Shown piece by piece: positions 1 through 64,000 of a stretch of DNA of 64,000 bases. The DNA lies in the NCBI GenBank assembly GCA_050948825.1, contig JBMNEO010000009.1:68887-132886 (forward strand), given 5' to 3'. The DNA is from Dethiobacteria bacterium (GTDB taxonomy: Bacteria; Bacillota; Dethiobacteria; DTU022; UBA8154). Each line of letters begins with the position of its first letter. Positions within the stretch are counted from its first letter, which is position 1. A program made the translations under genes and the position numbers. Under the pieces are notes generated by a model. It was not told where the DNA came from. It did no database searches and was given only the letters and a program-made list of their open reading frames with translations.

Positions 1-66
1 GCTGAAGACAGATGGCGGCTTAAAATTTCAGGTGTAAAAAGGATTTTCCAAAAATAAAAATTTAAT

Positions 67-828
67 TTACGGGACGCTTTCAGAAGAGCCTGTAATAAAT
101 GCAACAACGCCGTTACAAATTGCTTCCGCCAGCCTTTTTCTATGTTCCCGCGTGCCTAACAATTTTTTGTCGTTGTCGTTTGTGATAAATCCTACCTCAA
201 CGAGCACCCCGGGAATAATGGTGTTGTTTAGGATGTACAGGTCTCCTGTTTTAATCCCTTTGTGGTAATATTCCCCTGATTCGGGGTCTGTTACAGTAAC
301 CAGGTTTAAATAACCTTGGATTATCTCCGCCAGGATTAAACTTTCCTCGCTATGTGCAGCATAAAAAGTTATAGCCCCTCTCGTATAGGGGTCATCGCAG
401 GAATTTACATGCAAGCTGATAAACAAGTCGCCATTGCTTTCATTGATAAATTTGGCACGGCTGTGAACATCCCGGCGATGGCGGGTTTCAGGACCGCCTG
501 GAATAAGATGGCTCACATCCTTATCCGTTTCTCTGGTCATTTTTACGCTGCATCCTTTTTTTATCAGGCATGCCCGCAGCAGTTTTGCAATCTCCAGGTT
601 AATATCTTTTTCCAGCAAATCGTCACCACGGCTGACGCCTCCATCAATCCCGCCATGCCCCGGATCAATTATTACCGTAATTTCATTTAAAACTGTTGCT
701 CGACTTACGGCAAAATAGTCATAAGGCCGTGTGAAAAAGATTAAGAACAAAATAATGGCTAAAGATATAAAACCATACCCTATTATCCTTCGGGGAAGCA
801 GTATGACGATCCATGCTCTTCTTTTCAT
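67..828 (-). CDS. cwlD: N-acetylmuramoyl-L-alanine amidase, CwlD-like (germination-specific)
   Basis: 253-aa ORF with an N-terminal TM helix, then amidase_3 signatures IDPGHGGIDGG, ISLHVNS and LVEVGFITN. A purine-rich RBS lies upstream. Confidence 0.8.
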   Translation of the reverse strand: MKRRAWIVILLPRRIIGYGFISLAIILFLIFFTRPYDYFAVSRATVLNEITVIIDPGHGGIDGGVSRGDDLLEKDINLEIAKLLRACLIKKGCSVKMTRETDKDVSHLIPGGPETRHRRDVHSRAKFINESNGDLFISLHVNSCDDPYTRGAITFYAAHSEESLILAEIIQGYLNLVTVTDPESGEYYHKGIKTGDLYILNNTIIPGVLVEVGFITNDNDKKLLGTREHRKRLAEAICNGVVAFITGSSESVP

Positions 829-951
829 TTTTTTTTCCTTATAAAAAGATTACACCCTATATTTTTAATAACATTGGGTGTCGGAACAGTTAGCTCGCTA
901 TTAATTTTTATGATGGATTATATAAAATTATACTTTGGAGGGTTGGACTGG

Positions 952-1782
952 ATGAAAAGCTTTCAAGTTGCTTCAATCCAAATTGATATAAATATTGGCC
1001 ATAAAGAAGAGAATTTAGCCAAGGCAGTGCATTATTTAAAACAGGCAGCTGCTGCGGGAGCAAACCTTGCTGTTTTCCCCGAATGTGCCCTTAGCGGTTA
1101 TTTGTATGACAGTAAAGAGGAAGCTGAGTATTTTGCAGAAAGTCTGCAAGGCCCCAGTTTGAAGAAAATATCCGCAATATGCAAAGAAATGCAGCTATAC
1201 ACAGTTTATACTCTGCTTGAACGGGCCGATAATTGTAACATTTATAATACAGCGGTTCTTCTAGGGCCGGATGGTATTATTGCCTGTTACCGCAAGACGC
1301 ATCTTCCATATTTGGGCGTAGACCGCTTTGTCACCGCAGGTGAAAATCCCTATAAAATTATAGATACGCCGTTAGGTAAAATTGGGCTGATGATATGTTA
1401 TGATTTACGTTTCCCGGAGCCTGCAAGGATATTGAGCTTGCTTGGTGCCCAGGTCATCTTGCTGCCTACTAATTTATCTAAAGGGGGAGAAGCGCATCTC
1501 AATTTCTTTTTAAAGGCCAGGGCATGTGAAAACAGGGTTTTTATCATTTCGGCCAACCGCATTGGTGAGGAAAAAGGCTCTGTATTCGTTGGTCGTTCGC
1601 AAATAGTTGATCCTTCAGGCAATTGTTTGGCGGAAGCAAGTTCAGATAAAGAAGAAATAATTTCTTGTATCATAGAACCGCATCAGGCAGATAACAAAAG
1701 AATTATCGTCATCCCCCATAAATACGAAATGCATATTTTTAATGATCGAAAAAAACAACTTTATGGACCAATTCTTAAATAG
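952..1782 (+). CDS. carbon-nitrogen hydrolase (nitrilase superfamily amidohydrolase)
   Basis: E-K-C catalytic signature: FPECALSGY, YRKTHLP, LMICYDLRFPE. I moved the start to ATG 952, which follows GGAGGG. The ORF track opens at TTG 874. Confidence 0.85.
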   Translation: MKSFQVASIQIDINIGHKEENLAKAVHYLKQAAAAGANLAVFPECALSGYLYDSKEEAEYFAESLQGPSLKKISAICKEMQLYTVYTLLERADNCNIYNTAVLLGPDGIIACYRKTHLPYLGVDRFVTAGENPYKIIDTPLGKIGLMICYDLRFPEPARILSLLGAQVILLPTNLSKGGEAHLNFFLKARACENRVFIISANRIGEEKGSVFVGRSQIVDPSGNCLAEASSDKEEIISCIIEPHQADNKRIIVIPHKYEMHIFNDRKKQLYGPILK

Positions 1783-1806
1783 GCCTGGTAAATAAAAATT
1801 GATGTG

Positions 1807-1992
1807 CTAATCATTAATTTCTATAGCATCTGTAGGACAGCCCTCCGCCGCTTCTTGACAACACTCCTCGTGCTCTTCAGGAACCTCATCCACTATAACC
1901 TCAGCTCTCTCATCTCCCAGCTCAAAAACCTCAGGGCAAGTATCTGCACAAAGGCCACACAGGATACATTCCTCGTTAACATAAGCTTTCAT
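1807..1992 (-). CDS. small ferredoxin (single Fe-S cluster type)
   Basis: 61 aa with CILCGLCADTCP plus a distal C-P (EGCPTDAI). Very acidic. Strong RBS AAGGAGGGGG. Confidence 0.85.
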   Translation of the reverse strand: MKAYVNEECILCGLCADTCPEVFELGDERAEVIVDEVPEEHEECCQEAAEGCPTDAIEIND

Positions 1993-2188
1993 TAGTCTCG
2001 ACCCCCTCCTTTTGCTTCATTTCAACCAATGCTCTATAGTTGTTGCTCACGACAACGGGTTCTGCCAACGGCAGGCCGGTTAGCAGAGTATTCAACATCC
2101 TGTTAACATAACCAGGACAAACATACCAATTATTATTAAAACCGTTAAAGTTTTTATTTTGAACAAAGGTGTTCCTCCGTTCCGCCAC
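1976..2188 (-). CDS. hypothetical small protein (doubtful)
   Basis: 70-codon ORF with a GTG start and no clear RBS. It overlaps the ferredoxin start by 17 nt. No recognisable motif. Confidence 0.25.
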   Translation of the reverse strand: MAERRNTFVQNKNFNGFNNNWYVCPGYVNRMLNTLLTGLPLAEPVVVSNNYRALVEMKQKEGVETNESLC

Positions 2189-2244
2189 AATTTAGAAACC
2201 TTCTATAACTTTATTACTGTTGGTTTCTCAGGCTTTTGCTATTA

Positions 2245-2424
2245 TCATTGTTCCTGCAGATTTGTCACAAAAACACTCTGTTTAATATTCGGGTTATTTA
2301 AACTATGTATTGTAGCTGTTTGCTTTTCCCGATCCACATGTTCAATATAAACCAGGTCCCCGTTATAGGTGACGTTTACCATAACCGGCGAATTAGCAAT
2401 TTCCTGGGCTCTTAAAACGTCCAT
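2245..2424 (-). CDS. sspH: small acid-soluble spore protein, SspH family
   Basis: 59-aa ORF, below the ORF-track size cutoff: MDVLRAQEIANSPVMVNVTYNGDLVYIEHVDREKQTATIHSLNNPNIKQSVFVTNLQEQ. It matches the SspH pattern (..RAxEI..SP.M..VTYNG..IYIEHVd....A.IH.L..P...Q.V....L.E). RBS AAGGAG sits 7 nt upstream. Confidence 0.8.
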   Translation of the reverse strand: MDVLRAQEIANSPVMVNVTYNGDLVYIEHVDREKQTATIHSLNNPNIKQSVFVTNLQEQ

Positions 2425-2628
2425 GTCGCATCTCCTTTATTTTATATAGTTTTTTGATGGTTATAGTATTTGTGTGAAATAAACTAAATATGCGAAAGCT
2501 GCCTCTGTAAAAGAGGTTATTTTTCCAAGCAAAACCAGGAAAACCCACACAATTTTTAGCCATTTGCGAAAAAAGTGTGGGTTTCTTCAATCAGGCATTG
2601 TAATTGTCAGGCCCTGTAATTATGTAGA

Positions 2629-3435
2629 TTAATCCCCGCCCAGCAGGTTTTTCAATCCCACATTGCCCAGCAGGCCGCCTTCACCCTTGTTTTTTCCACT
2701 TCCCCTGCCCCCGGCTGCAATCATACGGTTGGCCAGGCGGCTGAAGGGAAGAGATTGCAGCCAGATCTGGCCGGGCCCCTTAAGGGTAGCCAAAAACAGT
2801 CCTTCCCCCCCGAAGATGGCGCTTTTCAGATTGCCGACAAATGCCACATCATAGTCAATTCCTGCTGTCATCGCTACCAGGCAGCCGGTATCAAGCTTGA
2901 TTAGTTCGCCGGCCTGAAGTTCTTTTTGTATAATGGTGCCGCCGGCATGAAGGAAGGCCAGGCCGTCACCTACCAGGCGCTGCATGATAAAGCCCTCTCC
3001 GCCGAAAAACCCCGCTCCGATCTTTCTCTGAAATGCTATCTCAATGGCAATACCTTTGGCGGCACACAAAAAAGCATCCCGCTGGCAGATAATCTGCCCC
3101 CCGCAATCGGCAAGATCCATGGGAATTACTTTGCCCGGATAGGGGGCTGCAAAGGCTACCACATTTTTACCGGAGCCTTGATTGGTAAAAGTAGTCATAA
3201 AAAGGCTCTCCCCGGTCAGCACCCGTTTCCCGGCGCCCATCACCTTATCCATGAGGCCTTTGCCTTTATCCCTGTCGGAGCCGTCTCCAAATACCGTATC
3301 GGACTGGATTGAACCGTCCATATACATCATGGCCCCGGCTTCGGCAACAACAGTCTCTCCCGGATCAAGGCTTATCTCCACAAACTGCATATCATCTCCA
3401 TAAATTTGGTAATCGATTTCATGAGCTCTGCGCAT
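2629..3435 (-). CDS. AIM24/TIGR00266 (DUF124) family protein
   Basis: Typical N-terminus [31 protein letters not shown] and a Gly-rich C-terminus. Start set at ATG 3435, 10 nt after GGAGG. Confidence 0.8.
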
Positions 3436-3541
3436 CAACAATTAACCTCCTTCATTTAATTAAACTTGCATTACAAAACATCGAACACCCGGTTTATTTG
3501 ATCTCAACCAGCTTCCACTGCTATATATGGATTTTAATGTC

Positions 3542-4186
3542 TTAATCGATCGCCTCCCAGAGGGGTTTATCTAAAAAATCCGCAAGCATAAGAGTGTCAT
3601 CCCTGATTTTGTTTTTGTTAGAATGGGAAAGGACAGCAATACGTTTCCCGTTTTTCAAGACAAGGTTCAAATCATAACAAAGATAAGGTACTTTCCTATA
3701 GATGATTTTAGAAATAAGCTGGAGTGCATGAACGTTGTCAAAATCAATAATGTTTTTGGGGTTCTCCATGTCAGGCACCCGTTCTGCTCTCTTTCGTCCT
3801 TTTATAAATAGCCCACTCCCCCTGTCAAACACAATCGGCGCCGCTTGATAGTACAGCAGATAAAATCCCAGCAGTAAAAATCCAAGGCCTAACAGCAGAG
3901 GAAAAGCTTCCAGATGACCCGAAAATGTATATAACAGGAGCACTATCCCGGCAATAGGAAAAACGCCAAACAATACCAGGGTCTGCGGTGTTGGCTTGAA
4001 GGCTAAGCGATCGCTGTTTACTCTTGTCAGCCTGTAAGTGCAAAAGCTGGCACTATCATAGTTAAGAGGTTTCCAGTCGGTTCGAAGGGCTACGGGATCA
4101 TCATAGATAGTAGGGTCAACCGGATGTGGTTCTATATAAATAGAGCCGGTATTATTTATTCTGGCACTGCTTTTTATCTTTGCCAT
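3542..4186 (-). CDS. hypothetical membrane protein (2 TM helices)
   Basis: 214-aa ORF with RBS GGGAGGG. Central hydrophobic hairpin LVLFGVFPIAGIVLLLY / LLLGLGFLLLGFYLLYY. Confidence 0.6.
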   Translation of the reverse strand: MAKIKSSARINNTGSIYIEPHPVDPTIYDDPVALRTDWKPLNYDSASFCTYRLTRVNSDRLAFKPTPQTLVLFGVFPIAGIVLLLYTFSGHLEAFPLLLGLGFLLLGFYLLYYQAAPIVFDRGSGLFIKGRKRAERVPDMENPKNIIDFDNVHALQLISKIIYRKVPYLCYDLNLVLKNGKRIAVLSHSNKNKIRDDTLMLADFLDKPLWEAID

Positions 4187-4231
4187 TTTTACCCTCCCTT
4201 CGTTTCGACATTTTAGTATTTCAAGTCCTTT

Positions 4232-4738
4232 TTATTGGCTTTCTTTATTGCCAATAATCGAAAGTGATTTATCCTCGCGAAAATATTGTACTGCCGCCTT
4301 ATACCCCTTACTGTTTTTTGCTTCAAACAGAATGTATTCATCCGCTTCCATTTGCATGACATCCTCTGTAAAATCCTTACTGATTTCCTCTAAATAGCTC
4401 TTAAAATCGTTTTCCTCTACATCCTCCATTATGATCATCACATTGCCTTCACCATCATTGGCTGCACTGATGATCTCCCCGCCCTTAAACTCCGGGAGAC
4501 CAGCAACTGCCGGCCATTCAGAGCCACCCAGGCTGACCTCACCGCCATCTGCACCCTTGATTGTAATTGTTTCTCCATCAATATCTACCTGGGTGTTCTC
4601 GTCACCGACCGCTTTTTCAATAATTGTTTCAGTAATTTTTTCGCCGACTTTCTTTTCGATATTTTGTTTTACTCCACCACAGCCTGCCAGTGTAAAAACA
4701 AGCACTATTATCAGTGATAAAATCAGTATTTTTTTCAT
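4232..4738 (-). CDS. lipoprotein, acidic, unknown function
   Basis: Signal peptide with lipobox LAGC (MKKILILSLIIVLVFTLAGCGG). RBS GAGGGGAA. Confidence 0.7.
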   Translation of the reverse strand: MKKILILSLIIVLVFTLAGCGGVKQNIEKKVGEKITETIIEKAVGDENTQVDIDGETITIKGADGGEVSLGGSEWPAVAGLPEFKGGEIISAANDGEGNVMIIMEDVEENDFKSYLEEISKDFTEDVMQMEADEYILFEAKNSKGYKAAVQYFREDKSLSIIGNKESQ

Positions 4739-4869
4739 TTTCTCATTCCCCTCTTTCCCTTTCTTTAAAATCCGTTAAAGCTACTTGATGGGGTGAGCCG
4801 GGGCCCCCGGCACACCCATTTGAAAACCCGGCAAGCCTATTTGGAAATAGGTAACCCCGGTTCACATAC

Positions 4870-6360
4870 TTATTTCATCGCCTCATAGGTTTTCACGGTC
4901 ATGATAATCGCAGCCTCACGCGTGGCCATTCCGTAACCGGTGCTCTCCTGTACGGTAGTTGTAGCTTTCGGCATAAAGTTCCCCTGCAAATCGCCTTTGA
5001 TAATGCCCAGTTTGGACATGTACTTCGTTGCCTCTACCGCCCAAGCGGATATATGCTTCTGGTCGGGAAAATCCGGAACCCCGGCAATGCTGTAATCCGC
5101 ATTAGGAGCCATGATCTTAATGGTGTTAAACAGCATCGTTGCACACTGCTCCCGGTTGATTAAAACTTTGGGGGAAAAGGTGCTGGCGGAGGTTCCTTTT
5201 GTAATCCCCAGTGAAAAAGCCTTTAATATCTGCGGATTGGAAGTATCGGTAAAGGGATTCGCAGAAGCCGGCTGTGCTGTTTTGCCTGTAGTTTTTTCAT
5301 ACAGCAAAAGAGCAAGCTCGGCAAACTCCTCCCGGTTAATGGGTCTGGTCATATCGGCACCCTTCAGGATATCGGGTATGAGCCCGTATCCGGCCGCCTT
5401 GTCAAGTTCCGCCGTTGCCCAGCTGCTGGCGCCGCTGTAAAAGGCCGGGGTGCCTATCTCAATAACATTGGAGAAGGGGGATCGCACCCTTGTTCCATCA
5501 GGTTTTTGCAGTTCAAAAAACATGCGGAAATAATACGTGTTCTCCTTAATGTTTATTTCGCCCCAGCCGCCTTCATCGATGGGGTCTATGTCCACATTAT
5601 CAAACAGCATATGGTCAGCCTTTTCAAGCGGCAGACTCCCGCTTTCGGTCGCCCAACTGCCGCTGCCAATCTTCCAGTCCAGGGCGTTCCATACCTTGGT
5701 CAGCTTGTTGGCTTCCTCAACACTTTCAGGGATATCGCAAGTGAAATGGAAATAGGGCTGGCCGTTTTCCCACTTTCTTAGTTCGCCGGTAAGATTCTGC
5801 GGCGCTTCCAGGCTGTCCGGAATCTGGGCGGCGGATGTCTTGCCAATGGATGCCACATCCGACCAGGGGGATACAATATGACTGTACCCATCCCCATCAT
5901 CATATTCAAAGACATACCTAAAGCGGAAAGAATAGGTATTATTCTGCAAATCAAAGGCATCCAACTCAAGAGATTCCGGGAAAACCCAACGGTCTATGGA
6001 GTTTCTTTCGTCATGGCCTATATTGCTTAAACAACCTTGGACGTCCCATAAATCATACGTGCTTTCGTAGTATTCAGCTAATGATACATCGCCGGATCTA
6101 TCCCAGCTTTTGTCAAACTTCCACGGGCCGTCGTTAATCTTCCAGTCAAACTCATAATAAATCCAGTATTCGTCATCCATCTGGTTCATTATACTTTGCG
6201 GCTGTGTCAGCCTAATCAGCAATTCATCGACTTCACCGGGTCGGACAGACAGGCTGGCCGGCTTTTCCAGACTGGCGGGGTGCTCCTCCCCATCGGCATA
6301 CACCAGCCCAGGCAATATTAGCATAAAGCAAAGTGCCAGTAAAACTACTTTCTTAAACAT
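4870..6360 (-). CDS. secreted protein with C-terminal S-layer-homology (SLH) repeats
   Basis: Sec signal peptide (..LVYA/DG). Three SLH-like segments in the last ~190 aa (WATAELDKAAGYGLIP.., FTDTSNPQILKAFSLGITKG.., FPDQKHISAWAVEATKYMSKLGIIKG). RBS AAAGGAGG. Confidence 0.7.
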   Translation of the reverse strand: MFKKVVLLALCFMLILPGLVYADGEEHPASLEKPASLSVRPGEVDELLIRLTQPQSIMNQMDDEYWIYYEFDWKINDGPWKFDKSWDRSGDVSLAEYYESTYDLWDVQGCLSNIGHDERNSIDRWVFPESLELDAFDLQNNTYSFRFRYVFEYDDGDGYSHIVSPWSDVASIGKTSAAQIPDSLEAPQNLTGELRKWENGQPYFHFTCDIPESVEEANKLTKVWNALDWKIGSGSWATESGSLPLEKADHMLFDNVDIDPIDEGGWGEINIKENTYYFRMFFELQKPDGTRVRSPFSNVIEIGTPAFYSGASSWATAELDKAAGYGLIPDILKGADMTRPINREEFAELALLLYEKTTGKTAQPASANPFTDTSNPQILKAFSLGITKGTSASTFSPKVLINREQCATMLFNTIKIMAPNADYSIAGVPDFPDQKHISAWAVEATKYMSKLGIIKGDLQGNFMPKATTTVQESTGYGMATREAAIIMTVKTYEAMK

Positions 6361-6570
6361 TTTAAAGCCTCCTTTTTTTATTCCATACCGCTATCTTAAC
6401 GAACTCAAACATCAGGGCGGAACACCGTCTTTGTACGCCTCAAGTCGCAGTGAGTCGGCATCCCCATCGTATTCCGCTTTAATCTCAACTTTGCTAAACC
6501 CCCTTACACAGTTCAATTAACTTAATTTTAAAATAGCTTCTCGTCTTACATCATTCATTATTTAATGGAG

Positions 6571-6888
6571 TCATTTCTGGCAACAGTAGGCACAACTATT
6601 TTCTTCTTCGGAAAAATCGTCATCACAAACCCACCTGTTACAGACAGTGCAGCGGTTAAAATGAAGCATTCCTTCCCTGTTTGCTCTTTCAAAAGCATCC
6701 TTGTGCTCTGCATTCCATAATGAGGAATAAACCCTGAATAGTTTTTTAAAAAAGTTCTTCCGTCCTCGCCGGCTGAATGGAATCGGAACGCTTTTCCAGG
6801 CTTTATCGCACAAGTCGCAATAGAAAATAAACGCAAACTCATCTTCAGTTGACAGATCGGTATACTTTTTCGTAAATGATTGAAGCAT
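6571..6888 (-). CDS. Cys-rich (zinc-ribbon-like) hypothetical protein
   Basis: 105 aa from ATG 6888. CxxC pairs: CDLCDKAW ... CTVCNRWVC ... CAYCC. No family recognised. Confidence 0.5.
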   Translation of the reverse strand: MLQSFTKKYTDLSTEDEFAFIFYCDLCDKAWKSVPIPFSRRGRKNFFKKLFRVYSSLWNAEHKDAFERANREGMLHFNRCTVCNRWVCDDDFSEEENSCAYCCQK

Positions 6889-7049
6889 AATTAACAGCCC
6901 CTTTGTTGCTTTTAGCTTACAAAGCCAAACTACACCCCCTCTCTTCCCAACCTTCAACCCAGAGCTCTAAAATATCAAGCTCTAGAGTATATTGTGCAGG
7001 CTGAATTTATTTTTGTAATCATCTTCAGGGTGATCCGGGGAAATATTAA

Positions 7050-7252
7050 AGGGTGATTTTGGGGTGATTTTGGGGTGGTCTTGATTTTGAGTTTAAAATT
7101 GTGCAAGTTTGTGCAAGTTCGTGCAAGTTTGGCAAGTTTAGAGCAAGTTTACGCAAGTTCTAGCGCGCAAGTTTAGGGACGGTTCTTGTTCTTGCCTCCA
7201 AGTTTGGGGACGGTTCTTGTTCTCAAGTTTGGGGACGGTTCTTGTTCTTGCC
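7050..7252. repeat. degenerate short tandem repeat array ending in three GGGGACGGTTCTTGTTCT(TGCC) units
   Basis: GGGTGATTTTG occurs 2-3 times (7051-7080). The word GCAAGTT(T/C) occurs at least 9 times with 9-11 nt period (7101-7230). GGGACGGTTCTTGTTCTTGCC lies at 7176-7196, with further copies at 7206-7223 and 7231-7252. Confidence 0.9.
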
Positions 7253-7291
7253 TTTTACCGGCCTATATATTTTTCATTATTAGGGAAACAA

Positions 7292-7320
7292 AATTTACCA
7301 TATTAACCCAGGCAAGTCAA
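7292..7320 (-). promoter_or_regulatory. sigma-A-like promoter inside a repeat module (TTGACT-17-TAAATT, extended -10 TGG)
   Basis: Minus strand reads TTGACT TGCCTGGGTTAATATGG TAAATT. It points toward the 7.1-kb repeat array and the Cys-rich ORF at 6888. Confidence 0.4.
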
Positions 7321-7403
7321 CAAGTTTAGGGATGGTTCTAAAAAAGGATGCCGGGAGGTTAAATATCGCAATAAAGGGAAACTAACTGGATAAAGGTATA
7401 AGA

Positions 7404-7450
7404 AGAACCGATGTCATTCAGGCGCTTAAATAGCATCGGTTCTAATTTTT
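7404..7450 (+). terminator. terminator-like hairpin with T-run (orphan)
   Basis: AGAACCGATG (7404-7413) pairs with CATCGGTTCT (7434-7443). The loop is 20 nt and AATTTTT follows. There is no obvious upstream plus-strand gene. Confidence 0.3.
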
Positions 7451-7709
7451 AACCGTTTGTCAGTTAATCTGTTGCTGGTTAAGATTGCCAGCCCGTTCTG
7501 ATTAAAGGTCTTCACTAGGGAGTCATCCGGCTTCACATGGCAGAAATGTGGGCTGGCCGGTTCCCCACATTGGGCCTTTCGTCATGGTCGTTCCCGAGCA
7601 AAAACGTTTAAGTCATGGCCAGCGACTCGCCAATTCTTGCCAATCTTGGCTGCGCGCAGCCCGTTTTCACGAATAAGAAGTTTTTATCTACCGTCTTATT
7701 TGACGCTTG

Positions 7710-8135
7710 CTATTTAGTAATAAGAACAAGTCCTAGGGCACAAATAACCATTCCGACAATTTGACGAACGGATATTGCTTCCTTGTAAAACAGGATCCCA
7801 ACAAGGAGTAAAACGCAAGCTAACCCAATATTGGCAACAACCGAGCCCGTGCTCAACTTCCAGCCTACACGATAAACATTGATATACCCAAATTCAAGTC
7901 CCAAAATAGAAAATCCAAAGACTATTGCTGTCCAATTGGCATTGCCCCATTCAACGAATATATTTTTTGATTGTGCTGTAGTAAAAAACCCTGCCATCGA
8001 CAAAGCCGCGGCTACAAGATATGTTATTGTCAGTGAAGCAAACAAATTCACATTTCCTGGGGTCGATTTTGCCGAAATATTATATAATGTGTTAGCCCCG
8101 ATTACCACTAAAATCGGCCATAGGTAATTAAACAT
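7710..8135 (-). CDS. EamA-like (DMT superfamily) small transporter
   Basis: 141 aa from ATG 8135, with RBS GGAGG 7 nt upstream. About 5 TM helices and an EamA-type C-terminus (..GMVICALGLVLITK). Confidence 0.7.
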   Translation of the reverse strand: MFNYLWPILVVIGANTLYNISAKSTPGNVNLFASLTITYLVAAALSMAGFFTTAQSKNIFVEWGNANWTAIVFGFSILGLEFGYINVYRVGWKLSTGSVVANIGLACVLLLVGILFYKEAISVRQIVGMVICALGLVLITK

Positions 8136-8268
8136 GCCATTTCCTCCACCGCTATGTAGCAATCAAAAAAGTCTGGAAGGTGCAATTCAATAATTGATGC
8201 TGTGGCAGCAAACTGGAAGATTCTTACGCCAACCTCGGGTTATTAGAAAAAAATCATTTTCCTCGAAA

Positions 8269-8297
8269 TAATTACCATTTTAACCCAGGCAAGTCAA
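8269..8297 (-). promoter_or_regulatory. sigma-A-like promoter inside a repeat module (TTGACT-17-TAATTA, extended -10 TGG)
   Basis: Minus strand reads GGGGACGGTTC TTGACT TGCCTGGGTTAAAATGG TAATTA. It lies ~130 nt upstream of the DMT transporter start. Confidence 0.45.
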
Positions 8298-8337
8298 GAA
8301 CCGTCCCCGAAATTGCGAAATTGGTCCCCGAAATTGC
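8297..8337. repeat. AGAACCGTCCCC core plus three copies of the word GAAATTG(C/G)
   Basis: Sequence AGAACCGTCCCCGAAATTGCGAAATTGGTCCCCGAAATTGC. Confidence 0.85.
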
Positions 8338-8343
8338 TTTGGA

Positions 8344-9948
8344 TTAATTAAATTTTTTACCGGCCTCTTTTAACAGATCTATATATACCAGCAGTTCTTC
8401 CCTGGAAGAGACCATAAGCTTAGCGTATATGCGTTTGGTATGCGTTTTGATCGTGTTTATACTGAGGCATAATATTCCCGCGATCTCTTTAGCATTATAT
8501 TGCTGTGCATAGAGATTGAATACGTTACGCTCAGCAGGCGAAAGGGTACGCACCTTATTTAGGAATTCATTAAGAAGCGCAGGAGATTCGCCTGTCTGGT
8601 TTGTTTTTTTCAACTCTTCGTTTTTCCTGGTAAGGTGCTCGATCAGATCATCTATTTCGGGAATATTAGTTTTAGGCGCTTCGGCAAGATTATCTAATTT
8701 AATTATATCCAGTCCGGCTGAAATCGGCTTAATATAGCGCCTGCTCAAAATAAAAGAGATAAAGACCCCCGAAACCAATAGAAAAATAAACATCTTTGTT
8801 AAATGTAAATGAAAACCGGTAACGGAATACTCAATATCTTCAGCAGGGACCAGCAGCGCAACCACCCATTCCCTGTCCGAAAAAACGGAACCCTCTGGAT
8901 AAAGCCTCACCGGAAGGTGAAATCCCATGAAAGGGAAACCGCTTGCCCCGCTATACCGGAAAAGGGAATGATCATCTTCTTCAATGAGGAACAATTGCTT
9001 ATCCAGGAAAATATTTCGTGCAGAATAACCACCCGCAAACATTGCTCCGGAAGTATCAAAAACATTCCCGGAAAACGGCGCTAGCATACAAAACATACGG
9101 GAACAAGTATCATTGTTAGGCATGTGCGTTAGTTTAAAGAGCATGGAACTAACTTCAAAACCGCATACCCCGAACACGTTCCCATCGGAATCAAGCAGTG
9201 GAACGGAGCAAAGCATGGATTCTTCGCTTGTTCCCGGCAGAATAGTTGAAAGGCTCCAGTAATAGAGCCGTGACAGCGGGAGCTTCTTTCCGGCCGCCTG
9301 CTCCTTGGGAAGCCAAAAGTATGGCGCATCACTGACATCAAACTCCATCTTCCATTGGGCGTGCAGGGGCACCGCAAAATTGCGGCCAATACCCGGGAAA
9401 CCCCGCAACAGAGTAATAGTGGGAGAAGTAGAGCTTAAAATATTAGGCTCCATATTCTTTAAAAAAAGACCCGCCCTGGATTTATCAGCGGTCTCCAGCA
9501 TTGGATTAACAGTTACGTCTAAAATAACAAAAACTCCACTGCTATTGGCTTTTTGTAACGAAAATAGAGCACGCTCATACTCCCCGGCCAGCAATTCTTC
9601 CAGAATACCGGGGTTATTTTGAAGTTCAGATACCTTAAGCCCCTCGTCCAGCAACTTTCTTTCTATGCTTGACGCGAGGTCCCTGGAAAATTCTACCGCC
9701 TGCACCGAAAGCCGGCCATATTTTTCTGAAATACTCCAATGGGCGTGGTTAAGTTCATTTCTAACCAGTTCTTCATACGTTTTTAGTCTTGTTCCAAAGG
9801 TGCCTGTAACAGCAAAAATAATTACAATTCCAAGCACCATAATAAAAACCAGTACTACCAGGAAAAGAAAGAGCCTCAGGGGCATTGAGAGTTCTAATGC
9901 CCTCGCTTTTTTGACTTTCTGAAATTTTTTGTAAGGAATTTCCGGCAA
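8344..9948 (-). CDS. membrane-anchored LuxR-family transcriptional regulator with a large extracytoplasmic sensor domain
   Basis: TM1 (LFLFLVVLVFIMVLGIVIIFAV), a ~330-aa extracytoplasmic region, TM2 (MFIFLLVSGVFISFIL), then the C-terminal LuxR HTH (LSPAERNVFNLYAQQYNAKEIAGILCLSINTIKTHTKRIYAKL). The start codon is uncertain (TTG 9948 or later). Confidence 0.75.
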   Translation of the reverse strand: MPEIPYKKFQKVKKARALELSMPLRLFLFLVVLVFIMVLGIVIIFAVTGTFGTRLKTYEELVRNELNHAHWSISEKYGRLSVQAVEFSRDLASSIERKLLDEGLKVSELQNNPGILEELLAGEYERALFSLQKANSSGVFVILDVTVNPMLETADKSRAGLFLKNMEPNILSSTSPTITLLRGFPGIGRNFAVPLHAQWKMEFDVSDAPYFWLPKEQAAGKKLPLSRLYYWSLSTILPGTSEESMLCSVPLLDSDGNVFGVCGFEVSSMLFKLTHMPNNDTCSRMFCMLAPFSGNVFDTSGAMFAGGYSARNIFLDKQLFLIEEDDHSLFRYSGASGFPFMGFHLPVRLYPEGSVFSDREWVVALLVPAEDIEYSVTGFHLHLTKMFIFLLVSGVFISFILSRRYIKPISAGLDIIKLDNLAEAPKTNIPEIDDLIEHLTRKNEELKKTNQTGESPALLNEFLNKVRTLSPAERNVFNLYAQQYNAKEIAGILCLSINTIKTHTKRIYAKLMVSSREELLVYIDLLKEAGKKFN

Positions 9949-10085
9949 GGTTTCTCACCCATTCAGGATTTGACGATTAACTGTGCTTAATATCTCTTGG
10001 GCATAAGATTAAGACCTGGTCAGCGCTGTTTAAAGTGGTCAGCGGTCAAAACCTATCCCTATCCTGGCTCTTCCTGCTCCCTGAG

Positions 10086-11486
10086 TTATCCCGCCTCATT
10101 CTGTTCCAGAAAAATTTTTCTGGCTTCGTCAGGCGTGTACTTAATCTCGTCATAAGCCGCATTAGCTTCCATATATTCCAAAAGCTCCAGATATTTCTTT
10201 CTTGAAGCCGAGGCTGTTTTTTTCATTCTATCCTCATAACCGTTCTGGAGCCTGTCATAGTCATCAAAGAGAGGAGGTATATAAAAATCATATTCCTGCT
10301 GCATTTCCATTACCGCTCTGAAAAGCTCCGCAATACTTTTGTCGGGAATATTTTTGATTTCTTTGGCCATCATTTCACCAAAGGCCGCTTGAGTTACCGG
10401 AAGATATCCGGTGGAGGATACAAAGCGCAAGTTTTTTTCCGGTTCGGTAAACCATTTGAGAAAGACTCCTGCCGCGTATTCCTTCTCCCTGTTCGATTTT
10501 AGAATGCACATGCCGCTTCCACGCTGTATGGCTAATTTTTTACCCCCTTCAAAAACCGGATACGGCAGTATGGCATACTCTACCGGTTCCGTGATGTTGT
10601 TTTCATAGGTAACTGCAGGCGGATAGAACAATACCCCGGCAGTAGAGCCCAATGCACATACAATATCACCTGTTTTGGCAAGGTCTGATGAATAGCCGTC
10701 AAAAACAGCAATATGACCATATACTGCCGGACGGTAAAAATAATCCCACAATTTGTTAAATAAAGGAGAAGATAGGTTTAGAAGGTTGTCTTTTAGAAAA
10801 TCATCCCCCAGTTGCTGGTAGCCGATTAAGAAAAGGTTGAAAAGCGAATCAGGCATAAAAAACATTTTACCGTCGTTTTTTATGCCGGGTGTTTGATTGT
10901 CGCTCCATTCATAATAGGCAGACGCTGCCTCAAGAATCCCCTCGAAGGTTCGCAGGTCCTCAAATCTCATATCAGTGTCACTGGCAAACCGGTTAAAAAT
11001 TGTTTTATTTACGAATAATACCTCCGTTGATTTGGCTGTCGGGAAAACATAGAGCTTGTCGTCTGTTAATCTACCTTCTTCTAAAAAACGGGGGACATAG
11101 GCTGCCAGCTCTTCATCCGTAAACTGCTCTCCAATATCGGCCAGCAAACCCTTGTTTGCAAGTATAAGCGCTGTTTTCGGATAAGCCGTGGTAATATCCG
11201 GCAGATCCGGTGCACCCGGATCCTGATTAGCCGCCATTGTCAGCTTTTCATGCAGAGCGGCTGAGCTCGAGATAGAGGTAACGCTGAGGATTATCCCATT
11301 TTCCGCACCGACGGTCTCGTTGAATTCATCAATCATTTCATCCATAGTGTTTTTCATCTGACCGCCGTAATTGTGCCAGATAGTCAGGATAACAGGCTTT
11401 CTGGGATCAAGCGTCCTGCCGGCCTGGCAGCCGCAAATCAAAACCAAGGATGCAGATAATGCAAAAAGCATGATGAATTTTTTCAT
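10086..11486 (-). CDS. extracellular solute-binding lipoprotein (ABC-type SBP, family 1-like), orphan
   Basis: Lipoprotein signal peptide (LVLICGC). Its length and composition fit a sugar-type SBP. No permease or ATPase genes are adjacent. Confidence 0.75.
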   Translation of the reverse strand: MKKFIMLFALSASLVLICGCQAGRTLDPRKPVILTIWHNYGGQMKNTMDEMIDEFNETVGAENGIILSVTSISSSAALHEKLTMAANQDPGAPDLPDITTAYPKTALILANKGLLADIGEQFTDEELAAYVPRFLEEGRLTDDKLYVFPTAKSTEVLFVNKTIFNRFASDTDMRFEDLRTFEGILEAASAYYEWSDNQTPGIKNDGKMFFMPDSLFNLFLIGYQQLGDDFLKDNLLNLSSPLFNKLWDYFYRPAVYGHIAVFDGYSSDLAKTGDIVCALGSTAGVLFYPPAVTYENNITEPVEYAILPYPVFEGGKKLAIQRGSGMCILKSNREKEYAAGVFLKWFTEPEKNLRFVSSTGYLPVTQAAFGEMMAKEIKNIPDKSIAELFRAVMEMQQEYDFYIPPLFDDYDRLQNGYEDRMKKTASASRKKYLELLEYMEANAAYDEIKYTPDEARKIFLEQNEAG

Positions 11487-11521
11487 AGATAACCACGTAT
11501 CCTTTTATTAACCGATTAGGC

Positions 11522-11548
11522 ATATGTTAACTCAGGTATATGTTAACT
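11522..11548. promoter_or_regulatory. direct repeat ATATGTTAACT x2 (16-nt period) upstream of the SBP gene, a candidate operator
   Basis: Copies at 11522-11532 and 11538-11548, each containing the palindrome GTTAAC. They lie 36-62 nt upstream of the SBP start codon. Confidence 0.3.
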
Positions 11549-11609
11549 AATAAAAGGAAAACAGTCAATAAACAAAAATTAATATTTACCAGTTTTACCA
11601 TCGAGTAGA

Positions 11610-11634
11610 AGCCCGGCTGAAAGCCAGCCGGGCT
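11610..11634 (-). terminator. GC-rich hairpin downstream of metF
   Basis: AGCCCGGCTG / CAGCCGGGCT form a 10-bp stem with a 5-nt loop, 48 nt after the metF stop. The U-tract is poor on the minus strand and better on the plus strand. Confidence 0.55.
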
Positions 11635-11681
11635 ATATTATTGCGGATTACGCACTTAACAATGTATTACATTTGCTCATA

Positions 11682-12566
11682 TTAGAAACCTGCGGCCGCC
11701 AGGATATCCGGAACAACTTCCTCCCTGTTTATTGCCATGATATGGACACCATCACATAGCGATTCTTTCTTAATGGCAGCAATCGTGCGCCCAGCGATTT
11801 CGATGCCTTTTTTGAGCGCCCCGCCTTTTGGTGCCTTGGCCAGCTCGTCGATCAGGTTCTGCGGTACAAATATTCCCGGAACATTCTCAGTCATGAATTT
11901 AGCCATCCTGGCAGATGAGAGCAGGACAATCCCTGCCAGGATCTTTACCGGAAATTGGCGGGCATATTCCATAAATTTGGCAAACCTCTCCAGATCATAT
12001 ATTGCCTGGGTCTGAAAATACTCTGCTCCTGCATCCACCTTCTTTTCAAACTTAATTAGTTGGGGCTCAAGCGGATCGGCTTCAGGGGTAACTGTTGCCC
12101 CGGCACAAAACTGGACAGCACCCGAAAGTTTGTTTCCCCCGAGATCAGTCCCGGCCTCCAGCTGCCGGACCAAATTGAGCAGCTGAACAGAATCCAGGTC
12201 AAAAACGCCCTTGGCCGCCCCATGATCACCAACAGGAACGGCATCACCTGTAAGGCACAGGACATTCCTGACACCTCTGCTGTATGCCAGGAGCAGATCG
12301 GCCTGCAGAGCGATACGGTTGCGATCGCGGCAGGTCATCTGTAAAATGGCTTCACCATTCATCTCCATAATTGACTGGCAGCCTCCAATAGATGGGAAAC
12401 GCATGACCGAGCTCTGATGATCGGTTACATTTAAAGCATCAACCTTATCTTTCAGCAACGCAATGTGATGGTTCATCTGCTCAATATTAGTCCCCTTGGG
12501 CGGGCCTATTTCGCTGGTGACTACAAATTTACCGTTTTCGAGCGCCTGTTTAAACTTAGAGACCAT
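11682..12566 (-). CDS. metF: methylenetetrahydrofolate reductase, acetogen-type MetF
   Basis: 294 aa. N-terminus LENGKFVVTSEIGPPKG, with TCRDRN and LCLTGD motifs typical of MTHFR. RBS GGGAGGGAAAAAGG. Confidence 0.85.
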   Translation of the reverse strand: MVSKFKQALENGKFVVTSEIGPPKGTNIEQMNHHIALLKDKVDALNVTDHQSSVMRFPSIGGCQSIMEMNGEAILQMTCRDRNRIALQADLLLAYSRGVRNVLCLTGDAVPVGDHGAAKGVFDLDSVQLLNLVRQLEAGTDLGGNKLSGAVQFCAGATVTPEADPLEPQLIKFEKKVDAGAEYFQTQAIYDLERFAKFMEYARQFPVKILAGIVLLSSARMAKFMTENVPGIFVPQNLIDELAKAPKGGALKKGIEIAGRTIAAIKKESLCDGVHIMAINREEVVPDILAAAGF

Positions 12567-12598
12567 CCTTTTTCCCTCCCTGTTCTGTAATAACCCTT

Positions 12599-13243
12599 TT
12601 ATAATAAACTGGTCATCCTGGGCCGTGGTATAACCTGGTAGTTCTTTGGGGGGTGATATTTGCGCATCAAATCCAGCCGACCCTGTTCTTTTAATCTTTC
12701 ATATATAAGCGTAAATGCACAATCTTTTTCTTTATCTACCTCGCATTTACCTTTGTTCGTACCGCCACAGGGCCCATTTAATAAACCTTTGTGGCAGGCT
12801 GTCAGCGGGCAGATTCCTGCTGTTTCCCCCAGAATACACTGGCCGCATTGGGCACAGGCCTCGATAAAATGTCCCGGGCTTTTTTCCATACCGATAAAAA
12901 GGGTATCCAGAGCCGGGATAACCGGCTTGACTAAATAAGAGTTGACCCGCTGCACGCCCAGCGCGCAGGCCATAACGATAATACACTGCGCATCCTGAAT
13001 GGCTCTTGCATTTTCATTGATAACCTCCGCAGTCATCTCGTCACAAGCAGTGGGTATTACTATCCAACCTGTAACCAGCTTGCCCTCACCCTGCAAGCTC
13101 TCTTTCATCGCCTGAACCTCTTCTATCCCCCCGGTTTTAGCCATAGTTGCACAGGTACCACAGCCAATGAGAAAAATGCGATTAAAATCCTCACTCAATT
13201 GTTTCACTTCATCATAGGGCTTCTGCCTGGTTATCGATTTCAT
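12599..13243 (-). CDS. metV: MetV (methylene-THF reductase C-terminal-domain protein, Cys-rich)
   Basis: 214 aa with Cys clusters GCGTCATMAKTGG and CAQCGQCILGETAGICPLTACHKGLLNGPCGG..GKCEV. It sits immediately upstream of metF. RBS AAGGAGG. Confidence 0.75.
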   Translation of the reverse strand: MKSITRQKPYDEVKQLSEDFNRIFLIGCGTCATMAKTGGIEEVQAMKESLQGEGKLVTGWIVIPTACDEMTAEVINENARAIQDAQCIIVMACALGVQRVNSYLVKPVIPALDTLFIGMEKSPGHFIEACAQCGQCILGETAGICPLTACHKGLLNGPCGGTNKGKCEVDKEKDCAFTLIYERLKEQGRLDLMRKYHPPKNYQVIPRPRMTSLL

Positions 13244-13254
13244 CGTAAACCTCC

Positions 13255-16200
13255 TTACTTTTCTAAATCACAGCGCAGGCACCGGCCGGCCTCCTGAATG
13301 GCCCGCTCTTCCTCAAGACACAGCTCTGTTTCTTTAAAACTATATTTCCTCTCTTCAAACGGGAGCCGTGGTATTTCCGGCCTGAATTGAGGCTCCCAGT
13401 TATCCTCTTCCCCTGTGCCAATGGGACTCTCTTCTTCAATAACGTCGGGCTTAAGGTCATACATTTCAACCCGGGAAGGATCGCCTTTCAGGAATTTATC
13501 GATCGCCAGCGCCCCCCTTCTACCGGCGGCAACAGCCTCTATCACCATATCCGGCCCAAAAACGAAGTCCCCCCCGGCGAATACTCCGGGCACATTGGAA
13601 GCAAGGCTGTTTTTGTCGACAACCAGTGTTTCCCATCTGGTGCGCTCCAATGCACTGTGCGGGGGCAAGAACGACAGATCCGGCGCCTGGCCCACAGCGG
13701 CAAAGACCGTATCGGCCTCAACAAAGAATTCCGAACCGGGAATGGGGAGAGGGCGACGGCGTCCATCAGCGCCCGGTTCACCTAGCTGCATCTGCGTGCA
13801 TTGCAAACCTGCTACTTTCCAGTTATCACTTACAATTCTGGTTGGAGCTGCCAGGAATTGCATTTTTACCCCTTCAGCCAGGGCTTCATCGTATTCCGCG
13901 TCGGATACGGGCATCTCTTCCCGGGAACGGCGGTACAATATGGTTACCTCCTCAGCACCTAGCCTCAATGCGGTACGGGCAGTATCCAGGGCAACATTGC
14001 CGCCGCCAATCACGGCTACGCGCCGCCCTATAGCAAACTGCTTCCCGACTTTTATATCCCTTAAGAACCGCAGCCCATAATAAAAGCCCTCAAGGTCTTC
14101 CAGCTCTCCCGGGATACCGATACGCTGACTTTTTTGAGCACCTGCAGCGATAAAAACAGCCTCATAACCGTCCTTTTTTAGGTCGTCGATCGTGAAGTTG
14201 ATATTAATGGGGGTATTGTATTTAATTTCTACCCCGCGCCTGCTAATATATTCTACTTCTTTATTGATTACCTCCTGCGGCAGGCGGAAGTCCGGAATGG
14301 CAACTGAGAGCATGCCTCCGCCAACGGGAAGAGCCTCAAACACAGTAACCGGATAACCCATTTGAGCAAGAAAATATGCACAGGTAAGCCCGCAGGGTCC
14401 GGCTCCGATAACCGCTACCTTTTGGTGATAAAGAACATTAAAAGGTTCCGGTGGAGGCAGCTGCTCGATATTGTCGAAGTACCAGTCAGCGGCAAAGCGC
14501 TTCAGCGCCTTAATCGCTACCGGATCGTCGAGTTCCCCGCGGCGGCATCTGTTCTCACAAGGGTGATGGCAAATCCGGCCGCAGATGGCGGGAAACGGAT
14601 TGCGCTCCCGAACCGTTTCCACAGCTTCCAGGTATTCACCGGCACCAATATGCGCCACATATTTGGGAATATTCACACCAACCGGGCATGTGTGTTGACA
14701 TGGGGAAACCATCAGGGTATCACATACTGCTGCAGGACATTTCTTTTCCTCTATATGTGCCTTATACTCATCTTCAAAATATTTGAGCGTGGTCAGCACC
14801 GGATTGGGACAGGTCTGCCCCAGCCCGCAAAGGGAGGTTTCCTTCACTGTTTTTGCTATTTGCTTCAAAGTATCCAGATCCCCATCTCGTCCTTTCCCCT
14901 GGGTAATTCTGGTCAGTATTTCCAGCATCTGCCTGGTGCCAAGGCGGCAAGGAATGCATTTTCCACAGGATTCCGACTGGGTAAAACTGATGAAGTACCT
15001 GGCAATTTCCACCATGCAAGTGGCATCATCCATAACAACCATACCGCCTGAACCCATGATTGACCCCAGTTGGGAAAGGGTTTCATAGCCAACGGGTGTA
15101 TCAATAAGGCGGGCAGGGATGCAGCCGCCTGATGGGCCGCCTGTTTGCACCGCTTTGAACTCTTTCCCGCGGAGTATACCCCCGCCTATATCATTTATAA
15201 TGGTGGATAACGGCGTTCCCATGGGGACCTCCACCAATCCGCTGTTATTGACTTTACCGGTGAGGGCAAAAACTGCCGTACCTTTGCTTCTTTCTGTACC
15301 CAGGCCGGCAAACCAGTCCGCTCCGCGCCCTAGAATAGCTGCAACAGATGCAAGGGTCTTGACATTATTGATGATCGACGGTTTGCCGTCCAGGCCGGAC
15401 TGTGCCGGAAAAGGAGGACGGGGACGGGGCATCCCCCTGCGGCTTTCAATGGAAGCTATTAGTGCTGTTTCCTCACCACAAACGAAAGACCCGGCACCTT
15501 CCTTCACCTTGATTTTAAAATTAAAATTCGTATTGAGGATATCGTTACCTAAAAATCCTTTTGCCTGTGCCTGCTCCAGGGCTACACGGATGCGTTTAAC
15601 CGCCAGGGGGTATTCGGCACGGACATAAATATAGCCTTCGTCCGCCCCGATCGCATAGCCGGCGATGGCCAGGCCTTCGACCACGGCGTGCGGATCCGCC
15701 TCTAAGATAGAGCGATCCATGAAAGCGCCCGGATCACCTTCGTCTGCATTGCAGATAACGTATTTTTTCTCGCCGGGCGCACTGCGGCAGAATTCCCATT
15801 TGCGGGCAGTGGGAAAGCCGGCACCCCCGCGGCCGCGCAAGCCTGCTTTGGCTATTTCATCAATCACTTCTTGTGGTGTCAGCTCTAAAAGAGCCCTTTT
15901 TAATCCCTGATATCCGCCCCAGTCGATACTATCGTCAATTTTCTCCGGATTGATGTGGCCGCATCTATGGAGAATAATCCGTTGCTGCTGCCTGTAAAAA
16001 TTGACTTCAGCATAATGCGGGATTGCCTGACCGGTTACCGGATCGTGATAGAAAAGCCGCTCTACAGGTTTGCCGTCCCGCAGATGGGATTGAACAATTT
16101 CTGCAGCATCCTCCGTTTCTACCCTGTTATAGAAAATTCCTTCCGGCTCGACAATGACAATTGGTCCTTGCTCGCAAAAACCGTGACAGCCGGTAAAGTC

Positions 16201-16320
16201 CACTGTAACTCCGGCAAGCTCAAGTTTTGCCACTTCGGCCTTGAGCAGCTCATAGATTTCATGGGAGTTGCTGGCCTGACACCCTGTTCCCTGACAGATA
16301 AAAATTTTATGTTGACTCAT
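13255..16320 (-). CDS. fusion flavoprotein: HydB/NuoF-like NADH-FMN-FeS module plus GltD/NfnB-like FAD/NADPH oxidoreductase module
   Basis: N-terminal thioredoxin-like 2Fe-2S. NuoF motifs GLRGRGGAGFPTARKW and ESCGKCIPCRLG. A 2x[4Fe-4S] linker. Then the GltD-type part: FPAICGRICHHPCENRCRRG plus dinucleotide folds VAVIGAGPCG and VAVIGGGNVA. Start set at ATG 16320 after AAGGGGGAG. Confidence 0.85.
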   Translation of the reverse strand: MSQHKIFICQGTGCQASNSHEIYELLKAEVAKLELAGVTVDFTGCHGFCEQGPIVIVEPEGIFYNRVETEDAAEIVQSHLRDGKPVERLFYHDPVTGQAIPHYAEVNFYRQQQRIILHRCGHINPEKIDDSIDWGGYQGLKRALLELTPQEVIDEIAKAGLRGRGGAGFPTARKWEFCRSAPGEKKYVICNADEGDPGAFMDRSILEADPHAVVEGLAIAGYAIGADEGYIYVRAEYPLAVKRIRVALEQAQAKGFLGNDILNTNFNFKIKVKEGAGSFVCGEETALIASIESRRGMPRPRPPFPAQSGLDGKPSIINNVKTLASVAAILGRGADWFAGLGTERSKGTAVFALTGKVNNSGLVEVPMGTPLSTIINDIGGGILRGKEFKAVQTGGPSGGCIPARLIDTPVGYETLSQLGSIMGSGGMVVMDDATCMVEIARYFISFTQSESCGKCIPCRLGTRQMLEILTRITQGKGRDGDLDTLKQIAKTVKETSLCGLGQTCPNPVLTTLKYFEDEYKAHIEEKKCPAAVCDTLMVSPCQHTCPVGVNIPKYVAHIGAGEYLEAVETVRERNPFPAICGRICHHPCENRCRRGELDDPVAIKALKRFAADWYFDNIEQLPPPEPFNVLYHQKVAVIGAGPCGLTCAYFLAQMGYPVTVFEALPVGGGMLSVAIPDFRLPQEVINKEVEYISRRGVEIKYNTPININFTIDDLKKDGYEAVFIAAGAQKSQRIGIPGELEDLEGFYYGLRFLRDIKVGKQFAIGRRVAVIGGGNVALDTARTALRLGAEEVTILYRRSREEMPVSDAEYDEALAEGVKMQFLAAPTRIVSDNWKVAGLQCTQMQLGEPGADGRRRPLPIPGSEFFVEADTVFAAVGQAPDLSFLPPHSALERTRWETLVVDKNSLASNVPGVFAGGDFVFGPDMVIEAVAAGRRGALAIDKFLKGDPSRVEMYDLKPDVIEEESPIGTGEEDNWEPQFRPEIPRLPFEERKYSFKETELCLEEERAIQEAGRCLRCDLEK

Positions 16321-16801
16321 GTTGCTCCCCCTTTTGCTTAAATAGCCGCCCAATTTTTTTAGGGTTCATTCTGCCATGGACATGCTGATCAATAACCAAA
16401 CTGGGAGCCAGCGCACAAACGCCAAGACAGGCCACTGTCTCTAATGTGTATTCCAGATCATCTGTAGTCTCGCCTTCATCTACCCCCAGATGTTGTTTTA
16501 CCAGTTTGAGGACAGTTTTTCCACCCCGGACATGGCAGGCTGTCCCCCGGCAGACCCGCACCGTTTTCTTGCCGCGGGGTTCGGTGTACAACTGGGCATA
16601 AAAGGAGATTACCCCTTGCACTTCACTGGGAAATAGTTTCAGTTTGTCGGCGATAACCGGGATTGCCTGAGGAGGAATGTAACCGAGCTCGTTCTGGATT
16701 TTCTGCACCATCGGAATTAGAGACCATTGCTCATCGCTGTACTCCGCAACAATTTCATGCAAACGCGTCCAATCAACCTGCACTTCCTTTTCCTTATGCA
16801 T
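16307..16801 (-). CDS. NuoE/HydC-like [2Fe-2S] thioredoxin-like ferredoxin subunit
   Basis: 164 aa with motifs VCRGTACHVRG and ACLGVCALAP. The stop overlaps the downstream start by 14 nt. Confidence 0.85.
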   Translation of the reverse strand: MHKEKEVQVDWTRLHEIVAEYSDEQWSLIPMVQKIQNELGYIPPQAIPVIADKLKLFPSEVQGVISFYAQLYTEPRGKKTVRVCRGTACHVRGGKTVLKLVKQHLGVDEGETTDDLEYTLETVACLGVCALAPSLVIDQHVHGRMNPKKIGRLFKQKGEQHEST

Positions 16802-16805
16802 GGAT

Positions 16806-19460
16806 TCAGCCCCTTTCTATCCGGACATAACATGTTTTTCGGGCAGAAGTATTAGCCGGCGTTTCCGGGAGAAAACTGAAAAGACCGGATATGGAATGTT
16901 CTGCTGCAGAGCGCGGAAGTGTAGCAGTCCCCTCCGGCAACGAACCGACGATCTCCGCCACCGCCTGCAGTTGCCCCTCAGGTGAGACAACCCGGACCTG
17001 ATCCCCTGAGCGCAGCCCCATCTTTTGAGCGTCAGCTTCATTAATCCGCACCTTAATAGAAGGGGAAAATTTGCTCAATCTCCTGGAATTTGCACTTCTA
17101 ACCCCGCTGCCTGAGTGATACAAGGAAGTCTCTGCCAGCAGAATATAAGGATAGCTATCATCCGACGCCTTTGCCGGGGGGCTATATTCCGCCAGTGAGA
17201 AACAGGGGAAACTTTTTAAAGGCAGCTTGTAATCAAACCTTGTATTCCATAACTCTTGCTCTTCCGGGCTATCTACGTCGCGTTCATTTCTATATAACGG
17301 CACTAATTCCCTGATTTCATCCATAACCTGCTGGAGAGAAGAAAACGGCAGTGGTTTTTTCATAGCTTCAGCCAGCTGCAGTATTATCTCCCAATCGGGC
17401 CTACTTTCGCCCACAGGATCAATCGCTTTATGGATAGTTTGCACCTTGCCTTCCAGGTTGGTAAAGGTTCCTTCTTTTTCGGCAAAGCCGGCCGCGGGCA
17501 AAACAACTTTGGCCAGTTTGGCTGTTTCTGTCAGAAACAGATCCTGAACGACCAGGAAGTCCAGAGAAGCGAGCGCTTCTTTAACCAGAGCGGCCTGGGG
17601 AAAACCGGCCAGAGGATTTTCACCGGCTATATACAGCCCTTTTATTTTTCCTTCCCCGGACTGTTTGATTATTTCTAAAGCACCTGCCCCTGGTCTGGCA
17701 GGCAGGAGCACATCCCAGCGTGCTTCAAATATATTTCTGGCCTCTGCTTCCCCTACATGCTGATAGCCCGGCAAGAAATCCGGCAGCGCTCCCATATCAC
17801 AGGCACCCTGTGCATTGCAGTCCCTCTGGAGTGCATGCAGCCCGCCGCCTTTGCGCCAGGTGTTACCGGTCAGCAAGGTAAGGTTGATGAGTGCTTTTAC
17901 GTTTTCCACCCCCAGTTCCTGCTGGGTGATCCCAGTGCCATAAACAATCGCCGCTTTGCCGGCTGCAGCATAAAGCCTGGCGGCGTAGCGCATCTGCTCC
18001 ACACCAACGCCTGTTACGGCCTCTCCTGTTTCCAGAGGATAGTTGCTCAGTGCTTCGGCCAACAGTTGGAATTTATCCGTTTTCCGGGCTACGAATTCCC
18101 GATCGATCAGATTTTCTTCAATAATCACTTTGGCCAGGCAATTCAGCAGTGCCAGGTCGGTGCCCACCCTGGGCTGCAACCAGCAATCGGCAAAAAAGGT
18201 TAGCTTTGTCCGGCGCGGATCGATCACGATCAATTTGGCTCCGCGAAGTTTAACTGCCCGTTTAATCTGATAGCTTACCAAAGGAGCTGAAGCCTCCGGA
18301 TTAGCTCCAATTAATAGGATTACTTCGGCCTGCTCTAAATTTTTCAGGCTTTGTGTAATGCCGGGAAAACCAAAAGTGTCGCTGAAAGCCCGGAGTGTTG
18401 TATTATAATAAAGGCTGCTGCCGTTATCGATATTATTTGTACCCAGCACGCCCCGTGCAAACAACTGTAACAGGTAGTTTTCTTCATTGGTGCAGTTGGC
18501 GGAGCCTATTACCGCCAAACTGTCCGCGCCATGTTCTTCTTTAATCTTTTCAAAAGCCCCCGCCGCCATCGTCAGGGCTTCTTCCCAGGTTGCCTCCTTA
18601 AAATCACCGTTTACTTTTATTAATGGTTTGCTCAACCTCTTCGGGCTATGGATGAAATCACAACCGTAGCTGCCTTTAACACATAGCGCCTCCTGATTGT
18701 CTTGCTCTTCAAATGCCGGCTTTACCCGGGCAACCTGGTTATCCTTTATCTCAAGCGAGATGCTGCATCCACAGCCGCAATAGGGACACGTTGTTTGAAC
18801 AGCATTTCCGATAGCCCCCCTGTACAGCGCCTCTTTTTCCATTAAAGCCCCCGTAGGACATAGAGCCACGCAGGTTCCACAAAATGTGCATTCCGAATAT
18901 TCCAGGGGAGAATTATTTAAGGTAGCCGGCTTTGCCTTAAACCCCCGGCCGAAATAATCAAAAGCACCTTCAATAACCAGCTCCTGGCAAGCCCGAATAC
19001 ACCTGGCACATAAAATACACTTGCTCATATCTCTGACGATAAAGGGGTTTACTTCTTCGGTAACAGCCGGCTGCGGAATTCTGTCTAATTCAATTAAGCC
19101 AATTCCTAAATCCGCAGCCAGCTGGCGCAGTTGGCACTGGTTTCCTTTATCGCATACCAGGCAAGAATCGGGATGGCTGGCAAGAATTAACTTGAGGATC
19201 ATCTTGCGATGTTCCAGAACTCGCGGAGACTCGGTGTTGATAATCATCCCCGGTGCGATAGGGGTAACACAGGATGCCAGCAAAGCACCGTTTTGTTCAT
19301 TCTCCACCAGACAAAAACGGCATGCCCCAATGGGAGTGAGCTTGGAATGATGGCAGATAGTGGGGATATTTATGCCGGACTCCCGGGCAAGTTCCAGAAT
19401 TGTCATCCCTGGATGGCCGCTAACTTCTTGCGTATTAATAGTTAACGTTACCGGTTGCAA
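16806..19460 (-). CDS. FdhA/NuoG-like molybdopterin-oxidoreductase-fold subunit with an N-terminal FeS domain; FDH catalytic residues absent
   Basis: N-terminal 2Fe-2S (CHHSKLTPIGACRFC), a His-ligated cluster (HPDSCLVCDKGNQC), two ferredoxin-type 4Fe-4S clusters, and the MopB 4Fe-4S (CPYCGCGCS). GTNNIDNGSSLYYN stands where FDH-H has GTNNVDCCARVUHG. The likely start is TTG 19460, after AAAGGAGGA. Confidence 0.8.
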   Translation of the reverse strand: MQPVTLTINTQEVSGHPGMTILELARESGINIPTICHHSKLTPIGACRFCLVENEQNGALLASCVTPIAPGMIINTESPRVLEHRKMILKLILASHPDSCLVCDKGNQCQLRQLAADLGIGLIELDRIPQPAVTEEVNPFIVRDMSKCILCARCIRACQELVIEGAFDYFGRGFKAKPATLNNSPLEYSECTFCGTCVALCPTGALMEKEALYRGAIGNAVQTTCPYCGCGCSISLEIKDNQVARVKPAFEEQDNQEALCVKGSYGCDFIHSPKRLSKPLIKVNGDFKEATWEEALTMAAGAFEKIKEEHGADSLAVIGSANCTNEENYLLQLFARGVLGTNNIDNGSSLYYNTTLRAFSDTFGFPGITQSLKNLEQAEVILLIGANPEASAPLVSYQIKRAVKLRGAKLIVIDPRRTKLTFFADCWLQPRVGTDLALLNCLAKVIIEENLIDREFVARKTDKFQLLAEALSNYPLETGEAVTGVGVEQMRYAARLYAAAGKAAIVYGTGITQQELGVENVKALINLTLLTGNTWRKGGGLHALQRDCNAQGACDMGALPDFLPGYQHVGEAEARNIFEARWDVLLPARPGAGALEIIKQSGEGKIKGLYIAGENPLAGFPQAALVKEALASLDFLVVQDLFLTETAKLAKVVLPAAGFAEKEGTFTNLEGKVQTIHKAIDPVGESRPDWEIILQLAEAMKKPLPFSSLQQVMDEIRELVPLYRNERDVDSPEEQELWNTRFDYKLPLKSFPCFSLAEYSPPAKASDDSYPYILLAETSLYHSGSGVRSANSRRLSKFSPSIKVRINEADAQKMGLRSGDQVRVVSPEGQLQAVAEIVGSLPEGTATLPRSAAEHSISGLFSFLPETPANTSARKTCYVRIERG

Positions 19461-19509
19461 ACGAAATCCTCCTTTCAAATACGCTTTTGTTCATATCCTT
19501 AAAAAGATG

Positions 19510-19525
19510 ATTAGACCGGTCTAAT
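19510..19525. promoter_or_regulatory. perfect 16-bp palindrome ATTAGACCGGTCTAAT between the tandem-REC gene and the metFV operon
   Basis: It lies 50-65 nt upstream of the TTG 19460 start (32-47 nt upstream of TTG 19478). It could be an operator or a weak terminator for the upstream gene. Confidence 0.3.
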
Positions 19526-19548
19526 TCATACAAAAAATATTTTGCTTT

Positions 19549-20304
19549 TTAGCTTGCCGCCCTGATCGCTTCCACCAGTTGCGAACCGATACTTTTTTTG
19601 GAAATAAAGCCAAAGGCTCCGGCCTGTTTGCTGGCGGCAATATTATCTTCATCATCATATTGACTTAAAACTAGAATTTTCACCTCCTTACAATTGCGGG
19701 TGATCTGCTTCGTTGCTTCAATACCGTTCATTGCCGGCATTGCAAGATCCATAAGCACTACATCCGGCAGCAGTTTTGTAGTTTTTTCAATAGCGTCTTG
19801 ACCGTCTGTTGCTTCCCCGATTATTACGATATCTTTTTGCAAATTTAGAAGGGCGGATACCCCTTCTCTTATTACGGCATGATCATCCGCAATAAGCACC
19901 TTGATCTTTCTCGTAGTCTCATCCAGCAGTTTCTCGATTACGTTGGCCAGAAATGAAGGTTTTATCGGTCTGCTTAAATAATCCTCAACTTCCAGCCTGA
20001 GCCCCTCATCCCTCCTCCATCCACTGACCAGTTGCTTTTCCGGCGGAGCATCAACGACAACAATCGGCAGATTCTTTGTAACAGGCATTGCCTTTAACCA
20101 CTGGTGCAGTTGAAAAGCATCACCGCGAGGAGAAATTACACCCAAAACAATAAAGTCGGGCTTACGTGTACGTACTATTTCCTCGGCTTGTGATTTATGA
20201 ATAGCAATAGAAACATCATAGTTCCTTTTTTCAAGCTCTGCCCGCAGACCCTCAGTAAAATCTACTTCCTTATCGACAATGAGAATTTTTTCTTTCACTT
20301 TCAT
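19549..20304 (-). CDS. tandem-receiver response regulator without output domain (pseudo-REC + REC)
   Basis: REC1 lacks the phospho-acceptor: IVLGVISP stands where xxxDxxMP is expected, and DKE replaces DD. REC2 is canonical (LIADDHAVIREG ... VVLMDLAMPAMNG ... K). Confidence 0.8.
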   Translation of the reverse strand: MKVKEKILIVDKEVDFTEGLRAELEKRNYDVSIAIHKSQAEEIVRTRKPDFIVLGVISPRGDAFQLHQWLKAMPVTKNLPIVVVDAPPEKQLVSGWRRDEGLRLEVEDYLSRPIKPSFLANVIEKLLDETTRKIKVLIADDHAVIREGVSALLNLQKDIVIIGEATDGQDAIEKTTKLLPDVVLMDLAMPAMNGIEATKQITRNCKEVKILVLSQYDDEDNIAASKQAGAFGFISKKSIGSQLVEAIRAAS

Positions 20305-20486
20305 CGACCTCCTTTCAGAGTTATATTTAAAATTTTTTATGTTCTGAATTTTTTCTTTAAATATATTCTAACTTCGTTATTCAATAGTGTAAAGCGGCAT
20401 AGACCTGAATATTGATGGCCGTCTTGCCCTATATTTTCCGGAAGATCACCTGAATAATAATCGTCTTAATAAAGAAAAAGAAACCT

Positions 20487-20545
20487 TTTTTAAGGTTTTC
20501 TCTTAAGGAATCAGACCGAATTTTAAGGTTTTTTCTTAGGGGATC
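20487..20545. repeat. direct repeat TTTTAAGGTTTT(C/T)TCTTA(A/G)GG(A/G)ATC x2 (34-nt period)
   Basis: Copies at 20487-20511 and 20521-20545. The hairpin GATCGGAAAAAATCCGAT follows, just after the stop of the NarL-type regulator. Confidence 0.7.
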
Positions 20546-20566
20546 GGAAAAAATCCGATTAAATTC

Positions 20567-21220
20567 TTACATTGAAATAATCTTTTTTTGCAGGGCGTAC
20601 TTAATCAGCTCCGCCCGATTGCGTAGCTCAAGTTTGGCCATAAGCCTGGTTTTATGGCTGTCTACAGTTTTAGGGCTGATGACGAGCATCTTTGCAATTT
20701 CTTTATTCGTATGCCCTTCGGCCAGCAAACGCAGCACCTCTTTCTCTCGCCCGGTAAGCTGTTCGTAGGGATCGCGTTTCTTTTTTATATTAGCTTCCAG
20801 TTGATAGTTTTTGATCAAATGCTTCGTTGCTGACGGAGAAAGATATGAATCGCCACGGTAGACCGAACGGATAGCTGAAACAAGTTCGGATGAGGCTGCG
20901 GATTTATTGAGGAAGCCGTGAGCGCCGGCCTCAAGAATAGAAAAAACATGTTCTTCATCACTATACTGGGTAAGAATAATTACTTTTATCCCAGGAAACT
21001 CTTTACACATAGCAAGGGTTGCTTCAAGACCACTCATTCCAGGCATAGAGAGGTCCATAAGCACTATATCAATTTTATGCTTACCGGCGATTTCCAAGGC
21101 TTCATTTCCATTGCCGGCTTCTCCGACAATCTCTATTTCAGGTGAAAGCTCCAGCAAGGCACAGAGACCTTCCCGCACGATGGTGTGATCATCGACCAGT
21201 AATACTCTGATTTTACGCAT
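20567..21220 (-). CDS. NarL/FixJ-family response regulator (REC + LuxR HTH)
   Basis: VLLVDDHTIVREG, VLMDLSMPGMSG, and the C-terminal LTGREKEVLRLLAEGHTNKEIAKMLVISPKTVDSHK. Confidence 0.9.
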   Translation of the reverse strand: MRKIRVLLVDDHTIVREGLCALLELSPEIEIVGEAGNGNEALEIAGKHKIDIVLMDLSMPGMSGLEATLAMCKEFPGIKVIILTQYSDEEHVFSILEAGAHGFLNKSAASSELVSAIRSVYRGDSYLSPSATKHLIKNYQLEANIKKKRDPYEQLTGREKEVLRLLAEGHTNKEIAKMLVISPKTVDSHKTRLMAKLELRNRAELIKYALQKKIISM

Positions 21221-21298
21221 ATCAGAAACTCCTTTACAATTTCAGAGAAGCCCTGGGGCCTTGGGGAAGCCCCGGGACCTAAAATCAATAGAAAAACT

Positions 21299-22576
21299 TT
21301 ATCGCAAGGGAATAACTGCGATTACCGTGGTTCCTTTTCCCGGTTGAGAATGGACTGTTAAATCCCCGCCGAAGAGTTTCATCCTTTCTTTGGCGATCAT
21401 AAGACCCATACCGTTTTTTCTTTTTTTAGGAATTATTTTTCCTATTTGCGTAACGTCAAAACCTATACCATCATCTTGAATGCATATTTCCAGCTTGTGA
21501 TCTTTCTCCATCATAGAAATAGTGACATTTTGGGCCTGGGAGTGCCGCACAACATTTCCGATCATCCCCTGCGCCCAGCGAAATAGATTAACTTCAATTT
21601 CCGGCAAAAGAGTGACACCTGCTTCCTTTATATCAAAATTGACATTGATCCCCAGCGGAAGAAGGCAGGATTCGGCATAATGGCGAATTGCGGGGATGAA
21701 CCCATGCAAATCAAGGAGTACAGGGCGGAGATCAGAGACGAGACGGTTAACCTCATTGTTTATCTGAATAGTCGAAGCATGTGTTTTTGTTAACATAGTT
21801 TTGAATTTGTTATCCTGAATCCCGATTATTTCAGCCATCTCAATCAGCACCTGCAAGTTCAAGGTCAAAGCGGCCAGCATCTGGCAGGTTTCATCATGCA
21901 GTTCCTGTGATATTCTTTTCTTTTCTTCTTCCTGAGCAGTGATAACCTGTAACGCTACCTGCCGGATCTTTTCTCTCTTATTCAGCAGTTTGGCATGCAA
22001 CCTGGCCTGACCAATAGCCAAACCAAGTTGGTCGCCCACGGAGTGCAAAAGATGCATATCCTTTTCGGTGAACTGGCGTGCAAGCGGGCTTGCACAGTTT
22101 AACACCCCCAATACTCTTTCCCTGTAACGCAAAGGAACGCTGATAAAAGACCGCAAACTTTTTTTGTTGATAAGGTTGCAGGATAAAGCAACTTCCGGTT
22201 CGTTTGAAATGTCATTCATCAGAATAGCCTTCCCGGTTAGCGCAACCCTCCCGTTTACACCTTCTCCTATTTTAACGGATATATTCTCTGCAAAATCATC
22301 GGGAAGGCCGCGATAAACACAATATGTGAGGTATTTATCCCGATCGTCCAGAAGCAAAATCCCGCCGCATATCCCTCCCATATACTCAAGCGTCTTTTCC
22401 AGCCCTACTCTCAAAATAGCATTTAATTCACATAAACCGCTTACCGCAGAAGTTACACGGCTAATAATTAAAAGAGCATCAATGATTTCATCATCTTCCA
22501 ACTTTTGATAAGGCTTGATATTATCAGCTGATAAGGCAGTTTCCGTCGTTTGGGTTTGATTATTTCTCGCTAACAT
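21299..22576 (-). CDS. GAF-domain sensor histidine kinase (HisKA_3/NarX-DegS type)
   Basis: GAF region, H-box ISQELHDETCQ, and an HATPase G-box (GMGLMIAKERM ... GKGTTV). Start at ATG 22576 after GGGAGG. Confidence 0.85.
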   Translation of the reverse strand: MLARNNQTQTTETALSADNIKPYQKLEDDEIIDALLIISRVTSAVSGLCELNAILRVGLEKTLEYMGGICGGILLLDDRDKYLTYCVYRGLPDDFAENISVKIGEGVNGRVALTGKAILMNDISNEPEVALSCNLINKKSLRSFISVPLRYRERVLGVLNCASPLARQFTEKDMHLLHSVGDQLGLAIGQARLHAKLLNKREKIRQVALQVITAQEEEKKRISQELHDETCQMLAALTLNLQVLIEMAEIIGIQDNKFKTMLTKTHASTIQINNEVNRLVSDLRPVLLDLHGFIPAIRHYAESCLLPLGINVNFDIKEAGVTLLPEIEVNLFRWAQGMIGNVVRHSQAQNVTISMMEKDHKLEICIQDDGIGFDVTQIGKIIPKKRKNGMGLMIAKERMKLFGGDLTVHSQPGKGTTVIAVIPLR

Positions 22577-22897
22577 AATTATACCTCCCAACAATAAATA
22601 GCGAAAAAACGGTCTATACAGGCCGAAGCTTCTCTAATGCATAAATTGTCTGAATTGTAAGCCTATTCTTATTATAGAGCAACCAGGCAATTATTGTCAA
22701 TAGGGAATTACTGTCAACGGCAACCGAAGAGAAGTTATTTTAAACAGCCTGTATATACCTCATTATACTGGTTTGTTTTTTAGTTTTATATTCACATTTT
22801 TGCAGGTGCATCATATTGTATGTATGATTTCCTTCGCCCGTGACAGTTTGATTGGACTATTGCAGGATGGTACAATCATAGTTTTGATCATAGATAC

Positions 22898-23671
22898 TCA
22901 TTTAATAAATGCAGCTATGGAGGCAAAATACTCTTCCTCGCCTTCAAAAATTAGGCTGTTATGATCGGCATACGGGATTATCACCAGCTTTTTTTCATCC
23001 GTCTTCAGCAATGAATAGATCGCTTCAGCTTCCGTCAGGGGCACCAGATTGTCCTCTTCACCATGAATAATTAGAGCAGGTACGCGGATACGCTGTATTT
23101 TTTGACGGCACTCTTCCTCAAGCGGCTCCAGCACTTCCCCGGAAAACCCGAGCCTCCGGGCAATGCGGGAAGCACATACAAAACCGCTTTCGATGATCAA
23201 TCCTTTAATTTCTCCGGCACGGTCAGCTGCCAGCTCCAGGGCGGAAACGCTCCCCAGGGAGCGGCCCATTATATAAAGCTCTAAACTGTATTTGCGGCCG
23301 GCCAGCTCTTTTTTCACAGCATCAAAAATAACATGGGCATCTGACAGCAGGGCAGTAAAAGTAGGGGTCCCGCCGCTGTTGCCATAACCGCGGTACTCGG
23401 CCACCACCAGGTTTGCCCCTGCAGCGTTGTACAGCGCTGCAAAACCATCGTAATCGCTGACAATCTCCCCATTTCCATGGAAGAACAAAATAGTGGGATA
23501 AGTGGGGCCTCTGCTGTAAAAACGGCAGTGCAACGAAATACCCGTTCCAACAGATATTTGAAGATCGAAAGCATTTTCTGGACAACGCCTCAGCCCCCGC
23601 CGGGGGAAAAAAGCATTACGCAAAATAAGGGGCTCATCCAAAAGATAATAGTATGACATGAGATTGTACAC
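22898..23671 (-). CDS. alpha/beta hydrolase
   Basis: Nucleophile elbow GRSLGS, oxyanion region FFHGNGE, and a C-terminal D/H (ADHNS). Confidence 0.8.
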   Translation of the reverse strand: MYNLMSYYYLLDEPLILRNAFFPRRGLRRCPENAFDLQISVGTGISLHCRFYSRGPTYPTILFFHGNGEIVSDYDGFAALYNAAGANLVVAEYRGYGNSGGTPTFTALLSDAHVIFDAVKKELAGRKYSLELYIMGRSLGSVSALELAADRAGEIKGLIIESGFVCASRIARRLGFSGEVLEPLEEECRQKIQRIRVPALIIHGEEDNLVPLTEAEAIYSLLKTDEKKLVIIPYADHNSLIFEGEEEYFASIAAFIK

Positions 23672-23682
23672 GCTCCTTTTTT

Positions 23683-23791
23683 GGGACAGAGGGACAGGTT
23701 TGGGACAAAGGTGGTGGAACAGCGGTGCGGGACAGGGAGGCAGATCCCTTGTCCCTCCCCCATGGGATTAGATGGAAAAGTCACTTGTCCC
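23683..23791. repeat. cluster of GGGACA / TGTCCC words
   Basis: GGGACA at 23683, 23691, 23702 and 23729. TGTCCC at 23750 and 23786. The cluster is directly upstream of the hydrolase start. Confidence 0.85.
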
Positions 23792-24033
23792 TTCCCTGCC
23801 TCTTTACTTCCATTATTCCCTGCCGTCTCCTCTTTTTTCAATCCTTTCATGTTTTCTACTCATATGCTCATAAACCCTTTCAAAATAATAATGGAGGGCA
23901 AATAAAAGAAGACCGTTATTTTTTCATAGAGCAGCCCATCTTCTTCATGCATTGACAGATAAGACCAACCCCTGTATAATATAAATGTTTACTAAGTTAG
24001 TAAACCAGTAAATTACAATGGGGGGCTACGATA

Positions 24034-24513
24034 ATGAAAATACCGACGACTCTAAAGCATAAACCAGTTATTGTCTCGGAAAACTATGAGAATGTTGACG
24101 GCAGGTATGCCTATAACTCAGATGCCAAGGGACTTTCCCTGGGACTTGCCCAATGGAATGATAGAGGAAAGGTGGATATTTCAGCAAAAGTATGGAGATA
24201 CACTGGTCAAAAATGGTCCAGGCAATCAGAGGAACTCCCTCTGCACCGTGTTCTGGATCTGGCCATTCTTGTCTGCAGAGCAGCCCTTCATTTCCGGGAG
24301 GCCTACCGCTATGAAAAATTATACAATACGGAAAATCCCGTCATCGATCGGGTTGGTTTGCAGGGGGATGCCATGACGGTGGCCATCTGTACAGACAACG
24401 AAAAAATTGACGAAGATATTCAGCTTTTCAACCAGACACTCAGCAACGATGGCGAGCTTATCGGAGAACGCCTGACTACCTTATCGAGAATACTGAAAGA
24501 AATGGGGTATTAA
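24034..24513 (+). CDS. conserved hypothetical protein (possibly DUF6530-type; not verifiable here)
   Basis: 159-aa ORF with a G-rich RBS and no TM segment. The family name comes from memory of similar N-termini only. Confidence 0.55.
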   Translation: MKIPTTLKHKPVIVSENYENVDGRYAYNSDAKGLSLGLAQWNDRGKVDISAKVWRYTGQKWSRQSEELPLHRVLDLAILVCRAALHFREAYRYEKLYNTENPVIDRVGLQGDAMTVAICTDNEKIDEDIQLFNQTLSNDGELIGERLTTLSRILKEMGY

Positions 24514-24516
24514 CTC

Positions 24517-24690
24517 TTGGACAGGAGAAAATTGTTAAAGGGACAATACAAACAAATGAAGCCTGAAATGGGTATATTTTTCATCCGTGCCAATTTCAAC
24601 AATAAGTGCTATCTGGAAAGCACCGGAGATTTGGGAGGAAAAATTGCTTAAACAAAAGATGGAGTTTTATAACAGATAAACGAGTTCAAC
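24517..24690 (+). pseudogene. remnant of a small GIY-YIG-type nuclease-family gene (internal deletion and frameshift)
   Basis: The N-terminal 44 codons (LDRRKLLKGQYKQMKPEMGIFFIRANFNNKCYLESTGDL..) resemble the start of ~110-aa GIY-YIG proteins and then stop. In another frame directly after comes the family-like C-terminus EIWEEKLLKQKMEFYNR. Confidence 0.45.
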
Positions 24691-24765
24691 GAACTTAAAA
24701 AAATCTTCCCTTGGTTTACAGCGGAATGGAACTTTTACATCATTAATCTTCAAGAGATCTGGAAA

Positions 24766-24810
24766 GCGCAAAGTTCCCCCGACGGGAAAACCCTACGGGG
24801 AACTTTGCGC
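24766..24810 (-). terminator. long hairpin terminator after the BceB-like permease
   Basis: GCGCAAAGTTCCCC (24766-24779) pairs with GGGGAACTTTGCGC (24797-24810), a 14-bp stem. TTTCC follows on the minus strand. Confidence 0.6.
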
Positions 24811-24823
24811 AACACTGCTAATC

Positions 24824-26725
24824 CTATTCCCAGACAATCTGTAAAAACTTTTTTGTTGTTGCCATAAAGAAGACGGTATAGCAGAAGGCAAAGACAGCAA
24901 TGGCGGCGAGTGTGGGCAACAGCAGGTTGTAATTGAGAAATTTTTCGAGCACATTGATGGCAAATAAGCTGTGCAAAATGCCCAGGAGAAGAGGCAGGAG
25001 CAGGGACAAACCAACTTGAGCGGAAACCGCTCGCTTTATTTCATCCTTCGTCATGCCGATTTTTTTCAGCAAATCGTACTTTTCTTTATCGGCTAGTCCT
25101 TCACTGAGGAGTTTAAAATACATGATGCTGCCGGTGGCCAGGACAAAGACGATGGACATGAAACCGCCCAGGAAGAAGAATAGTCCAATGAAACGGAACG
25201 ACGATTGATAGGCACCGGCGTAGGCAAAGAAATGACTGTTCTCGGGCAGGAGAGCTCTGAGTTCAAGGGCGAGGGGAATGGACTTTTCCGCATTCTCCAC
25301 CAAAAAACCGTTAAATGTAATCTGCGTAAAATCCGCTTGCAGCATGGTGTAATCTTCGTCACTCATAACCAGGACCGGCATATTTTCTCCGCTTCCCAAG
25401 AGAGGTGCCTTCAGATAATCCTCAATGAGAAATTCGCGGGAGGTCATTTGAACAATGCTGCCTGTGTACCTGTATGTTGAGGCAATGACACCCGGTGCTT
25501 CAATAAACGTGACAGCACCTGAGGCGGGTTTGGCCTGTTCGAGTATTTTTTCGGCGTTTTCCGGGTTCAGGGTTGTAATGACTTGGACAAAGTCCGGGTA
25601 TTTAACAGCTAGAAAACTTCTTGTGCTCCACACATCCTTTGTGATGCGTGCCGACGGTATATAGAGATATTTTAGCTGCACTTCCGCTTGTAATGCGTGC
25701 TCCGATTCCCGGATGGTTTGCAGGACATCCTCCCGCAGTGTTTCGTTTTCCGAAATATAGGAAAAAGAATAGGGAAACTCAATGGCATGTGTTTGATCCA
25801 CATAATATTTTAAAGAAAGCGAGGTTCCAAAGGCGGTGATTGCCGTTGCTGCCATAACCGCCAGAATGGCCAGGCTGCGGTAATTTCCCCTCAGCCGAAA
25901 GGCGATATTGCTAATACCCACAATGCGCACACCCTGATACATGATTTTCTTATTGTTAATTAAATAGCGCAGGAAGACAGAGAGGAAGGAACCGAAAAAG
26001 AAGTAGGTGCCGATGATAACCAGAATAACAACGGCCAGGGTTCCCAACAAAAAATTGGGCAGAGCAAATACGTTGGCGCTTAAATAGTACCCGCTGCCCA
26101 GAAGCAGGATCGCCAGGATACCGCTGGGAATGTTATACCGCGGGAAGGCTTCATCCTTTTTGCTTTGATGAATTAAGTCAATGAGCGGTTTTCTTACGAC
26201 CTGCAGAAAGTTGCCGGCCGACATAGCTAGGAAAATGATGCCGAAAGTGATGATTACTTCTGTAACCGCACTTTTGGGAATGGTAAAGGGTACGGTTACT
26301 TTTAGCAGCGCGGCTTTTGCCAGCGCCATCATAAATAATTTTGAAAAAAGAATACCAAATAATAGGCCCCCGGCCAGTGAGGTTAAGCCGGTAAAAATAC
26401 TTTCCACGGCAAAGACAAGACCGATCTTGGCATTGCTAATTCCTGCCAGAGCATAGATCCCGATCTCTTTTGTGCGCTGTTTTAAAAAAAATGAACTGGA
26501 ATACCACATAAAAAACACGAGTACGATTAGAGTTACGACTGAAGTAATTTGCGCCGCTGATTTCGCATAGAGAAGGACTTCCTGCGATTGAAGCACCTCC
26601 GGATTGTGCTTGAGGGACATAAAATCGTAGTACACGGCAACAGCCACCGTCATGACCACAATATGAAAAGTATAAGTTTTTACATTGTTGCGGAAGAGCT
26701 TTAAAGCAAGACTAAAAGCGTTCAT
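24824..26725 (-). CDS. BceB-type FtsX-family ABC transporter permease (10 TM, large extracellular loop)
   Basis: About 630 aa with two FtsX 4-TM blocks flanking a ~200-aa loop. The start is probably MNAFSLALKLF at 26725, overlapping the ATPase stop by 14 nt. Confidence 0.85.
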   Translation of the reverse strand: MNAFSLALKLFRNNVKTYTFHIVVMTVAVAVYYDFMSLKHNPEVLQSQEVLLYAKSAAQITSVVTLIVLVFFMWYSSSFFLKQRTKEIGIYALAGISNAKIGLVFAVESIFTGLTSLAGGLLFGILFSKLFMMALAKAALLKVTVPFTIPKSAVTEVIITFGIIFLAMSAGNFLQVVRKPLIDLIHQSKKDEAFPRYNIPSGILAILLLGSGYYLSANVFALPNFLLGTLAVVILVIIGTYFFFGSFLSVFLRYLINNKKIMYQGVRIVGISNIAFRLRGNYRSLAILAVMAATAITAFGTSLSLKYYVDQTHAIEFPYSFSYISENETLREDVLQTIRESEHALQAEVQLKYLYIPSARITKDVWSTRSFLAVKYPDFVQVITTLNPENAEKILEQAKPASGAVTFIEAPGVIASTYRYTGSIVQMTSREFLIEDYLKAPLLGSGENMPVLVMSDEDYTMLQADFTQITFNGFLVENAEKSIPLALELRALLPENSHFFAYAGAYQSSFRFIGLFFFLGGFMSIVFVLATGSIMYFKLLSEGLADKEKYDLLKKIGMTKDEIKRAVSAQVGLSLLLPLLLGILHSLFAINVLEKFLNYNLLLPTLAAIAVFAFCYTVFFMATTKKFLQIVWE

Positions 26726-27476
26726 TAATGATCCCTCCCATGGCAGCCACCATCTCCAGGATTTTTTGGTAGAAGTCTTTTCTGCTGCCGCTTGTATCCA
26801 GGCGGGCATGTAACGTGCCGTCTTTTAAAAACATCACCCGGTCGCTGAAACTAGCGCAGAAGGCATCATGCGTAACCATAACAACCGTTGTCCCATACTT
26901 TGGCCTGAGACCGCGCAGGCATTCCAATAGTTCCGCGGACGCCTTTGTGTCGAGCGCGCCTGTTGGTTCATCGGCAAAGACAACAGCAGGCCTGGTAATG
27001 AGAGCCCTGGCCACGGCGGATCTTTGTTTTTGTCCACCTGAGAGCTGATAGGGGTATTTGGGCAGTTGATCCGTTATGCCGAAGAAAGCGGCCAACTCCT
27101 CCACCGCCGCCATTATTACTTTGTGGTTGGCCCTGTTGAGAGCCAAAGGCAAAGCGATGTTATCCATAATGGTCATATTGTCAAGCAGGTTAAAATCCTG
27201 GAAGACAAAACCGATTTTATGGCGGCGCAATTTGGCCAGCTCGCTATTCTTCAACATGGCCAGATTCCGTCCTTCAAAATAGATCTCGCCGGCCGTCGCC
27301 TTATCGATGGTGGACATAAGATTAAGCAAAGTCGTCTTGCCCGAGCCGGAGGGACCCATAACGGCTAAAAACTCACCTCTTTGCACCTCAAGGTCCACAT
27401 CATGCAAGGCAGCGAAACGTGTGCCCCGACTTCCATATTCTTTTTTTAATCCGCATACGGTAAGAATTGTTTCCAT
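26712..27476 (-). CDS. BceA-type ABC transporter ATP-binding protein
   Basis: Walker A GPSGSGKTT, signature LSGGQKQR, Walker B VVFADEPTGALD. Confidence 0.9.
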   Translation of the reverse strand: METILTVCGLKKEYGSRGTRFAALHDVDLEVQRGEFLAVMGPSGSGKTTLLNLMSTIDKATAGEIYFEGRNLAMLKNSELAKLRRHKIGFVFQDFNLLDNMTIMDNIALPLALNRANHKVIMAAVEELAAFFGITDQLPKYPYQLSGGQKQRSAVARALITRPAVVFADEPTGALDTKASAELLECLRGLRPKYGTTVVMVTHDAFCASFSDRVMFLKDGTLHARLDTSGSRKDFYQKILEMVAAMGGIINERF

Positions 27477-27540
27477 AAGAACAGCCTCCTGACAGGATAT
27501 TACCTCCCCAAAAGCAGGATGTAAATATATTGTATCCGCA

Positions 27541-27557
27541 TGGCAGATACTCTGCCA
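27541..27557. promoter_or_regulatory. inverted repeat TGGCAGA-N3-TCTGCCA upstream of the bceA-like gene
   Basis: Perfect 7-bp arms, 65-81 nt upstream of the ATPase start. Candidate operator. Confidence 0.3.
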
Positions 27558-27582
27558 TTGCTTTAGATGACATTTTCCTTCT

Positions 27583-28128
27583 TTAGGTTACATTCATGTC
27601 ACTTTGGTAATAATCCCGCAGTTTATAGAAGCTGAGCACAAATTCCGTATATTTATTTTGTTGGGAACGGACATGGATGCCGATCCCTAATTTGTTCGCC
27701 ATTTTCTTGGCGTAATAGAGCCCCATACCCGTGGATTTTGCCGTCCGGCGACCGTTTCCCCCGGTAAAACCTTTATCGAAAATACGCTTTTGGTCTTCCG
27801 GGCGGATACCAATACCGTTATCCCGGATGGACAGTTTTACAGCCCGAGGATCCTCCTCTGCCATGACAATATCCATGTTGTTATCCCGCGAGGAGAGAAA
27901 GAGCACGGGAACTTTGGAAATCTTTCTGATTTGTTCCGTCCAGTAGAAACCGTCAAAACAGGGCAGATTCACGTCCATAACCACCAGTTGGGGCTGGTGC
28001 CGGCCGAATTCGGTGACAACATGCTCAAAATCCTGCGCGGTCGTTACGTTGAACCGCCATTTTTGCAATCCTTCGGCTAATTGCATGCAAAGGGCCCGGT
28101 CATCTTCCACAATCATAACGGTGTACAT
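27583..28128 (-). pseudogene. in-frame chimera: BceR-like receiver N-terminus fused to BceS-like HATPase C-terminus
   Basis: Residues 1-~90 form a receiver (VMIVEDDRALC, VVMDVNLPCFDG, VPVLFLSSRDNNMDIVMA). The rest is the kinase ATP-lid end (LSIRDNGIGIRPEDQKRIFDKGFTG ... STGMGLYYAKKMANKLG). There is no winged-helix, TM or DHp/H-box. Confidence 0.6.
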
Positions 28129-28274
28129 CTTATCACCCCATTAGCGATCTCACTGTATACATTATAAACTAATGGGAGTAATGCTTAAAGCTTTTGACAG
28201 CCATGTCATTATTATCCAACACTCATTCTTGCGAGGTCAAGTAAAACGGTGATGCTAATCCCACCGAGCCAGCT

Positions 28275-28329
28275 GGGACAAGGGACCTGTCCCCCTGTCC
28301 CACCACCAGGGACCTGTCCCCCTGTCCCA
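28275..28329. repeat. tandem AGGGACCTGTCCCCCTGTCCCA x2 (27-nt period)
   Basis: Copies at 28281-28302 and 28308-28329, preceded by GGGACA. Each unit contains the inverted repeat GGGAC/GTCCC. Confidence 0.9.
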
Positions 28330-28451
28330 GCCCATATATTCCTATTTCAGGATATTTTATCCTCAAGGCTATTCTCTTCTTATCCGATTATATTCCATGG
28401 CACGTACGGATTCACATTCCCAACATTATATTAACTATAAAGAGAATCTGC

Positions 28452-29192
28452 TTAAAAATAGTACTCGGCGTTGACCCTTGCCGTCACTTCAACATCACCC
28501 GGGAGAATAGGCGTAGGGCCTGCTGCATCCATCATTTTAGCACTTTCTTCCATAGCAGCACGGTAAGGGGTATAACCGGACATCTCTTCATGGATAACCT
28601 TAATTCCCTTGATGGCAACCCCCGCACTGCGGGCAATTGCTTCTGCCTTGGCTTTGGCCTGGGTTGCGGCATTCTGTAAAGCCTGCAGTTTCAAGGCTTC
28701 CGCCTCCTTTAATTCAAAAAAAACTGATAAAACCCTGTTGGCTCCGGCTTGAATGGCGGTATCAATTACGTTACCAACTTCATCCAGGTTATGAAGGCTT
28801 ACAGTAAGCTCATTATAAGCCCTGTATTTTGTAATATACTTTTCCCTGTTTTGTGGATCAACCTGTTGATTATAGCTGTTTAACCGATAGCCGCTTGTTT
28901 TGAGCTGCTTTTCATCAATGCCTGAAGCTGCTAAAGCTTTGAGCACTGCGTCTGTCAGGCGGGTATTTTCTTCCGCTGCCGTTTTTGCCAGTTCGTGCGT
29001 GGTTTCTACCGCCAGTACCACCCGGGCAGAATCCGGTTGCGCCGTGATCACCGCTTCCCCGTAGACACTGATAATACCTTGGTCCTCAGCGGGGCTCGCT
29101 CCGGCAATAGGCGAATCAATTAATCCCGGCAAAAGCACTGCTGCTAACAGCAGTAATCCAATGGCCACAATTATTACCTTTTTCTTCTCCAT
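28452..29192 (-). CDS. SIMPL-domain (DUF541) protein, membrane-anchored
   Basis: N-terminal TM helix, then ISVYGEAVITAQPDSARVVLAVET and AKAKAEAIA. Typical size for a SIMPL / 26-kDa periplasmic immunogenic protein. Confidence 0.8.
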   Translation of the reverse strand: MEKKKVIIVAIGLLLLAAVLLPGLIDSPIAGASPAEDQGIISVYGEAVITAQPDSARVVLAVETTHELAKTAAEENTRLTDAVLKALAASGIDEKQLKTSGYRLNSYNQQVDPQNREKYITKYRAYNELTVSLHNLDEVGNVIDTAIQAGANRVLSVFFELKEAEALKLQALQNAATQAKAKAEAIARSAGVAIKGIKVIHEEMSGYTPYRAAMEESAKMMDAAGPTPILPGDVEVTARVNAEYYF

Positions 29193-29337
29193 AAAAATCC
29201 TCCTTTTGCAGTATTTTTATCCCTTAGACGGCCGAAGCAAAAAAATGGTTCCCAGGATTATCACTAATAAACCGAACTTCGAATATTATAATTTTGTAAA
29301 AAAATGCGCAAGGTTAACAAGGTTGGGAGGACGGTTC

Positions 29338-29366
29338 TGAACTTGCCTGGGTTTATATGGTAAATT
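29338..29366 (+). promoter_or_regulatory. promoter-like repeat module (TGAACT-17-TAAATT, extended -10 TGG)
   Basis: Plus strand reads GGGAGGACGGTTC TGAACT TGCCTGGGTTTATATGG TAAATT. It lies 135 nt upstream of the 29501 start codon. Confidence 0.4.
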
Positions 29367-29500
29367 TCAAGAAAAGAAGATATTTATCTTATAATGAAAA
29401 AGAATAGAACAACAAAAGCCTAGAGCAAGAATTTAACCCAATTAAACCATTGCGCAAGATTGCATAATTTCTAAAAAGTAACCATGGGAAGGATGATCTT

Positions 29501-30106
29501 ATGACTAACGGAGCTGATTCGACAATAATTATGGGGCAGGTTCTGAATAAACCCCCGGTCCACGTGCTCTATCCCCGGGTCCAGGGTTTAGGGGATAAAA
29601 GTATCCAGGAAAAGATTAACCTGGTTATTGAAAGAAAAGTAAATGATTTAATACTTATCCAGGGCGGACAAAAAGACCTGCAGGAACTGCGAGGGGATTA
29701 TGAGGCAACTTTAAATCAAATGGGCCTGCTCAGCCTGCGCTTTGAAATGTTCGCCCAAATAAGAATGGCTGCCCATCCATCGACGATGATAGATTCACTG
29801 ACGGTGGATCTGAACACCGGCCAGGAATACGAGCTCTATCATTTGTTTAGAAGCATGAGCGCTCATGCGTTAGTGATTACAAATTTTCTCCTCAAACAAA
29901 TTGAGAGGGAGCAGATACCTTTAATTGTCGATTTAAAACTCATACCGGACAATCATCCTTATTATCTAACTGAGGAAGCTTTGATGGTTTATTTTCAGGA
30001 GGCTGAACTTGCCCCGCGGAGTTATGGAATTCTGGAATTTCCGGTTGCTTATAATTATGTAAAATCCATTATCGATCCGGTGGGGCCATTGCGTCAGATG
30101 GTTTAA
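29501..30106 (+). CDS. DUF3298/DUF4163-like (RsiV/PdaC-type) domain protein
   Basis: 201 aa. The pattern YPxV.G......IN..I, then LS..F, and the C-terminal L.VYFQ..E.AP...G..EF.V resemble that family. Assigned from memory only. Confidence 0.55.
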   Translation: MTNGADSTIIMGQVLNKPPVHVLYPRVQGLGDKSIQEKINLVIERKVNDLILIQGGQKDLQELRGDYEATLNQMGLLSLRFEMFAQIRMAAHPSTMIDSLTVDLNTGQEYELYHLFRSMSAHALVITNFLLKQIEREQIPLIVDLKLIPDNHPYYLTEEALMVYFQEAELAPRSYGILEFPVAYNYVKSIIDPVGPLRQMV

Positions 30107-30160
30107 CCGTAACTGGTACTAAATACGCTTTGCGATGTTAAATATCCGTTCTTTCCCTGT

Positions 30161-32116
30161 TCAATTATCAGCAGAAAAACGTTTATCACGCGATTGCCGG
30201 GCAAGTATTCGTTTCAGCCTGGCCAGATCCACAGGCTTGGCCAGGTGATAGTCAAAGCCGGCAGCAGCAGCTTGCTGTATATCTTCGGGAAGAGCGTAGC
30301 CGGTAAGAGCTATGAGAAGTGTGTCCTTTAGCTTTTTGTCCAGGCGAAAAGCTCTGGCGACTTCATAACCGTTCATTACCGGCAACCCGATATCGCACAG
30401 AATTACTTCGGGATAAAACTCACGTGCCCTTTTAATCCCCTCCGGGCCGCTGTAGGCAACTTCAACTGTGTGACCATCCAGTTCGAGCAGTTCGCTCAGG
30501 GAATCGGCAATATCGACATAGTCATCAATAATAAGGACTTTCCGTCTGCGGAATTTTATGCCCCGGAGGGGTCGCTGCAGCTCGTGACTTGTAATTTTTT
30601 CCACTGGAAGAGATACCACAAACTCCGATCCTTTCCCCGGCCCGGCGCTGGAAGCACTTATACTACCCCCGTGCATTTCAATCAAACCCTTGCTTAAAGT
30701 CAGCCCAAGCCCGAGCCCTCCACAGCTGCGTTCAAGGGATTTCTCCGCCTGCATAAAAGGCTGGAAAAGACGAGAAAGATGCTCCCCTGCTATCCCTATA
30801 CCACTGTCAACTATGCGGATAACGGCCTGCCTGCCGGATACATCGCTCTCCGTCGACACTCGTGTAAATCCGCCGCTTCCGGTAAATTTGGCCGCATTCT
30901 GAAGCAGGTTTCCTACTACCTGTACCAGACGCGCCCGATCAGCATTCAAATAAATCTTCTCCGGGGCAAATGCTGCTTCCAGCTGAACCCCGTTAATCTC
31001 AAAAAGTGACCGGTGATCTTCCAGCGTTTGCCGTACAAGCTCGTTGAGCTCAAGCTGCTGCCTCTGCAACTTAATTTTGTTCCTCGAGATACGGGTAATA
31101 TCGAGCAGGTCGTCGACCAAACGCGAGAGTTGCCCAACCTGCCGCTTGAGGATATCTTTTGCTTTGTTGGTCTGTTTACCTCCGGGTTGAGCCTGGTCAA
31201 GGATGGAAAGGCTGTTGCGGATGGAGGCGAGCGGATTGCGCAGCTCATGCGAAAGAACAGCCAAAAAGTCGTTTTTGCGTTTATTGGACTGACGCAGCTT
31301 TTCTGCAAGTATGCGGTAACGCATTTCACTCTGGCGCAGTTTTTTTGCTGCCTGCACACGCTCTGTAACATCGCGGAATACCAGGATTACTCCGGCTATG
31401 CTTTCCTTATTATATTTGATCGGAGCCGCGCTGTCATCGATCGGAATTTCTGTACCGTTTCGTGTTATTAACAATGTGTTATTTGCCAGGCCTACGGAAG
31501 TGCCTTCCTCCAATACCCTGGCTACCGGGTTTTCCACCGGTTTGCGCGAGTACATATTTATTATTTTAAATACCTGTGTCAGGTTATTATGTAAGGCCTC
31601 TTCCAGTTTCCAACCCGTTAGTTCCTCGGCAACCTGGTTCATGAAGTTTATCATACCGTTTGCATCGGTTGTGATCACGGCATCTCCAATGCTTTTCAAC
31701 GTCGTAGAGAACCACTTTTCTCTTTCTTTTAATTTCCTTTCCATCTTATGCTTGTACAGCGCCATATCGATTGTTATGTGCAGCTCTCTTTCCCTGAAAG
31801 GCTTAATTATATACCCATACGGCTCCGTAATCCTGGCACGTTTTAATGTATTTTCATCTGCATAAGCGGTCAGGTAGATCACTGGGAGGCCAAAACGCGA
31901 CTGAATTTGCCTGGCAGCCATCACCCCGTCGATTTGCCCGGGAAGCCTGATATCCATCAATATCAGATCCGGCAGCATTTCCTCTGCTTTTATTAGAGCA
32001 TCTTCTCCGGAAAACGCGATAACCGGGGTAGGATATCCCATTTTTATCAGCCTTTGTTGCAAGTCCAGTGCTTCAATGCCTTCATCTTCAACTATTAGTA
32101 TCTTTGCTGCGGGCAT
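30161..32116 (-). CDS. hybrid sensor histidine kinase (REC-PAS-HisKA-HATPase-REC)
   Basis: N-terminal receiver (ILIVEDEGIEA .. LILMDIRLPG), PAS, H-box LSHELRNPL, G-boxes, and a C-terminal receiver (VLIIDDYVD .. ILCDIGLPVMNG). Confidence 0.9.
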   Translation of the reverse strand: MPAAKILIVEDEGIEALDLQQRLIKMGYPTPVIAFSGEDALIKAEEMLPDLILMDIRLPGQIDGVMAARQIQSRFGLPVIYLTAYADENTLKRARITEPYGYIIKPFRERELHITIDMALYKHKMERKLKEREKWFSTTLKSIGDAVITTDANGMINFMNQVAEELTGWKLEEALHNNLTQVFKIINMYSRKPVENPVARVLEEGTSVGLANNTLLITRNGTEIPIDDSAAPIKYNKESIAGVILVFRDVTERVQAAKKLRQSEMRYRILAEKLRQSNKRKNDFLAVLSHELRNPLASIRNSLSILDQAQPGGKQTNKAKDILKRQVGQLSRLVDDLLDITRISRNKIKLQRQQLELNELVRQTLEDHRSLFEINGVQLEAAFAPEKIYLNADRARLVQVVGNLLQNAAKFTGSGGFTRVSTESDVSGRQAVIRIVDSGIGIAGEHLSRLFQPFMQAEKSLERSCGGLGLGLTLSKGLIEMHGGSISASSAGPGKGSEFVVSLPVEKITSHELQRPLRGIKFRRRKVLIIDDYVDIADSLSELLELDGHTVEVAYSGPEGIKRAREFYPEVILCDIGLPVMNGYEVARAFRLDKKLKDTLLIALTGYALPEDIQQAAAAGFDYHLAKPVDLARLKRILARQSRDKRFSADN

Positions 32117-32135
32117 AGTTATTTTACCTCCTTAT

Positions 32136-35100
32136 CTATTCTGTAAATGTAATTGCAAACTCAGTCCGGCCGTTTGTCCGAAAGGTAATAGTCCCTTTAA
32201 GCTGCTTGGCCAGTACTTTGACCAGTTTTAATCCCAGTGATTCACAGCTTTCAATATTAAAGCCTTTGGGAAGGCCGATGCCGTTATCGCTGACGGAAAG
32301 AATGAACTGCCGGTTATTAACCCTGCGCAGGTCAATGCGGAGTTCGCCAACCGTTTCTGTTTCATCCACAAGCCTCGCTGCATCCGGGAAGGCATGCTTC
32401 AGAGCGTTGGAAACCAGTTCGTTGACAATCAAAGCACAGGGGATAAGTGTGTTTATATTCAGCGATATCTCTTCAACATGTATCTCAGGTCTAATGGTTC
32501 GCTCATTTACCCCGTAGGAGAGAAACAGGTTGGCGGTCAAGCTGCGAATATATTCGGCAAGGTCGATCTTGACCAGTGATTCGGATTTGTATAGTTTCTC
32601 ATGGATTAGGGCCATAGAATAAATGCGGTCCTGGCTTTCCCTGAAGGGAGCCCTTGCCTGCTCGTCTTTGATATAGGATAGCTGCAGGTTGAGCATGCTG
32701 TGGATAATTTGAAGGTTATTCTTTACGCGGTGGTGTACTTCCTTAAGAAGCGTCTCTTTTTCATGCAGGGTTTTGAGCAGATACTCCTCACTGGCATGCA
32801 GTTCCCTGTTGGCTGCTGCCAGCTGGGTCGTGCGCTCGTTAACACGCTCTTCAAGCTCCCTGTTAAGCTTTTGTATTTCCTGCTCCGCTCTTTTGCGTTC
32901 GGTAATATCGATGCCCATTTCTACAATCATTATAGAACCATCCACGTCGGTCAGGGAAAAATCAAAAACATAGTAGTTGCGGCCATCCGGTCCATGCCAT
33001 TCCCAGTTATGGGGTGCCATGGTTTCCAGGACAATGAAGGATTCGCAATTCTCGCAGGGCTCACTGCGTCCAAAGAGATACTCAAAACAGCGCCGGCCCC
33101 GGGGCTCACCGAAACGCTCCCGAAAGAAGCGGTTAACAAAGGTTACATGATAATCCGGCGTCAATAGCACCAGGTAAGCAGGGAGCATCTCCAGCACAGT
33201 ATTAAACCGGTGCCGTTCCGCTTTTAAGGACTTCTCGACTTGCTTGCGCTTGATAATATCGTTCTTTAGAAGTCTGTTTACCCGCGCCAGCTCCACAGTT
33301 CTTTCCCGCACCCGCATCTCCAACTCGTCCTTTGCCCGGCGCAGCGCTTCCTGTGTTTGTTTCATCTCTTCCACCAGCCGGGCATTTTCCAGTGAAATAG
33401 CGGCCTGCGACGCCAGCAGCTCGATTAACTGTATCTTTTCTGTTGTAAATACCGCCTCCGCCAGGCGGTTTTCAAGGTAAAGCATGCCGATCATTTTTAA
33501 CTGTTTGAGCACAGGGAGACAAAGAACAGAACGCAGTTGCATGTGCTGAACCTCGGTATTATTTTTAAACGGGCCCTCCCGGGAGGCATTATTAAGGATT
33601 ACTTTCTCTCCGGTTCGGTACACATAGCGTACAATTGCCTTGCAGATGTTGCCGGCATCATCCAGCTTTTGATAAACTGTCTGTACTGTTTGCCCGGGTC
33701 CAATATGGCTTTCCGCGCGGACAAATAAACTGCCCTTCTGCTCCATTAACAGGTACCCGTGCTGCGCCCCCGAGCTTTCAATAACCACGTGCATGATTTT
33801 TTTCAATAGCGCTTCCTGTTCAATTTCTGCGGAAATAGCAAGGGCTGACTTCATAAGATACCCGCCGTCAAGATTGGGAAGGAGCCTGGAAGAAGGGTTT
33901 TCCCTGCCCAGGTAAGGCAGGTGAGGATAGAAGTGCTTCTCCTCTTCAAAGTACTCGGGAAATTTCTCGATGAGCTTGAACTCTTTTCTTCCCGCACCGC
34001 ATTTCCTGTACAAACGCACCGCTTCGGCAAAATAAACCCTGGCGGAGCACTGACCCGCTCCCTGAACAAGTTCACCGAGGCACTCATAAAGATGCCCTTC
34101 TAAAAATGTATACTCCTGTGCGTGTGCAATCTCTATAGCATCCAGATAAAGGCTATGGGCCTTCTTAAAATCGCCGGTTACCCTTTCCAGTTCGGCATAA
34201 AGTAAAGCCAGGTAGGGTTTTAATAGCGGCCCCAGTTCAGCCCATTTTTCAACCGTTCTGATAACAGGCCGAATTTCTTTCAGTAATTCTTCTTTACTAT
34301 TGAAGCGTATACCAAGTTCATACATTTTAAGGGCGTTCAATACCAGGAAAACATGCCACTGCCTCTTCAACACATTATCCGTCAGGCCTGAAAGATACTT
34401 GCGGACCATAATGAGACATCTTTCGGCTTCTTTATATTCTCCCAGGTAATAGTGCGTCAGGGCCATATGGACATAATAACTTCCTGCAGACGCAATATGG
34501 TTATCAGCCTCCCATTGTTTTAGTTTTTCTTCCATAGGCATAGGGGAATAGCCTTTTTTCATGGGTTCTATCCAGCCTGCCTGCATCGCTTCAGCAAGGC
34601 CTACCGAAAAGGCCAAATGATACCTTCTGGAGAATTGCAGACATTCCTGAGCGTATTCTTCGATAGCAGACAGATCCGCTCCTTGAACCTGAAGGTTCCA
34701 CATCAAAGGTCCGTAAGAAAGGCCGGCATTATAAAGATCGCCGCAATTTTTCCCGCACTGGATGGACTTTAAACAATACTCTACGATTTCTTTCGGGTGG
34801 TTTCTGGAATGCATATTGCACCAGACAATCCCGTTCATCCCGCGCGTAGCGCCAAAGGTATTTGGATATTTTGCAGAAAGATCACGGGCAAGATCTTCGT
34901 ATTTGAACGCCTCTTCAAACTTCCCCTCTTCTGCCAGCTGCAGCCCCATGATACTCAAAGCATAGATTACAGATTCATCCATCCCCCCTGATAAACAATG
35001 CCAGGTTGACTGCGCAGCCGCAAGATAAAGTTGAGGCACGCGGCCGGACAGATACAGATCGGGAATAAGCTCGCTGTAAATGGAAAGCTCAATTTTACTT

Positions 35101-35990
35101 TTCCTGTCCGTTGTAAAAGGCATGTTTAAGATAGTATCCCAAACGTCCTCTTCTTTTAATGCTATTTTTTGCATCAGTTCTTTTCTTTTCCTGGTTGCTC
35201 TACCGGCATTATGAGGTATGTCCCTATTGAAATAGGCGAGCCCCCTGTTTGCTGTATCAATTGCCTTTTTAATGTTCCCTATTGATGAAAGCGTGGTTGT
35301 TTGCTCCGCCAAACATTCCGCCTTATCCAGATCGGTTTTTGCATGTGCCAGCAATTCACTTAACAGAATTTCGGAATTCTCATAATTCCCGCACATCAGC
35401 TCCGTTTTTGCGGCTTTCTGATAGACTTTGAATGTATCCTCATAGTAACCCTCTTCCCAACAGTCAGGCGGCAATAGCTCCCGGCTGAGCTTGAAATACT
35501 CATTGGCCGCTTCCGTAGCCAGGGAAGCCAGCGCCTTATTACCGGCATGATAGTTTAAGCGGGAGAGGAAATTAGCGGTCTCCTTATCCGGATTAGCATC
35601 TCTCCCCAAATTGAGGTGAGAAACGATAGTAAACAGGTTGTCGAGTTTTTCTGCATACGCGAGCGCCTTCCCGGACGTGGCTCCTAAAAGGCGATTGCCT
35701 GCCCGCCAGTGGATCAGGCGGCGCCTTTCCGCCGGTATGGCTGATAACGTTGCCTCCTGGACCTTATCGTGGATGAACTGCAGCCGATCCTTATTTTCTA
35801 CCAGGAGCCCCTGCCCCAGGGCCGGTTTCAATATTGAGAAAGTTTCCAGCAGGGACCTATCACTTATCAATGCTAACTCGGCAGCAGAAAAGGTATTCCC
35901 CATACACGCGCAATATTCCAGCAGGCCGATTAACTCCGGCGGGTACTTCTGTATCTTAGAACTGAAAAGGGCAACTACGTTGGTCGGCAT
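32136..35990 (-). CDS. C-terminal part of a frameshifted giant signalling protein: TPR-like/STAND arm, GAF, coiled coil, PAS, HisKA_2-type histidine kinase
   Basis: GAF (..LCLPVLKQLKMIGMLYLEN), PAS, H-box EVHHRVKNNLQII, and HATPase (LSVSDNGIGLP). The reading frame stays open a further 40 codons upstream of the listed Met, to 36110. Confidence 0.8.
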   Translation of the reverse strand: MPTNVVALFSSKIQKYPPELIGLLEYCACMGNTFSAAELALISDRSLLETFSILKPALGQGLLVENKDRLQFIHDKVQEATLSAIPAERRRLIHWRAGNRLLGATSGKALAYAEKLDNLFTIVSHLNLGRDANPDKETANFLSRLNYHAGNKALASLATEAANEYFKLSRELLPPDCWEEGYYEDTFKVYQKAAKTELMCGNYENSEILLSELLAHAKTDLDKAECLAEQTTTLSSIGNIKKAIDTANRGLAYFNRDIPHNAGRATRKRKELMQKIALKEEDVWDTILNMPFTTDRKSKIELSIYSELIPDLYLSGRVPQLYLAAAQSTWHCLSGGMDESVIYALSIMGLQLAEEGKFEEAFKYEDLARDLSAKYPNTFGATRGMNGIVWCNMHSRNHPKEIVEYCLKSIQCGKNCGDLYNAGLSYGPLMWNLQVQGADLSAIEEYAQECLQFSRRYHLAFSVGLAEAMQAGWIEPMKKGYSPMPMEEKLKQWEADNHIASAGSYYVHMALTHYYLGEYKEAERCLIMVRKYLSGLTDNVLKRQWHVFLVLNALKMYELGIRFNSKEELLKEIRPVIRTVEKWAELGPLLKPYLALLYAELERVTGDFKKAHSLYLDAIEIAHAQEYTFLEGHLYECLGELVQGAGQCSARVYFAEAVRLYRKCGAGRKEFKLIEKFPEYFEEEKHFYPHLPYLGRENPSSRLLPNLDGGYLMKSALAISAEIEQEALLKKIMHVVIESSGAQHGYLLMEQKGSLFVRAESHIGPGQTVQTVYQKLDDAGNICKAIVRYVYRTGEKVILNNASREGPFKNNTEVQHMQLRSVLCLPVLKQLKMIGMLYLENRLAEAVFTTEKIQLIELLASQAAISLENARLVEEMKQTQEALRRAKDELEMRVRERTVELARVNRLLKNDIIKRKQVEKSLKAERHRFNTVLEMLPAYLVLLTPDYHVTFVNRFFRERFGEPRGRRCFEYLFGRSEPCENCESFIVLETMAPHNWEWHGPDGRNYYVFDFSLTDVDGSIMIVEMGIDITERKRAEQEIQKLNRELEERVNERTTQLAAANRELHASEEYLLKTLHEKETLLKEVHHRVKNNLQIIHSMLNLQLSYIKDEQARAPFRESQDRIYSMALIHEKLYKSESLVKIDLAEYIRSLTANLFLSYGVNERTIRPEIHVEEISLNINTLIPCALIVNELVSNALKHAFPDAARLVDETETVGELRIDLRRVNNRQFILSVSDNGIGLPKGFNIESCESLGLKLVKVLAKQLKGTITFRTNGRTEFAITFTE

Positions 35991-36105
35991 GGAGGATTGC
36001 CGGATTTTTTCCAGGCCCCAGCGCCACTGCCCGTCTTCATCAAGAAAGAGGAGTTCTTCATGATGAAGATAAAAGAGGCTTTCACTGACAAAGAGCGGAT
36101 TCCCT

Positions 36106-37773
36106 TCAGCTCAGTATGCAAATAAAATCAGCTAACGTTTTAGTTTGTTCCAGAGTAGTGTCAAGAATATAGGCAACCATTTCATGGCAATGCTCCGGCC
36201 GCAGCGGCTCCAGCCTGACTTCTTTCAATGGCTGACGGTTTTCCCCGGCCTTGCGGATAAATCTGGAGAGAGGATGGCCGGAATCCACCTCGTTGTGACG
36301 GTAGGCACCCAGGAAAAAGAGATAAGGGTGATCCTGGTAATTAGCGTATAAATATGCCAGGAATTCGAATGATGCCGTATCACACCACTGCAGGTCATCT
36401 ATAAACAAGGTCAGGGGATTCTCCTCACTTGCAAGGCAGGTCAGGAAGCGGTCGAAAAGATCATGAAATCTGTTCAGTGATTCCACCGGGGGAAGCTGCT
36501 TGACCCCCGGCTGCGGGCCGATCAGAATTTCCAGCTCCGGGATAACATCCGTGAGGAGCTTTCCATTTTTCCCCACTGCTGTTAAGATTTTATTTTTCCA
36601 TTCTGCAACCCTTTCATCGCTTTCGGTCAGAAAAGTGTGTATTAAGCTTCTAAAGGCCTGGATCAGGGAACTGTATGGAATATTTTTTTGATATACATCA
36701 AATTTACCAGACGTAAAATAACCCCTGTGCCTTACAATCGGTTTTTGCAGCTCCTGGATGAGGCGGGTCTTGCCGATGCCGGAGACCCCGGAGATGAACA
36801 ATGAGCGAAATTCCCCTGTGGCTGCCGTCTCGTATTCTTTCAAAATGATTTGGGCTTCCCGGTCACGCCCGATCATCTTGGATATGAAAGTGAACCGATG
36901 TTCGCAAATGCTTTTTTCCAGAGGGAAAGAGCGTATTGTGCCGGAAGCCTCATATTCATCACGGCAGCGCGTCAGATCGGCCAGGAGGACTTTGCTGCTT
37001 TGATAACGTTTCTCAGGCTGTTTGAGCAGTAACTTGTTGATGATTTTACTTAAGGCTAAAGGTATCTCCGGGTTTACTTCGTGAACTGCAAGCGCTTCTT
37101 CAGCAAGGTGCGAATGGATTAAAGCAAGCGGATCGCCGGAAACAAACGGAAGGCGTCCGGTTAAAAACTCATAGAAGACAATACCCAGGGAATACAGATC
37201 GGAAGAGGTAACCACCCTGTGGTTAATGCGCCCGGTTTGCTCCGGGGAGGTATAAGACAGGGTTTCTCGGACAAAAGATTGGTCATAAATAAAGTGGCTT
37301 ATATCTCGCACATCGACTCCGCTGATAAAGCCTATCAGCCGGATGCCTAGATTATCTGGGTTAACGATTATGTTATGCGGTTTAATGTTACCGTGAATTA
37401 TTCCGGCTTCGTGTACCTTATCAAGAGCATAGGCGAGTTTACAGGCAATGGAGAAAAAATTGTTCAAGGTTACTTTGGCGTGATCTTCCATTAACTGATT
37501 TAAAGTTAAGCCGTCATAATAGCTCTGTACAATATAACACACACCATCTGTCACGCCAACAGAAAAAGGTACAATCAACAGAGGATCGTTTAAAACCCTG
37601 AGCCGCTCGATTTTCATCCTGAGCTGTGCGAGCGTGTATTCTGCCGGCTTAATTGATTTCAGCACCTTGAGTATCAGGGAACACTCAGGATTTTTTTTAT
37701 GATATGCCTTATATATTGCAGTCAACTGGGTTTCAGCCATAAGATCAATTATTTCATAGTTTGGAAACAGCAT
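36106..37773 (-). CDS. N-terminal part of the same gene: degenerate Ser/Thr-kinase-like domain plus AAA/STAND NTPase
   Basis: Kinase fold in which HGNIKPHN replaces HRDLKPxN and GFI replaces DFG. Walker A ISGVSGIGKTRL. Walker B LFIDDLQW. It ends one nucleotide out of frame with the 32136-36110 frame. Confidence 0.8.
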   Translation of the reverse strand: MLFPNYEIIDLMAETQLTAIYKAYHKKNPECSLILKVLKSIKPAEYTLAQLRMKIERLRVLNDPLLIVPFSVGVTDGVCYIVQSYYDGLTLNQLMEDHAKVTLNNFFSIACKLAYALDKVHEAGIIHGNIKPHNIIVNPDNLGIRLIGFISGVDVRDISHFIYDQSFVRETLSYTSPEQTGRINHRVVTSSDLYSLGIVFYEFLTGRLPFVSGDPLALIHSHLAEEALAVHEVNPEIPLALSKIINKLLLKQPEKRYQSSKVLLADLTRCRDEYEASGTIRSFPLEKSICEHRFTFISKMIGRDREAQIILKEYETAATGEFRSLFISGVSGIGKTRLIQELQKPIVRHRGYFTSGKFDVYQKNIPYSSLIQAFRSLIHTFLTESDERVAEWKNKILTAVGKNGKLLTDVIPELEILIGPQPGVKQLPPVESLNRFHDLFDRFLTCLASEENPLTLFIDDLQWCDTASFEFLAYLYANYQDHPYLFFLGAYRHNEVDSGHPLSRFIRKAGENRQPLKEVRLEPLRPEHCHEMVAYILDTTLEQTKTLADFICILS

Positions 37774-38188
37774 GTTATTTCCCTTAGTCGTCGCGTATTT
37801 TGATAAACCAATTAGTATGCAACTTTTACCAATTTAATTTTCACCATATAATTTCCACCATAAAAGATGTTTTCCTTCTAAATGTAAGTAAATATTTATA
37901 ATTATTTTATCATTCGATAGACCTCTACAAATATTTACAACGCTGGTTACCTGGGGTTATCTTAAGTTTAAATTTATTCATGATTCATATAAACTAAAAT
38001 AGCGGAAAAATTGCGGGAGCTGACAAAAATCTGTTATAAGTGCCAATATACTAAAAGACTGCTGTAATAAAAGCCGATATATTTAATCCATCATTTGCAT
38101 GATTTTACAAGTGTATTTTTACTTAAATTGAGAAAATATAATTCCGAAGGGTTAACTATGAAAATTTACAAAGAAGAAGGGATAGACC

Positions 38189-39241
38189 TTGAAAAAATTA
38201 AGAATGGGTATTATCGGAACAGGGATGGCTTTTGAAAAGCTGCATTACCCTGCTTATCAAAAATTAAGTGATAAGTTCGTAATAGCAGCACTCTGTGATT
38301 CTGATTTTCAAAAGGCGGATAAATGGCGCAAGCTCCTTAATCTGCACCCTGGGGACAGTTACAGCGACTTTCATGAAATGATCAGGCGCAAAGACCTGGA
38401 TGCTTTTGATATTATGGTTCCCATAGAGCTTAATTATGAAGTGACCGAAGAGATTGCGCAGGCAGGAAGGCCTATCATCACCGAAAAACCGCTGGGAGCC
38501 ACAAAAGAGCAGGCTTTCGCCGCCAGGGAGCTGCCGAGAAGGTTTAATATCCCGATCATGGTTGCCGAAAACTACCGTTATAACGATGACACTAATATTA
38601 TCCGCGACCTTATCAGGACACAGGAGACGGGAAGGGTATATTACTTTATTCAAAACAGGTTTGTAGATTTTCCTGCTGAAATGACAAAAGATAAATTTCC
38701 CGCCAGGGATTGGCGGCAGCATCCGGAGTTCCCCGGAGGAGTCTTTTATGATACCGCTGTGCATGAAATAGCAGCCCTGCAGCATATCTTTGGAGCTATA
38801 GAGAGCGTCCATGCCTTCGGCGTTAAACAGGAAGAAGATTTCTCCCCTTATTCTGTTATCCAGACTAATCTTCTTTTTAAAAGCGGCATTACCGGCCATT
38901 TTACCTTCTTCTGTGCGGGTAAAGAAATACAAAGACCACTGCTTGGTTTACGTATTTTCTGTGATAACGGCATGATTTATCTTGAGGGGAGGGACTGCGG
39001 AACTGTTAACGTTTTTTATAATAACGGGGAAAGCAAGCAAATTCCATATCAGCCCCAGATGGGGTTCCATCACGAACTGTTGAATTTCTATAAAGCGGCA
39101 TCGGGCGAGGAGCCTCTTGCAGTTACCCCCGAACTGGAATACGGTGATGCAATGGTTATTTTTGCCATCTTAGACTCCCTGGAAAACCGGAAGGAAGTAA
39201 AAGTAGCCGCCAGGGCAAAATACGAACCCGTATATCAATAA
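38189..39241 (+). CDS. Gfo/Idh/MocA-family NAD(P)-dependent oxidoreductase
   Basis: N-terminal Rossmann MKKLRMGIIGTGMAF and the EKP motif (ITEKPLG). TTG start after GAAGGGA. Confidence 0.85.
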   Translation: MKKLRMGIIGTGMAFEKLHYPAYQKLSDKFVIAALCDSDFQKADKWRKLLNLHPGDSYSDFHEMIRRKDLDAFDIMVPIELNYEVTEEIAQAGRPIITEKPLGATKEQAFAARELPRRFNIPIMVAENYRYNDDTNIIRDLIRTQETGRVYYFIQNRFVDFPAEMTKDKFPARDWRQHPEFPGGVFYDTAVHEIAALQHIFGAIESVHAFGVKQEEDFSPYSVIQTNLLFKSGITGHFTFFCAGKEIQRPLLGLRIFCDNGMIYLEGRDCGTVNVFYNNGESKQIPYQPQMGFHHELLNFYKAASGEEPLAVTPELEYGDAMVIFAILDSLENRKEVKVAARAKYEPVYQ

Positions 39242-39295
39242 AACCGTAGATAATAAAATATTTTTTCAACATATAACAAACATATTCAACATATA

Positions 39296-40855
39296 TCAAG
39301 AAGAAGACATTCCGATAATCTTAAAAAGTTTCTCCAAATCGAGGTGTTCCCTGAGAAGCGCAGCCAGGCTATCATAGCTTTGCTCGCGATGTTTTTGTAT
39401 TTCCAGCCCGCCCTCTTCTGCAAGAGGCCGCAGGCCTGCTCTTTTTCGCAGAATATTTAACCATCGCCGGCGGAAGAGGTCGTTGTGAAATATATCATGC
39501 AGGTAGGTTCCCCAAACAGGTAAATCAACGGATGATGCTCCGATTAATTCTTCCTCGATACCCGGAGGCGCGATAATACTGATACACGGGGCATCCGCAG
39601 GGATCTCACTTTTCCCGTGCCTGACATCATACCCGTCAAGTTCAAGGTTTGCACATGACCCCCAGCTGGCGTGTGAAGAAACCCTGGCTTTAACCCGGCG
39701 GGTTATTTTTGCAGGGGTAAAAATTGTTGAGACCGGAAGTAAACCCAGCCCTTCGGCAACCTGGATATCCTGGTTCTCGATCCCTTCCGGATCATGAAGC
39801 TCCCTCCCCAGCATCTGGAAACCACCGCAAATACCGACAACAGGAACCCCCCGGGCATTTAGCTCCATGATCCTGCCTGCCAGCCCGGACTCGCGCAAAA
39901 AATAAAGGTCTCCGGTGGTGTTTTTGCTTCCCGGGATTATAATAGCATCTGGAAAGCCAAGAGAGTTTTTATTATCTACATAGCGCAGCACAACGTCTTC
40001 TTCCGCGTCCAGCGGACCGAAATCCGTATGATTGGAGATCCTCGGCAGTTTGATCACGGCTATATCCAGCAGATCCGTTATCTTCCCTATCTTCCCGGAT
40101 TTTTTAGTTTCGGAGCCGCTCCTATCCTGAATTGAAACGGAATCTTCCTCTTCAATCCCGTGGTTGCTGACGTACGGGATAACTCCAAGCACAGGCAGGC
40201 CGGTACGCTTCTCCAAATAATCAATGCCCGGCTTCAGGATCTGCGCATCTCCCCTGAACTTATTGATGACAAACCCCGCGACCATATCCCTTTCCTGAGG
40301 GGTAAACAGCTCGAGAGTCCCGATAATGGAAGCGAAAGAACCGCCCCGGTCAATATCGGCCACGAGAATAACTGGGGCATCTGCCAGAAAAGCCACCTTC
40401 ATGTTGGCAATGTCCTTCTCCTTTAAATTAATTTCTGCAGGGCTGCCGGCGCCTTCGATTATCAGAAGATCATACTCATTGCGCAGCTTCCCCAGCGCCT
40501 CCCTGACGACCTCGATTCCTCTGGGAACATAGTTATTGCGGTACTCCCCAGCATTCATATCGGCAAGGGGCTGCCCCAGGACTATAACCTGAGAAACCAT
40601 TTTTTCTTTAGGCATTAATAAAATCGGGTTCATCTCCACCGTTGGGATAACCCCTGCCGCCTGGGCTTGAATTCCCTGGGCATGTGCAATTTCCCCTCCG
40701 CTTTGCGTAATGTAGGAATTAAGGGACATGTTTTGGGATTTAAAAGGTGCAACCTTAAAACCCTCCCGGTAGAAAAGGCGGCAAAGACCAGTCGCCAAAA
40801 AGCTTTTCCCCGCATTAGAAGATGTCCCCTGAATCATGAGACATTTTGTCGGCAT
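39296..40855 (-). CDS. cobQ: cobyric acid synthase
   Basis: N-terminal P-loop MIQGTSSNAGKS and a C-terminal GATase-3 domain (GICGGFQMLG ... H). 519 aa. Confidence 0.9.
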   Translation of the reverse strand: MPTKCLMIQGTSSNAGKSFLATGLCRLFYREGFKVAPFKSQNMSLNSYITQSGGEIAHAQGIQAQAAGVIPTVEMNPILLMPKEKMVSQVIVLGQPLADMNAGEYRNNYVPRGIEVVREALGKLRNEYDLLIIEGAGSPAEINLKEKDIANMKVAFLADAPVILVADIDRGGSFASIIGTLELFTPQERDMVAGFVINKFRGDAQILKPGIDYLEKRTGLPVLGVIPYVSNHGIEEEDSVSIQDRSGSETKKSGKIGKITDLLDIAVIKLPRISNHTDFGPLDAEEDVVLRYVDNKNSLGFPDAIIIPGSKNTTGDLYFLRESGLAGRIMELNARGVPVVGICGGFQMLGRELHDPEGIENQDIQVAEGLGLLPVSTIFTPAKITRRVKARVSSHASWGSCANLELDGYDVRHGKSEIPADAPCISIIAPPGIEEELIGASSVDLPVWGTYLHDIFHNDLFRRRWLNILRKRAGLRPLAEEGGLEIQKHREQSYDSLAALLREHLDLEKLFKIIGMSSS

Positions 40856-40874
40856 ATTGTTCCACCTTTCACCC

Positions 40875-40943
40875 GTGCGACATTAGGGACGGTTCTCGCT
40901 GTCGCATTTTTTGCGACAGCGAGAACCGTCCCTAATGTCGCAC
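40875..40943. repeat. perfect 32-bp inverted repeat (5-nt loop) built from two GGGACGGTTCT elements
   Basis: GTGCGACATTAGGGACGGTTCTCGCTGTCGCA, then ttttt, then TGCGACAGCGAGAACCGTCCCTAATGTCGCAC. Each arm also contains TGCGACA...TGTCGCA. It fills the cobQ-hesB spacer. Confidence 0.95.
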
Positions 40944-40954
40944 TTAGTAAGCCC

Positions 40955-41266
40955 TTAAGAACAGGATCCGCAACAGTCCGAACAGGAGTCCTCACCGGTT
41001 ATGGAAAAACCGCCCCGTGGGCCCTCATGGAAATCGATAACCTTGTCGTTTAACTGTACAGTTATTTTTTTCTCATAGACAATGGGAACCCCTTCAATTT
41101 CATCTACATTATCCTGGCCTTCATGAACCGACTCTTCCAGAGCCATACCTAACCGGGGTCCGCCTCAGCCTACACCATCCACATAAATCCTGATATAAAG
41201 CCCTTCCCCGTTCTGCTTTAAGACTTCTTTCATCTGTTCTGCCGCTGCTGCTGTTATTCTCATCAT
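40955..41266 (-). CDS. HesB/IscA-like Fe-S assembly protein with in-frame UGA (putative selenocysteine)
   Basis: Reading from ATG 41266 (RBS GGAAAGGTGA) gives MMRITAAAAEQMKEVLKQNGEGLYIRIYVDGVG-UGA-GGPRLGMALEES.. in frame with the 63-aa tracked ORF. The TGA at 41165-41167 sits where IscA/HesB proteins carry the conserved Cys of the GGGC(S/G)G motif. The C-terminus is Cys-rich (CSDCCGSCS). Confidence 0.65.
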
Positions 41267-41284
41267 GCTCACCTTTCCTTTCTG

Positions 41285-42208
41285 TCAACTTTGATATTTA
41301 ATATCTGCCTTTTCCCTTAACAGGTTTATTTGTTCTTCCATCTTTTCATAAACAAGCTCTTCAAGCAATTTTTCTTCTGCCGCTTCCTTAACCTCGTCAA
41401 AAGTAGCTTCGTGAGCTTCCCTGCGATCGAGCACTTCTATAATATGAAAGCCGTGCACAGTCTCTACCGGAGCACTACGAGAACCTATCGCCAGATTGAA
41501 CGCAGCCTCCTCAAACTCGGCTACCATTTCTCCCCTTTGGAAGAAGCCTAAATTTCCTCCCTGTTCGGCGGATACGGTATCAATAGAATGCTCTTTAGCA
41601 AGTTCAGAGAAATCTTGCCCCTCGTCCAGCAGTTGAACAACGTCTTCCGCCTCCTCCAGCGTTTCAACTAAAATGTGACGGGCTTCAACCTGTTCCGGGG
41701 TGTTAAATAAATACTGGTTTTCTGTATAATATTCCCTTACTTCCTCATCCGTTATTTCAATCTGCTCGCGAACTATTTTACGAAAAAGAAGTTCTATTTC
41801 GAGATCTTTTCGCAGGGCTTCTTCCGTAAGGCCATATTGTTCCAGAGCTTGATAAAAATAATCCTCTGCTCCATAGAAATTTTCCTTAATTACTTTGCCA
41901 ATTTCAGCATCTATATCCTCTTCATCAACGCTTATCTCAAGCTCTTTCGCCTCTTGAAGAATTAAGCGGTTGCTGATCAGACGTTCCAAAACCTCCCGGC
42001 CGCCGTTGGTAAACATCGCATCATAAAGTTCGTCTTTTGTTATCTCCTCACCATTCACAGCAGCAACTACTTCACTTTCATTATTATTATTATTGACAAA
42101 ATTAATTATTAATACTGCCGCCGATGCCAGAACTATTAAAAGAACAACTATATAAACCACCGGCAAAAAACCCTTACGGGATACGTTTTTTTTCTCCTCG
42201 GGCTCCAT
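41285..42208 (-). CDS. PrsA/SurA-like peptidyl-prolyl isomerase (parvulin type), membrane-anchored
   Basis: TM anchor, a SurA_N-like region, and a PPIC rotamase motif (ARHILV ... GGNLGFFQRGEMVAEFEEAAF ... GFHII). Start at ATG 42208 after AAGGAG. Confidence 0.85.
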   Translation of the reverse strand: MEPEEKKNVSRKGFLPVVYIVVLLIVLASAAVLIINFVNNNNNESEVVAAVNGEEITKDELYDAMFTNGGREVLERLISNRLILQEAKELEISVDEEDIDAEIGKVIKENFYGAEDYFYQALEQYGLTEEALRKDLEIELLFRKIVREQIEITDEEVREYYTENQYLFNTPEQVEARHILVETLEEAEDVVQLLDEGQDFSELAKEHSIDTVSAEQGGNLGFFQRGEMVAEFEEAAFNLAIGSRSAPVETVHGFHIIEVLDRREAHEATFDEVKEAAEEKLLEELVYEKMEEQINLLREKADIKYQS

Positions 42209-42379
42209 CTCTTCACTCCTTCTAGTAATATACACGTTGTCATACTGTATGCTTTAAGCAGGGCAACTTATTCTTATCCTCTTTCTGTTCGTTATATAAT
42301 GCGGATAATCCTTTTTTTATAGATATAAAATATTTTCCTGCAAAACATAAAAAACATAATAACATAGATGCAGGTACAG

Positions 42380-42415
42380 CAACAAGCCCTGCGGTGATAC
42401 TTTTTGGGCTTGTTG
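42380..42415. terminator. 10-bp hairpin CAACAAGCCC/GGGCTTGTTG downstream of the nitroreductase gene
   Basis: 16-nt loop. The T-run is only on the plus side, so function is uncertain. Confidence 0.3.
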
Positions 42416-42493
42416 TTTCTACAATATCTATTGTTCAAAATCTATTGTTCAAAAGAATTCCTAACTGGCTCCTCCAACAGAAATATAAAATTA

Positions 42494-43024
42494 TTATCTG
42501 TTAAAGGTATCCCAGTGTACAATCTCCTCCATTTTTTTCCGTTTTGTTTCATGCCGCCCGGGATCTCCTTGATCAGCCGGATAACCGAGGGGGAGCAGCA
42601 CTATAGGCTCAACATGCGGAGGCAGCCTTAAAAGCTTATGCAGCGCCCTGGTATCAAAATTGCATACCCAGCATGTTCCCAATCCCAGCTCTGCTGCCGC
42701 CAGCGTCATATGATCCGCTGCTATGGCCGCATCGATATCACAGTGTCCTTTGCCGTCCGGGCGCCGCCAGGCCTTGCTGTGATCGCCGCAGATCATTATT
42801 ATCACCGGCGCTTCATAGATCCAGGCACCGATTTCGTATGTATCAGCTACCTTTTTCCTCATTTCTTCCTCACGGAAAACAATAAAATGCAGCGGCTGGA
42901 AATTTACCGCAGAAGGGGCAACCCTTCCTGCTTCAAGAACCTGATGCAATTTATCTTCTTCAACGGGGATATTTTTATAGCTCCGGACGGAATACCTTTT
43001 TTTAGCCAGCTCCAGGAATGTCAT
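42494..43024 (-). CDS. nitroreductase-family protein
   Basis: KRYSVRSY, PSAVNFQPLHF, and the 176-aa size. RBS GGAGG. Confidence 0.85.
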   Translation of the reverse strand: MTFLELAKKRYSVRSYKNIPVEEDKLHQVLEAGRVAPSAVNFQPLHFIVFREEEMRKKVADTYEIGAWIYEAPVIIMICGDHSKAWRRPDGKGHCDIDAAIAADHMTLAAAELGLGTCWVCNFDTRALHKLLRLPPHVEPIVLLPLGYPADQGDPGRHETKRKKMEEIVHWDTFNR

Positions 43025-43041
43025 TTTCTCTACCTCCGGTC

Positions 43042-43860
43042 TTAATAAGATAGCAGCCAGATCTCTGTTACCTCCGGCAGTGTACTTTTAGACACTGTAA
43101 CCGATTTTTCGCCGCTGTGCTTGATATTATCTTTATCCTGCAAAAACACATCCAGATCCTGCAACGGCCAGTCCGCTATCGCCTGAGTGCGGTAATGCAT
43201 GGGTATTACGACTCTGGGCCTGAGCTGTTCTATTACCTGATCGGCTTCCAAGGGATCTATTGTGTAGTGTCCCCCAGTTGGGATTAAGAGAATATCCACT
43301 GGAGACAAACCGTTTATCTGTTCTGCGTTGAGGAGATGCCCAAGGTCACCCAGATGAACCAGCCGCAGGCCGTCCATTTTGACAATAAAGGCAGCGTTAC
43401 GTCCCCTGTCATGACCCCCGGAATTATCATGGAAAGTATTCACGGAGGCAAATGTAACTCCGTTAATGGAGTAGTCCGTATCCTGCCACCCGTCAGCGGT
43501 TAACCCACGCAGCACCTGCGGATCACCCTGGGCTGCCTGCACATAATTGTGATCGCTGTGCTCATGGCTAACGGTAACGACATCGGCTTCCTGCGACAGG
43601 GCTCCGTATCCACCCGTTCCGGCCGCATACGGATCCATCAGAATCCGGGTTTCTCCAGCCGATTGCAGCAAAAAAGCAGCATGGCCCAAATAAGTTATCT
43701 TCAATTCCTTCTCCGGCATCTGTTCAACCTCCTCTTCAGTTTCTGTTTTGGATTTATCTTCTGCATTGCCCTCTGCATCTTCCAATACTTCCTGTTTTGG
43801 AAGAGCTTCCAGCCCTTCTTTCTCTTCTTCCGGCACCTGTCCCCCCCCTGTCAGCACCAC
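43042..43860 (-). CDS. MBL-fold metallo-hydrolase (downstream part of a gene split at a G8 tract)
   Basis: HxHxDH motif (SHEHSDHN) with further His/Asp ligands. The tracked ORF starts at a GTG immediately after the homopolymer. It has an E/K-rich linker and no signal peptide of its own. Confidence 0.8.
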   Translation of the reverse strand: MVLTGGGQVPEEEKEGLEALPKQEVLEDAEGNAEDKSKTETEEEVEQMPEKELKITYLGHAAFLLQSAGETRILMDPYAAGTGGYGALSQEADVVTVSHEHSDHNYVQAAQGDPQVLRGLTADGWQDTDYSINGVTFASVNTFHDNSGGHDRGRNAAFIVKMDGLRLVHLGDLGHLLNAEQINGLSPVDILLIPTGGHYTIDPLEADQVIEQLRPRVVIPMHYRTQAIADWPLQDLDVFLQDKDNIKHSGEKSVTVSKSTLPEVTEIWLLSY

Positions 43861-43960
43861 AGCCCGTTAATAAAGGACCGGCACCTAAAAGAAGTAAACA
43901 CAGCAAAAGAATCAACCATTGCAAGCTCCGGTGTTTACGCACGCCGATCACTCCTTTCAT
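43754..43960 (-). CDS. lipoprotein signal-peptide ORF (upstream part of the split MBL gene)
   Basis: MKGVIGVRKHRSLQWLILLLCLLLLGAGPLLTGC lipobox. It runs into the G8 tract (43841-43848) and then continues out of frame as low-complexity sequence. Confidence 0.45.
   Translation of the reverse strand: MKGVIGVRKHRSLQWLILLLCLLLLGAGPLLTGCGADRGGTGAGRRERRAGSSSKTGSIGRCRGQCRR
43841..43848 (-). other. homopolymeric G8 (C8 on the plus strand) tract at the frame break
   Basis: CCCCCCCC counted directly at 43841-43848. Confidence 0.95.
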
Positions 43961-44075
43961 CGTGCACTCAAATACAATCCAAAGCAATAATATTTCGGTT
44001 CACTTTGGTTCACTTGTTGTATTCGATAAAAACCCTGTTTTTTCCTGCTTATATTTCCTGCTTTATGTTTTTGAA

Positions 44076-45167
44076 TTAAAAGGGAAGATAGCTTACAGCC
44101 TGTTTGCCCATCTGCTCCCAGGCAGCCCGAAAAGAATCCTTTGCTGCTTTCCTGTTTGGTGATCCCCGCAGGGGATCGTTAAAATAAATATAATCCTGAT
44201 CATAGCCCGTGAGCAGTACAGCATGTTCCAGGTAAGTTATTTGCACAACGCCTTCAGAAGTCCGCCAGGTTTCAAATCTGGAAGCATCCAGCTCGGCATA
44301 AGTTGTATTCGCAACAACCCACACCGGAACATTGTAACTTAAAAAAACCTTGATATCTTTAAAGTCACACCCGGTTAAGTCAATCGTCTGCCCGGGTAAA
44401 TACTTATCCATCAACTTCTTTATCGGTCCATGGTATACCCCATAACCTGGTTCAGCACGAGAATACATATCTCCCACAAAACCACGGTAAGGATTTCCAA
44501 AAAAAGTATTGCCATTGATGTCGCGGTATAAAGCAGGTTCTTTTACTATTTCCCTTGCAAGGGTCATTTTATCCACAGCTACACCGGCATGCTGCAACAG
44601 CATAGCCAGGCTTGTTACCTCACAACCCCTCGGCAGCTCCGGATTTTGCCGTATATGGGGAGCTTCTATTAAGATGCTTTCTTTAAGTTCATGCGGATTT
44701 GCCACAAACCTATCCCTGGCAGCGGCATCCAGGCAGGGAAGGCCCTCTGCATCCGCGACAGACTGGAAGACAGATGAACAACTTTCCTTTGAACCATCCC
44801 TTGAGCCATCCTGGCCCGGCCCACATGGTAAAACCATAAAGCTGAAAATAAATAACGCGCAGAACATGCATACGGCCAGGAGTAGTCCGCGCAGGATAAA
44901 TTTTCTTCCGAAATTCTTTTTGGCGCGGGGTAAAGCCCCTCTTTGCAACCCGGCATCGCTTTTCACAGCAGCCTTTTTAAATTTGAGATTGGCTGCTTGT
45001 ATATTGTTTTTAAAAATATTCCTGTAGGGTTGATAGAGATACGGCAATTCCTTGCTTAATTCTAAACCCTTTTCCGCCTCCCTGATAGCTTCGGGATACC
45101 GCTTTTGCCGGTATAGCCAGATAAAACGATTATTTAATAGTTCCAGTTCATTTCTTGTTTTCTCCAT
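44076..45167 (-). CDS. C39-like cysteine peptidase domain protein (YvpB-like) with an N-terminal TM anchor
   Basis: RQNPELPRGCEVTSLAML (nucleophile Cys context) and the later HAVLLTGYD. One TM helix (LLLAVCMFCALFIFSFMVL). Confidence 0.7.
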   Translation of the reverse strand: MEKTRNELELLNNRFIWLYRQKRYPEAIREAEKGLELSKELPYLYQPYRNIFKNNIQAANLKFKKAAVKSDAGLQRGALPRAKKNFGRKFILRGLLLAVCMFCALFIFSFMVLPCGPGQDGSRDGSKESCSSVFQSVADAEGLPCLDAAARDRFVANPHELKESILIEAPHIRQNPELPRGCEVTSLAMLLQHAGVAVDKMTLAREIVKEPALYRDINGNTFFGNPYRGFVGDMYSRAEPGYGVYHGPIKKLMDKYLPGQTIDLTGCDFKDIKVFLSYNVPVWVVANTTYAELDASRFETWRTSEGVVQITYLEHAVLLTGYDQDYIYFNDPLRGSPNRKAAKDSFRAAWEQMGKQAVSYLPF

Positions 45168-45323
45168 TTTTTGTCTCCAGAAAATCAACAAATACTTGTG
45201 CTTATATCTTATATCGTCATTTATGCATAAAATAAAACATTATACTCCCCACAAAATAGAAAAATGCAACCAAGCAGTAACAATTACCTCATTCTAAAAT
45301 TACCTATTGAAGGGTATTCGGGC

Positions 45324-45349
45324 AAACAAAAACCCCGTTTTCGGGGTTT
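45324..45349 (-). terminator. rho-independent terminator after the VWA gene
   Basis: The minus strand reads AAACCCCG-aaaa-CGGGGTTT followed by TTGTTTG. Confidence 0.75.
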
Positions 45350-45427
45350 CCGGTAACAAATGAGTATTTTATCAAATTAATACTACATCGTTATTCAGTT
45401 ACACGTTCTTGAGCCCGACACTTCTCT

Positions 45428-46624
45428 TTATTTTTTAACTTTAAGCTTTTTAATCCCCTGTTCCAAACCTTCCAGGGTAAGCTCATACATCGGGAAAATT
45501 TCTTTAATCATCGCGATTGTATAAAAGCCGATAGTACGATCCCAGTAATATGAAGGTATAGGGTTTAACCAGATGGTATGTTCAAAATGATCGGCGATCC
45601 GTTTCATCCAAACTATACCCGGTTCTTCATTCATTACATCCCAATCAATAGCCCCGTTAACCATCAACATTTCACTGGGAGCCATACTGGCATCACCTAC
45701 AAAAACAACCTTATACTCCGGATCAAACAGCTGTAAGAAACTTTTAGTGTTTATTGAATTGGACTTACGGCAGGTCGGGTCCAGGTAAATATAATCATAG
45801 ATACAGTTGTGAAAGTACAAGAAACGCAGATCTTTAAAATGGCTGGCTCTATTCATGGCTGTAAAAAGCTGGCTGCAGATGCGCATATAGGGCATCATCG
45901 AACCGCCTGAATCCATAATCAGTAATACTTTGACAGTATTCTTGCGCCCGCGGGACCATACCAGTTGCAGTAACCCGCCTTTATCCCCTGTTTCCCGAAT
46001 GGTTTCATCGATGTCCAGTTCTTCTTTAGGTCCTTCTTCCTTGCTACTGAGCTGCCTCAGTTTGCGCAGCGCCACCTCAAACTGCCTGACTCCAATTGTT
46101 TCATCAGCACGAAAACCGCGATATTTTCGTTCTGCAGCAACCTTCACCGCTGATTTGTTAACAGACTCGCCCCCAATGCGGATTCCTGCAGGGTTATAAC
46201 CCGAATGCCCAAATCTGGACGTTCCACCGGTACCTATCCAGTTTCCCCCACCGTGATGCTCGCCCTTTTGTTCTTTAAGCCTCTCTTCCAGTTGCCTCCG
46301 CAGCTCATCGAGGTCCCATTCTTGAAACTGCTTGCGATCCTCGGATGATATGCGCAGCGGTGGCAGTGCATGTTCCAGCCACTTCATAACACGTTCGGTT
46401 AACTCCTGGGGTGTTTCAATTCCATAAAAATAATGCTGGAAAGCAAGATCATACCTGTCAAAGTAAGTTTCACTTTTCACCAGCACAGAACGCGCCAAGG
46501 TATAAAAACCATATAAGCTGGAAAACGCCATCCCGCGGCTCAGCGCTTCGACAAGGGTCATCCATTCATTGATAGATACGGGAACACCATAATTTCTCAG
46601 CAGATAAAAAAAGTTAATAAACAT
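45428..46624 (-). CDS. VWA-domain protein (CoxE-like), partner of the MoxR ATPase
   Basis: N-terminal FFYLLRNYGVPVS, typical of CoxE-like VWA proteins. MIDAS DSGGSM. Confidence 0.8.
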   Translation of the reverse strand: MFINFFYLLRNYGVPVSINEWMTLVEALSRGMAFSSLYGFYTLARSVLVKSETYFDRYDLAFQHYFYGIETPQELTERVMKWLEHALPPLRISSEDRKQFQEWDLDELRRQLEERLKEQKGEHHGGGNWIGTGGTSRFGHSGYNPAGIRIGGESVNKSAVKVAAERKYRGFRADETIGVRQFEVALRKLRQLSSKEEGPKEELDIDETIRETGDKGGLLQLVWSRGRKNTVKVLLIMDSGGSMMPYMRICSQLFTAMNRASHFKDLRFLYFHNCIYDYIYLDPTCRKSNSINTKSFLQLFDPEYKVVFVGDASMAPSEMLMVNGAIDWDVMNEEPGIVWMKRIADHFEHTIWLNPIPSYYWDRTIGFYTIAMIKEIFPMYELTLEGLEQGIKKLKVKK

Positions 46625-46632
46625 AATATCAC

Positions 46633-47535
46633 TTACCAGTTACGCATAAAACCGGGGGCAGGTGTTTTTTTCTGCGTGCCTTGGTTGTGCAGTCGCTGCA
46701 GTACAGCATTAAAATCACGGTCCTTCTTCAATAAAACACCGAGAAATGGCAGCTCTTTAGCTATTTTTTCAGGGCTGATGCCTCCAACCGTCAGGGCCTG
46801 CACCCAATCTAAAAGCTCGCTGGTGCTCGGTTTCTTTTGCAGCCCGGTAATACTGCGTACCCAATAAAAAGCTTTTAGAGCTTCGTTCAGCAACTGCTTC
46901 TCGAGATCCGGATAATGAACATTTACTATTGTTGACATCATTTTTTCATCAGGAAATTCAATATAATGGAAAATACACCTTCTTAAAAATGCATCAGGCA
47001 ATTCTTTTTCTGCATTGCTGGTAATAACAACGATTGGCCTGTGCTTGGCCGCTATCGTTTCACCGGTTTCCGCTATATCAAAACTCATAATATCCAGCTC
47101 CCAAAGCAAATCGTTGGGGAACTCAATGTCGGCTTTGTCAATTTCATCTATTAGTAGAACAACCTGTTCAGGTGAAATAAAAGCCTCACCCAGCTTGCCG
47201 AGCTTTATATAATGGCGAATATCGGAAACATCATGGTCACCGAATTGGCTGTCGTACAGCCTCTGCACAGTATCATAAATATAAAGGCCATCCTTAGCTT
47301 TCGTTGTTGACTTGATATTCCAAATAAATAACTTTTTATTCAATCCTTTGGCGATACTGCGCGCCAGCATTGTTTTGCCTGTTCCAGGTTCACCCTTAAT
47401 TAAAAGCGGTCTCCCCAGGGCGGCGGCAATATTTACACTGTTTTGCAAATCCTCTGAAGCAATATAATCATCGGTACCGGAAAAAAGGTTATGCACTTTA
47501 GGCAAAGTTATTCCTCCTACAATAATTTTCTTCAT
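46633..47535 (-). CDS. MoxR-like AAA+ ATPase
   Basis: Walker A GEPGTGKT and Walker B LLIDEIDKA. About 300 aa. It lies 8 nt upstream of the VWA gene. Confidence 0.85.
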   Translation of the reverse strand: MKKIIVGGITLPKVHNLFSGTDDYIASEDLQNSVNIAAALGRPLLIKGEPGTGKTMLARSIAKGLNKKLFIWNIKSTTKAKDGLYIYDTVQRLYDSQFGDHDVSDIRHYIKLGKLGEAFISPEQVVLLIDEIDKADIEFPNDLLWELDIMSFDIAETGETIAAKHRPIVVITSNAEKELPDAFLRRCIFHYIEFPDEKMMSTIVNVHYPDLEKQLLNEALKAFYWVRSITGLQKKPSTSELLDWVQALTVGGISPEKIAKELPFLGVLLKKDRDFNAVLQRLHNQGTQKKTPAPGFMRNW

Positions 47536-47611
47536 ATAATATTTTTTCCTATGCAATAAATTTCTATATCAAAGCTATTTTTCCTGCTTTTGCATAAAAA
47601 TAATCCTCTCT

Positions 47612-47676
47612 TGCGCACCGGGTGCGACACCGGGGACGGTCTCCCTGCGACACCGGGGACGGTTCTCCCTGTCGCA
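47612..47676. repeat. TGCGACACCGGGGACGG x2 plus GGGGACGGTTCTCCCTGTCGCA
   Basis: Units at 47623-47639 and 47646-47662, with the core continuing to 47676. Confidence 0.9.
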
Positions 47677-47772
47677 TTCAATGCCGGAATATAACCTTAA
47701 ATAAATCTCCGAAATACTGATAATACGAAAAGCCTTATTTCTTGCAATATTTATCTGATAGAAATTTGATAG

Positions 47773-47824
47773 TGCGACAACAAGAACCGTCCCCGGTGTC
47801 GCAGTCCCCGTCCCCGTGTCGCAT
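47773..47824. repeat. inverted-orientation partner cluster (AGAACCGTCCCCGGTGTCGCA, GTCCCCGTCCCCGTGTCGCA)
   Basis: Reverse complement of the 47.6-kb units. It abuts the NamZ-like stop codon. Confidence 0.9.
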
Positions 47825-49389
47825 TAATGGGCTGTGGTTATGGATACGATACGGGTAGTGGGATTCCAGTCAACCAGTGCGCCAAAATATTCACTTATAT
47901 AGCGAGCCGGCACCATTGTGCGGTTGTTTTTTAGTACCGGAACGGTATCCATTACTTTTTCCTCACCGTTCACAACTGCCAAAGAGCTGTTAATCCTGAA
48001 TAATACTAAATCTTCTTCCCGCATGATGGTCACGGTCCTTGAGGCTGAATCCCATCCCACTCCGGCGCCAAGAGCTTCTGTTACAAATCTCAGCGGAACG
48101 ATCAGCCTGTTATTAGTATCAATAAAAGGAGGCGAATCAAAATCTATCGAGCGGCCATCTACCAGCACCTTAATACCCTCGGTCTGCGGATCATAATCGG
48201 CTATGAGATATTTTTCTCTTTCTTCTTTAAACCTTTTCAACGCAGGGGCATAGTTCGCCTCGATCTGCTGCGGCGATAACCCCTCCTCCAGGTAAAGGCC
48301 AATTTTATTACTCCCCATTACTTTATCAAACATTACCATATCCTGCGGAGTCAGCCCGCCCTTTGGAACACGGAAATCACCAAGAGAAAATGCATACGCC
48401 AAAGCATATATTCCAGTCTTTGCAGGATTAAAGGTGTGATAATCAAAGATTTTCAGCCTTACGCCCCCTCCTTCCGGCCTTTCTTCCGGAATGAAATTAA
48501 CGCCTTCCAACCCTGCACCGTTGAGCAGTTCAGCATATTTTTTGGCATTGAGACCTTTTCCGCCGATCCACTTAAACCGATCTGCCTGGCGGACGCCTGT
48601 CCCCTCCCCCAGTCCGGTAGCCATATATCCAAAAAGGGAATCCAAATCCGGAATATTCGGCGACGTTGGAATCCACTCTAATCCGGTATCCTGGAATACC
48701 ATTTTCCTTTTATAACCTTCCATCGGTACAACAAATAATTCCGCCCCTATGTTGCGGTTAAAGAAATTCGCCAGTTCTCCTGCAGTCATCCCGTGAGCCA
48801 TGGGCAAAGTATCGACACCCACAAACGTTTTATAAGGTTCTTCCAGGACGGGGCCTTCTACGATCACACCTCCCAGGGGATTCGGCCTGTCGAGCACTAT
48901 TAAAGGCTTCCCATATTTCTCCGCCGCAACCATACAGTAGTTCAGTGTTGACATATATGTATAAGTTCTTGCTCCGATATCCTGCACATCAAAAAGGAGC
49001 ACGTCAACATCCTTTAACATCTCCTCTGTCGGCATACGGGTACTCCCATAAAGGCTGTAAACGGGAATCCCCAGCTGTGGGTGGAGATAGGATTCCACGT
49101 ACTCTCCTGCCCTTGCGGCTCCTTCAAGCCCGTGTTCCGGAGCGTACAACGCTACCAAACTGCTCGTTTTGTCGTTTGCGAGGATCTCAACAGTGCTCTC
49201 TCCCCGGCTGTTTACCCCACTCCGGTTCGTGACCAGCCCAACACTTTTCCCTTCAATTAAATAGTGATATTTGTTCATTAGCACTTCATTGCCGAGCTTA
49301 ATACGCGGCATTTCTGTTGAAAAAATCGGTTCTACAGGCAAAATTGCAAAAACCAGAAGCATGAAAAATACAGCAACCTTTTTTAGCAT
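47824..49389 (-). CDS. DUF1343/NamZ-like exo-beta-N-acetylmuramidase with a C-terminal copper-amine-oxidase-N-like domain
   Basis: Signal peptide, a DUF1343 body (GLVTNRSGVNS .. LFDVQDIGARTYTY .. LDRPNPLGG), and the C-terminal IVPLRFVTEALGAGVGWD / MVPARYISEYFGALVDWN repeats. Start at ATG 49389 after GAGGAG. Confidence 0.8.
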   Translation of the reverse strand: MLKKVAVFFMLLVFAILPVEPIFSTEMPRIKLGNEVLMNKYHYLIEGKSVGLVTNRSGVNSRGESTVEILANDKTSSLVALYAPEHGLEGAARAGEYVESYLHPQLGIPVYSLYGSTRMPTEEMLKDVDVLLFDVQDIGARTYTYMSTLNYCMVAAEKYGKPLIVLDRPNPLGGVIVEGPVLEEPYKTFVGVDTLPMAHGMTAGELANFFNRNIGAELFVVPMEGYKRKMVFQDTGLEWIPTSPNIPDLDSLFGYMATGLGEGTGVRQADRFKWIGGKGLNAKKYAELLNGAGLEGVNFIPEERPEGGGVRLKIFDYHTFNPAKTGIYALAYAFSLGDFRVPKGGLTPQDMVMFDKVMGSNKIGLYLEEGLSPQQIEANYAPALKRFKEEREKYLIADYDPQTEGIKVLVDGRSIDFDSPPFIDTNNRLIVPLRFVTEALGAGVGWDSASRTVTIMREEDLVLFRINSSLAVVNGEEKVMDTVPVLKNNRTMVPARYISEYFGALVDWNPTTRIVSITTAH

Positions 49390-49469
49390 AATACTTCTCC
49401 TCTCAGTTAAATTATATTGGGCAGAAAAAAATGAAAGAAAAATAATTAAATGAAAAACCATCCTGATAA

Positions 49470-49503
49470 TACTAATGACGTACCTGTTATTACTAATGAC
49501 GTA
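49470..49503. promoter_or_regulatory. direct repeat TACTAATGACGTA x2 (21-nt period) upstream of the NamZ-like gene
   Basis: Copies at 49470-49482 and 49491-49503, 81-114 nt upstream of ATG 49389. Confidence 0.3.
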
Positions 49504-49780
49504 TTAAGAGCACAATTAGTTCCGTACATAAAAAATGCCGTAAAACCCGACGGCAGGAAATTCATAGCAGGTGCTAAATAAAGCCCCCGAAGCAGGATAA
49601 ACGGTTGTATTTTCCGGGAAATAGAAACAATTCGACAAAATGATCAAAGAAAATTTTCCCAGGTTGGCTATTATTTATGCTTATTTATTCTGCAAAGGTT
49701 CCGGCCTTCCTGCTTCCATGAGCATTTATTTATCTGAAGCTCTACCGAAACCATCTCTACTGAATATTTTAATAATTTAA

Positions 49781-49822
49781 GGCCGGGTCTTACATCCATT
49801 TAAAACCAGCTGTAACCCGGCC
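49781..49822 (-). terminator. weak hairpin after the M20 peptidase gene
   Basis: GGCCGGGT / ACCCGGCC form an 8-bp stem with a long 26-nt loop. Confidence 0.3.
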
Positions 49823-49843
49823 CCGTTCTTTTTGACCTCTCCT

Positions 49844-51139
49844 TTATGATAAGTATTGTTTAGCCAGCGTCGTCAGGAACTCAGCTCTCAGGTGAAGGCT
49901 GGCCACATCTATCCTTTCATTTTTTCCGTGAACTGTATTTCTTGCTTCCGATTCAAACCCCCTTGCCATGTGACCAATTCCGTAAGCGGGAATACCGGCA
50001 TTTCGCAGGAACCTTGAATCCGTAGCTCCGGTAGAAATATGCGGCAGGCAGTTGATATCAGGCCCTGCGACTTCTTTAGTGGCATTTTCAATCAAGCGGT
50101 AATAATTCGATTGGGAAGTGGAAAAAGTAGGTGCCGCATAATTATTTACTTCTATTTCTATTTCATCGCCCAGATAACGCTGCAACTCCGAGAGGACATA
50201 TTCCTTATCCTGGCCGGGGAGAATTCTTATATCCACCTCTGCAGAACAGTCTTCAGGAACGACGTTGGTTTTACTGCCGCCTTCTATTATGTTGGGAGAT
50301 ACAGTCATACGTGTCATAGCCCGCAGGGTTTCTCTGAATCCCTTGTCCTCTTCAATGCAGTCTATCAAGCGATCCACGTTGTCTTCAGTCAACGGTTCAG
50401 TTATGCCTTTTATGTGCATTAGCTCCTTAATCAACAATGATACTTCCGGTATGAGCTTGATTTCCGCCTTGTGGTCAGCCAGTGCATTAAGCGCACGGAC
50501 CATTTTCACCACAGCGTTTTCTCCCAGGGTAGGAACAGACCCATGGCACGATTTTCCACGTGCTCGCAGCTTGCTCCATGCGGTTCCCTTTTCCCCAACC
50601 TGGATGAAGTAGATCATCTGCCCGTTAATTATAAGAGGCTCCTCTCCTCCCTCATTGACAGCAAAATCGGCACGTATTTTTCCCGGACAGTTCTCCATTA
50701 AGTACTTTACGCCGCAGGTGCCGCCTCTTTCCTCATCGGCAGTGGCAGCAAAAATCAGCGTACCGTTAAGAGGTGCAGCCTCCCTGGCAAGCCGCAGAAC
50801 TGCATGGATCTGGGCAGCCATCAACCCTTTACAGTCCAGCGCTCCCCGCCCGTAAACAACCCCGTTTTTAATTTCACCGGAAAACGGGTCAAAATCCCAG
50901 CCTTCGCCTGCAGGAACTACATCAGAATGGGAAAGGAAAAGCAGTTTTTTTGAACCTGAACCGAGCCTGGCAATAAAGTTGGCCCGATTTGTTTCGGATT
51001 CAATAATCTCATTGGAAATACCAGAACTATCAAAAAGCTCCTTCAGATACCCTGCTACTTTATTTTCGTTTCCCGGTGGATTTACTGTATTGAGACGGAT
51101 GAGATCGGCGAGAATACGTTCAGGGGTCAGGTTCACAGA
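49844..51139 (-). CDS. M20-family metallopeptidase (ArgE/DapE/CPG2-like)
   Basis: SHSDVVP, GRGALDCKG, ADEERGG. Start probably GTG 51139, 6 nt after AAGGAGTG. Confidence 0.85.
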   Translation of the reverse strand, partial: SVNLTPERILADLIRLNTVNPPGNENKVAGYLKELFDSSGISNEIIESETNRANFIARLGSGSKKLLFLSHSDVVPAGEGWDFDPFSGEIKNGVVYGRGALDCKGLMAAQIHAVLRLAREAAPLNGTLIFAATADEERGGTCGVKYLMENCPGKIRADFAVNEGGEEPLIINGQMIYFIQVGEKGTAWSKLRARGKSCHGSVPTLGENAVVKMVRALNALADHKAEIKLIPEVSLLIKELMHIKGITEPLTEDNVDRLIDCIEEDKGFRETLRAMTRMTVSPNIIEGGSKTNVVPEDCSAEVDIRILPGQDKEYVLSELQRYLGDEIEIEVNNYAAPTFSTSQSNYYRLIENATKEVAGPDINCLPHISTGATDSRFLRNAGIPAYGIGHMARGFESEARNTVHGKNERIDVASLHLRAEFLTTLAKQYLS

Positions 51140-51190
51140 TATCACTCCTTGCAACATTTTACCTTCATTTATTATTCAAAAATTTATTAT

Positions 51191-51228
51191 TCATGTAACA
51201 GACAATCATGTAACAGACATTCATGAAG
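51191..51228. promoter_or_regulatory. tandem TCATGTAACAGACA x2 plus a partial third copy upstream of the M20 gene
   Basis: Copies at 51191-51204 and 51206-51219, with TCATGAAG at 51221-51228. Confidence 0.3.
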
Positions 51229-51303
51229 CTGCATTTCAACATCAAAGATTGTAAATAGCACAACTCATTTACAAGGTAGAGACAATAATATCTTTTACCG
51301 CCT

Positions 51304-52638
51304 TTATGCCTTTATACCGGAATCCTGCGACACCACAACCGGGGGTTTCCTGATCAATAACAGCGATCCCGCCAGTCCAAGCAAGGAGATCACTGCAGCA
51401 ACAACAAAAGATAGCGTAAAGGCTCCCGTCAAGTCTTTGAGGTAACCCCCAACTGTCGGGCCAAACACCTGACCGATACCAAAAAAAAGGGTTACAAAAC
51501 CCACGCCCGCAGGAGCCAGATCGGGGCCTACATGATCCCCCGCAGCGGCAGCCATAATTGTTGGTATGCTCCAGGCACTCAAACCAAAGAGCACCGCAGA
51601 AAGGTAAAAAGCACCCATGGAGTTAAAAAAGGCAAAGATAGCATAGGAACATGCCAGAATAAGGTAAGCAAGTGCGGCGCCTTTATTCCTGCCCAAAACA
51701 TCGGAGATACCCCCCCAGATAACCCCGCAAAAAATACTCAGCCCCCCAACAAGGGCCCACATGGCACTGGCCCTGGCATCTGCTACTCCGGTCTCTATAA
51801 GAAAAGCTTTAAAAAAAGTCATGTAGATAACATAAGAAAAGCCGTACATGAAATATACGATGCCAATGTACCATACCTCTTTCATCCTGTAGACAAGGCT
51901 CCATTGCAGATTGCCGACATTCCTTTTTACAGGTGCTTCAGGTGCCCGGGGCGAAGGCTTATACTCCTCAGCACCAACCTGCTGCAAACCAAGATCGGCC
52001 GGCCTGTTCCTCAAAAAAATCCAGCAGAAAGCCGAGATAACAAGCACCGCCCCGCCGAGATAGTACCAGGCATAAGACCAGCCCCTTGTGCCATAGGCAA
52101 TAAGAATCAAGGGAACGATTATGCCGGAAATACATGTGCCGATACCGATACCTCCGGAAACAACGCCGGTGGCAAAACCCCTTTGTTTCATAGCAAACCA
52201 GGTTGACCCCAGGGCCATAGCGGGAACATATGCCCCACCATTTCCTATACCGGTCAGCAAACGCATTACCAGGGCAAACTCAAAAGTAGCAGCCATCCCC
52301 GTCAACAACATGGTGATACCCATCAGCAACAGCGATAGCGAGATAACAATCCTACTGCCGTACCTCGAAGCCAAAATTCCTCCGACAAGTGAAAAAATAA
52401 GATATCCCATTAAGTTACCGGATGCAAGCATACCGGCTTTTGTGAAGGTTATCCCCAGTCCTGCACACATTTCCGGAAGAATAAGTGTATAGGCCATTCT
52501 ACCAAAACCGTGTGCGCCAATAGTGGCAAGCATACCCGTTAAGACAACGATCCACCCATAATGGACTTTTCTGACTGCCCCCTGAGGATTAGCCAATATG
52601 GACTCACCTTCCTTTTTAATATGATTAGCTGCCATCAA
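51304..52638 (-). CDS. MFS transporter (12 TM)
   Basis: 444 aa, highly hydrophobic, with an MFS-type loop motif between TM2 and TM3 (GILASRYGSR). Confidence 0.85.
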   Translation of the reverse strand: MMAANHIKKEGESILANPQGAVRKVHYGWIVVLTGMLATIGAHGFGRMAYTLILPEMCAGLGITFTKAGMLASGNLMGYLIFSLVGGILASRYGSRIVISLSLLLMGITMLLTGMAATFEFALVMRLLTGIGNGGAYVPAMALGSTWFAMKQRGFATGVVSGGIGIGTCISGIIVPLILIAYGTRGWSYAWYYLGGAVLVISAFCWIFLRNRPADLGLQQVGAEEYKPSPRAPEAPVKRNVGNLQWSLVYRMKEVWYIGIVYFMYGFSYVIYMTFFKAFLIETGVADARASAMWALVGGLSIFCGVIWGGISDVLGRNKGAALAYLILACSYAIFAFFNSMGAFYLSAVLFGLSAWSIPTIMAAAAGDHVGPDLAPAGVGFVTLFFGIGQVFGPTVGGYLKDLTGAFTLSFVVAAVISLLGLAGSLLLIRKPPVVVSQDSGIKA

Positions 52639-53401
52639 GCAAGTTCAATATTGCACTCATCACCTCCCCGGCTTCACCCCGGATAACCAGATCGGCAAGT
52701 CTATCCTTGGGGGTGCTCTCCCTGTTAATGATTACAAGCCTTGCTCCGGAATTTTTTGCCAGCTCAGGAAGCCCGGCAGCAGGATAAACAACAAGGGATG
52801 ATCCAATGCAGATGAGCAGATCACAGCTCATACAATATTCCTGGGCATCTTTAAGGGTCTGCAGCGGTAATGACTGTCCAAATGATACGGTGGTCGGCTT
52901 TAATAATCCCCCGCAGTACCCGCAATCTTCTACATGCTTACCCTCTTCCAACGCAGATAGAATTTCCTCCCAGCCGTATAGGGCATTGCACGAAAGGCAG
53001 CGCACCTCCCACATGTTTCCATGCAGTTCAAAAACCCTTTCGGCTGTACTACCCGCTGCCTGATGCAATCCATCGATGTTTTGGGTAATAACGGCAACTA
53101 TTTTCCCAAGCTTCTCCAGGGCAGCCACAGCAAGGTGGGCGCGATTGGGCTTCACACCTTTGGACAACCTCCAGTTTTCCCGGTAAAATTCCCAGTAAGC
53201 GCGACGACTGCGCGGGTTAGATTGAAATTTTTGGAAAGACAGCTCGGAAGGATCAAAGCGATCCCAGAGCCCCCCCGGACTGCGGAAATCAGGTATCCCG
53301 GATTCGGTACTGATCCCGGCTCCTGTAAATACCACACCTCTCTTGCTTCCATTAATCCAGCGGGCACAGGTCTTCAGCTGTTCCTCATTCACTGTGGTCA
53401 C
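52625..53401 (-). CDS. cobB: NAD-dependent protein deacylase, Sir2 family
   Basis: GAGISTESGIPDFRS, QNIDGLH, catalytic ELHG, and a Zn ribbon CLSC...CGYCGG. Start reassigned to GTG 53401, 8 nt after AAGGAGGT. This removes the overlap with the upstream gene. Confidence 0.85.
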   Translation of the reverse strand: MTTVNEEQLKTCARWINGSKRGVVFTGAGISTESGIPDFRSPGGLWDRFDPSELSFQKFQSNPRSRRAYWEFYRENWRLSKGVKPNRAHLAVAALEKLGKIVAVITQNIDGLHQAAGSTAERVFELHGNMWEVRCLSCNALYGWEEILSALEEGKHVEDCGYCGGLLKPTTVSFGQSLPLQTLKDAQEYCMSCDLLICIGSSLVVYPAAGLPELAKNSGARLVIINRESTPKDRLADLVIRGEAGEVMSAILNLLDGS

Positions 53402-53432
53402 TAGATGATACCTCCTTTTGATTTCTAAATAG

Positions 53433-53876
53433 TTAGTGAGTTTCCCCGCTTGCATCGCCCCCGGAGATAATATCCTCATAATCATAGGTAAATTCTACCA
53501 TTTTTGTTGCCATGTAAATAGAGGTCCCGCATCTTAAGGCCAGGGCGATAGCATCACTTGGCCTGGAATCCAAAACCATTGCTTCTCCATCCTGCTCCAA
53601 ATAAATCTCCGCATAAAAAGTACTGTCAATTATATCTGTAATTACTATTTTTTGCAGGTTTCCCCGCAGGTTTTCAAGTATTATTTTAAGCAGGTCGTGG
53701 GTCAGCGGCCGCGGTGGTGTTTTACCCTGGAGCGCCAGGGCAATTGACTGAGCTTCTACCGGACCGATAGAAATCGGTAAAACCTTGCGCTCTTCCTCAT
53801 CCATCAACAATACCAAAAAGTTTCCCCCCTGATCTACGGTAACTGCTTTCACTTTCATCTGGAGCAAACTCATCAC
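53433..53876 (-). CDS. bifunctional nuclease family protein (DUF151/BFN)
   Basis: VLLMDEEERKVLPISIGPVEAQSIALAL, RPLTHDL, and DSRPSDAIALALR. Start ambiguous between 53876 and 53858. Confidence 0.8.
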   Translation of the reverse strand: MMSLLQMKVKAVTVDQGGNFLVLLMDEEERKVLPISIGPVEAQSIALALQGKTPPRPLTHDLLKIILENLRGNLQKIVITDIIDSTFYAEIYLEQDGEAMVLDSRPSDAIALALRCGTSIYMATKMVEFTYDYEDIISGGDASGETH

Positions 53877-54000
53877 ATCCTAACGTTGGAGCCAATAAAT
53901 GAGAAAGATATATAAGCTTCCAACTATTTTTATTATAACAAATATTCCCGCTTGCGGCACAGCAACATAATTTTTTTAGTAATTTTTTATACTGAAACGA

Positions 54001-55242
54001 TTAATTGTTGCTCAGATTATAGAATAACCTCAAGTAGTCAGCGATATTTTTTGTCACCAGGAATTCTCTTCTTGCCTTTTCCTTTGCCGCTTCTTTCATC
54101 TCTTCGGCCAGCAGCGGATTCCTGAGCAATTTTAATGCTTTCTGAGCGCATTCCTCTACAGTGTTTACCAGGTAACCGGTTACACCGTCCTCAATTTGCA
54201 GTTTAATGCCTCCAACATTGCCTCCTATTACCGGTGTGCCTTTCCATAAACTTTCTGCAACGGTAAGCCCAAATCCTTCCCTGATTGATTTTTGCAGCAC
54301 TATACTTGAAGCCGTTTGAAAGGCATTGACCTCCAGGTTGGAGATCCCATTAAAATTTGTAATGATAATGATATCGTAATCCTCCCCTGCCCTGCGCAGT
54401 GTTCTGTACAGATAGTCCCAGCCTTCCGGATCATCGCTTGCCATGGAACCGATCAGCGCCAGCTGGACACTGGGCAGTTCTTTTTTAACTATTTTGTAAG
54501 CATCAATTACCCCCAGCGGGTCCTTCCAGGGATCAAACCTTGAAACCTGGGAGATGAGCGGTCTCTGTGTATCAACGCCGCATTTATTGATAATCGCTTT
54601 TGCATCTTCTTTTTCCAGGGAAATGTTTTTAGGGCTAAGGGGATCGATGGATGGGGTAATATAGACGATATTTTTAAACTCGGAGTCCTCGTTGACAAAG
54701 CCTTTCATGGTAAAAATCCAGGTATCAAAATCAAGCAAATACTCGTAAAGGAAGTTCCAGTACTCAGGGTTAGGAGTTGAGGTATCAATATGACACCGCC
54801 AGATCCATTTTTCCCCTTCTTTTTTACCACGGTATTTTATCAATGCGGCAGGCTGGGGATCGTGAACAACAATAAAATCATATTTCCAGTCGCGCATATA
54901 AGAAGCATTCATCTTGTTGTATTTCAGATAAATATCGATATCAGCGGGGAGCAACTCCCCTTCCTGCCCCTGCAGCCTGTTATGAAAACTTTTTGTGATT
55001 TTATAAAACTCCTCATGGCCCAAAATTGTCCACCAGTCAACATTCAACCCCATATCCTTCATAAGGGGGACTACCGAATGCAGCTTTTCAGCCACTCCGC
55101 CACCGTAGGATGTGGCGTTAATCATGGCAATCCTTTTATTTTTTAATTTTTCGATGAGATACCTGAGTTCGATCTCTGCCTTCTGATCAATAAACTCCAG
55201 GTAATCATTGATACTTTTTTTCTCTACTGTTACCAGCTGCAA
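54001..55242 (-). CDS. treT: trehalose synthase TreT-like GT4 glycosyltransferase
   Basis: Collinear similarity to archaeal TreT as remembered: NATSYGGGVAE..HS.VPL, VHDPQPAAL, WRCHID.S.PN, PSIDPLS.KN, QVSRFDPWK, DDPEGW, REGFGLTV.E..WKG.PVIG. TTG start after GAGGAGGAAG. Confidence 0.75.
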   Translation of the reverse strand: MQLVTVEKKSINDYLEFIDQKAEIELRYLIEKLKNKRIAMINATSYGGGVAEKLHSVVPLMKDMGLNVDWWTILGHEEFYKITKSFHNRLQGQEGELLPADIDIYLKYNKMNASYMRDWKYDFIVVHDPQPAALIKYRGKKEGEKWIWRCHIDTSTPNPEYWNFLYEYLLDFDTWIFTMKGFVNEDSEFKNIVYITPSIDPLSPKNISLEKEDAKAIINKCGVDTQRPLISQVSRFDPWKDPLGVIDAYKIVKKELPSVQLALIGSMASDDPEGWDYLYRTLRRAGEDYDIIIITNFNGISNLEVNAFQTASSIVLQKSIREGFGLTVAESLWKGTPVIGGNVGGIKLQIEDGVTGYLVNTVEECAQKALKLLRNPLLAEEMKEAAKEKARREFLVTKNIADYLRLFYNLSNN

Positions 55243-55308
55243 GGTGGCTTCCTCCTCTTAGAAGTTATTTCTTATCATAATTTATCCCTTAATGGTTATA
55301 TTATTACT

Positions 55309-57102
55309 ATGGAAAAAATGGGATTCAATATTATCGATCGCGAAAAAGCCAGGATCGAATTCAGGGTCTTTGCTTATCAGAAAAAAGGGGTCAGCCTTTT
55401 GCTTCGGACAAAGGACGGGGAGAAAACCATCCCTATGGAGCAGGAGGAACCCCATATCTACAGTACCGTCGTTGAAGGTCTGGGGCTCGACCTGCTTTAT
55501 AAGTTTAGCATAGAAAATGAAGGCGATTATCCGGACCCTTATTCCAATTACCAGCCGCAGGGGGTACACGGGTTTTCCCAGGTTATCGACCACGGGAGCT
55601 ACTCCTGGAACGATGGGCAATGGAAGGGCAGGGATTTGGAGAAATTCATTATCTATGAACTGCATCCCGGTACTTTTTCCCCCGAAGGAACTTTTAAAGG
55701 GACGGTTGAGAAGCTCGACTATCTCCTCGAACTGGGAATTAATGCCATCGAATTAATGCCCGTCACCCAGACCCCGGGAAGGTGGAACTGGGGATATGAT
55801 GGAGCAAATTTTTTCAGTGTCAACAAAAATTACGGCACCCCGGATGATTTAAAGTTTTTGGTCGATACCTGCCACCAAAAAAAGATCGGCGTTATTCTAG
55901 ATGTCGTATATAATCATTTGGGACCGGAAGGGAATTACCTGCCGGTATATGGGCCCTATTTTACGGAAAAATACAAGACTGGATGGGGCGCAGCCGTTAA
56001 TTATGACGACGGCTTTAGTGAATATACCCGTGCCATGGTGCTGGAAAATGTACGTTATTGGCTGGAACAGTACCATATAGATTGTCTGAGGTTGGATGCT
56101 ATTCACGCGATCATGGATAAAAGCAGCAACCATATTTTGCAGGAAATGAGCTCAACAGCAAAAGAAGTGGGCAAAAAAACCGGACGTAAAATCTTCCTGA
56201 TCGCAGAAACTGATGAAAACGATGTTAAAATAATTAATCCGCCGGAAAAAGGAGGTTACGGCATTGATGCTCAGTGGATGGATGATTTTCATCATATCAT
56301 CCACAGTGTTTTAACCGGTGAAAAAGGGGGATATTACCAGGACTACGGCTACCTTGAAGGGCTGGAGAAAGCTTTTAAGAATTACCTCTATACCGGTGAA
56401 TTTTCCCAGTTCTGGCAGAAAAACCGCGGCACCGATGCTTCACAAAATCCCGGCTATCAGTTCGTCGTCTCTCTGCAAAACCACGATCAGGTAGGCAACA
56501 GGGCCTGCGGAGGAAGGATCTCCGCGCTGGTGGATTTTCATTTTTTAAAAGCAGCGGCAGGCTTAATTTTTTTGTCTCCCTATATACCTTTACTTTTCAT
56601 GGGCGAAGAATATGCAGAAGAAAACCCGTTTCTGTTTTTTACCGATTATGAAGACAGCAAACTGCAGTCAGCGGTTTCAGAGGGACGTCGTGAAGAATTT
56701 AAAGACTTTAACTGGGACGAGATCCCCAATCCACAGGATGAACGCTCTTTTTTTAACTCCAAACTTACTTCCAGGGAAAACTGGAAAGAGGAAAACCAGT
56801 GGATTTTTAATTTTTACCGCGACCTGATCAACCTGAGAAAAAATCACCCTGCTCTGCTTCACCTTGAAAAAGATAATACCGAGGTCAGGGTAAATAGCGA
56901 ACAGAAAATGGTTGAAGTAAAAAGGTGGAATAGCAATAAAAAGCTGAGGGCCCTTATAAACCTGGGCGAAGAGGAGATCCCCCTCGAAGTTACCGGAAGC
57001 CGTCAAATATTTAACTCCGAATGGAAGCAATACGGTGGAAAAATTGAGGGAAATAGTTCCACCTTATATAAAGGCAACCTGATTATCTTCGAAGAAAGCT
57101 AA
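55309..57102 (+). CDS. treZ: malto-oligosyltrehalose trehalohydrolase-like GH13 enzyme
   Basis: GH13 regions: ILDVVYNHLG, CLRLDAIHAI, LIAETD, LQNHDQVGNR. N-terminal CBM48-like domain. 597 aa. Confidence 0.75.
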   Translation: MEKMGFNIIDREKARIEFRVFAYQKKGVSLLLRTKDGEKTIPMEQEEPHIYSTVVEGLGLDLLYKFSIENEGDYPDPYSNYQPQGVHGFSQVIDHGSYSWNDGQWKGRDLEKFIIYELHPGTFSPEGTFKGTVEKLDYLLELGINAIELMPVTQTPGRWNWGYDGANFFSVNKNYGTPDDLKFLVDTCHQKKIGVILDVVYNHLGPEGNYLPVYGPYFTEKYKTGWGAAVNYDDGFSEYTRAMVLENVRYWLEQYHIDCLRLDAIHAIMDKSSNHILQEMSSTAKEVGKKTGRKIFLIAETDENDVKIINPPEKGGYGIDAQWMDDFHHIIHSVLTGEKGGYYQDYGYLEGLEKAFKNYLYTGEFSQFWQKNRGTDASQNPGYQFVVSLQNHDQVGNRACGGRISALVDFHFLKAAAGLIFLSPYIPLLFMGEEYAEENPFLFFTDYEDSKLQSAVSEGRREEFKDFNWDEIPNPQDERSFFNSKLTSRENWKEENQWIFNFYRDLINLRKNHPALLHLEKDNTEVRVNSEQKMVEVKRWNSNKKLRALINLGEEEIPLEVTGSRQIFNSEWKQYGGKIEGNSSTLYKGNLIIFEES

Positions 57103-57126
57103 CATCCTTCCCTATAATCACGAAAA

Positions 57127-57313
57127 CGATTAAGATGATCGATTAAGATGCTTATAGATCGATGAATAAGCCGGGGACGGATAACGCTTCCCTGCACAAA
57201 AACCGTATCAGATGCGTATATCGTACTGATGCCTCCCCCGGCCTAAGGCATTATGTGTTTCCATTCAGGTTTCTTCGCAATATCTTCGTGCAATATCCGC
57301 AATATCTTCGCAA
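57127..57313. repeat. spacer with word duplications and a partial GGGGACGG core
   Basis: CGATTAAGATG at 57127-57137 and 57140-57150. GGGGACGG at 57173-57180. GCAATATC at 57277, 57290 and 57299. Confidence 0.8.
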
Positions 57314-57316
57314 CTT

Positions 57317-59272
57317 CTATACATAAACCGCTTCCCGAAGGGTATTGAAGTATTCCTCAATCTCCCCCTTCCCCATGGAGTCTATTTCACGGATCATTGC
57401 AGGGAAAATAGGTGGGTATAGCTCGTAAAGAAACTCATACATTTTATCCACCAGATACTCCTGATCGGGCACCGCACCCCAGATTTTCTGTATATGATCG
57501 GTGGCCATAAAAACAGCCTGGCAGTAATCCCGCATCAGCTGGAGCATCCTCTTCAGGGTAAAATAATCCACGGCCGGACTTTTGTTTACCGTATACAACT
57601 CCGCTGCTTTCTGAAGCGCTTCTTTTTTCCACTTAAATGCATTTTCTATTTCTTTATCGGCTGAAGACAGATCGCACCCTTCTTCTCTGAAGCGCTCCAT
57701 GCCATAACGGAGATATTTAATACGGTTGTCGATAAAAACATCCAGCGTTCGGACAATGCCGACAAGGTTGCGCTCATCTAATCTTTTTAAAAAGCGGCTG
57801 CAAATTAAATCCGCGAAAGAATCCTCCAGTTTTTTTAACAGCACCGAGCAAATTAAATACCCTTTCAGGCAGGGAATTTTTTGCCTCCCCTCCGTCGGCC
57901 TCCATCCCCAGTTGCAGGCCCTTTTCATCAATCTCAGGTACATTATTGCCTGAATATCGGAATCTTCACGGGTTAGCTCATACCCGGTTTGATCAAAATG
58001 TTTCCCGTCCGCCGGGATATTTACCGCCAGGTTGAAATTTTCCACCAGGGTATCAAATATCCCGCAGTGATATTTACCATTTTCCCAGAAAATATGCGGG
58101 TGGTCGTAGAGCCCGGTTTTCTCCTTTTCATACCTTCCCGCCCCGAAGACTCCAAGAGGGGGATAATGCCCGTCTACTCTCAGGATTAACCTGATCTCCG
58201 GAGCCCAGTTTATACTATCAAAAAACAGCTCGGGCAAATTATCCAGCCTGCCGGGCTTCATTACCTCGTCAATGTACTCATCCGGTGTGACAAAATGTAC
58301 GCGTAACGTTTCTTTCGCCTCCTCGAGCACCTCTTCCCAGGCTTTTTCCATAATATCCAGGGCGATATCTCCAAAGTCCATCAGCTCCAGATCCTGTAGA
58401 TAAACAAGAACACCGTCCTCCGGGGCGTTATTCAACTCACGGCAAAGCACTTCCTTATAAATTTCCACACCCTCTTCAAAACTGATGGGGTACTTTTCCC
58501 CTTCACCGTAAAGGTATTCGTTTTTGAACACGGGGTAGTTGCCCAGCTTGTATCCCTGGAACTTGACCTCTTCCCGCTTCATTTTGGTAATCGGCCGCCA
58601 GATCTCCTGAGATATTGGAAAGTTCCGGGGGAAAGCAAGGATATTTTGCTTTTCTGTCTTTATCAGAAAGGGCTTATATTGATAGTCGCCCTCCCCCTTG
58701 AATTGAAAGGACACCTTATCGTCGGAGAGGTGGGGGAAAATTACATAATTAATGTTCGCTTCCTCCACACCTTTCATTTTATCAAACACATAAGAAGCCT
58801 CCGTGGCAAAAAGGCCTTTATATTTCGGATAAGGAACCCCCATCAGGTTATGCAGGTATTCCATGTTCCACTGGATTTCCTGCGTTATCTCCTCATTTTT
58901 CAGCAGCGAAACGTGTGTATGATGGGCATGGCCATAGATGGGGTAAAGCCTTTTTCCGGCATAAGCCTCCCGCAGATTTTGAAACGAATCCGGCAAGACA
59001 TTCTTTATCTGGCAGAGAAGCTCGTTGGTATATTCCACGCAGATGGGAGCATTTATTTTTTCTGCAAACTCTATGCTCCTGGAATAAATATCGCGCCCTT
59101 CTTCTTTTCTTTTTTTAATGTAATTTTCGTCCAGAATAGTATTTTTCATCGGATTGCCGTCATCCAGTCCGGAAAGAAGTACCTCCGGCAAATCCCAGAG
59201 CAGCTCATGGGCATGGAACGCCAGGATCACGTATACATTTTTCACAATAACCATCCTTTCATTAAGGCGCAT
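57317..59272 (-). CDS. GH57-like alpha-glucan-active enzyme (family assignment tentative)
   Basis: N-terminal ILAFHAHE resembles the GH57 (V)LHAH(L)P region, and YGHAHHTHVSLL resembles the YYHPILPLL region. About 650 aa. The start is uncertain (59272, 59254 or 59245). Confidence 0.55.
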   Translation of the reverse strand: MRLNERMVIVKNVYVILAFHAHELLWDLPEVLLSGLDDGNPMKNTILDENYIKKRKEEGRDIYSRSIEFAEKINAPICVEYTNELLCQIKNVLPDSFQNLREAYAGKRLYPIYGHAHHTHVSLLKNEEITQEIQWNMEYLHNLMGVPYPKYKGLFATEASYVFDKMKGVEEANINYVIFPHLSDDKVSFQFKGEGDYQYKPFLIKTEKQNILAFPRNFPISQEIWRPITKMKREEVKFQGYKLGNYPVFKNEYLYGEGEKYPISFEEGVEIYKEVLCRELNNAPEDGVLVYLQDLELMDFGDIALDIMEKAWEEVLEEAKETLRVHFVTPDEYIDEVMKPGRLDNLPELFFDSINWAPEIRLILRVDGHYPPLGVFGAGRYEKEKTGLYDHPHIFWENGKYHCGIFDTLVENFNLAVNIPADGKHFDQTGYELTREDSDIQAIMYLRLMKRACNWGWRPTEGRQKIPCLKGYLICSVLLKKLEDSFADLICSRFLKRLDERNLVGIVRTLDVFIDNRIKYLRYGMERFREEGCDLSSADKEIENAFKWKKEALQKAAELYTVNKSPAVDYFTLKRMLQLMRDYCQAVFMATDHIQKIWGAVPDQEYLVDKMYEFLYELYPPIFPAMIREIDSMGKGEIEEYFNTLREAVYV

Positions 59273-59312
59273 ATTTGCAAACAAATCCGCTGTAAGGCGG
59301 GGCAGGACAAAG

Positions 59313-59681
59313 TCATGCACAATGGCCTCTGACTGCGGCAATTAAGCTATCCCTGTCCCCATTTTGAGGCCTGCTCATTTGCCCGTTAGTTGTATTCACC
59401 AAATGATCAATATCCGCCAGTTTTTCCCATTTGCCCGGGCAAACAACATGCATGCCTACCTTTAAATCGCAGCCTTCAAGATTTAACATAACCAGTACCC
59501 TTTCACCGGAGCCATCGGCTGCCCGTCGCCCAATAACTCTTTTTCCATCCCCTCTTTTCCTCTCCATCCATAGCCCCAAAATCCTTTCAAATTTCCCCTC
59601 AGCGGCAGGGTTTATATTTGCCTCCTGAAATTCAGCATCCTTATCTTCCCATGGTTTCCTCGTGCTATCAAAAAAGGGCAT
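59313..59681 (-). CDS. hypothetical ORF (doubtful)
   Basis: 122 codons. The start codon lies inside a terminator-like hairpin. The tail (ERVLVMLNLEG..L.V...PGKWEKL) faintly resembles the C-terminal beta-domain of GH13 enzymes. Confidence 0.3.
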   Translation of the reverse strand: MPFFDSTRKPWEDKDAEFQEANINPAAEGKFERILGLWMERKRGDGKRVIGRRAADGSGERVLVMLNLEGCDLKVGMHVVCPGKWEKLADIDHLVNTTNGQMSRPQNGDRDSLIAAVRGHCA

Positions 59682-59698
59682 TTATATAATGCCCTTTT
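59672..59698 (-). terminator. bidirectional-looking terminator hairpin AAAAGGGCAT-7 nt-ATGCCCTTTT
   Basis: 10-bp stem (59672-59681 / 59689-59698). On the minus strand it is followed by TT within a U-run. Confidence 0.55.
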
Positions 59699-59722
59699 AT
59701 TAAGAAGATATTTAGCAAGATC

Positions 59723-59743
59723 GGGGACGGTTCTTGTTCTTGC
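59723..59743. repeat. GGGGACGGTTCTTGTTCTTGC element (plus orientation)
   Basis: Identical to the 7.2-kb units. Confidence 0.9.
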
Positions 59744-59804
59744 TTTTTTATTGCTTTAATCTTTTTAATACTATAAAGAAGAACCTTGTCCTATAAAATA
59801 TCCT

Positions 59805-59845
59805 TTTTTTGTGCAAACTTCCATATTACCCCAGGCAAGAACAAG
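59805..59845. repeat. inverted copy GCAAGAACAAGAACCGTCCC with a degenerate promoter-like block
   Basis: The minus strand reads GGGACGGTTCTTGTTCTTGCCTGGGGTAATATGGAAGTTT. The block is conserved but the -35 and -10 are poor. Confidence 0.85.
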
Positions 59846-59877
59846 AACCGTCCCTGTTTTTGCTGTTTTTGCTTTTG

Positions 59878-60582
59878 CTAATGATAGGCCAGGTAATAGA
59901 AGGAAGATTCGCCTGTTTTTTCGTATGCTTTTTTTTCGACAACCTTATTGAAGTAATTCTTTAATAGAGCCTGATAGGCATCATTTGCAGATTCCGACCA
60001 TACACTTAAAGCCGCTCCTTCAGGTTTCAGCAAACCCTTAATAAGAGCGGTACCTTCGCCTGAATAAAGAAAACTATTTGAAGGGCGGCTCAGCCACCCG
60101 GGTCCGTTATCGGTATCTAAAATTGCTGCATGATAATAACCTTCTCTATTAACGCCGCTATCCGGGGGTTTAACCAGAAAATCTACAAGATCGGTTACAA
60201 AAACATTAACCCTCGGATCCGAAAGGGCGTTCCCGTTTATCTCTGCAAGCGGCCCCCTGTTCCACCTGACTACAGCCTCTTCAATCTCCACTACGTCAAC
60301 TCTTTTTACCAGAGGCGAACCAAGTGCCTCCTGCAGCCCTATTCCAAATCCCAGCCCTCCGATCAGCACTCTCAAGTAAGGTCCCTTATTCCCTGCTGCT
60401 AAAGAACAAACCCGGATCGCCTGGCGGACCATATCCCTTTCAGTTACCCCGTTATAAGAGGACATCAAAAAGCTGCCGCTATAAATAAATTCATAATCCC
60501 GGCCGCGCCGCTGTAGCTGCAGCTCTCCCCCTCGGCCATTAACCCGCTCCACCACTTCAGCGGGCTCATAAAAGCCTCTCAT
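59878..60582 (-). CDS. spermidine-synthase-like (class I methyltransferase fold) protein
   Basis: VLIGGLGFGIGLQEAL ... VDVVEIEEAVV ... DAAILDTDNGP pattern. Confidence 0.7.
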   Translation of the reverse strand: MRGFYEPAEVVERVNGRGGELQLQRRGRDYEFIYSGSFLMSSYNGVTERDMVRQAIRVCSLAAGNKGPYLRVLIGGLGFGIGLQEALGSPLVKRVDVVEIEEAVVRWNRGPLAEINGNALSDPRVNVFVTDLVDFLVKPPDSGVNREGYYHAAILDTDNGPGWLSRPSNSFLYSGEGTALIKGLLKPEGAALSVWSESANDAYQALLKNYFNKVVEKKAYEKTGESSFYYLAYH

Positions 60583-60637
60583 CTGCCGGCCTCCTTTGAA
60601 ACAGGTGCTGCCTTTGGAGAGAATAGACGATTTTTTT

Positions 60638-60907
60638 TTAAAACCGCAACCCCCAGAATATCAAAGCAACACCCAGGTAGATAATAATCATTTTATTATA
60701 ATTTATCTTTTGTGTCATCCCCGTTAAACCCAGGAACATAGCAGCCATGAAAATAAAAGGCCCAACCGAGGCGAGCACTGCATTAATTTTTAAAGCATGT
60801 TCCAGATTGTTAAACCTGTATATCAGAAACGCGGCGATAATTTCAATACTACCCGATAAAAAGCGCAGAAAAACAATGCCGGCCAAAAATGGAGACATGT
60901 TTAACAC
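60638..60907 (-). CDS. YqhV-like small membrane protein (DUF2619)
   Basis: The pattern LRFLSGSIEIIAAFLI...KINAVLASVGPFIF...Y.K..IIYLGVALIFWG matches B. subtilis YqhV as remembered. Confidence 0.7.
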   Translation of the reverse strand: MLNMSPFLAGIVFLRFLSGSIEIIAAFLIYRFNNLEHALKINAVLASVGPFIFMAAMFLGLTGMTQKINYNKMIIIYLGVALIFWGLRF

Positions 60908-61040
60908 CCTGCCTGTAGTTTGTTATACGAAAATTTTTCTTAATTAAAAAGATACGCCGCTATGCGTAACCTTATGCCTAACAAAAGGGATAGAAAGGTT
61001 TTTTTCGGCAAAGATATATTATAGAAAGGAGGGATCCACA

Positions 61041-61223
61041 TTGGCAAAAAAATATAATAAAAGTAGAAAACAGAAGCCTAATTACTCTAAAAAAGGCTTG
61101 CAAAATGTTCAAATGGAAACAAGTTCTGATCTGGACCTTGAAAGTGGCTTGAAAGAACAAAAAAATAAAAGCCAGTCTTTTTGTAGTGAGTCTGACCAAT
61201 CTTTTTCACCCAGGAAGAGTTAA
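61041..61223 (+). CDS. small hydrophilic Lys/Ser-rich protein (possible spore protein)
   Basis: 60 codons with a TTG start 7 nt after AAGGAGGG. A hairpin with a T6 run lies downstream. Confidence 0.5.
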   Translation: MAKKYNKSRKQKPNYSKKGLQNVQMETSSDLDLESGLKEQKNKSQSFCSESDQSFSPRKS

Positions 61224-61293
61224 TCGGGAGCCTGATACTATTAAGTGAACGATACTATTAAATGCCCAGTATTCTAAAAATATATAAAAAGAT

Positions 61294-61346
61294 ATGAGGG
61301 ACAGCAGACTGAAAAACTTTAATTAGCAGCTGACCCTCATTTTTTA
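61294..61346 (+). terminator. terminator after the small hydrophilic ORF
   Basis: ATGAGGGaCAGC ... GCTGaCCCTCAT followed by TTTTTT. Confidence 0.5.
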
Positions 61347-61409
61347 CTTGTTTATCCGTTCTGGCTATTTACCTTAATAACAGAAATAAAATGATGAGGT
61401 GTATTACTC

Positions 61410-61544
61410 ATGACAGAAAAGCAGGATGAAACAAAAGTGGTAAGTTATGCCGCTATCAGATACGGTGCATGGATATTAGGCTTAATCATCGTCCTATATT
61501 TTATTAGCCGCCACCTTTTCCCTTTTATTCGCTCATTATTCTAA
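61410..61544 (+). CDS. 44-aa single-TM micro-protein
   Basis: MTEKQDETKVVSYAAIRYGAWILGLIIVLYFISRHLFPFIRSLF. RBS GAGGTG upstream. Below the ORF-track cutoff. Confidence 0.4.
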   Translation: MTEKQDETKVVSYAAIRYGAWILGLIIVLYFISRHLFPFIRSLF

Positions 61545-61753
61545 AGATTTACGCCCACAATTTACCATAGTTGCGGATTATTAAAAAAGTACTAAGATAA
61601 GTTAACATAATATTATATTTCCTTAATTTATCAGAGCAGAGCGCCGGCTTATAGATTTGCCTTGCTCTTTTTTTTGGTTATAATATGGTTAACATAATAT
61701 ATTCCTGAAAATGGAGGTTTAACTTGACCCCAGGAATAAGAGGAGGTTTCCAG

Positions 61754-62566
61754 ATGACGATATGTAAAAAAAGGAACCTGGGAAAAACAGTGATTGTCAT
61801 GGTAATTTTTGGCATCGCCTTGTTCGGCTTGGCACAGGCCGCCCTGGCAAACAGCACCTACCGGGTCGCACCAAATGATACACTCTGGGCCATAGCACAG
61901 AGATACGGCACCACGGTAAATGAGCTGGCCAGTATAAACAGCATTTCAAATCCATCGACAATCTATCCAGGGCAGGTACTGACAGTACCAACAGCAACAG
62001 CAAAAATACATACTGTAAAGGCCGGAGATAGCCTCTGGCTTATCTCTCAGTGGTATGGCGTAAATCTGCAAGCACTGGTTTCAGCAAACCCCGGGATAAG
62101 TGGAAGTTATATCTACCCGGGGCAAAATATCAATATTCCTACCAGCAACGCATCGGCAGGAGTATTGGCCTCAAGGGCAGGGCGCAACTATTCATCCTAT
62201 TCACAGGGGGAAATCGAGCTCCTGGCGCGCCTGGTTCAATCCGAAGCCTCAGGGGAACCTTATATCGGACAGGTAGCCGTAGCAGCCTCTGTATTAAACA
62301 GGGTGGCAAGTCCGCGATATCCAAACACTCTTTCAGGGGTTATCTACCAGGTAGTTAATGGCAACTACCAGTACAGCCCCGTTCTGGACGGGAGAATCAA
62401 CCTGCCGGCTAATCAAACGGCTTATCAAGCAGTCTATGATGCTCTAAGCGGTTGGGATCCTTCTTACAATGCGCTGGGCTTTTACAACCCGAGAAAGACA
62501 AGTAATCAATGGGTGCGCCAGCAGCCAGTTACAACAGTAATCGGTAACCACGTGTTTTTCCGTTAA
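61754..62566 (+). CDS. cell-wall hydrolase with two LysM domains and a SleB/CwlJ-type catalytic domain
   Basis: Signal peptide. LysM x2 (YRVAPNDTLWAIAQRYG, HTVKAGDSLWLISQWYG). Hydrolase_2 motifs (LLARLVQSEASGEPYIGQVAVAASVLNR, YQYSPV). ATG 61754 follows AGGAGG. Confidence 0.85.
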   Translation: MTICKKRNLGKTVIVMVIFGIALFGLAQAALANSTYRVAPNDTLWAIAQRYGTTVNELASINSISNPSTIYPGQVLTVPTATAKIHTVKAGDSLWLISQWYGVNLQALVSANPGISGSYIYPGQNINIPTSNASAGVLASRAGRNYSSYSQGEIELLARLVQSEASGEPYIGQVAVAASVLNRVASPRYPNTLSGVIYQVVNGNYQYSPVLDGRINLPANQTAYQAVYDALSGWDPSYNALGFYNPRKTSNQWVRQQPVTTVIGNHVFFR

Positions 62567-62632
62567 TTGCAGTTAAATGACCTGAAAATGAACTAAAATC
62601 GAACTAAAACAATTCTCCCAACATTACGTTAG

Positions 62633-62656
62633 GTGGGGCAGCAACAGCTGCCCCAC
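62633..62656 (+). terminator. hairpin between convergent genes
   Basis: GTGGGGCAGC-aaca-GCTGCCCCAC followed by TAGCGTTTTATT. Confidence 0.65.
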
Positions 62657-63975
62657 TAGCGTTTTATTAAGGGTATATAACTCCTTTTTTTGATCACGTT
62701 CTTGTAAGCAGGACGAATTACTTTGCCGCCGCTTATTATTTCTTCTATTCTATGGGCTGACCATCCCGCGATCCTGGCCATGGCAAAAATAGGTGTATAG
62801 AGATCGGAAGGGATATTTAACATTTTGTATACAAAGCCTGAATAAAAATCAACGTTGACAGCAATAGGCTCGGTAATATTTTTTACTTCAGCCAGCACCT
62901 GAGGAGCCAGTATTTCGACAAGTTCATATAACCCGTATTCCTCCTGCATGTTTTTTTCCCGGGAAAGTTCGCCGGCCTTCTCTTTGAGCAACAGTTCCCT
63001 TGGATCAGAAAGGGTATAAACAGCATGGCCTATACCATATAATAACCCTTTTTTATCAAAGGTCTCTTTTCTGAGTATTTTTACCAGGTAGTCCTCAATC
63101 TCTCGCTCGTTATCCCAGTTTTTAACGTTTTTCTTGATATCATTCATCATTTCTATGACTTTAATATTAGCCCCTCCATGTTTGGGGCCCTTTAGGGCTC
63201 CTATTGCGGCAGCAATTGTTGAATAAGTATCGGTATCTGTTGAGGATACAACATGGGTTGTAAACGCAGAGTTATTTCCTCCCCCGTGTTCTGCATGTAA
63301 AATTAAATTCAGGTCTAAAGTGTCGGCTTCCAGTTCGCTGTACTGGTTATCAGGTCTGATCATGTACAAAAAATTTTCGGAAGGAGTTAAATCTTGCCTG
63401 GGCTTATGAATATAAAGACTGTGATTATTAAAAAAATATTCTTTCGCCTGGAAACCATAGGCAGCTAATGTCGGTATTCGGGCAATAAGTTCTATTGATT
63501 GCCGAAGGACATTGGAAACACTTGTATCGTCTGCATTGTCATCATATGAATAGCAGGTCAGGACACTCCTGGCCAGTTGATTCATAATATCCCTGCTGGG
63601 AGCTTTTAAAATCATATCTTCTGTAAAACCTTCGGGGAGCAACCTGCTCTCATAAACCATTTGCTTAAAATAATTTAACTGTTTTTCAGTCGGCAATTGG
63701 CCAAATAATAGTAAATAGCATACTTCATCAAAACCATGCCGTTTCTCTTTTTGGAATCCTTTTACCAGGTCATTGATTTCAATTCCGCGGTAGTACAAAC
63801 GGCCTTCCACGGGGGTTTTTTCCAGTTCATCCATAATATAGGAATGGACATCTCCGATCGCCGTAAGGCCAACCAGAACTCCTGTACCATCACTGTTCCT
63901 CAATCCCCGTTTGGTATTAAATCTTTCATGCAATTGCGGATCGATATAGCTATTATTTTCAGCTGTCTGGACCAT
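62656..63975 (-). CDS. citrate synthase
   Basis: 439 aa with catalytic-site motifs HAEHGGGNNS and GHAVY, plus the C-terminal RPAY. RGLRN near the N-terminus. Confidence 0.85.
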   Translation of the reverse strand: MVQTAENNSYIDPQLHERFNTKRGLRNSDGTGVLVGLTAIGDVHSYIMDELEKTPVEGRLYYRGIEINDLVKGFQKEKRHGFDEVCYLLLFGQLPTEKQLNYFKQMVYESRLLPEGFTEDMILKAPSRDIMNQLARSVLTCYSYDDNADDTSVSNVLRQSIELIARIPTLAAYGFQAKEYFFNNHSLYIHKPRQDLTPSENFLYMIRPDNQYSELEADTLDLNLILHAEHGGGNNSAFTTHVVSSTDTDTYSTIAAAIGALKGPKHGGANIKVIEMMNDIKKNVKNWDNEREIEDYLVKILRKETFDKKGLLYGIGHAVYTLSDPRELLLKEKAGELSREKNMQEEYGLYELVEILAPQVLAEVKNITEPIAVNVDFYSGFVYKMLNIPSDLYTPIFAMARIAGWSAHRIEEIISGGKVIRPAYKNVIKKRSYIPLIKR

Positions 63976-64000
63976 CTCCTGAAAAATATCCTGACTAAAA

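What the first reader, a model, noticed from the sequence alone, without database searches (positions are those of the whole stretch)
11682..19478. metFV joined in one operon to a NuoE + NuoF::GltD (Stn/Nfn-like) module and an FdhA/NuoG-like subunit: candidate undescribed type of methylene-THF reductase complex
Five co-directional genes are packed with spacings of 4, -14, 11 and 32 nt:
- an FdhA/NuoG-like subunit (16806-19460);
- a NuoE/HydC-like 2Fe-2S protein (16307-16801);
- a 1021-aa fusion (13255-16320) of a HydB/NuoF NADH-FMN module (GAGFPTARKW, ESCGKCIPCR) with a GltD/NfnB-type FAD/NADPH module (VAVIGAGPCG and VAVIGGGNVA folds);
- MetV (12599-13243) and MetF (11682-12566).

The characterised acetogen-type MTHFR architectures I know are MetF alone, MetFV, MetFV plus RnfC2, and MetFV-HdrABC-MvhD. 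NuoE-like, NuoF-like and NfnB-like parts together are the composition of the Sporomusa-type Nfn transhydrogenase (StnABC).

Linking such a two-nucleotide-site, FeS-rich flavoprotein module to MetFV suggests an NADH/NADPH-coupled MTHFR, possibly also ferredoxin-coupled and electron-bifurcating. I do not recognise this as a described type.
Basis: partly seen in the sequence, partly recalled or inferred. Interest (0 to 1): 0.75.

Follow-up and report, generated by a model that had tools for sequence, protein, structure and literature searches.

The report
NuoEFG/GltD-linked MetVF methylene-THF reductase operon
A real, tightly packed and widely conserved gene cluster joins the Wood-Ljungdahl enzyme methylene-tetrahydrofolate reductase (MetVF) to a rearranged NADH/NADPH iron-sulfur flavoprotein module; this "pentameric" reductase has already been flagged in print but never characterised, and it could explain how this step is coupled to energy.

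Summary
Five co-directional minus-strand genes (11682-19460) encode a NuoG/FdhA-like protein, NuoE, a 1021-aa NuoF::GltD fusion, MetV and MetF, spaced 4, -14, 11 and 32 nt.

The same order recurs without exception in more than 30 loci from Bacillota (Dethiobacteria-like MAGs), Syntrophomonadaceae bins and Dehalococcoidia. A GAF histidine kinase, a LuxR regulator and a double-receiver gene always lie upstream, so the conserved unit is eight genes.

It is not an undescribed type. Frank et al. 2016 noted the cluster and detected its proteins. Yi et al. 2021 named MetFV-NuoEFG a hypothetical pentameric "X-type" MTHFR. No biochemistry was found.

New details found here:
- The FdhA-like subunit lacks the catalytic Cys/Sec-His-Arg in every orthologue, so it is not a formate dehydrogenase.
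- The NuoF half is of the electron-bifurcating BfuB type, but its C-terminal two-cluster ferredoxin-reducing domain is replaced exactly by an NfnA/StnC-type NADPH-FAD domain.
- The same fusion serves hydrogenases elsewhere.

Most likely this is an NAD(P)H-linked, probably energy-coupled MetVF complex. The main rival is a separate Stn-like transhydrogenase that is only co-expressed, as with the stnABC genes next to metVF in Sporomusa ovata.

The parts
21299..22594 (-). GAF + HisKA_3 + HATPase_c sensor histidine kinase; first gene of the conserved eight-gene unit
   Evidence: Pfam. An orthologue sits at the same position and orientation in Bacillota and Dehalococcoidia loci at 42-88% identity.
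20567..21220 (-). Response regulator with receiver and LuxR/GerE DNA-binding domains
   Evidence: Pfam. Conserved upstream of the cluster in loci L010-L024 at 59-94% identity.
19549..20304 (-). Protein made of two receiver domains with no output domain
   Evidence: Pfam gives two Response_reg stretches. It lies directly upstream of the NuoG-like gene in all loci with enough flank.
19511..19524 (.). Perfect 14-bp palindrome TTAGACCGGTCTAA in the 88-nt spacer before the NuoG-like gene; candidate operator for the LuxR-type regulator (inferred)
   Evidence: It is the only copy in the window. CCGG-centred palindromes occur at the same place in related loci.
16806..19460 (-). NuoG/FdsA-like iron-sulfur subunit (BfuA-like, 884 aa). 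Cys ligands are present for one [2Fe-2S] and four [4Fe-4S] clusters. The molybdopterin domains are retained but the formate dehydrogenase catalytic residues are lost.
   Evidence: Pfam. Best PDB hits are FdsA of NAD-dependent formate dehydrogenases (538 bits). Rhodobacter capsulatus FdsA C386, H387 and R587 align to Y, Y and Q. The same loss occurs in all MetVF-linked orthologues, whereas a true FdhA (L066) keeps CARLCH and PLRGQ. TIGR01591 scores 607.8, below its cut-off of 666.25.
16307..16801 (-). NuoE/HydC/BfuC-like [2Fe-2S] subunit (164 aa; Cys 84, 89, 125, 129); its stop overlaps the next gene by 14 nt
   Evidence: Pfam 2Fe-2S_thioredx at 7e-46. NCBIfam NuoE scores 147.5 against a cut-off of 141. 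Cys positions.
14710..16320 (-). N-terminal half of the fusion (residues 1-537): a BfuB-type NADH/FMN subunit. It carries the N-terminal thioredoxin-like [2Fe-2S] site (C9, C14, C45, C49), the FMN/NADH loop, the [4Fe-4S] site (C452, C455, C458, C498) and the KKCPAAVC motif. It lacks the C-terminal 2x[4Fe-4S] (B3/B4) domain.
   Evidence: PDB hits to bifurcating HydB/NfnB/StnB score 650-770 bits, against about 360-390 bits for Nqo1/FdsB. The alignment with unfused BfuB proteins shows the ferredoxin-like C-terminal domain replaced directly after KKCPAAVC.
13255..14709 (-). C-terminal half of the fusion (residues 538-1021): an NfnL/GltD-type domain. It has two [4Fe-4S] sites, including the Lys ligand (K607), an FAD fold, an NADPH fold (GGGNVALD...YRRSREEMP) and the terminal RCLRC motif.
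   Evidence: It aligns end to end with residues 102-567 of Caldicellulosiruptor NfnA, Thermococcus NfnA and Sporomusa StnC. The motifs are invariant in all MetVF-linked orthologues.
12599..13243 (-). MetV (214 aa): iron-sulfur/zinc subunit of MetFV-type methylene-THF reductase (NGPCGG and CxxCxxC...CP motifs); the ribosome-binding site overlaps the fusion gene's stop codon
   Evidence: Pfam PF12225 at 8e-36; sequence; ribosome-binding site. No relative has a solved structure.
11682..12566 (-). MetF (294 aa): catalytic flavoprotein subunit of methylene-THF reductase, of the MetFV kind rather than the E. coli NAD(P)H kind
   Evidence: Pfam PF02219 at 2e-43. It scores far below the NCBIfam cut-off for NAD(P)H-type MTHFR (78 against 293.7) and only 46 bits to solved MTHFRs.
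11610..11634 (.). GC-rich hairpin (10-bp stem) 47 nt after the metF stop codon; likely end of the transcript, though the T-tract is weak

Best explanation
The five genes form one operon under a dedicated two-component system. The operon most likely encodes a five-subunit MetFV-type methylene-tetrahydrofolate reductase, the hypothetical 'X-type' MetFV-NuoEFG enzyme.

Proposed roles of the subunits:
- MetF (flavin) reduces methylene-THF, or oxidises methyl-THF.
- MetV passes electrons through its Fe-S clusters.
- The other three proteins are a rearranged Nfn-Bfu (StnABC/NfnABC-like) module that links MetV to pyridine nucleotides.
- NuoE and the BfuB-type half of the fusion hold the FMN/NADH site with its neighbouring clusters.
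- The NfnL/GltD half holds an FAD/NADPH site with two [4Fe-4S] clusters.
- The NuoG/FdsA-like protein, which has lost its formate-oxidising residues, serves as a five-cluster wire and docking scaffold.

What is shown: the domain content, the cofactor ligands, the loss of the formate dehydrogenase active site, the exact replacement of the ferredoxin-reducing B3/B4 domain by the NADPH-FAD domain, and synteny across phyla.

What is inferred: physical association with MetVF (about 0.6) and the coupling mode.

My preferred coupling (about 0.35 overall) is flavin/cluster-based bifurcation. In the reductive direction, NADH at the FMN site sends electrons downhill to methylene-THF (E0' -200 mV). It sends electrons uphill through NuoE and the GltD clusters to NADP+, or to ferredoxin docking on the GltD clusters. 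In the oxidative direction used by syntrophic acetate oxidisers and Dehalococcoidia, NADPH or reduced ferredoxin would drive the otherwise endergonic oxidation of methyl-THF with NAD+.

A plain, uncoupled NAD(P)H:methylene-THF reductase using either nucleotide is the simpler sub-case (about 0.25).
For: Domains and motifs.

Tight spacing, a 14-nt overlap, ribosome-binding sites overlapping stop codons, no internal terminator and a hairpin after metF.

Synteny:
- The order NuoG-like, NuoE, fusion, MetV, MetF is found in every locus whose fusion protein is at least 72% identical, wherever the contig extends. This covers Bacillota/Dethiobacteria, Syntrophomonadaceae bins and Dehalococcoidia, and includes a second paralogous copy in one lineage.
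- The kinase, regulator and double-receiver genes travel with the cluster.
- The flanks outside the eight genes differ between lineages.

Other points:
- MetVF here has no Hdr or RnfC2 partner.
- The module lacks the B3/B4 domain, so it cannot be a canonical Stn/Nfn-Bfu enzyme. Deleting B3/B4 abolished bifurcation in Thermoanaerobacter kivui HydABC (PMC11829005).
- The same NuoF::GltD fusion sits in NiFe- and FeFe-hydrogenase clusters, which marks it as a plug-in nucleotide module for a catalytic partner.
- NuoF-type modules join MetV repeatedly: a MetV-RnfC fusion carrying Complex1_51K (P0396) and a minimal NuoE-NuoF(398 aa)-MetV-MetF cluster (L096).
- MetV relatives at 49-50% identity lie instead in ordinary acs/fhs/folD clusters.
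- Per Frank 2016, all five proteins of such a cluster were detected in a biogas metaproteome.
- Yi 2021 reached the same hypothesis independently.
Against: - There is no direct evidence of a physical complex or of any activity.
- In Sporomusa ovata, stnABC lies directly downstream of metVF, yet Stn purifies and works alone. Conserved adjacency may therefore reflect shared regulation only.
- MetFV alone is active with reduced ferredoxin in Clostridium ljungdahlii.
- No Rosetta-stone fusion of MetV with NuoF::GltD or with the NuoG-like protein appeared among the 150 best representatives.
- A dead Fdh-like domain is also found in stand-alone Stn/NfnABC, so it does not argue for MetVF docking.
- The window holds no other Wood-Ljungdahl genes.
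- The coupling stoichiometry is thermodynamic reasoning, not data.
Confidence: 0.6

Rival explanations
1. Two separate enzymes are merely co-transcribed. One is a soluble Stn/Nfn-like NADH/NADPH (with or without ferredoxin) transhydrogenase made of the NuoG-like, NuoE and NuoF::GltD proteins. The other is an independent two-subunit, ferredoxin-dependent MetVF reductase. They are kept together because both balance redox carriers for the methyl branch.
For: - The Sporomusa ovata precedent: stnABC lies immediately downstream of metVF, but Stn is a stand-alone heterotrimer.
- The module's parts match StnABC/NfnABC best.
- Stn/NfnABC also carries a non-functional Fdh-like domain.
- MetFV alone is catalytically competent in several acetogens.
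- No MetV-module fusion protein was found.
Against: - The module lacks the B3/B4 ferredoxin-reducing domain that defines Bfu enzymes and is needed for bifurcation. It could not run the Stn reaction as known.
- The five-gene order, plus its own regulator set, is invariant across phyla and in a duplicated copy. In Sporomusa ovata, by contrast, MetVF has its own Hdr/Mvh partner genes.
- The same fusion is embedded in hydrogenase operons, where it must be a subunit of the catalytic complex.
Confidence: 0.27
2. The three upstream genes encode a working NAD(P)+-dependent formate dehydrogenase of the FdsABG type. The operon would then link the first (CO2 to formate) and last (methylene-THF reduction) steps of the methyl branch, as Frank et al. 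2016 suggested.
For: - The closest solved relatives of the large subunit are FdsA proteins (4e-160).
- The molybdopterin and MGD-binding domains are retained.
- This is the published annotation.
Against: - The catalytic Cys/Sec, His and Arg (Rhodobacter capsulatus FdsA C386, H387, R587) are replaced by Tyr, Tyr/Asn and Gln in the window and in every MetVF-linked orthologue. A genuine FdhA in the same survey keeps them.
- The protein falls below the curated cut-off of TIGR01591.
- There is no in-frame TGA for selenocysteine.
- It is the least conserved of the five proteins.
- StnC, which has a comparable domain, showed no formate activity.
Confidence: 0.03

Closest known systems
Hypothetical 'X-type' / group III pentameric MetFV-NuoEFG methylene-THF reductase (Yi et al. 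2021, Microbiol Spectr, PMC8515935). The same cluster was noted in the biogas MAG unFirm_1 (Frank et al. 2016, mSystems, PMC5080403).
   Same: NuoE/F/G-homologue genes lie directly upstream of metV-metF. Occurrence in Chloroflexi was reported, and my survey finds the identical five-gene order in Dehalococcoidia. The complex is likewise proposed to be electron-bifurcating. Frank et al. report the proteins as detected in a metaproteome.
   Different: The type is only predicted, and no enzyme has been studied. Neither paper's text, as far as read here, mentions the GltD/NfnL fusion, the missing B3/B4 domain, the dead Fdh site or the linked two-component system. I could not fetch the Dethiosulfatarculus sandiegensis locus to check whether its NuoF is fused. 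An unfused minimal variant also exists (L096).
StnABC / NfnABC (Nfn-Bfu) electron-bifurcating transhydrogenase (Sporomusa ovata, Caldicellulosiruptor saccharolyticus, Thermococcus sibiricus; PDB 8oh5, 9bov, 9n5u)
   Same: The building blocks are the same: a NuoE-like [2Fe-2S] subunit, a BfuB-type FMN/NADH subunit with an N-terminal thioredoxin-like domain, an NfnL/GltD NADPH-FAD domain with a Lys-ligated cluster and a terminal RCLxC motif, and an Fdh/NuoG-like domain without a working pterin site. stnABC even lies next to metVF in Sporomusa ovata.
   Different: Here the NfnL domain is fused to the C-terminus of BfuB, in place of the B3/B4 ferredoxin-reducing domain, rather than to the N-terminus of the NuoG-like subunit. 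The NuoG-like subunit is a separate 884-aa protein and is closer to FdsA. The gene order is G-E-F rather than E-F-(GltD-G). MetVF is always attached.
MetFV-HdrABC-MvhD methylene-THF reductase (Moorella thermoacetica, Sporomusa ovata)
   Same: A MetFV core joined to an NADH-oxidising, Fe-S-rich flavoprotein module, suspected of flavin-based bifurcation with an unidentified second acceptor.
   Different: Its module is HdrA-based (FAD) and is unrelated to NuoEFG/GltD. Neither the Bfu-type FMN site nor the NADPH site is present there.
RnfC2-MetFV NADH-dependent methylene-THF reductase (Acetobacterium woodii)
   Same: MetFV receives electrons from a Complex1_51K-type NADH/FMN domain. A MetV-RnfC fusion of this kind (P0396) was recovered as a MetV relative.
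   Different: It has a single extra subunit and does not bifurcate. It has no NuoE, no NuoG-like wire and no GltD/NADPH site.
FdsABG NAD+-dependent formate dehydrogenase (Rhodobacter capsulatus 6tg9, Cupriavidus necator)
   Same: The three-subunit NuoG-like/NuoF/NuoE layout is shared. The large subunit here aligns over 840 residues with FdsA.
   Different: The catalytic Cys-His-Arg residues are lost. The NuoF is of the Bfu type with an N-terminal [2Fe-2S] domain and an added NADPH-FAD domain.

Membership tests
MetFV-type methylene-THF reductase | MetF subunit with the MTHFR TIM-barrel domain (PF02219) | tested here: met
   PF02219 at 1.6e-43 covers residues 4-292.
MetFV-type methylene-THF reductase | MetV subunit (PF12225, NGPCGG motif, Cys motifs for Fe-S clusters) encoded immediately upstream of metF | tested here: met
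   PF12225 at 8e-36. LLNGPCGG, CAQCGQC...ICP and 13 Cys are present. The gap to metF is 32 nt.
MetFV-type methylene-THF reductase | Methylene-THF reduction activity | not testable with these tools
   Needs an enzyme assay.
X-type / group III MetFV-NuoEFG MTHFR (Yi et al. 2021) | NuoE, NuoF and NuoG homologue genes directly upstream of metVF | tested here: met
   The arrangement recurs in more than 30 loci.
X-type / group III MetFV-NuoEFG MTHFR (Yi et al. 2021) | MetFV sequences cluster phylogenetically with the Dethiosulfatarculus sandiegensis group | tested here: inconclusive
   The reference sequence was not obtainable. Indirect evidence: MetV relatives at 54% identity or more lie in NuoE/NuoF contexts, while those at 49-50% lie in acs/fhs/folD clusters.
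X-type / group III MetFV-NuoEFG MTHFR (Yi et al. 2021) | Five subunits form one complex | not testable with these tools
   No multimer prediction or biochemistry was available.
Bfu (BfuABC) electron-bifurcating family (Schut et al. 2022) | BfuB with Nuo51 FMN-binding, SLBB and NuoF [4Fe-4S] domains | tested here: met
   PF01512 at 8e-48 and PF10589 at 3e-34. PF10531 (SLBB) scores 26.3 bits, just under its cut-off of 27. The best PDB matches are bifurcating HydB/NfnB.
Bfu (BfuABC) electron-bifurcating family (Schut et al. 2022) | BfuB C-terminal 4Fe-4S ferredoxin-type domain (IPR017896; clusters B3/B4, the route to ferredoxin) | tested here: not met
   No Fer4-type Pfam hit occurs in the fusion. 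The alignment shows the domain replaced by the GltD Fe-S domain directly after KKCPAAVC, in this and all orthologues. The family definition is; the role of B3/B4 is.
Bfu (BfuABC) electron-bifurcating family (Schut et al. 2022) | BfuB N-terminal thioredoxin-like [2Fe-2S] site, BfuC (NuoE-like) subunit, and BfuA with at least a [2Fe-2S] and a 4Fe-4S ferredoxin domain | tested here: met
   C9, C14, C45 and C49 are conserved. PF01257 is found in NuoE. Fer2_4 and Fer4_Nqo3 are found in the NuoG-like protein.
StnABC / NfnABC (Nfn-Bfu) transhydrogenase | NfnL/GltD-type NADPH-FAD domain with two [4Fe-4S] clusters | tested here: met
   420 bits to NfnA residues 102-567. The Cys ligands, K607 (equivalent to Lys-170) and GGGN...YRR are conserved.
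StnABC / NfnABC (Nfn-Bfu) transhydrogenase | The NfnL domain is part of the large GltD-NuoG fusion subunit (StnC/NfnA, about 1170 aa), and StnB/NfnB keeps two C-terminal [4Fe-4S] sites | tested here: not met
   Here the domain is fused to BfuB and replaces those sites. Canonical examples appear in L080 and L086.
FdsABG-type NAD-dependent formate dehydrogenase | Catalytic Cys/Sec-His pair and Arg at the Mo/W site | tested here: not met
   C386, H387 and R587 of 6tg9_A align to Y, Y and Q. The same holds in all orthologues.
FdsABG-type NAD-dependent formate dehydrogenase | Score above the curated cut-off of NCBIfam TIGR01591 (Fdh-alpha equivalog) | tested here: not met
   607.8 bits against a cut-off of 666.25.

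The most novel reading that the evidence does not exclude
The complex is a new kind of Bfu-derived bifurcating or confurcating enzyme. The ferredoxin arm of the flavin/cluster bifurcation site has been swapped for an NADPH-FAD arm, and the 'third substrate' is the high-potential methylene-THF/methyl-THF couple.

The proposed reaction is 2 NADH + methylene-THF + NADP+ (or ferredoxin) <-> 2 NAD+ + methyl-THF + NADPH (or reduced ferredoxin).

In the reductive direction this would conserve the roughly 23 kJ/mol otherwise lost at the MTHFR step. In the reverse direction it would explain how syntrophic acetate oxidisers, Dehalococcoidia and complete-oxidising sulfate reducers oxidise methyl-THF with NAD+.
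Probability: 0.3. Interest if true: 0.8.

Novelty: new member of a known kind. Interest (0 to 1): 0.55.

Why it matters
Whether methylene-THF reduction (E0' -200 mV) is coupled to energy conservation is a long-standing gap in the bioenergetics of acetogenesis. So is the reverse question: how methyl-THF oxidation is driven in syntrophic acetate oxidation.

The Hdr-linked enzyme of Moorella still has no identified second acceptor. The plain MetFV enzymes appear to waste reduced ferredoxin.

This operon is abundant in anaerobic-digester Bacillota and in Dehalococcoidia. One MetV variant alone is indexed in 382 blocks of the assembly collection. Per Frank et al. 2016, the proteins of such a cluster are expressed in situ.

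The operon offers a compact five-subunit candidate with defined NADH, NADPH and folate sites that could be expressed and assayed. The exact replacement of the ferredoxin-reducing domain by an NADPH-FAD domain also provides a natural experiment on how the Bfu bifurcation site is wired.

Tried and rejected
- Functional formate dehydrogenase: rejected on active-site residues and the NCBIfam cut-off.
- Apparent loss of the NuoG-like gene in assembly GCA_900198705.1 (L007, L090): rejected as an artefact. That 3.3-Mb 'contig' is a chain of contigs joined by 100-N spacers that cut the genes. A metagenome contig encoding the identical protein has the full gene.
- Rosetta-stone search for MetV fused to NuoF, GltD or NuoG domains among 1.84 billion representatives: none in the best 150. 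Only MetV-MetF, MetV-RnfC, MetV-histidine kinase, MetV-Rieske and ferredoxin-MetV fusions appeared.
- Rfam scan of 9500-24000: no hit.
- Promoter and terminator scans inside the cluster: counts near those of shuffled sequence, hence uninformative.
- Other Wood-Ljungdahl genes in the 64-kb window: none found.
- Literature searches for a biochemical study of MetFV-NuoEFG, or for any Bfu paper mentioning tetrahydrofolate: none found in the held library. Subscription journals are not covered, so a published characterisation cannot be excluded.
- Structure prediction: not run. Only single chains can be modelled and no coordinates or inter-domain distances are returned, so it could not test complex formation.

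Full report
**1. Observation**

Five ORFs lie on the minus strand at 16806-19460, 16307-16801, 13255-16320, 12599-13243 and 11682-12566. The spacings are 4, -14, 11 and 32 nt.

Pfam assigns the following:
- The first protein has a NuoG-type N-terminus (Fer2_4, NADH-G_4Fe-4S_3, Fer4_Nqo3) followed by Molybdop_Fe4S4, Molybdopterin and Molydop_binding.
- The second is 2Fe-2S_thioredx (NuoE).
- The third has a weak N-terminal thioredoxin-like [2Fe-2S] domain, Complex1_51K, SLBB, NADH_4Fe-4S, then Fer4_20 and Pyr_redox_2.
- The fourth is MTHFR_C (MetV).
- The fifth is MTHFR (MetF).

The real starts are TTG 19460 and ATG 16320. Both follow good ribosome-binding sites and agree with gene calls in other assemblies. 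The MetV ribosome-binding site overlaps the stop codon of the fusion gene.

No convincing terminator lies inside the cluster. A 10-bp GC-rich hairpin follows metF, and a promoter-like site precedes the next gene.

**2. Conservation**

The exact fusion protein occurs on 17 metagenome contigs with the same neighbours. It has thousands of relatives. The 120 best are 76-100% identical and are labelled Firmicutes, Chloroflexi or Dehalococcoidia.

A scan of one genome per species returned 80 loci. I called ORFs in all loci and searched them with the five window proteins.
- Every locus whose fusion protein is at least 72% identical has the order NuoG-like, NuoE, fusion, MetV, MetF wherever the contig extends.
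- These loci come from Bacillota MAGs, Syntrophomonadaceae bins and many Dehalococcoidia, including a closed Dehalococcoidales chromosome. There are no exceptions.
- Window-to-Dehalococcoidia identities are 55-61% (NuoG-like), 64-71% (NuoE), 72-78% (fusion), 68-74% (MetV) and 75-80% (MetF).
- One lineage carries a second, paralogous copy of the whole cluster.
- An apparent loss of the NuoG-like gene in GCA_900198705.1 is an artefact of 100-N joins between contigs.

The conserved unit is larger than reported. A GAF-HisKA_3 kinase, a receiver-LuxR regulator and a double-receiver protein (window 19549-22594) precede the cluster in the same order in Bacillota and Dehalococcoidia alike. Genes beyond these eight differ between lineages. 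A unique palindrome, TTAGACCGGTCTAA, lies in the 88-nt leader, and similar CCGG-centred palindromes occur in relatives.

**3. What the parts are**

*Large subunit.* Its closest solved relatives are FdsA subunits of NAD-dependent formate dehydrogenases. However, the catalytic Cys386, His387 and Arg587 of the Rhodobacter capsulatus enzyme align to Tyr, Tyr and Gln. All MetVF-linked orthologues show G-S/G-S/R-L-Y-Y/N at this position. A genuine FdhA picked up in the same survey keeps CARLCH and PLRGQ. The protein falls below the curated Fdh-alpha cut-off, and it is the fastest-evolving of the five. It retains Cys ligands for one [2Fe-2S] and four [4Fe-4S] clusters. I read it as an electron wire and scaffold, not a formate dehydrogenase.

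*Fusion, N-terminal half (residues 1-537).* It matches electron-bifurcating BfuB subunits at 650-770 bits: NiFe-HydB, HydB, NfnB and StnB. Non-bifurcating Nqo1 and FdsB score only about 360-390 bits. It keeps the Bfu-specific N-terminal [2Fe-2S] ligands and the KKCPAxVC motif.

*Fusion, C-terminal half (residues 538-1021).* It aligns end to end with residues 102-567 of NfnA/StnC. That segment is the NADPH-FAD 'NfnL' domain of Nfn-Bfu transhydrogenases. The match includes the Lys ligand of the first cluster, the GGGN...YRR NADPH fold and the terminal RCLxC.

*The junction.* Alignment with unfused BfuB proteins shows that the fusion junction falls exactly where the C-terminal 2x[4Fe-4S] domain (B3/B4) begins. 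That domain is absent and the GltD Fe-S domain takes its place. According to the Bfu literature, B3/B4 carry the low-potential electrons to ferredoxin, and deleting them abolishes bifurcation. The three upstream genes therefore hold the same building blocks as StnABC/NfnABC in a shuffled arrangement that lacks the canonical ferredoxin arm.

*MetF and MetV.* MetF is remote from NAD(P)H-type MTHFRs. MetV has no solved relative.

**4. Context of the module elsewhere**

- More distant NuoF::GltD fusions (44-58% identity) are not next to metVF. They sit in NiFe (Hox-like) and FeFe hydrogenase clusters. The fusion is thus a reusable nucleotide module for different catalytic partners.
- Canonical NuoE, NuoF and GltD-NuoG trios (Stn/NfnABC) were also recovered (L080, L086).
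- On the MetV side, relatives of 71% identity or more that I checked lie in the five-gene cluster.
- A 54% relative lies in a minimal NuoE-NuoF(398 aa)-MetV-MetF cluster.
- Relatives of 49-50% identity lie in ordinary Wood-Ljungdahl clusters without any Nuo genes.
- A MetV-RnfC fusion carrying a Complex1_51K domain, the Acetobacterium woodii type, is a more distant relative.
- No MetV fusion to NuoF::GltD or to the NuoG-like protein was seen.

**5. Literature**

- Frank et al. [quoted passage not shown]
- Yi et al. 2021 reported NuoEFG homologues upstream of metFV in Dethiosulfatarculus sandiegensis. [quoted passage not shown]
- The Bfu family survey does not mention folate enzymes. Its definition requires the ferredoxin-type domain that this fusion lacks, which may be why the clade was missed.
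- Kremp et al. 2020 showed that stnABC lies directly downstream of metVF in Sporomusa ovata, yet Stn is a stand-alone transhydrogenase.
- No biochemical study of the pentameric type was found. Subscription journals are not searchable here.

**6. Mechanism**

Shown: domain content, cofactor ligands, loss of the Fdh site, replacement of B3/B4, operon-like packing and synteny.

Inferred: the five proteins form one NAD(P)H-linked methylene-THF reductase (confidence about 0.6).

The potentials are taken from established values and the papers cited. They are -200 mV for methylene/methyl-THF, -320 mV for NAD(P)H, and about -450 to -500 mV for ferredoxin. NADH-driven reduction of methylene-THF therefore releases about 23 kJ/mol.

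The Bfu-type FMN site with its flanking clusters could split NADH electrons two ways. One electron would go to MetV and MetF through the NuoG-like wire. The other would go through NuoE and the two GltD clusters, to FAD/NADP+ or to a ferredoxin docking on those clusters as in NfnSL. Run in reverse, NADPH or reduced ferredoxin would pull methyl-THF oxidation with NAD+. That is the problem faced by syntrophic acetate oxidisers and by Dehalococcoidia. I give such coupling about 0.3-0.35, and an uncoupled dual-nucleotide reductase about 0.25.

The main rival (about 0.27) is a separate Stn-like enzyme that is only co-expressed with a ferredoxin-dependent MetVF, as the Sporomusa ovata precedent allows. 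The missing ferredoxin arm, the absence of any other MetVF partner and the invariant eight-gene unit argue against it.

A working formate dehydrogenase is very unlikely (0.03).

**7. Verdict**

The finding is real and biologically interesting, but it belongs to a type already pointed out in print and still uncharacterised.

New here are five points: the module's identity as a domain-shuffled Nfn-Bfu without the ferredoxin domain; the inactive Fdh site across the whole clade; reuse of the fusion in hydrogenases; the linked two-component system; and evidence that the eight genes move between phyla as a unit.

Interest is 0.55. Measured against the printed prediction, this is a new member of a known kind. 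Measured against biochemically characterised MTHFRs, it would be a new variant.

Noticed in passing
window 19549-22594 (minus strand); also L009-L025, L093, L094: A GAF-HisKA_3 kinase, a receiver-LuxR regulator and a double-receiver protein always precede the five structural genes in the same order, in both Bacillota and Dehalococcoidia. The conserved, apparently mobile unit is therefore eight genes, not five.
   Followed up: yes
window 19511-19524: A perfect palindrome, TTAGACCGGTCTAA, lies in the leader before the NuoG-like gene and is unique in the window. CCGG-centred palindromes occur at the same place in relatives. It may be the operator of the LuxR-type regulator.
   Followed up: partly
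L032:5866-12973, L037:2-9425, L031:247-11424: More distant NuoF::GltD fusions (44-58% identical) sit in NiFe (Hox-like, with Hyp maturation genes) and FeFe-hydrogenase-like clusters rather than next to metVF. These are candidate hydrogenases with an added NADPH-FAD domain in place of the ferredoxin-reducing domain.
   Followed up: partly
L096:305-3124: A minimal variant exists: NuoE (144 aa), an unfused 398-aa NuoF without the thioredoxin-like or GltD domains, then MetV (54% identical to the window's) and MetF. The contig is too short to show whether a NuoG-like gene precedes them.
   Followed up: no
proteins P0249, P0250, P0341 (relatives of window 12599-13243): MetV-like domains are found fused to a histidine kinase (HisKA + HATPase_c), to an N-terminal 2x[4Fe-4S] ferredoxin domain and to a Rieske domain. 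The kinase fusion suggests that MetV-like modules can act as redox or folate sensors.
   Followed up: no
L007 and L090 (GCA_900198705.1, record FZPS01000036.1): The 3.3-Mb 'contig' of this assembly is a chain of short contigs joined by 100-N spacers. The joins truncate genes, including the NuoG-like gene and one fusion gene, and make gene distances in that record meaningless.
   Followed up: yes
L091:487-8858 compared with L008/L012: One Bacillota lineage carries two paralogous copies of the whole cluster. MetV is 78% and 91% identical to the window's, and both copies have the Tyr-for-Cys change in the NuoG-like subunit.
   Followed up: partly
window 8344-11486 (minus strand): An SBP_bac_8 solute-binding protein and a 534-aa protein with a C-terminal LuxR/GerE domain follow metF. 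They are conserved only in the closest Bacillota relatives (89-91% identity in L010 and L012), not in Dehalococcoidia.
   Followed up: partly
window 30161-37773 (minus strand): A dense signalling block: a PAS-HisKA hybrid kinase with two receiver stretches, a 1284-aa GAF-HisKA_2 kinase, and a Ser/Thr protein kinase fused to an AAA_16 ATPase domain.
   Followed up: no
window 24034-24513 (plus strand): A full-length DUF6530 protein (3e-88) lies between the hydrolase gene and an ABC/FtsX pair. It is also present in the related contig L002. Its function is unknown.
   Followed up: no

What the first reader, a model, noticed from the sequence alone, without database searches (positions are those of the whole stretch)
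40955..41266. HesB/IscA-like gene with in-frame TGA at the conserved cluster-ligand Cys position (probable selenoprotein, under-called as a 63-aa ORF)
The tracked ORF (40955-41146) starts at an internal Met. Reading from ATG 41266, with RBS GGAAAGGTGA upstream, gives MMRITAAAAEQMKEVLKQNGEGLYIRIYVDGVG-TGA-GGPRLGMALEESV... in the same frame. That is exactly 40 codons upstream of the tracked Met, with the TGA at 41165-41167.

The N-terminal segment is the canonical start of A-type Fe-S carrier (HesB/IscA) proteins. The TGA falls where they have the Cys of the G-G-G-C-(S/G)-G motif. HesB-like selenoproteins are a known but rarely annotated prokaryotic selenoprotein family.

Directly at and after the UGA, an imperfect hairpin can be drawn: GAGGCGGACC / GGUAUGGCUC, 8 pairs with 2 mismatches, around the 7-nt loop CCGGUUA. 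This is SECIS-like but not convincing by eye.
Basis: partly seen in the sequence, partly recalled or inferred. Interest (0 to 1): 0.65.

Follow-up and report, generated by a model that had tools for sequence, protein, structure and literature searches.

The report
Under-called HesB/IscA-like selenoprotein gene
A small iron-sulfur-carrier-like gene, recorded in databases as a 63-residue fragment, is almost certainly a 103-residue selenoprotein whose in-frame UGA replaces a metal-binding cysteine; this is a useful annotation fix for a known but poorly annotated family, not a new kind of system.

Summary
ATG 41266 to TAA 40955 (minus strand) is one 103-codon frame with a single TGA at 41165-41167. 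Only the read-through product matches the Fe-S_biosyn/IscA family, and the TGA aligns to the first cluster-ligand Cys of solved IscA/ErpA structures.

Evidence for translation through the UGA:
- 28 related loci (19 distinct genes, down to about 40% identity) all have TGA at this column.
- Both flanks are under purifying selection, including the G-G-P codons that would be non-coding if TGA were a stop.
- A sister clade has Cys (TGT) there.
- The window uses TGA as an ordinary stop elsewhere.

It is a hairpin 19 nt further downstream (41129-41145, U-G-G-A-N loop). It is identical in all 17 distinct sequences even at synonymous sites and fits the published bacterial SECIS loop, stem and spacing rules.

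Caveats:
- No selA/B/C/D was found in the window or any flank, so Sec machinery in this genome is unshown.
- The clade scores below the curated cutoffs of both NCBIfam selenoprotein-HesB models.
- The one Cys-form DNA I could read keeps the hairpin.

Verdict: a new member of a known kind, of moderate interest.

The parts
40955..41266 (-). Full coding sequence of the HesB/IscA-like selenoprotein: 103 sense codons including one UGA, plus the TAA stop at 40955-40957.
   Evidence: The homologue alignment places the family's first Met at ATG 41266. pN/pS is 0.12-0.40 upstream of the TGA and 0.11-0.29 downstream. RNA contigs span the whole gene.
41165..41167 (-). In-frame UGA, the proposed selenocysteine codon (residue 34).
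   Evidence: TGA sits at this column in the window and all 28 related loci (19 distinct CDS), never TAA or TAG. It aligns to the ligand Cys of IscA/ErpA and to TGT in the Cys-form relative L029. It is identical in four independent assemblies.
41272..41278 (-). Shine-Dalgarno-like GGAAAGG, 5 nt upstream of ATG 41266.
   Evidence: Read directly. The motif is conserved in the close orthologues.
41129..41145 (-). Proposed bacterial SECIS hairpin, nt 23-39 counted from the U of UGA: U-G-G-C-U-C-U / GGA / A-G-A-G-U-C-G. The apical loop GGA is at 41136-41138. The tracked ORF's AUG (41146-41144) overlaps the 5' base of this stem.
   Evidence: The sequence is invariant in 17 distinct sequences, including synonymous sites: GCT 16/16, CTG 19/19, GAG 19/19. 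Pair counts: 24-38 GC in 17; 25-37 GU in 14 and AU in 3; 23-39 UG in 8 and UA in 7. RNAalifold recovers it independently. Stability is -6.2 kcal/mol with z = -2.66. The motif occurs once in the window (0.01 expected) and once in every locus. It fits the published bSECIS loop, stem and spacing rules.
41147..41159 (-). Small upstream hairpin, nt 9-21: N-C-C, a 7-nt loop, G-G-N. It may be a lower or auxiliary part of the SECIS, or a by-product of the Gly-Pro...Gly codons.
   Evidence: RNAalifold predicts it. The closing pair 9-21 covaries: AU in 4, GC in 3, UG in 3, CG in 1, GU in 1, and 5 unpaired. This is weak evidence, because both columns are free third positions of codons.
40958..40987 (-). 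C-terminal Cys-rich tail S-C-S-D-C-C-G-S-C-S, the counterpart of the CxC ligand motif of A-type carriers.
   Evidence: Alignment to the IscA/ErpA C-termini. Two Cys columns are invariant or nearly invariant across the clade. The tail is disordered in the model of the Cys relative (pLDDT below 50).

Best explanation
The locus encodes a 103-residue A-type-carrier-like (HesB/IscA fold) selenoprotein. Ribosomes start at AUG 41266. At UGA 41167-41165, SelB carrying Sec-tRNA(Sec) is recruited by a short mRNA hairpin 19 nt downstream (41129-41145, loop U-G-G-A-A). This inserts selenocysteine where Cys-type relatives carry the first cluster ligand. Translation then continues to TAA 40955. The product has Sec34 plus a C-terminal Cys-rich tail, and presumably binds or transfers an Fe-S (or Fe/S/Se) species.

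What is shown: the single reading frame, its family and fold, the Sec/Cys column, translation through the UGA (from its evolutionary signature), the RNA-level constraint on the hairpin, and transcription as one unit.

What is inferred: that the inserted residue is Sec, that the hairpin is the SelB-binding SECIS, and the biochemical role.
For: 1. One gene. PF01521 passes its cutoff only for the read-through product. NF038090 IscA_HesB_Se aligns end to end, residues 1-102 to profile positions 1-99 of 101, at E = 4e-17.

2. Sec/Cys column. The UGA aligns to the GGC(S/G)G Cys of 2apn, 1nwb and 1s98. A sister clade has Cys there (P0038, P0040-43, P0045-46), encoded by TGT in L029. The U-G-G-P sequence matches the published UxGP motif.

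3. Translation through the UGA.
- TGA is conserved in the window and all 28 related loci (19 distinct CDS at roughly 35-95% identity), never TAA or TAG.
- pN/pS upstream (0.12-0.40) is about the same as downstream (0.11-0.29), at pS of about 0.45.
- The G-G-P codons between the UGA and the tracked Met keep their amino acids while their third positions vary freely.
- In many relatives the 'tracked Met' is a CUG Leu, so no start codon is available there.

4. Standard genetic code. TGA ends 6 of the 45 long ORFs in the window, including the gene immediately upstream.

5. SECIS.
- The 14-nt core is invariant in 17 sequences. The fixed codons CTG, GAG and GCT are minority codons elsewhere in the same genes (23%, 25% and 15%). 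A naive chance estimate for 11 lineages is about 1e-23.
- The hairpin folds in all 17 sequences, at -5.4 to -9.9 kcal/mol; z = -2.66 for the window copy.
- It meets the published bSECIS constraints on loop pattern N1-G-[G|U]-N-N2, stem length and the 16-37 nt spacing, here 26 nt.

6. Real and expressed. The sequence is identical in four independent assemblies, and RNA contigs run from 40937 to 41275 and from 40924 to 41436.

7. Fold. The model of the Cys relative (pLDDT 82, core above 90) matches IscA holding a [2Fe-2S] cluster (1x0g), plus ErpA and SufA, at TM 0.64-0.85.

8. Precedent. The HesB-like selenoprotein was confirmed by 75Se labelling in M. maripaludis (PMC11097638). A remnant SECIS was described in the Desulfitobacterium Cys form (PMC1794560).
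Against: - No selA, selB, selC or selD was found in the 64-kb window or in any fetched flank of a TGA-form locus. An indirect attempt to place a SelD on an orthologue's contig failed. The Sec-decoding trait is therefore unshown for this lineage.
- The stem is invariant, so there is almost no true covariation. Shuffle controls do not separate it from chance on the covariation measures. The case rests on conservation at synonymous sites.
- The only Cys-form DNA available (L029) keeps the identical hairpin. This fits a recent Sec-to-Cys conversion, but it also fits a hairpin with some other role.
- The window's minimal hairpin (-6.2 kcal/mol) misses the published MFE limit of -7.5 unless flanking sequence is included (-9.1 for UGA+41, which is itself not better than shuffles).
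- No Rfam family matches.
Confidence: 0.85

Rival explanations
1. The TGA is a genuine stop. The locus is then either a decaying pseudogene or two separate small ORFs (33 aa and 63 aa), with the second translated from the internal AUG.
For: Every public gene call treats it this way. The internal AUG exists in the window's clade. No Sec machinery has been shown.
Against: - TGA is conserved at one column in 19 distinct genes down to about 40% identity, with no frameshifts and no other stop.
- Purifying selection acts on both parts and on the six codons between the TGA and the AUG, which would be non-coding under this view.
- In many relatives the 'start' is CUG, with no alternative start nearby.
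- The AUG lies inside the conserved hairpin.
- Neither half alone reaches a family threshold.
Confidence: 0.04
2. The UGA is translated, but not as selenocysteine. It could be read through by a near-cognate or suppressor tRNA as Trp, Cys or Arg, or the lineage could have reassigned UGA.
For: Translation through the UGA is supported only by evolutionary signature, which does not identify the residue. Some gene callers produced W forms. Sec machinery has not been shown.
Against: - UGA is an ordinary stop for 6 of the 45 long ORFs in the window, so there is no reassignment.
- The W forms are a gene-calling artefact of a TGA=Trp code applied to short contigs.
- The column is a Cys metal ligand in homologues. 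This is the classic Sec/Cys pair.
- A hairpin that fits the bSECIS rules sits at the expected distance.
- The family is a known selenoprotein family.
Confidence: 0.06
3. The gene is a selenoprotein, but the invariant hairpin at 41129-41145 is not the SECIS, or not all of it. The element that SelB recognises could be the reader's hairpin (41140-41166) or a larger composite fold. The invariant block would then serve another purpose, such as pausing, stability or regulation.
For: The Cys form L029 retains the invariant block although it no longer needs Sec insertion. The window hairpin alone is weaker than the -7.5 kcal/mol rule.
Against: - [quoted passage not shown]
- Its stability equals that of shuffles (z = 0.08).
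- It cannot explain the invariance of nt 30-38, and its lower half competes with the invariant stem.
- Retention of a SECIS-like remnant in Cys converts of this very family has been published (PMC1794560).
- In part of the Cys clade the Met/Leu codon has become Ile, which destroys the G24-C38 pair (P0045, P0046).
Confidence: 0.12

Closest known systems
HesB-like selenoprotein family (Kryukov & Gladyshev 2004; Zhang et al. 2006, PMC1794560; TIGR01911 HesB_rel_seleno; confirmed by 75Se labelling in Methanococcus maripaludis, PMC11097638)
   Same: It is a small IscA/HesB-fold protein with Sec replacing the first conserved Cys. It has the UxGP motif (here U-G-G-P). It occurs in strict anaerobes. 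Its function is unknown. It is routinely mis-annotated.
   Different: It scores 33.1 bits against TIGR01911 (cutoff 66.35), and 10 other clade members score 28-44 bits. It has a longer C-terminal tail carrying several Cys. It uses a bacterial hairpin inside the ORF, whereas the archaeal members use a 3'-UTR SECIS.
NCBIfam NF038090 IscA_HesB_Se (IscA/HesB family protein subfamily)
   Same: This is the best-scoring model, aligned end to end (residues 1-102 to positions 1-99 of 101, E = 4e-17). The length and architecture match, including the C-terminal Cys region.
   Different: The score is 62.3 bits against a curated cutoff of 85. All 11 clade members tested fall in the range 53-67 bits, and the Cys relative scores 72. 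The NCBI pipeline would therefore not name this clade from that model.
Cys-type HesB-like proteins of Desulfitobacterium and Desulfosporosinus that carry a remnant SECIS (Zhang et al. 2006, Fig. 4b)
   Same: This is a sister clade at 45-49% identity with the same G-V-G-[C/U]-G-G-P...M/L-T/A-L-E-E-S motif. L029 (Desulfosporosinus, judged by its SelD) keeps the same hairpin sequence after a TGT codon.
   Different: It has Cys instead of Sec and a longer Gly/Cys-rich tail (112-119 aa). In L029 it sits beside selD, yedF, an Se_S_carrier gene and an SclA-like gene. The window's gene sits instead between a PrsA/PpiC-like gene and cobQ.
A-type Fe-S carriers IscA, SufA and ErpA (PF01521; structures 1x0g, 1s98, 2d2a, 2apn)
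   Same: The fold matches: the model of the Cys relative reaches TM 0.64-0.85. All three ligand positions are present, namely the first Cys column (here Sec) and a C-terminal Cys pair.
   Different: Sec replaces Cys at the first ligand. The C-terminal motif is C-x2-C-C-x2-C, not C-x-C. The window protein is below the TIGR00049 cutoff (44.6 against 58.8). It is not in an isc, suf or nif operon.

Membership tests
HesB-like selenoprotein (literature definition: a HesB/IscA homologue with Sec at a conserved Cys) | An in-frame UGA aligned to a conserved Cys of Cys-containing homologues (a Sec/Cys pair) | tested here: met
   The UGA aligns to the GGC(S/G)G Cys of 2apn, 1nwb and 1s98, to Cys in the sister clade P0038/P0040-46, and to TGT in L029.
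HesB-like selenoprotein (literature definition) | Sec motif UxGP (PMC13188914, Table 1) | tested here: met
   The window reads U-G-G-P. All 19 distinct relatives read U-[G/S/K]-G-P.
HesB-like selenoprotein (literature definition) | A bacterial SECIS downstream of the UGA: 3-9 nt apical loop, 4-16 bp upper stem, G in the first two loop positions, 16-37 nt between UGA and loop (PMC13188914, Fig. 2A) | tested here: met
   The hairpin at 41129-41145 has a GGA loop (or U-GGA-A, matching N1-G-[G|U]-N-N2), a 6-8 bp stem and 26 nt spacing. It is conserved in 17 of 17 sequences.
HesB-like selenoprotein (literature definition) | bSECIS minimum free energy of -7.5 kcal/mol or lower | tested here: inconclusive
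   The window hairpin alone gives -6.2, and the UGA+41 nt segment gives -9.1. Across 17 relatives the 22-nt hairpin gives -5.4 to -9.9. The result depends on how much flank is counted.
HesB-like selenoprotein (literature definition) | The Sec-decoding trait (selA, selB, selC, selD) in the same genome | not testable with these tools
   None was found in the 64-kb window or in the flanks of TGA-form loci. The SelD contig-fingerprint attempt failed.
HesB-like selenoprotein (literature definition) | Selenium actually incorporated (75Se labelling or mass spectrometry) | not testable with these tools
   This is experimental. It has been done only for the M. maripaludis homologue (PMC11097638).
NCBIfam TIGR01911 HesB_rel_seleno | A whole-protein score at or above the curated cutoff of 66.35 bits | tested here: not met
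   The window protein scores 33.1 bits with U written as C. Ten other clade members score 28.6-43.9.
NCBIfam NF038090 IscA_HesB_Se | A whole-protein score at or above the curated cutoff of 85 bits | tested here: not met
   The window protein scores 62.3 bits. Clade members score 52.8-67.3, and the Cys relative P0038 scores 72.2. The alignment is nonetheless full-length.
A-type Fe-S carrier superfamily (Pfam PF01521 Fe-S_biosyn) | A Pfam gathering score of 26.3 bits or more | tested here: met
   The read-through product scores 31.9 bits. The 63-aa ORF alone gives no hit.
A-type Fe-S carrier superfamily | The IscA/SufA fold | tested here: met
   This was tested on the closest admissible relative (Cys form P0038, 48-49% identical), not on the window protein itself. 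AF2 gives pLDDT 82 and pTM 0.70. Foldseek gives 1x0g, 2apn, 1s98 and 2d2a at E from 1e-7 to 6e-6 and TM 0.64-0.85.
A-type Fe-S carrier superfamily | Three conserved cluster ligands (E. coli IscA Cys35, Cys99 and Cys101) | tested here: inconclusive
   Position 1 is Sec. The C-terminal Cys residues align to the CxC region, but the motif is C-x2-C-C-x2-C. Which residues act as ligands cannot be decided from sequence.
NCBIfam TIGR00049 (iron-sulfur cluster assembly accessory protein) | A score at or above 58.8 bits | tested here: not met
   The window protein scores 44.6 bits. Four divergent clade members just pass, at 59.3-66.2 bits.

The most novel reading that the evidence does not exclude
This is a distinct clade of A-type-carrier-like proteins that lies outside both curated selenoprotein-HesB models. 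No Cys form was found within it; Cys occurs only in a sister clade. Its real job may be selenium or sulfur handling, not housekeeping Fe-S assembly. Three observations suggest this. Its Cys-form sister in Desulfosporosinus lies directly after selD, yedF and an Se_S_carrier gene, next to an SclA-like lyase. The Sec forms recur beside a nitroreductase and a Lactamase_B_3 hydrolase instead of isc, suf or nif genes. The Sec sits at a metal or chalcogen ligand position. If this is right, the protein would be a Sec-ligated carrier or relay in a selenium-delivery or redox pathway.
Probability: 0.2. Interest if true: 0.55.

Novelty: new member of a known kind. Interest (0 to 1): 0.35.

Why it matters
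In practical terms, an entire clade of small selenoproteins from anaerobic-digester Bacillota is wrong in public databases. The entries are 46-66 aa 'hypothetical protein' or 'IscA' fragments, or 105-aa products with a spurious Trp. The clade also scores below the thresholds of the two NCBIfam models that could rescue it. The invariant hairpin (UG[G/A]CUCUGGANGAGUC, 19 nt after the UGA) is a simple and specific signature that could be used to re-annotate these genes.

In biological terms, the finding adds a well-supported bacterial case of Sec at a metal-ligand position rather than in a redox CxxU motif. It also gives one hint, the selD-yedF neighbourhood of the Cys sister, about the still unknown function of HesB-like selenoproteins. 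It does not reveal a new mechanism.

Tried and rejected
1. Thermodynamics alone. The 71-nt and 41-nt segments after the UGA fold no better than shuffles (z = 0.15 and 1.02). Only the minimal conserved hairpin stands out (z = -2.66).

2. Rejected on spacing, loop sequence and stability.

3. A lower helix from the window's MFE fold (nt 7-11 with 39-43). It is paired in only 58.8% of cells across relatives, so it is not supported.

4. Rfam. There are no hits at gathering threshold in the window. Only chance-level hits appear around the gene (PrrB/RsmZ at 15 bits against 44).

5. ARAGORN for tRNA-Sec in the window and 18 loci found nothing.

6. A scan for other selenoprotein genes in the window, over all in-frame TGA read-through candidates. 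Nothing credible turned up outside this gene. The FdhA-like gene has Tyr at the Cys/Sec site.

I used a profile of the C-terminal 69 residues instead.

8. The search for related loci with the broad alignment failed for lack of a conserved stretch. With the tighter alignment, the genome and metagenome scans returned only 3 and 6 loci.

9. Using contig length as a fingerprint to place a SelD on an orthologue's genome. None appeared among the 120 hits listed out of 7999. That search did identify L029 as Desulfosporosinus.

11. Organism identification. A literature search for the assembly accession found nothing, and cluster records name only 'Bacillota/Firmicutes bacterium' MAGs.

Full report
**1. 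What is in the sequence**

On the minus strand, ATG 41266 opens a frame that runs for 103 sense codons to TAA 40957-40955. It has one in-frame TGA at 41167-41165. The tracked 63-aa ORF (40955-41146) begins at a Met exactly 40 codons after the first ATG. A GGAAAGG motif lies 5 nt upstream of the ATG. The gene sits 18 nt after the TGA stop of a PrsA/PpiC-like gene (41285-42235) and about 100 nt before cobQ (39296-40855).

The window is 45% G+C. It carries an acetogen-style cluster and comes from an uncultured Bacillota of anaerobic digesters. Its closest relatives are MAGs labelled 'Bacillota bacterium'. The exact stretch occurs in at least 20 digester or bioreactor metagenomes.

**2. It is one gene of the IscA/HesB fold**

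- Pfam PF01521 passes its threshold only for the read-through product (31.9 bits against 26.3). The 63-aa ORF alone matches nothing.
- NCBIfam's best model, NF038090 IscA_HesB_Se, aligns end to end at E = 4e-17.
- Against solved structures, the TGA column aligns exactly to the Cys of the GGC(S/G)G motif of ErpA-like HI1723 (2apn), Aquifex IscA (1nwb) and E. coli IscA (1s98, Cys35). The C-terminal Cys residues align to their CxC motif.
- An AlphaFold model of the closest admissible full-length relative (Cys form P0038) is confident over the core (pLDDT above 90). It matches IscA holding a [2Fe-2S] cluster, plus ErpA and SufA, at TM 0.64-0.85. Its Cys-rich tail is disordered.

**3. The UGA is translated**

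I collected 28 related loci. Together with the window they give 19 distinct coding sequences at roughly 35-95% protein identity. Every one has TGA at the same column, never TAA or TAG, inside the motif G-x-G-U-[G/S/K]-G-P.

Among the four close lineages (pS of about 0.45), the 33 codons upstream of the TGA have pN/pS of 0.12-0.40. The tracked ORF has 0.11-0.29.

The Gly-Gly-Pro codons between the TGA and the tracked Met keep their amino acids in 19 of 19 sequences, while their third positions use three or four different codons. That is the signature of coding sequence. In many relatives the 'tracked Met' is a CUG Leu, so there is no start codon there.

The window uses TGA as a normal stop for 6 of its 45 long ORFs, so UGA is not reassigned. 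The TGA is identical in four independent assemblies. Metatranscriptome contigs cover the gene in one piece (X26: 40937-41275; X25: 40924-41436) with the UGA unchanged.

**4. The Sec/Cys pair and the state of the databases**

An exhaustive HMMER search with the C-terminal profile found 26 relatives. Most are 46-66 aa fragments starting at the same point.

A full-length profile search found 105-aa 'complete' proteins with W at the column. For the two I checked, the DNA has TGA there, so a TGA=Trp code was used in gene calling.

The same search revealed a sister clade with a genuine Cys (P0038, P0040-43, P0045-46; 45-49% identical). In locus L029 that Cys is encoded by TGT. This is the classic Sec/Cys homologue pair used to define selenoproteins.

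Public names for the truncated forms are 'hypothetical protein' or 'Fe-S cluster assembly iron-binding protein IscA'.

**5. The SECIS**

[quoted passage not shown] It also lies 8 nt from the UGA. Both properties violate the published bacterial SECIS model (PMC13188914 Fig. 2A).

The conserved element is a hairpin at nt 23-39 (window 41129-41145): U-G-[G/A]-C-U-C-U, loop G-G-A, then N-G-A-G-U-C-[G/A/U].

- The core is identical in all 17 distinct UGA+60 segments.
- It is fixed at synonymous sites. Ala is GCT in 16 of 16 sequences (the other three have ACT Thr, which turns a G-U pair into A-U). Leu is CTG in 19 of 19. Glu is GAG in 19 of 19. Elsewhere in these same genes those codons are minorities (15%, 23% and 25%), and other conserved Gly, Pro, Thr, Val and Arg columns vary freely.
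- For 11 lineages below 70% identity, a naive independence estimate of chance fixation is about 1e-23.
- RNAalifold recovers the hairpin independently.
- Pair 23-39 alternates between U-G and U-A.
- The hairpin folds alone in all 17 sequences, at -5.4 to -9.9 kcal/mol. The window copy has z = -2.66.
- The motif occurs once in the window (0.01 expected) and exactly once in each locus, always at this position.
- It fits the published model: loop pattern N1-G-[G|U]-N-N2 (U-G-G-A-A), a 6-8 bp stem and 26 nt of spacing. The MFE criterion is borderline.

A small upstream hairpin (nt 9-21) has one covarying pair. It may be auxiliary, or a by-product of the Gly-Pro...Gly codons.

Because the stem is invariant, the covariation statistics are uninformative. 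The argument rests on conservation at synonymous sites.

**6. Caveats**

- No selA, selB, selC or selD lies in the window or in the flanks of any TGA-form locus. An indirect attempt to locate a SelD on an orthologue's contig failed. The Sec-decoding trait is therefore unshown for this lineage.
- The single Cys-form DNA I could read (L029) retains the identical hairpin. L029 is Desulfosporosinus, judged by its SelD. This is the same family as Desulfitobacterium hafniense, for which Zhang et al. 2006 described a Cys-type HesB-like protein with a remnant SECIS, and reported only Sec-to-Cys conversions in this family. That reading fits, and part of the Cys clade has lost the G24-C38 pair (Ile for Met/Leu in P0045 and P0046). 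One DNA sequence is still thin evidence.

**7. Comparison with what is known**

HesB-like selenoproteins have been a recognised family since 2004. The family is listed as TIGR01911 with motif UxGP, it was confirmed by 75Se labelling in M. maripaludis, and its function is unknown.

This protein has the defining Sec/Cys column, the motif, the fold and a SECIS-like element. It nonetheless scores below the curated cutoffs of both selenoprotein-type NCBIfam models: TIGR01911 at 33 bits against 66, and NF038090 at 62 bits against 85. So do all ten other clade members tested.

I therefore file it as a member of the HesB-like selenoprotein group in the literature sense. It belongs to a clade that the curated models do not capture, and I do not file it as a member of either NCBIfam subfamily.

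**8. Function**

The best-supported role is an A-type-carrier-like protein with Sec34 and C-terminal Cys residues as ligands. This is inferred from homology and fold only.

The gene context is not isc, suf or nif. A nitroreductase and a Lactamase_B_3 hydrolase recur next to the gene in three divergent lineages (window, L027, L028). They are orthologous at 31-36% identity.

The Cys sister in L029 lies immediately after selD (376 bits), yedF (216 bits) and an Se_S_carrier gene, beside an SclA-like lyase. This hints at a link to selenium or sulfur trafficking, but it rests on a single locus.

**9. Verdict**

This is a new, consistently mis-annotated member of a known selenoprotein kind. I put confidence in Sec insertion at about 0.85, limited by the untested Sec machinery. 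It is of moderate interest.

Noticed in passing
window 40875-40943: A perfect palindrome with 32-nt arms and a 5-nt spacer (GTGCGACATTAGGGACGGTTCTCGCTGTCGCA / its complement) lies between the selenoprotein gene's stop and cobQ. It is unique in the window and absent from all orthologous loci. In four metagenomes the arm has 20-30 times the depth of the gene, with many different flanks, so it is a multi-copy dispersed repeat (REP-, MITE- or CRISPR-repeat-like?). It may double as the gene's terminator, since RNA contigs end inside it. Contigs also break at repeats, so this is not evidence of a 3' end.
   Followed up: partly
window 11682-19478 (minus strand): An acetogen-type cluster: an FdhA-like gene (16806-19478), a NuoE-like gene (16307-16801), a NuoF/GltD-like fusion of 1032 aa (13255-16353), a MetV-like gene (12599-13243) and MetF/MTHFR (11682-12566). 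The FdhA-like protein has Tyr where formate dehydrogenases carry the catalytic Cys/Sec (SLYYNTT against YjgC's SRYCQSP) and scores just below the TIGR01591 cutoff (608 against 666). It may be a non-catalytic electron-transfer subunit of an unusual MTHFR complex.
   Followed up: partly
L029 759-4339: In a Desulfosporosinus contig the Cys-form HesB-like gene lies directly after selD (TIGR00476, 376 bits), yedF (TIGR03527, 216 bits) and an Se_S_carrier (PF11823) gene, and next to a divergently transcribed SclA-like or cysteine-desulfurase-like gene. This is a selenium-metabolism neighbourhood for a HesB-like protein. A full-text search for papers mentioning YedF, SelD and HesB together returned only one general review.
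   Followed up: partly
window 42494-43860; L027 4079-6144; L028 213-821: A nitroreductase (PF00881) and a Lactamase_B_3 metal-dependent hydrolase recur next to the Sec-HesB gene in lineages whose HesB-like proteins are only about 45-50% identical. The neighbours are homologous (31-36% identity, E from 2e-29 to 1e-49). This may be a functional module.
   Followed up: partly
P0007, P0015, P0029-P0037, P0039, P0052, P0057, P0058, P0060, P0063, P0065, P0068 (L014 628-630, L015 695-697): Public protein collections hold 'full-length' 97-156 aa versions of this family with Trp at the Sec position. In the two I checked the codon is TGA, so gene callers applied a TGA=Trp code to short metagenome contigs. 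The artefact hides selenoproteins as apparently normal proteins.
   Followed up: yes
L012 (CAZQXY010000088.1): This contig is labelled 'uncultured Desulfovibrionaceae bacterium' MAG, yet its HesB-like gene is nearly identical to those of the Bacillota digester loci L008 and L009. It is probably a mis-binned contig.
   Followed up: no
window 57317-59341 (minus strand): A 674-aa ORF with no Pfam match at E of 1e-6 or better sits beside trehalose-synthase-like (54001-55242) and alpha-amylase-family (55309-57102) genes. It may be an unrecognised glycoside hydrolase or transferase.
   Followed up: no
window 41092-41231: Metatranscriptome X28 holds two co-existing variants of the gene. The second differs at 6-7 positions within this 140-nt stretch (7 by the contig table, 6 listed individually) and resembles the L011-type strain, with the loop A changed to U and nt 39 changed from G to U. 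In both variants the UGA and the hairpin stem (nt 24-38) are unchanged.
   Followed up: partly
window 1-64000: There is no tRNA gene and no Rfam family at gathering threshold anywhere in the 64 kb.
   Followed up: yes
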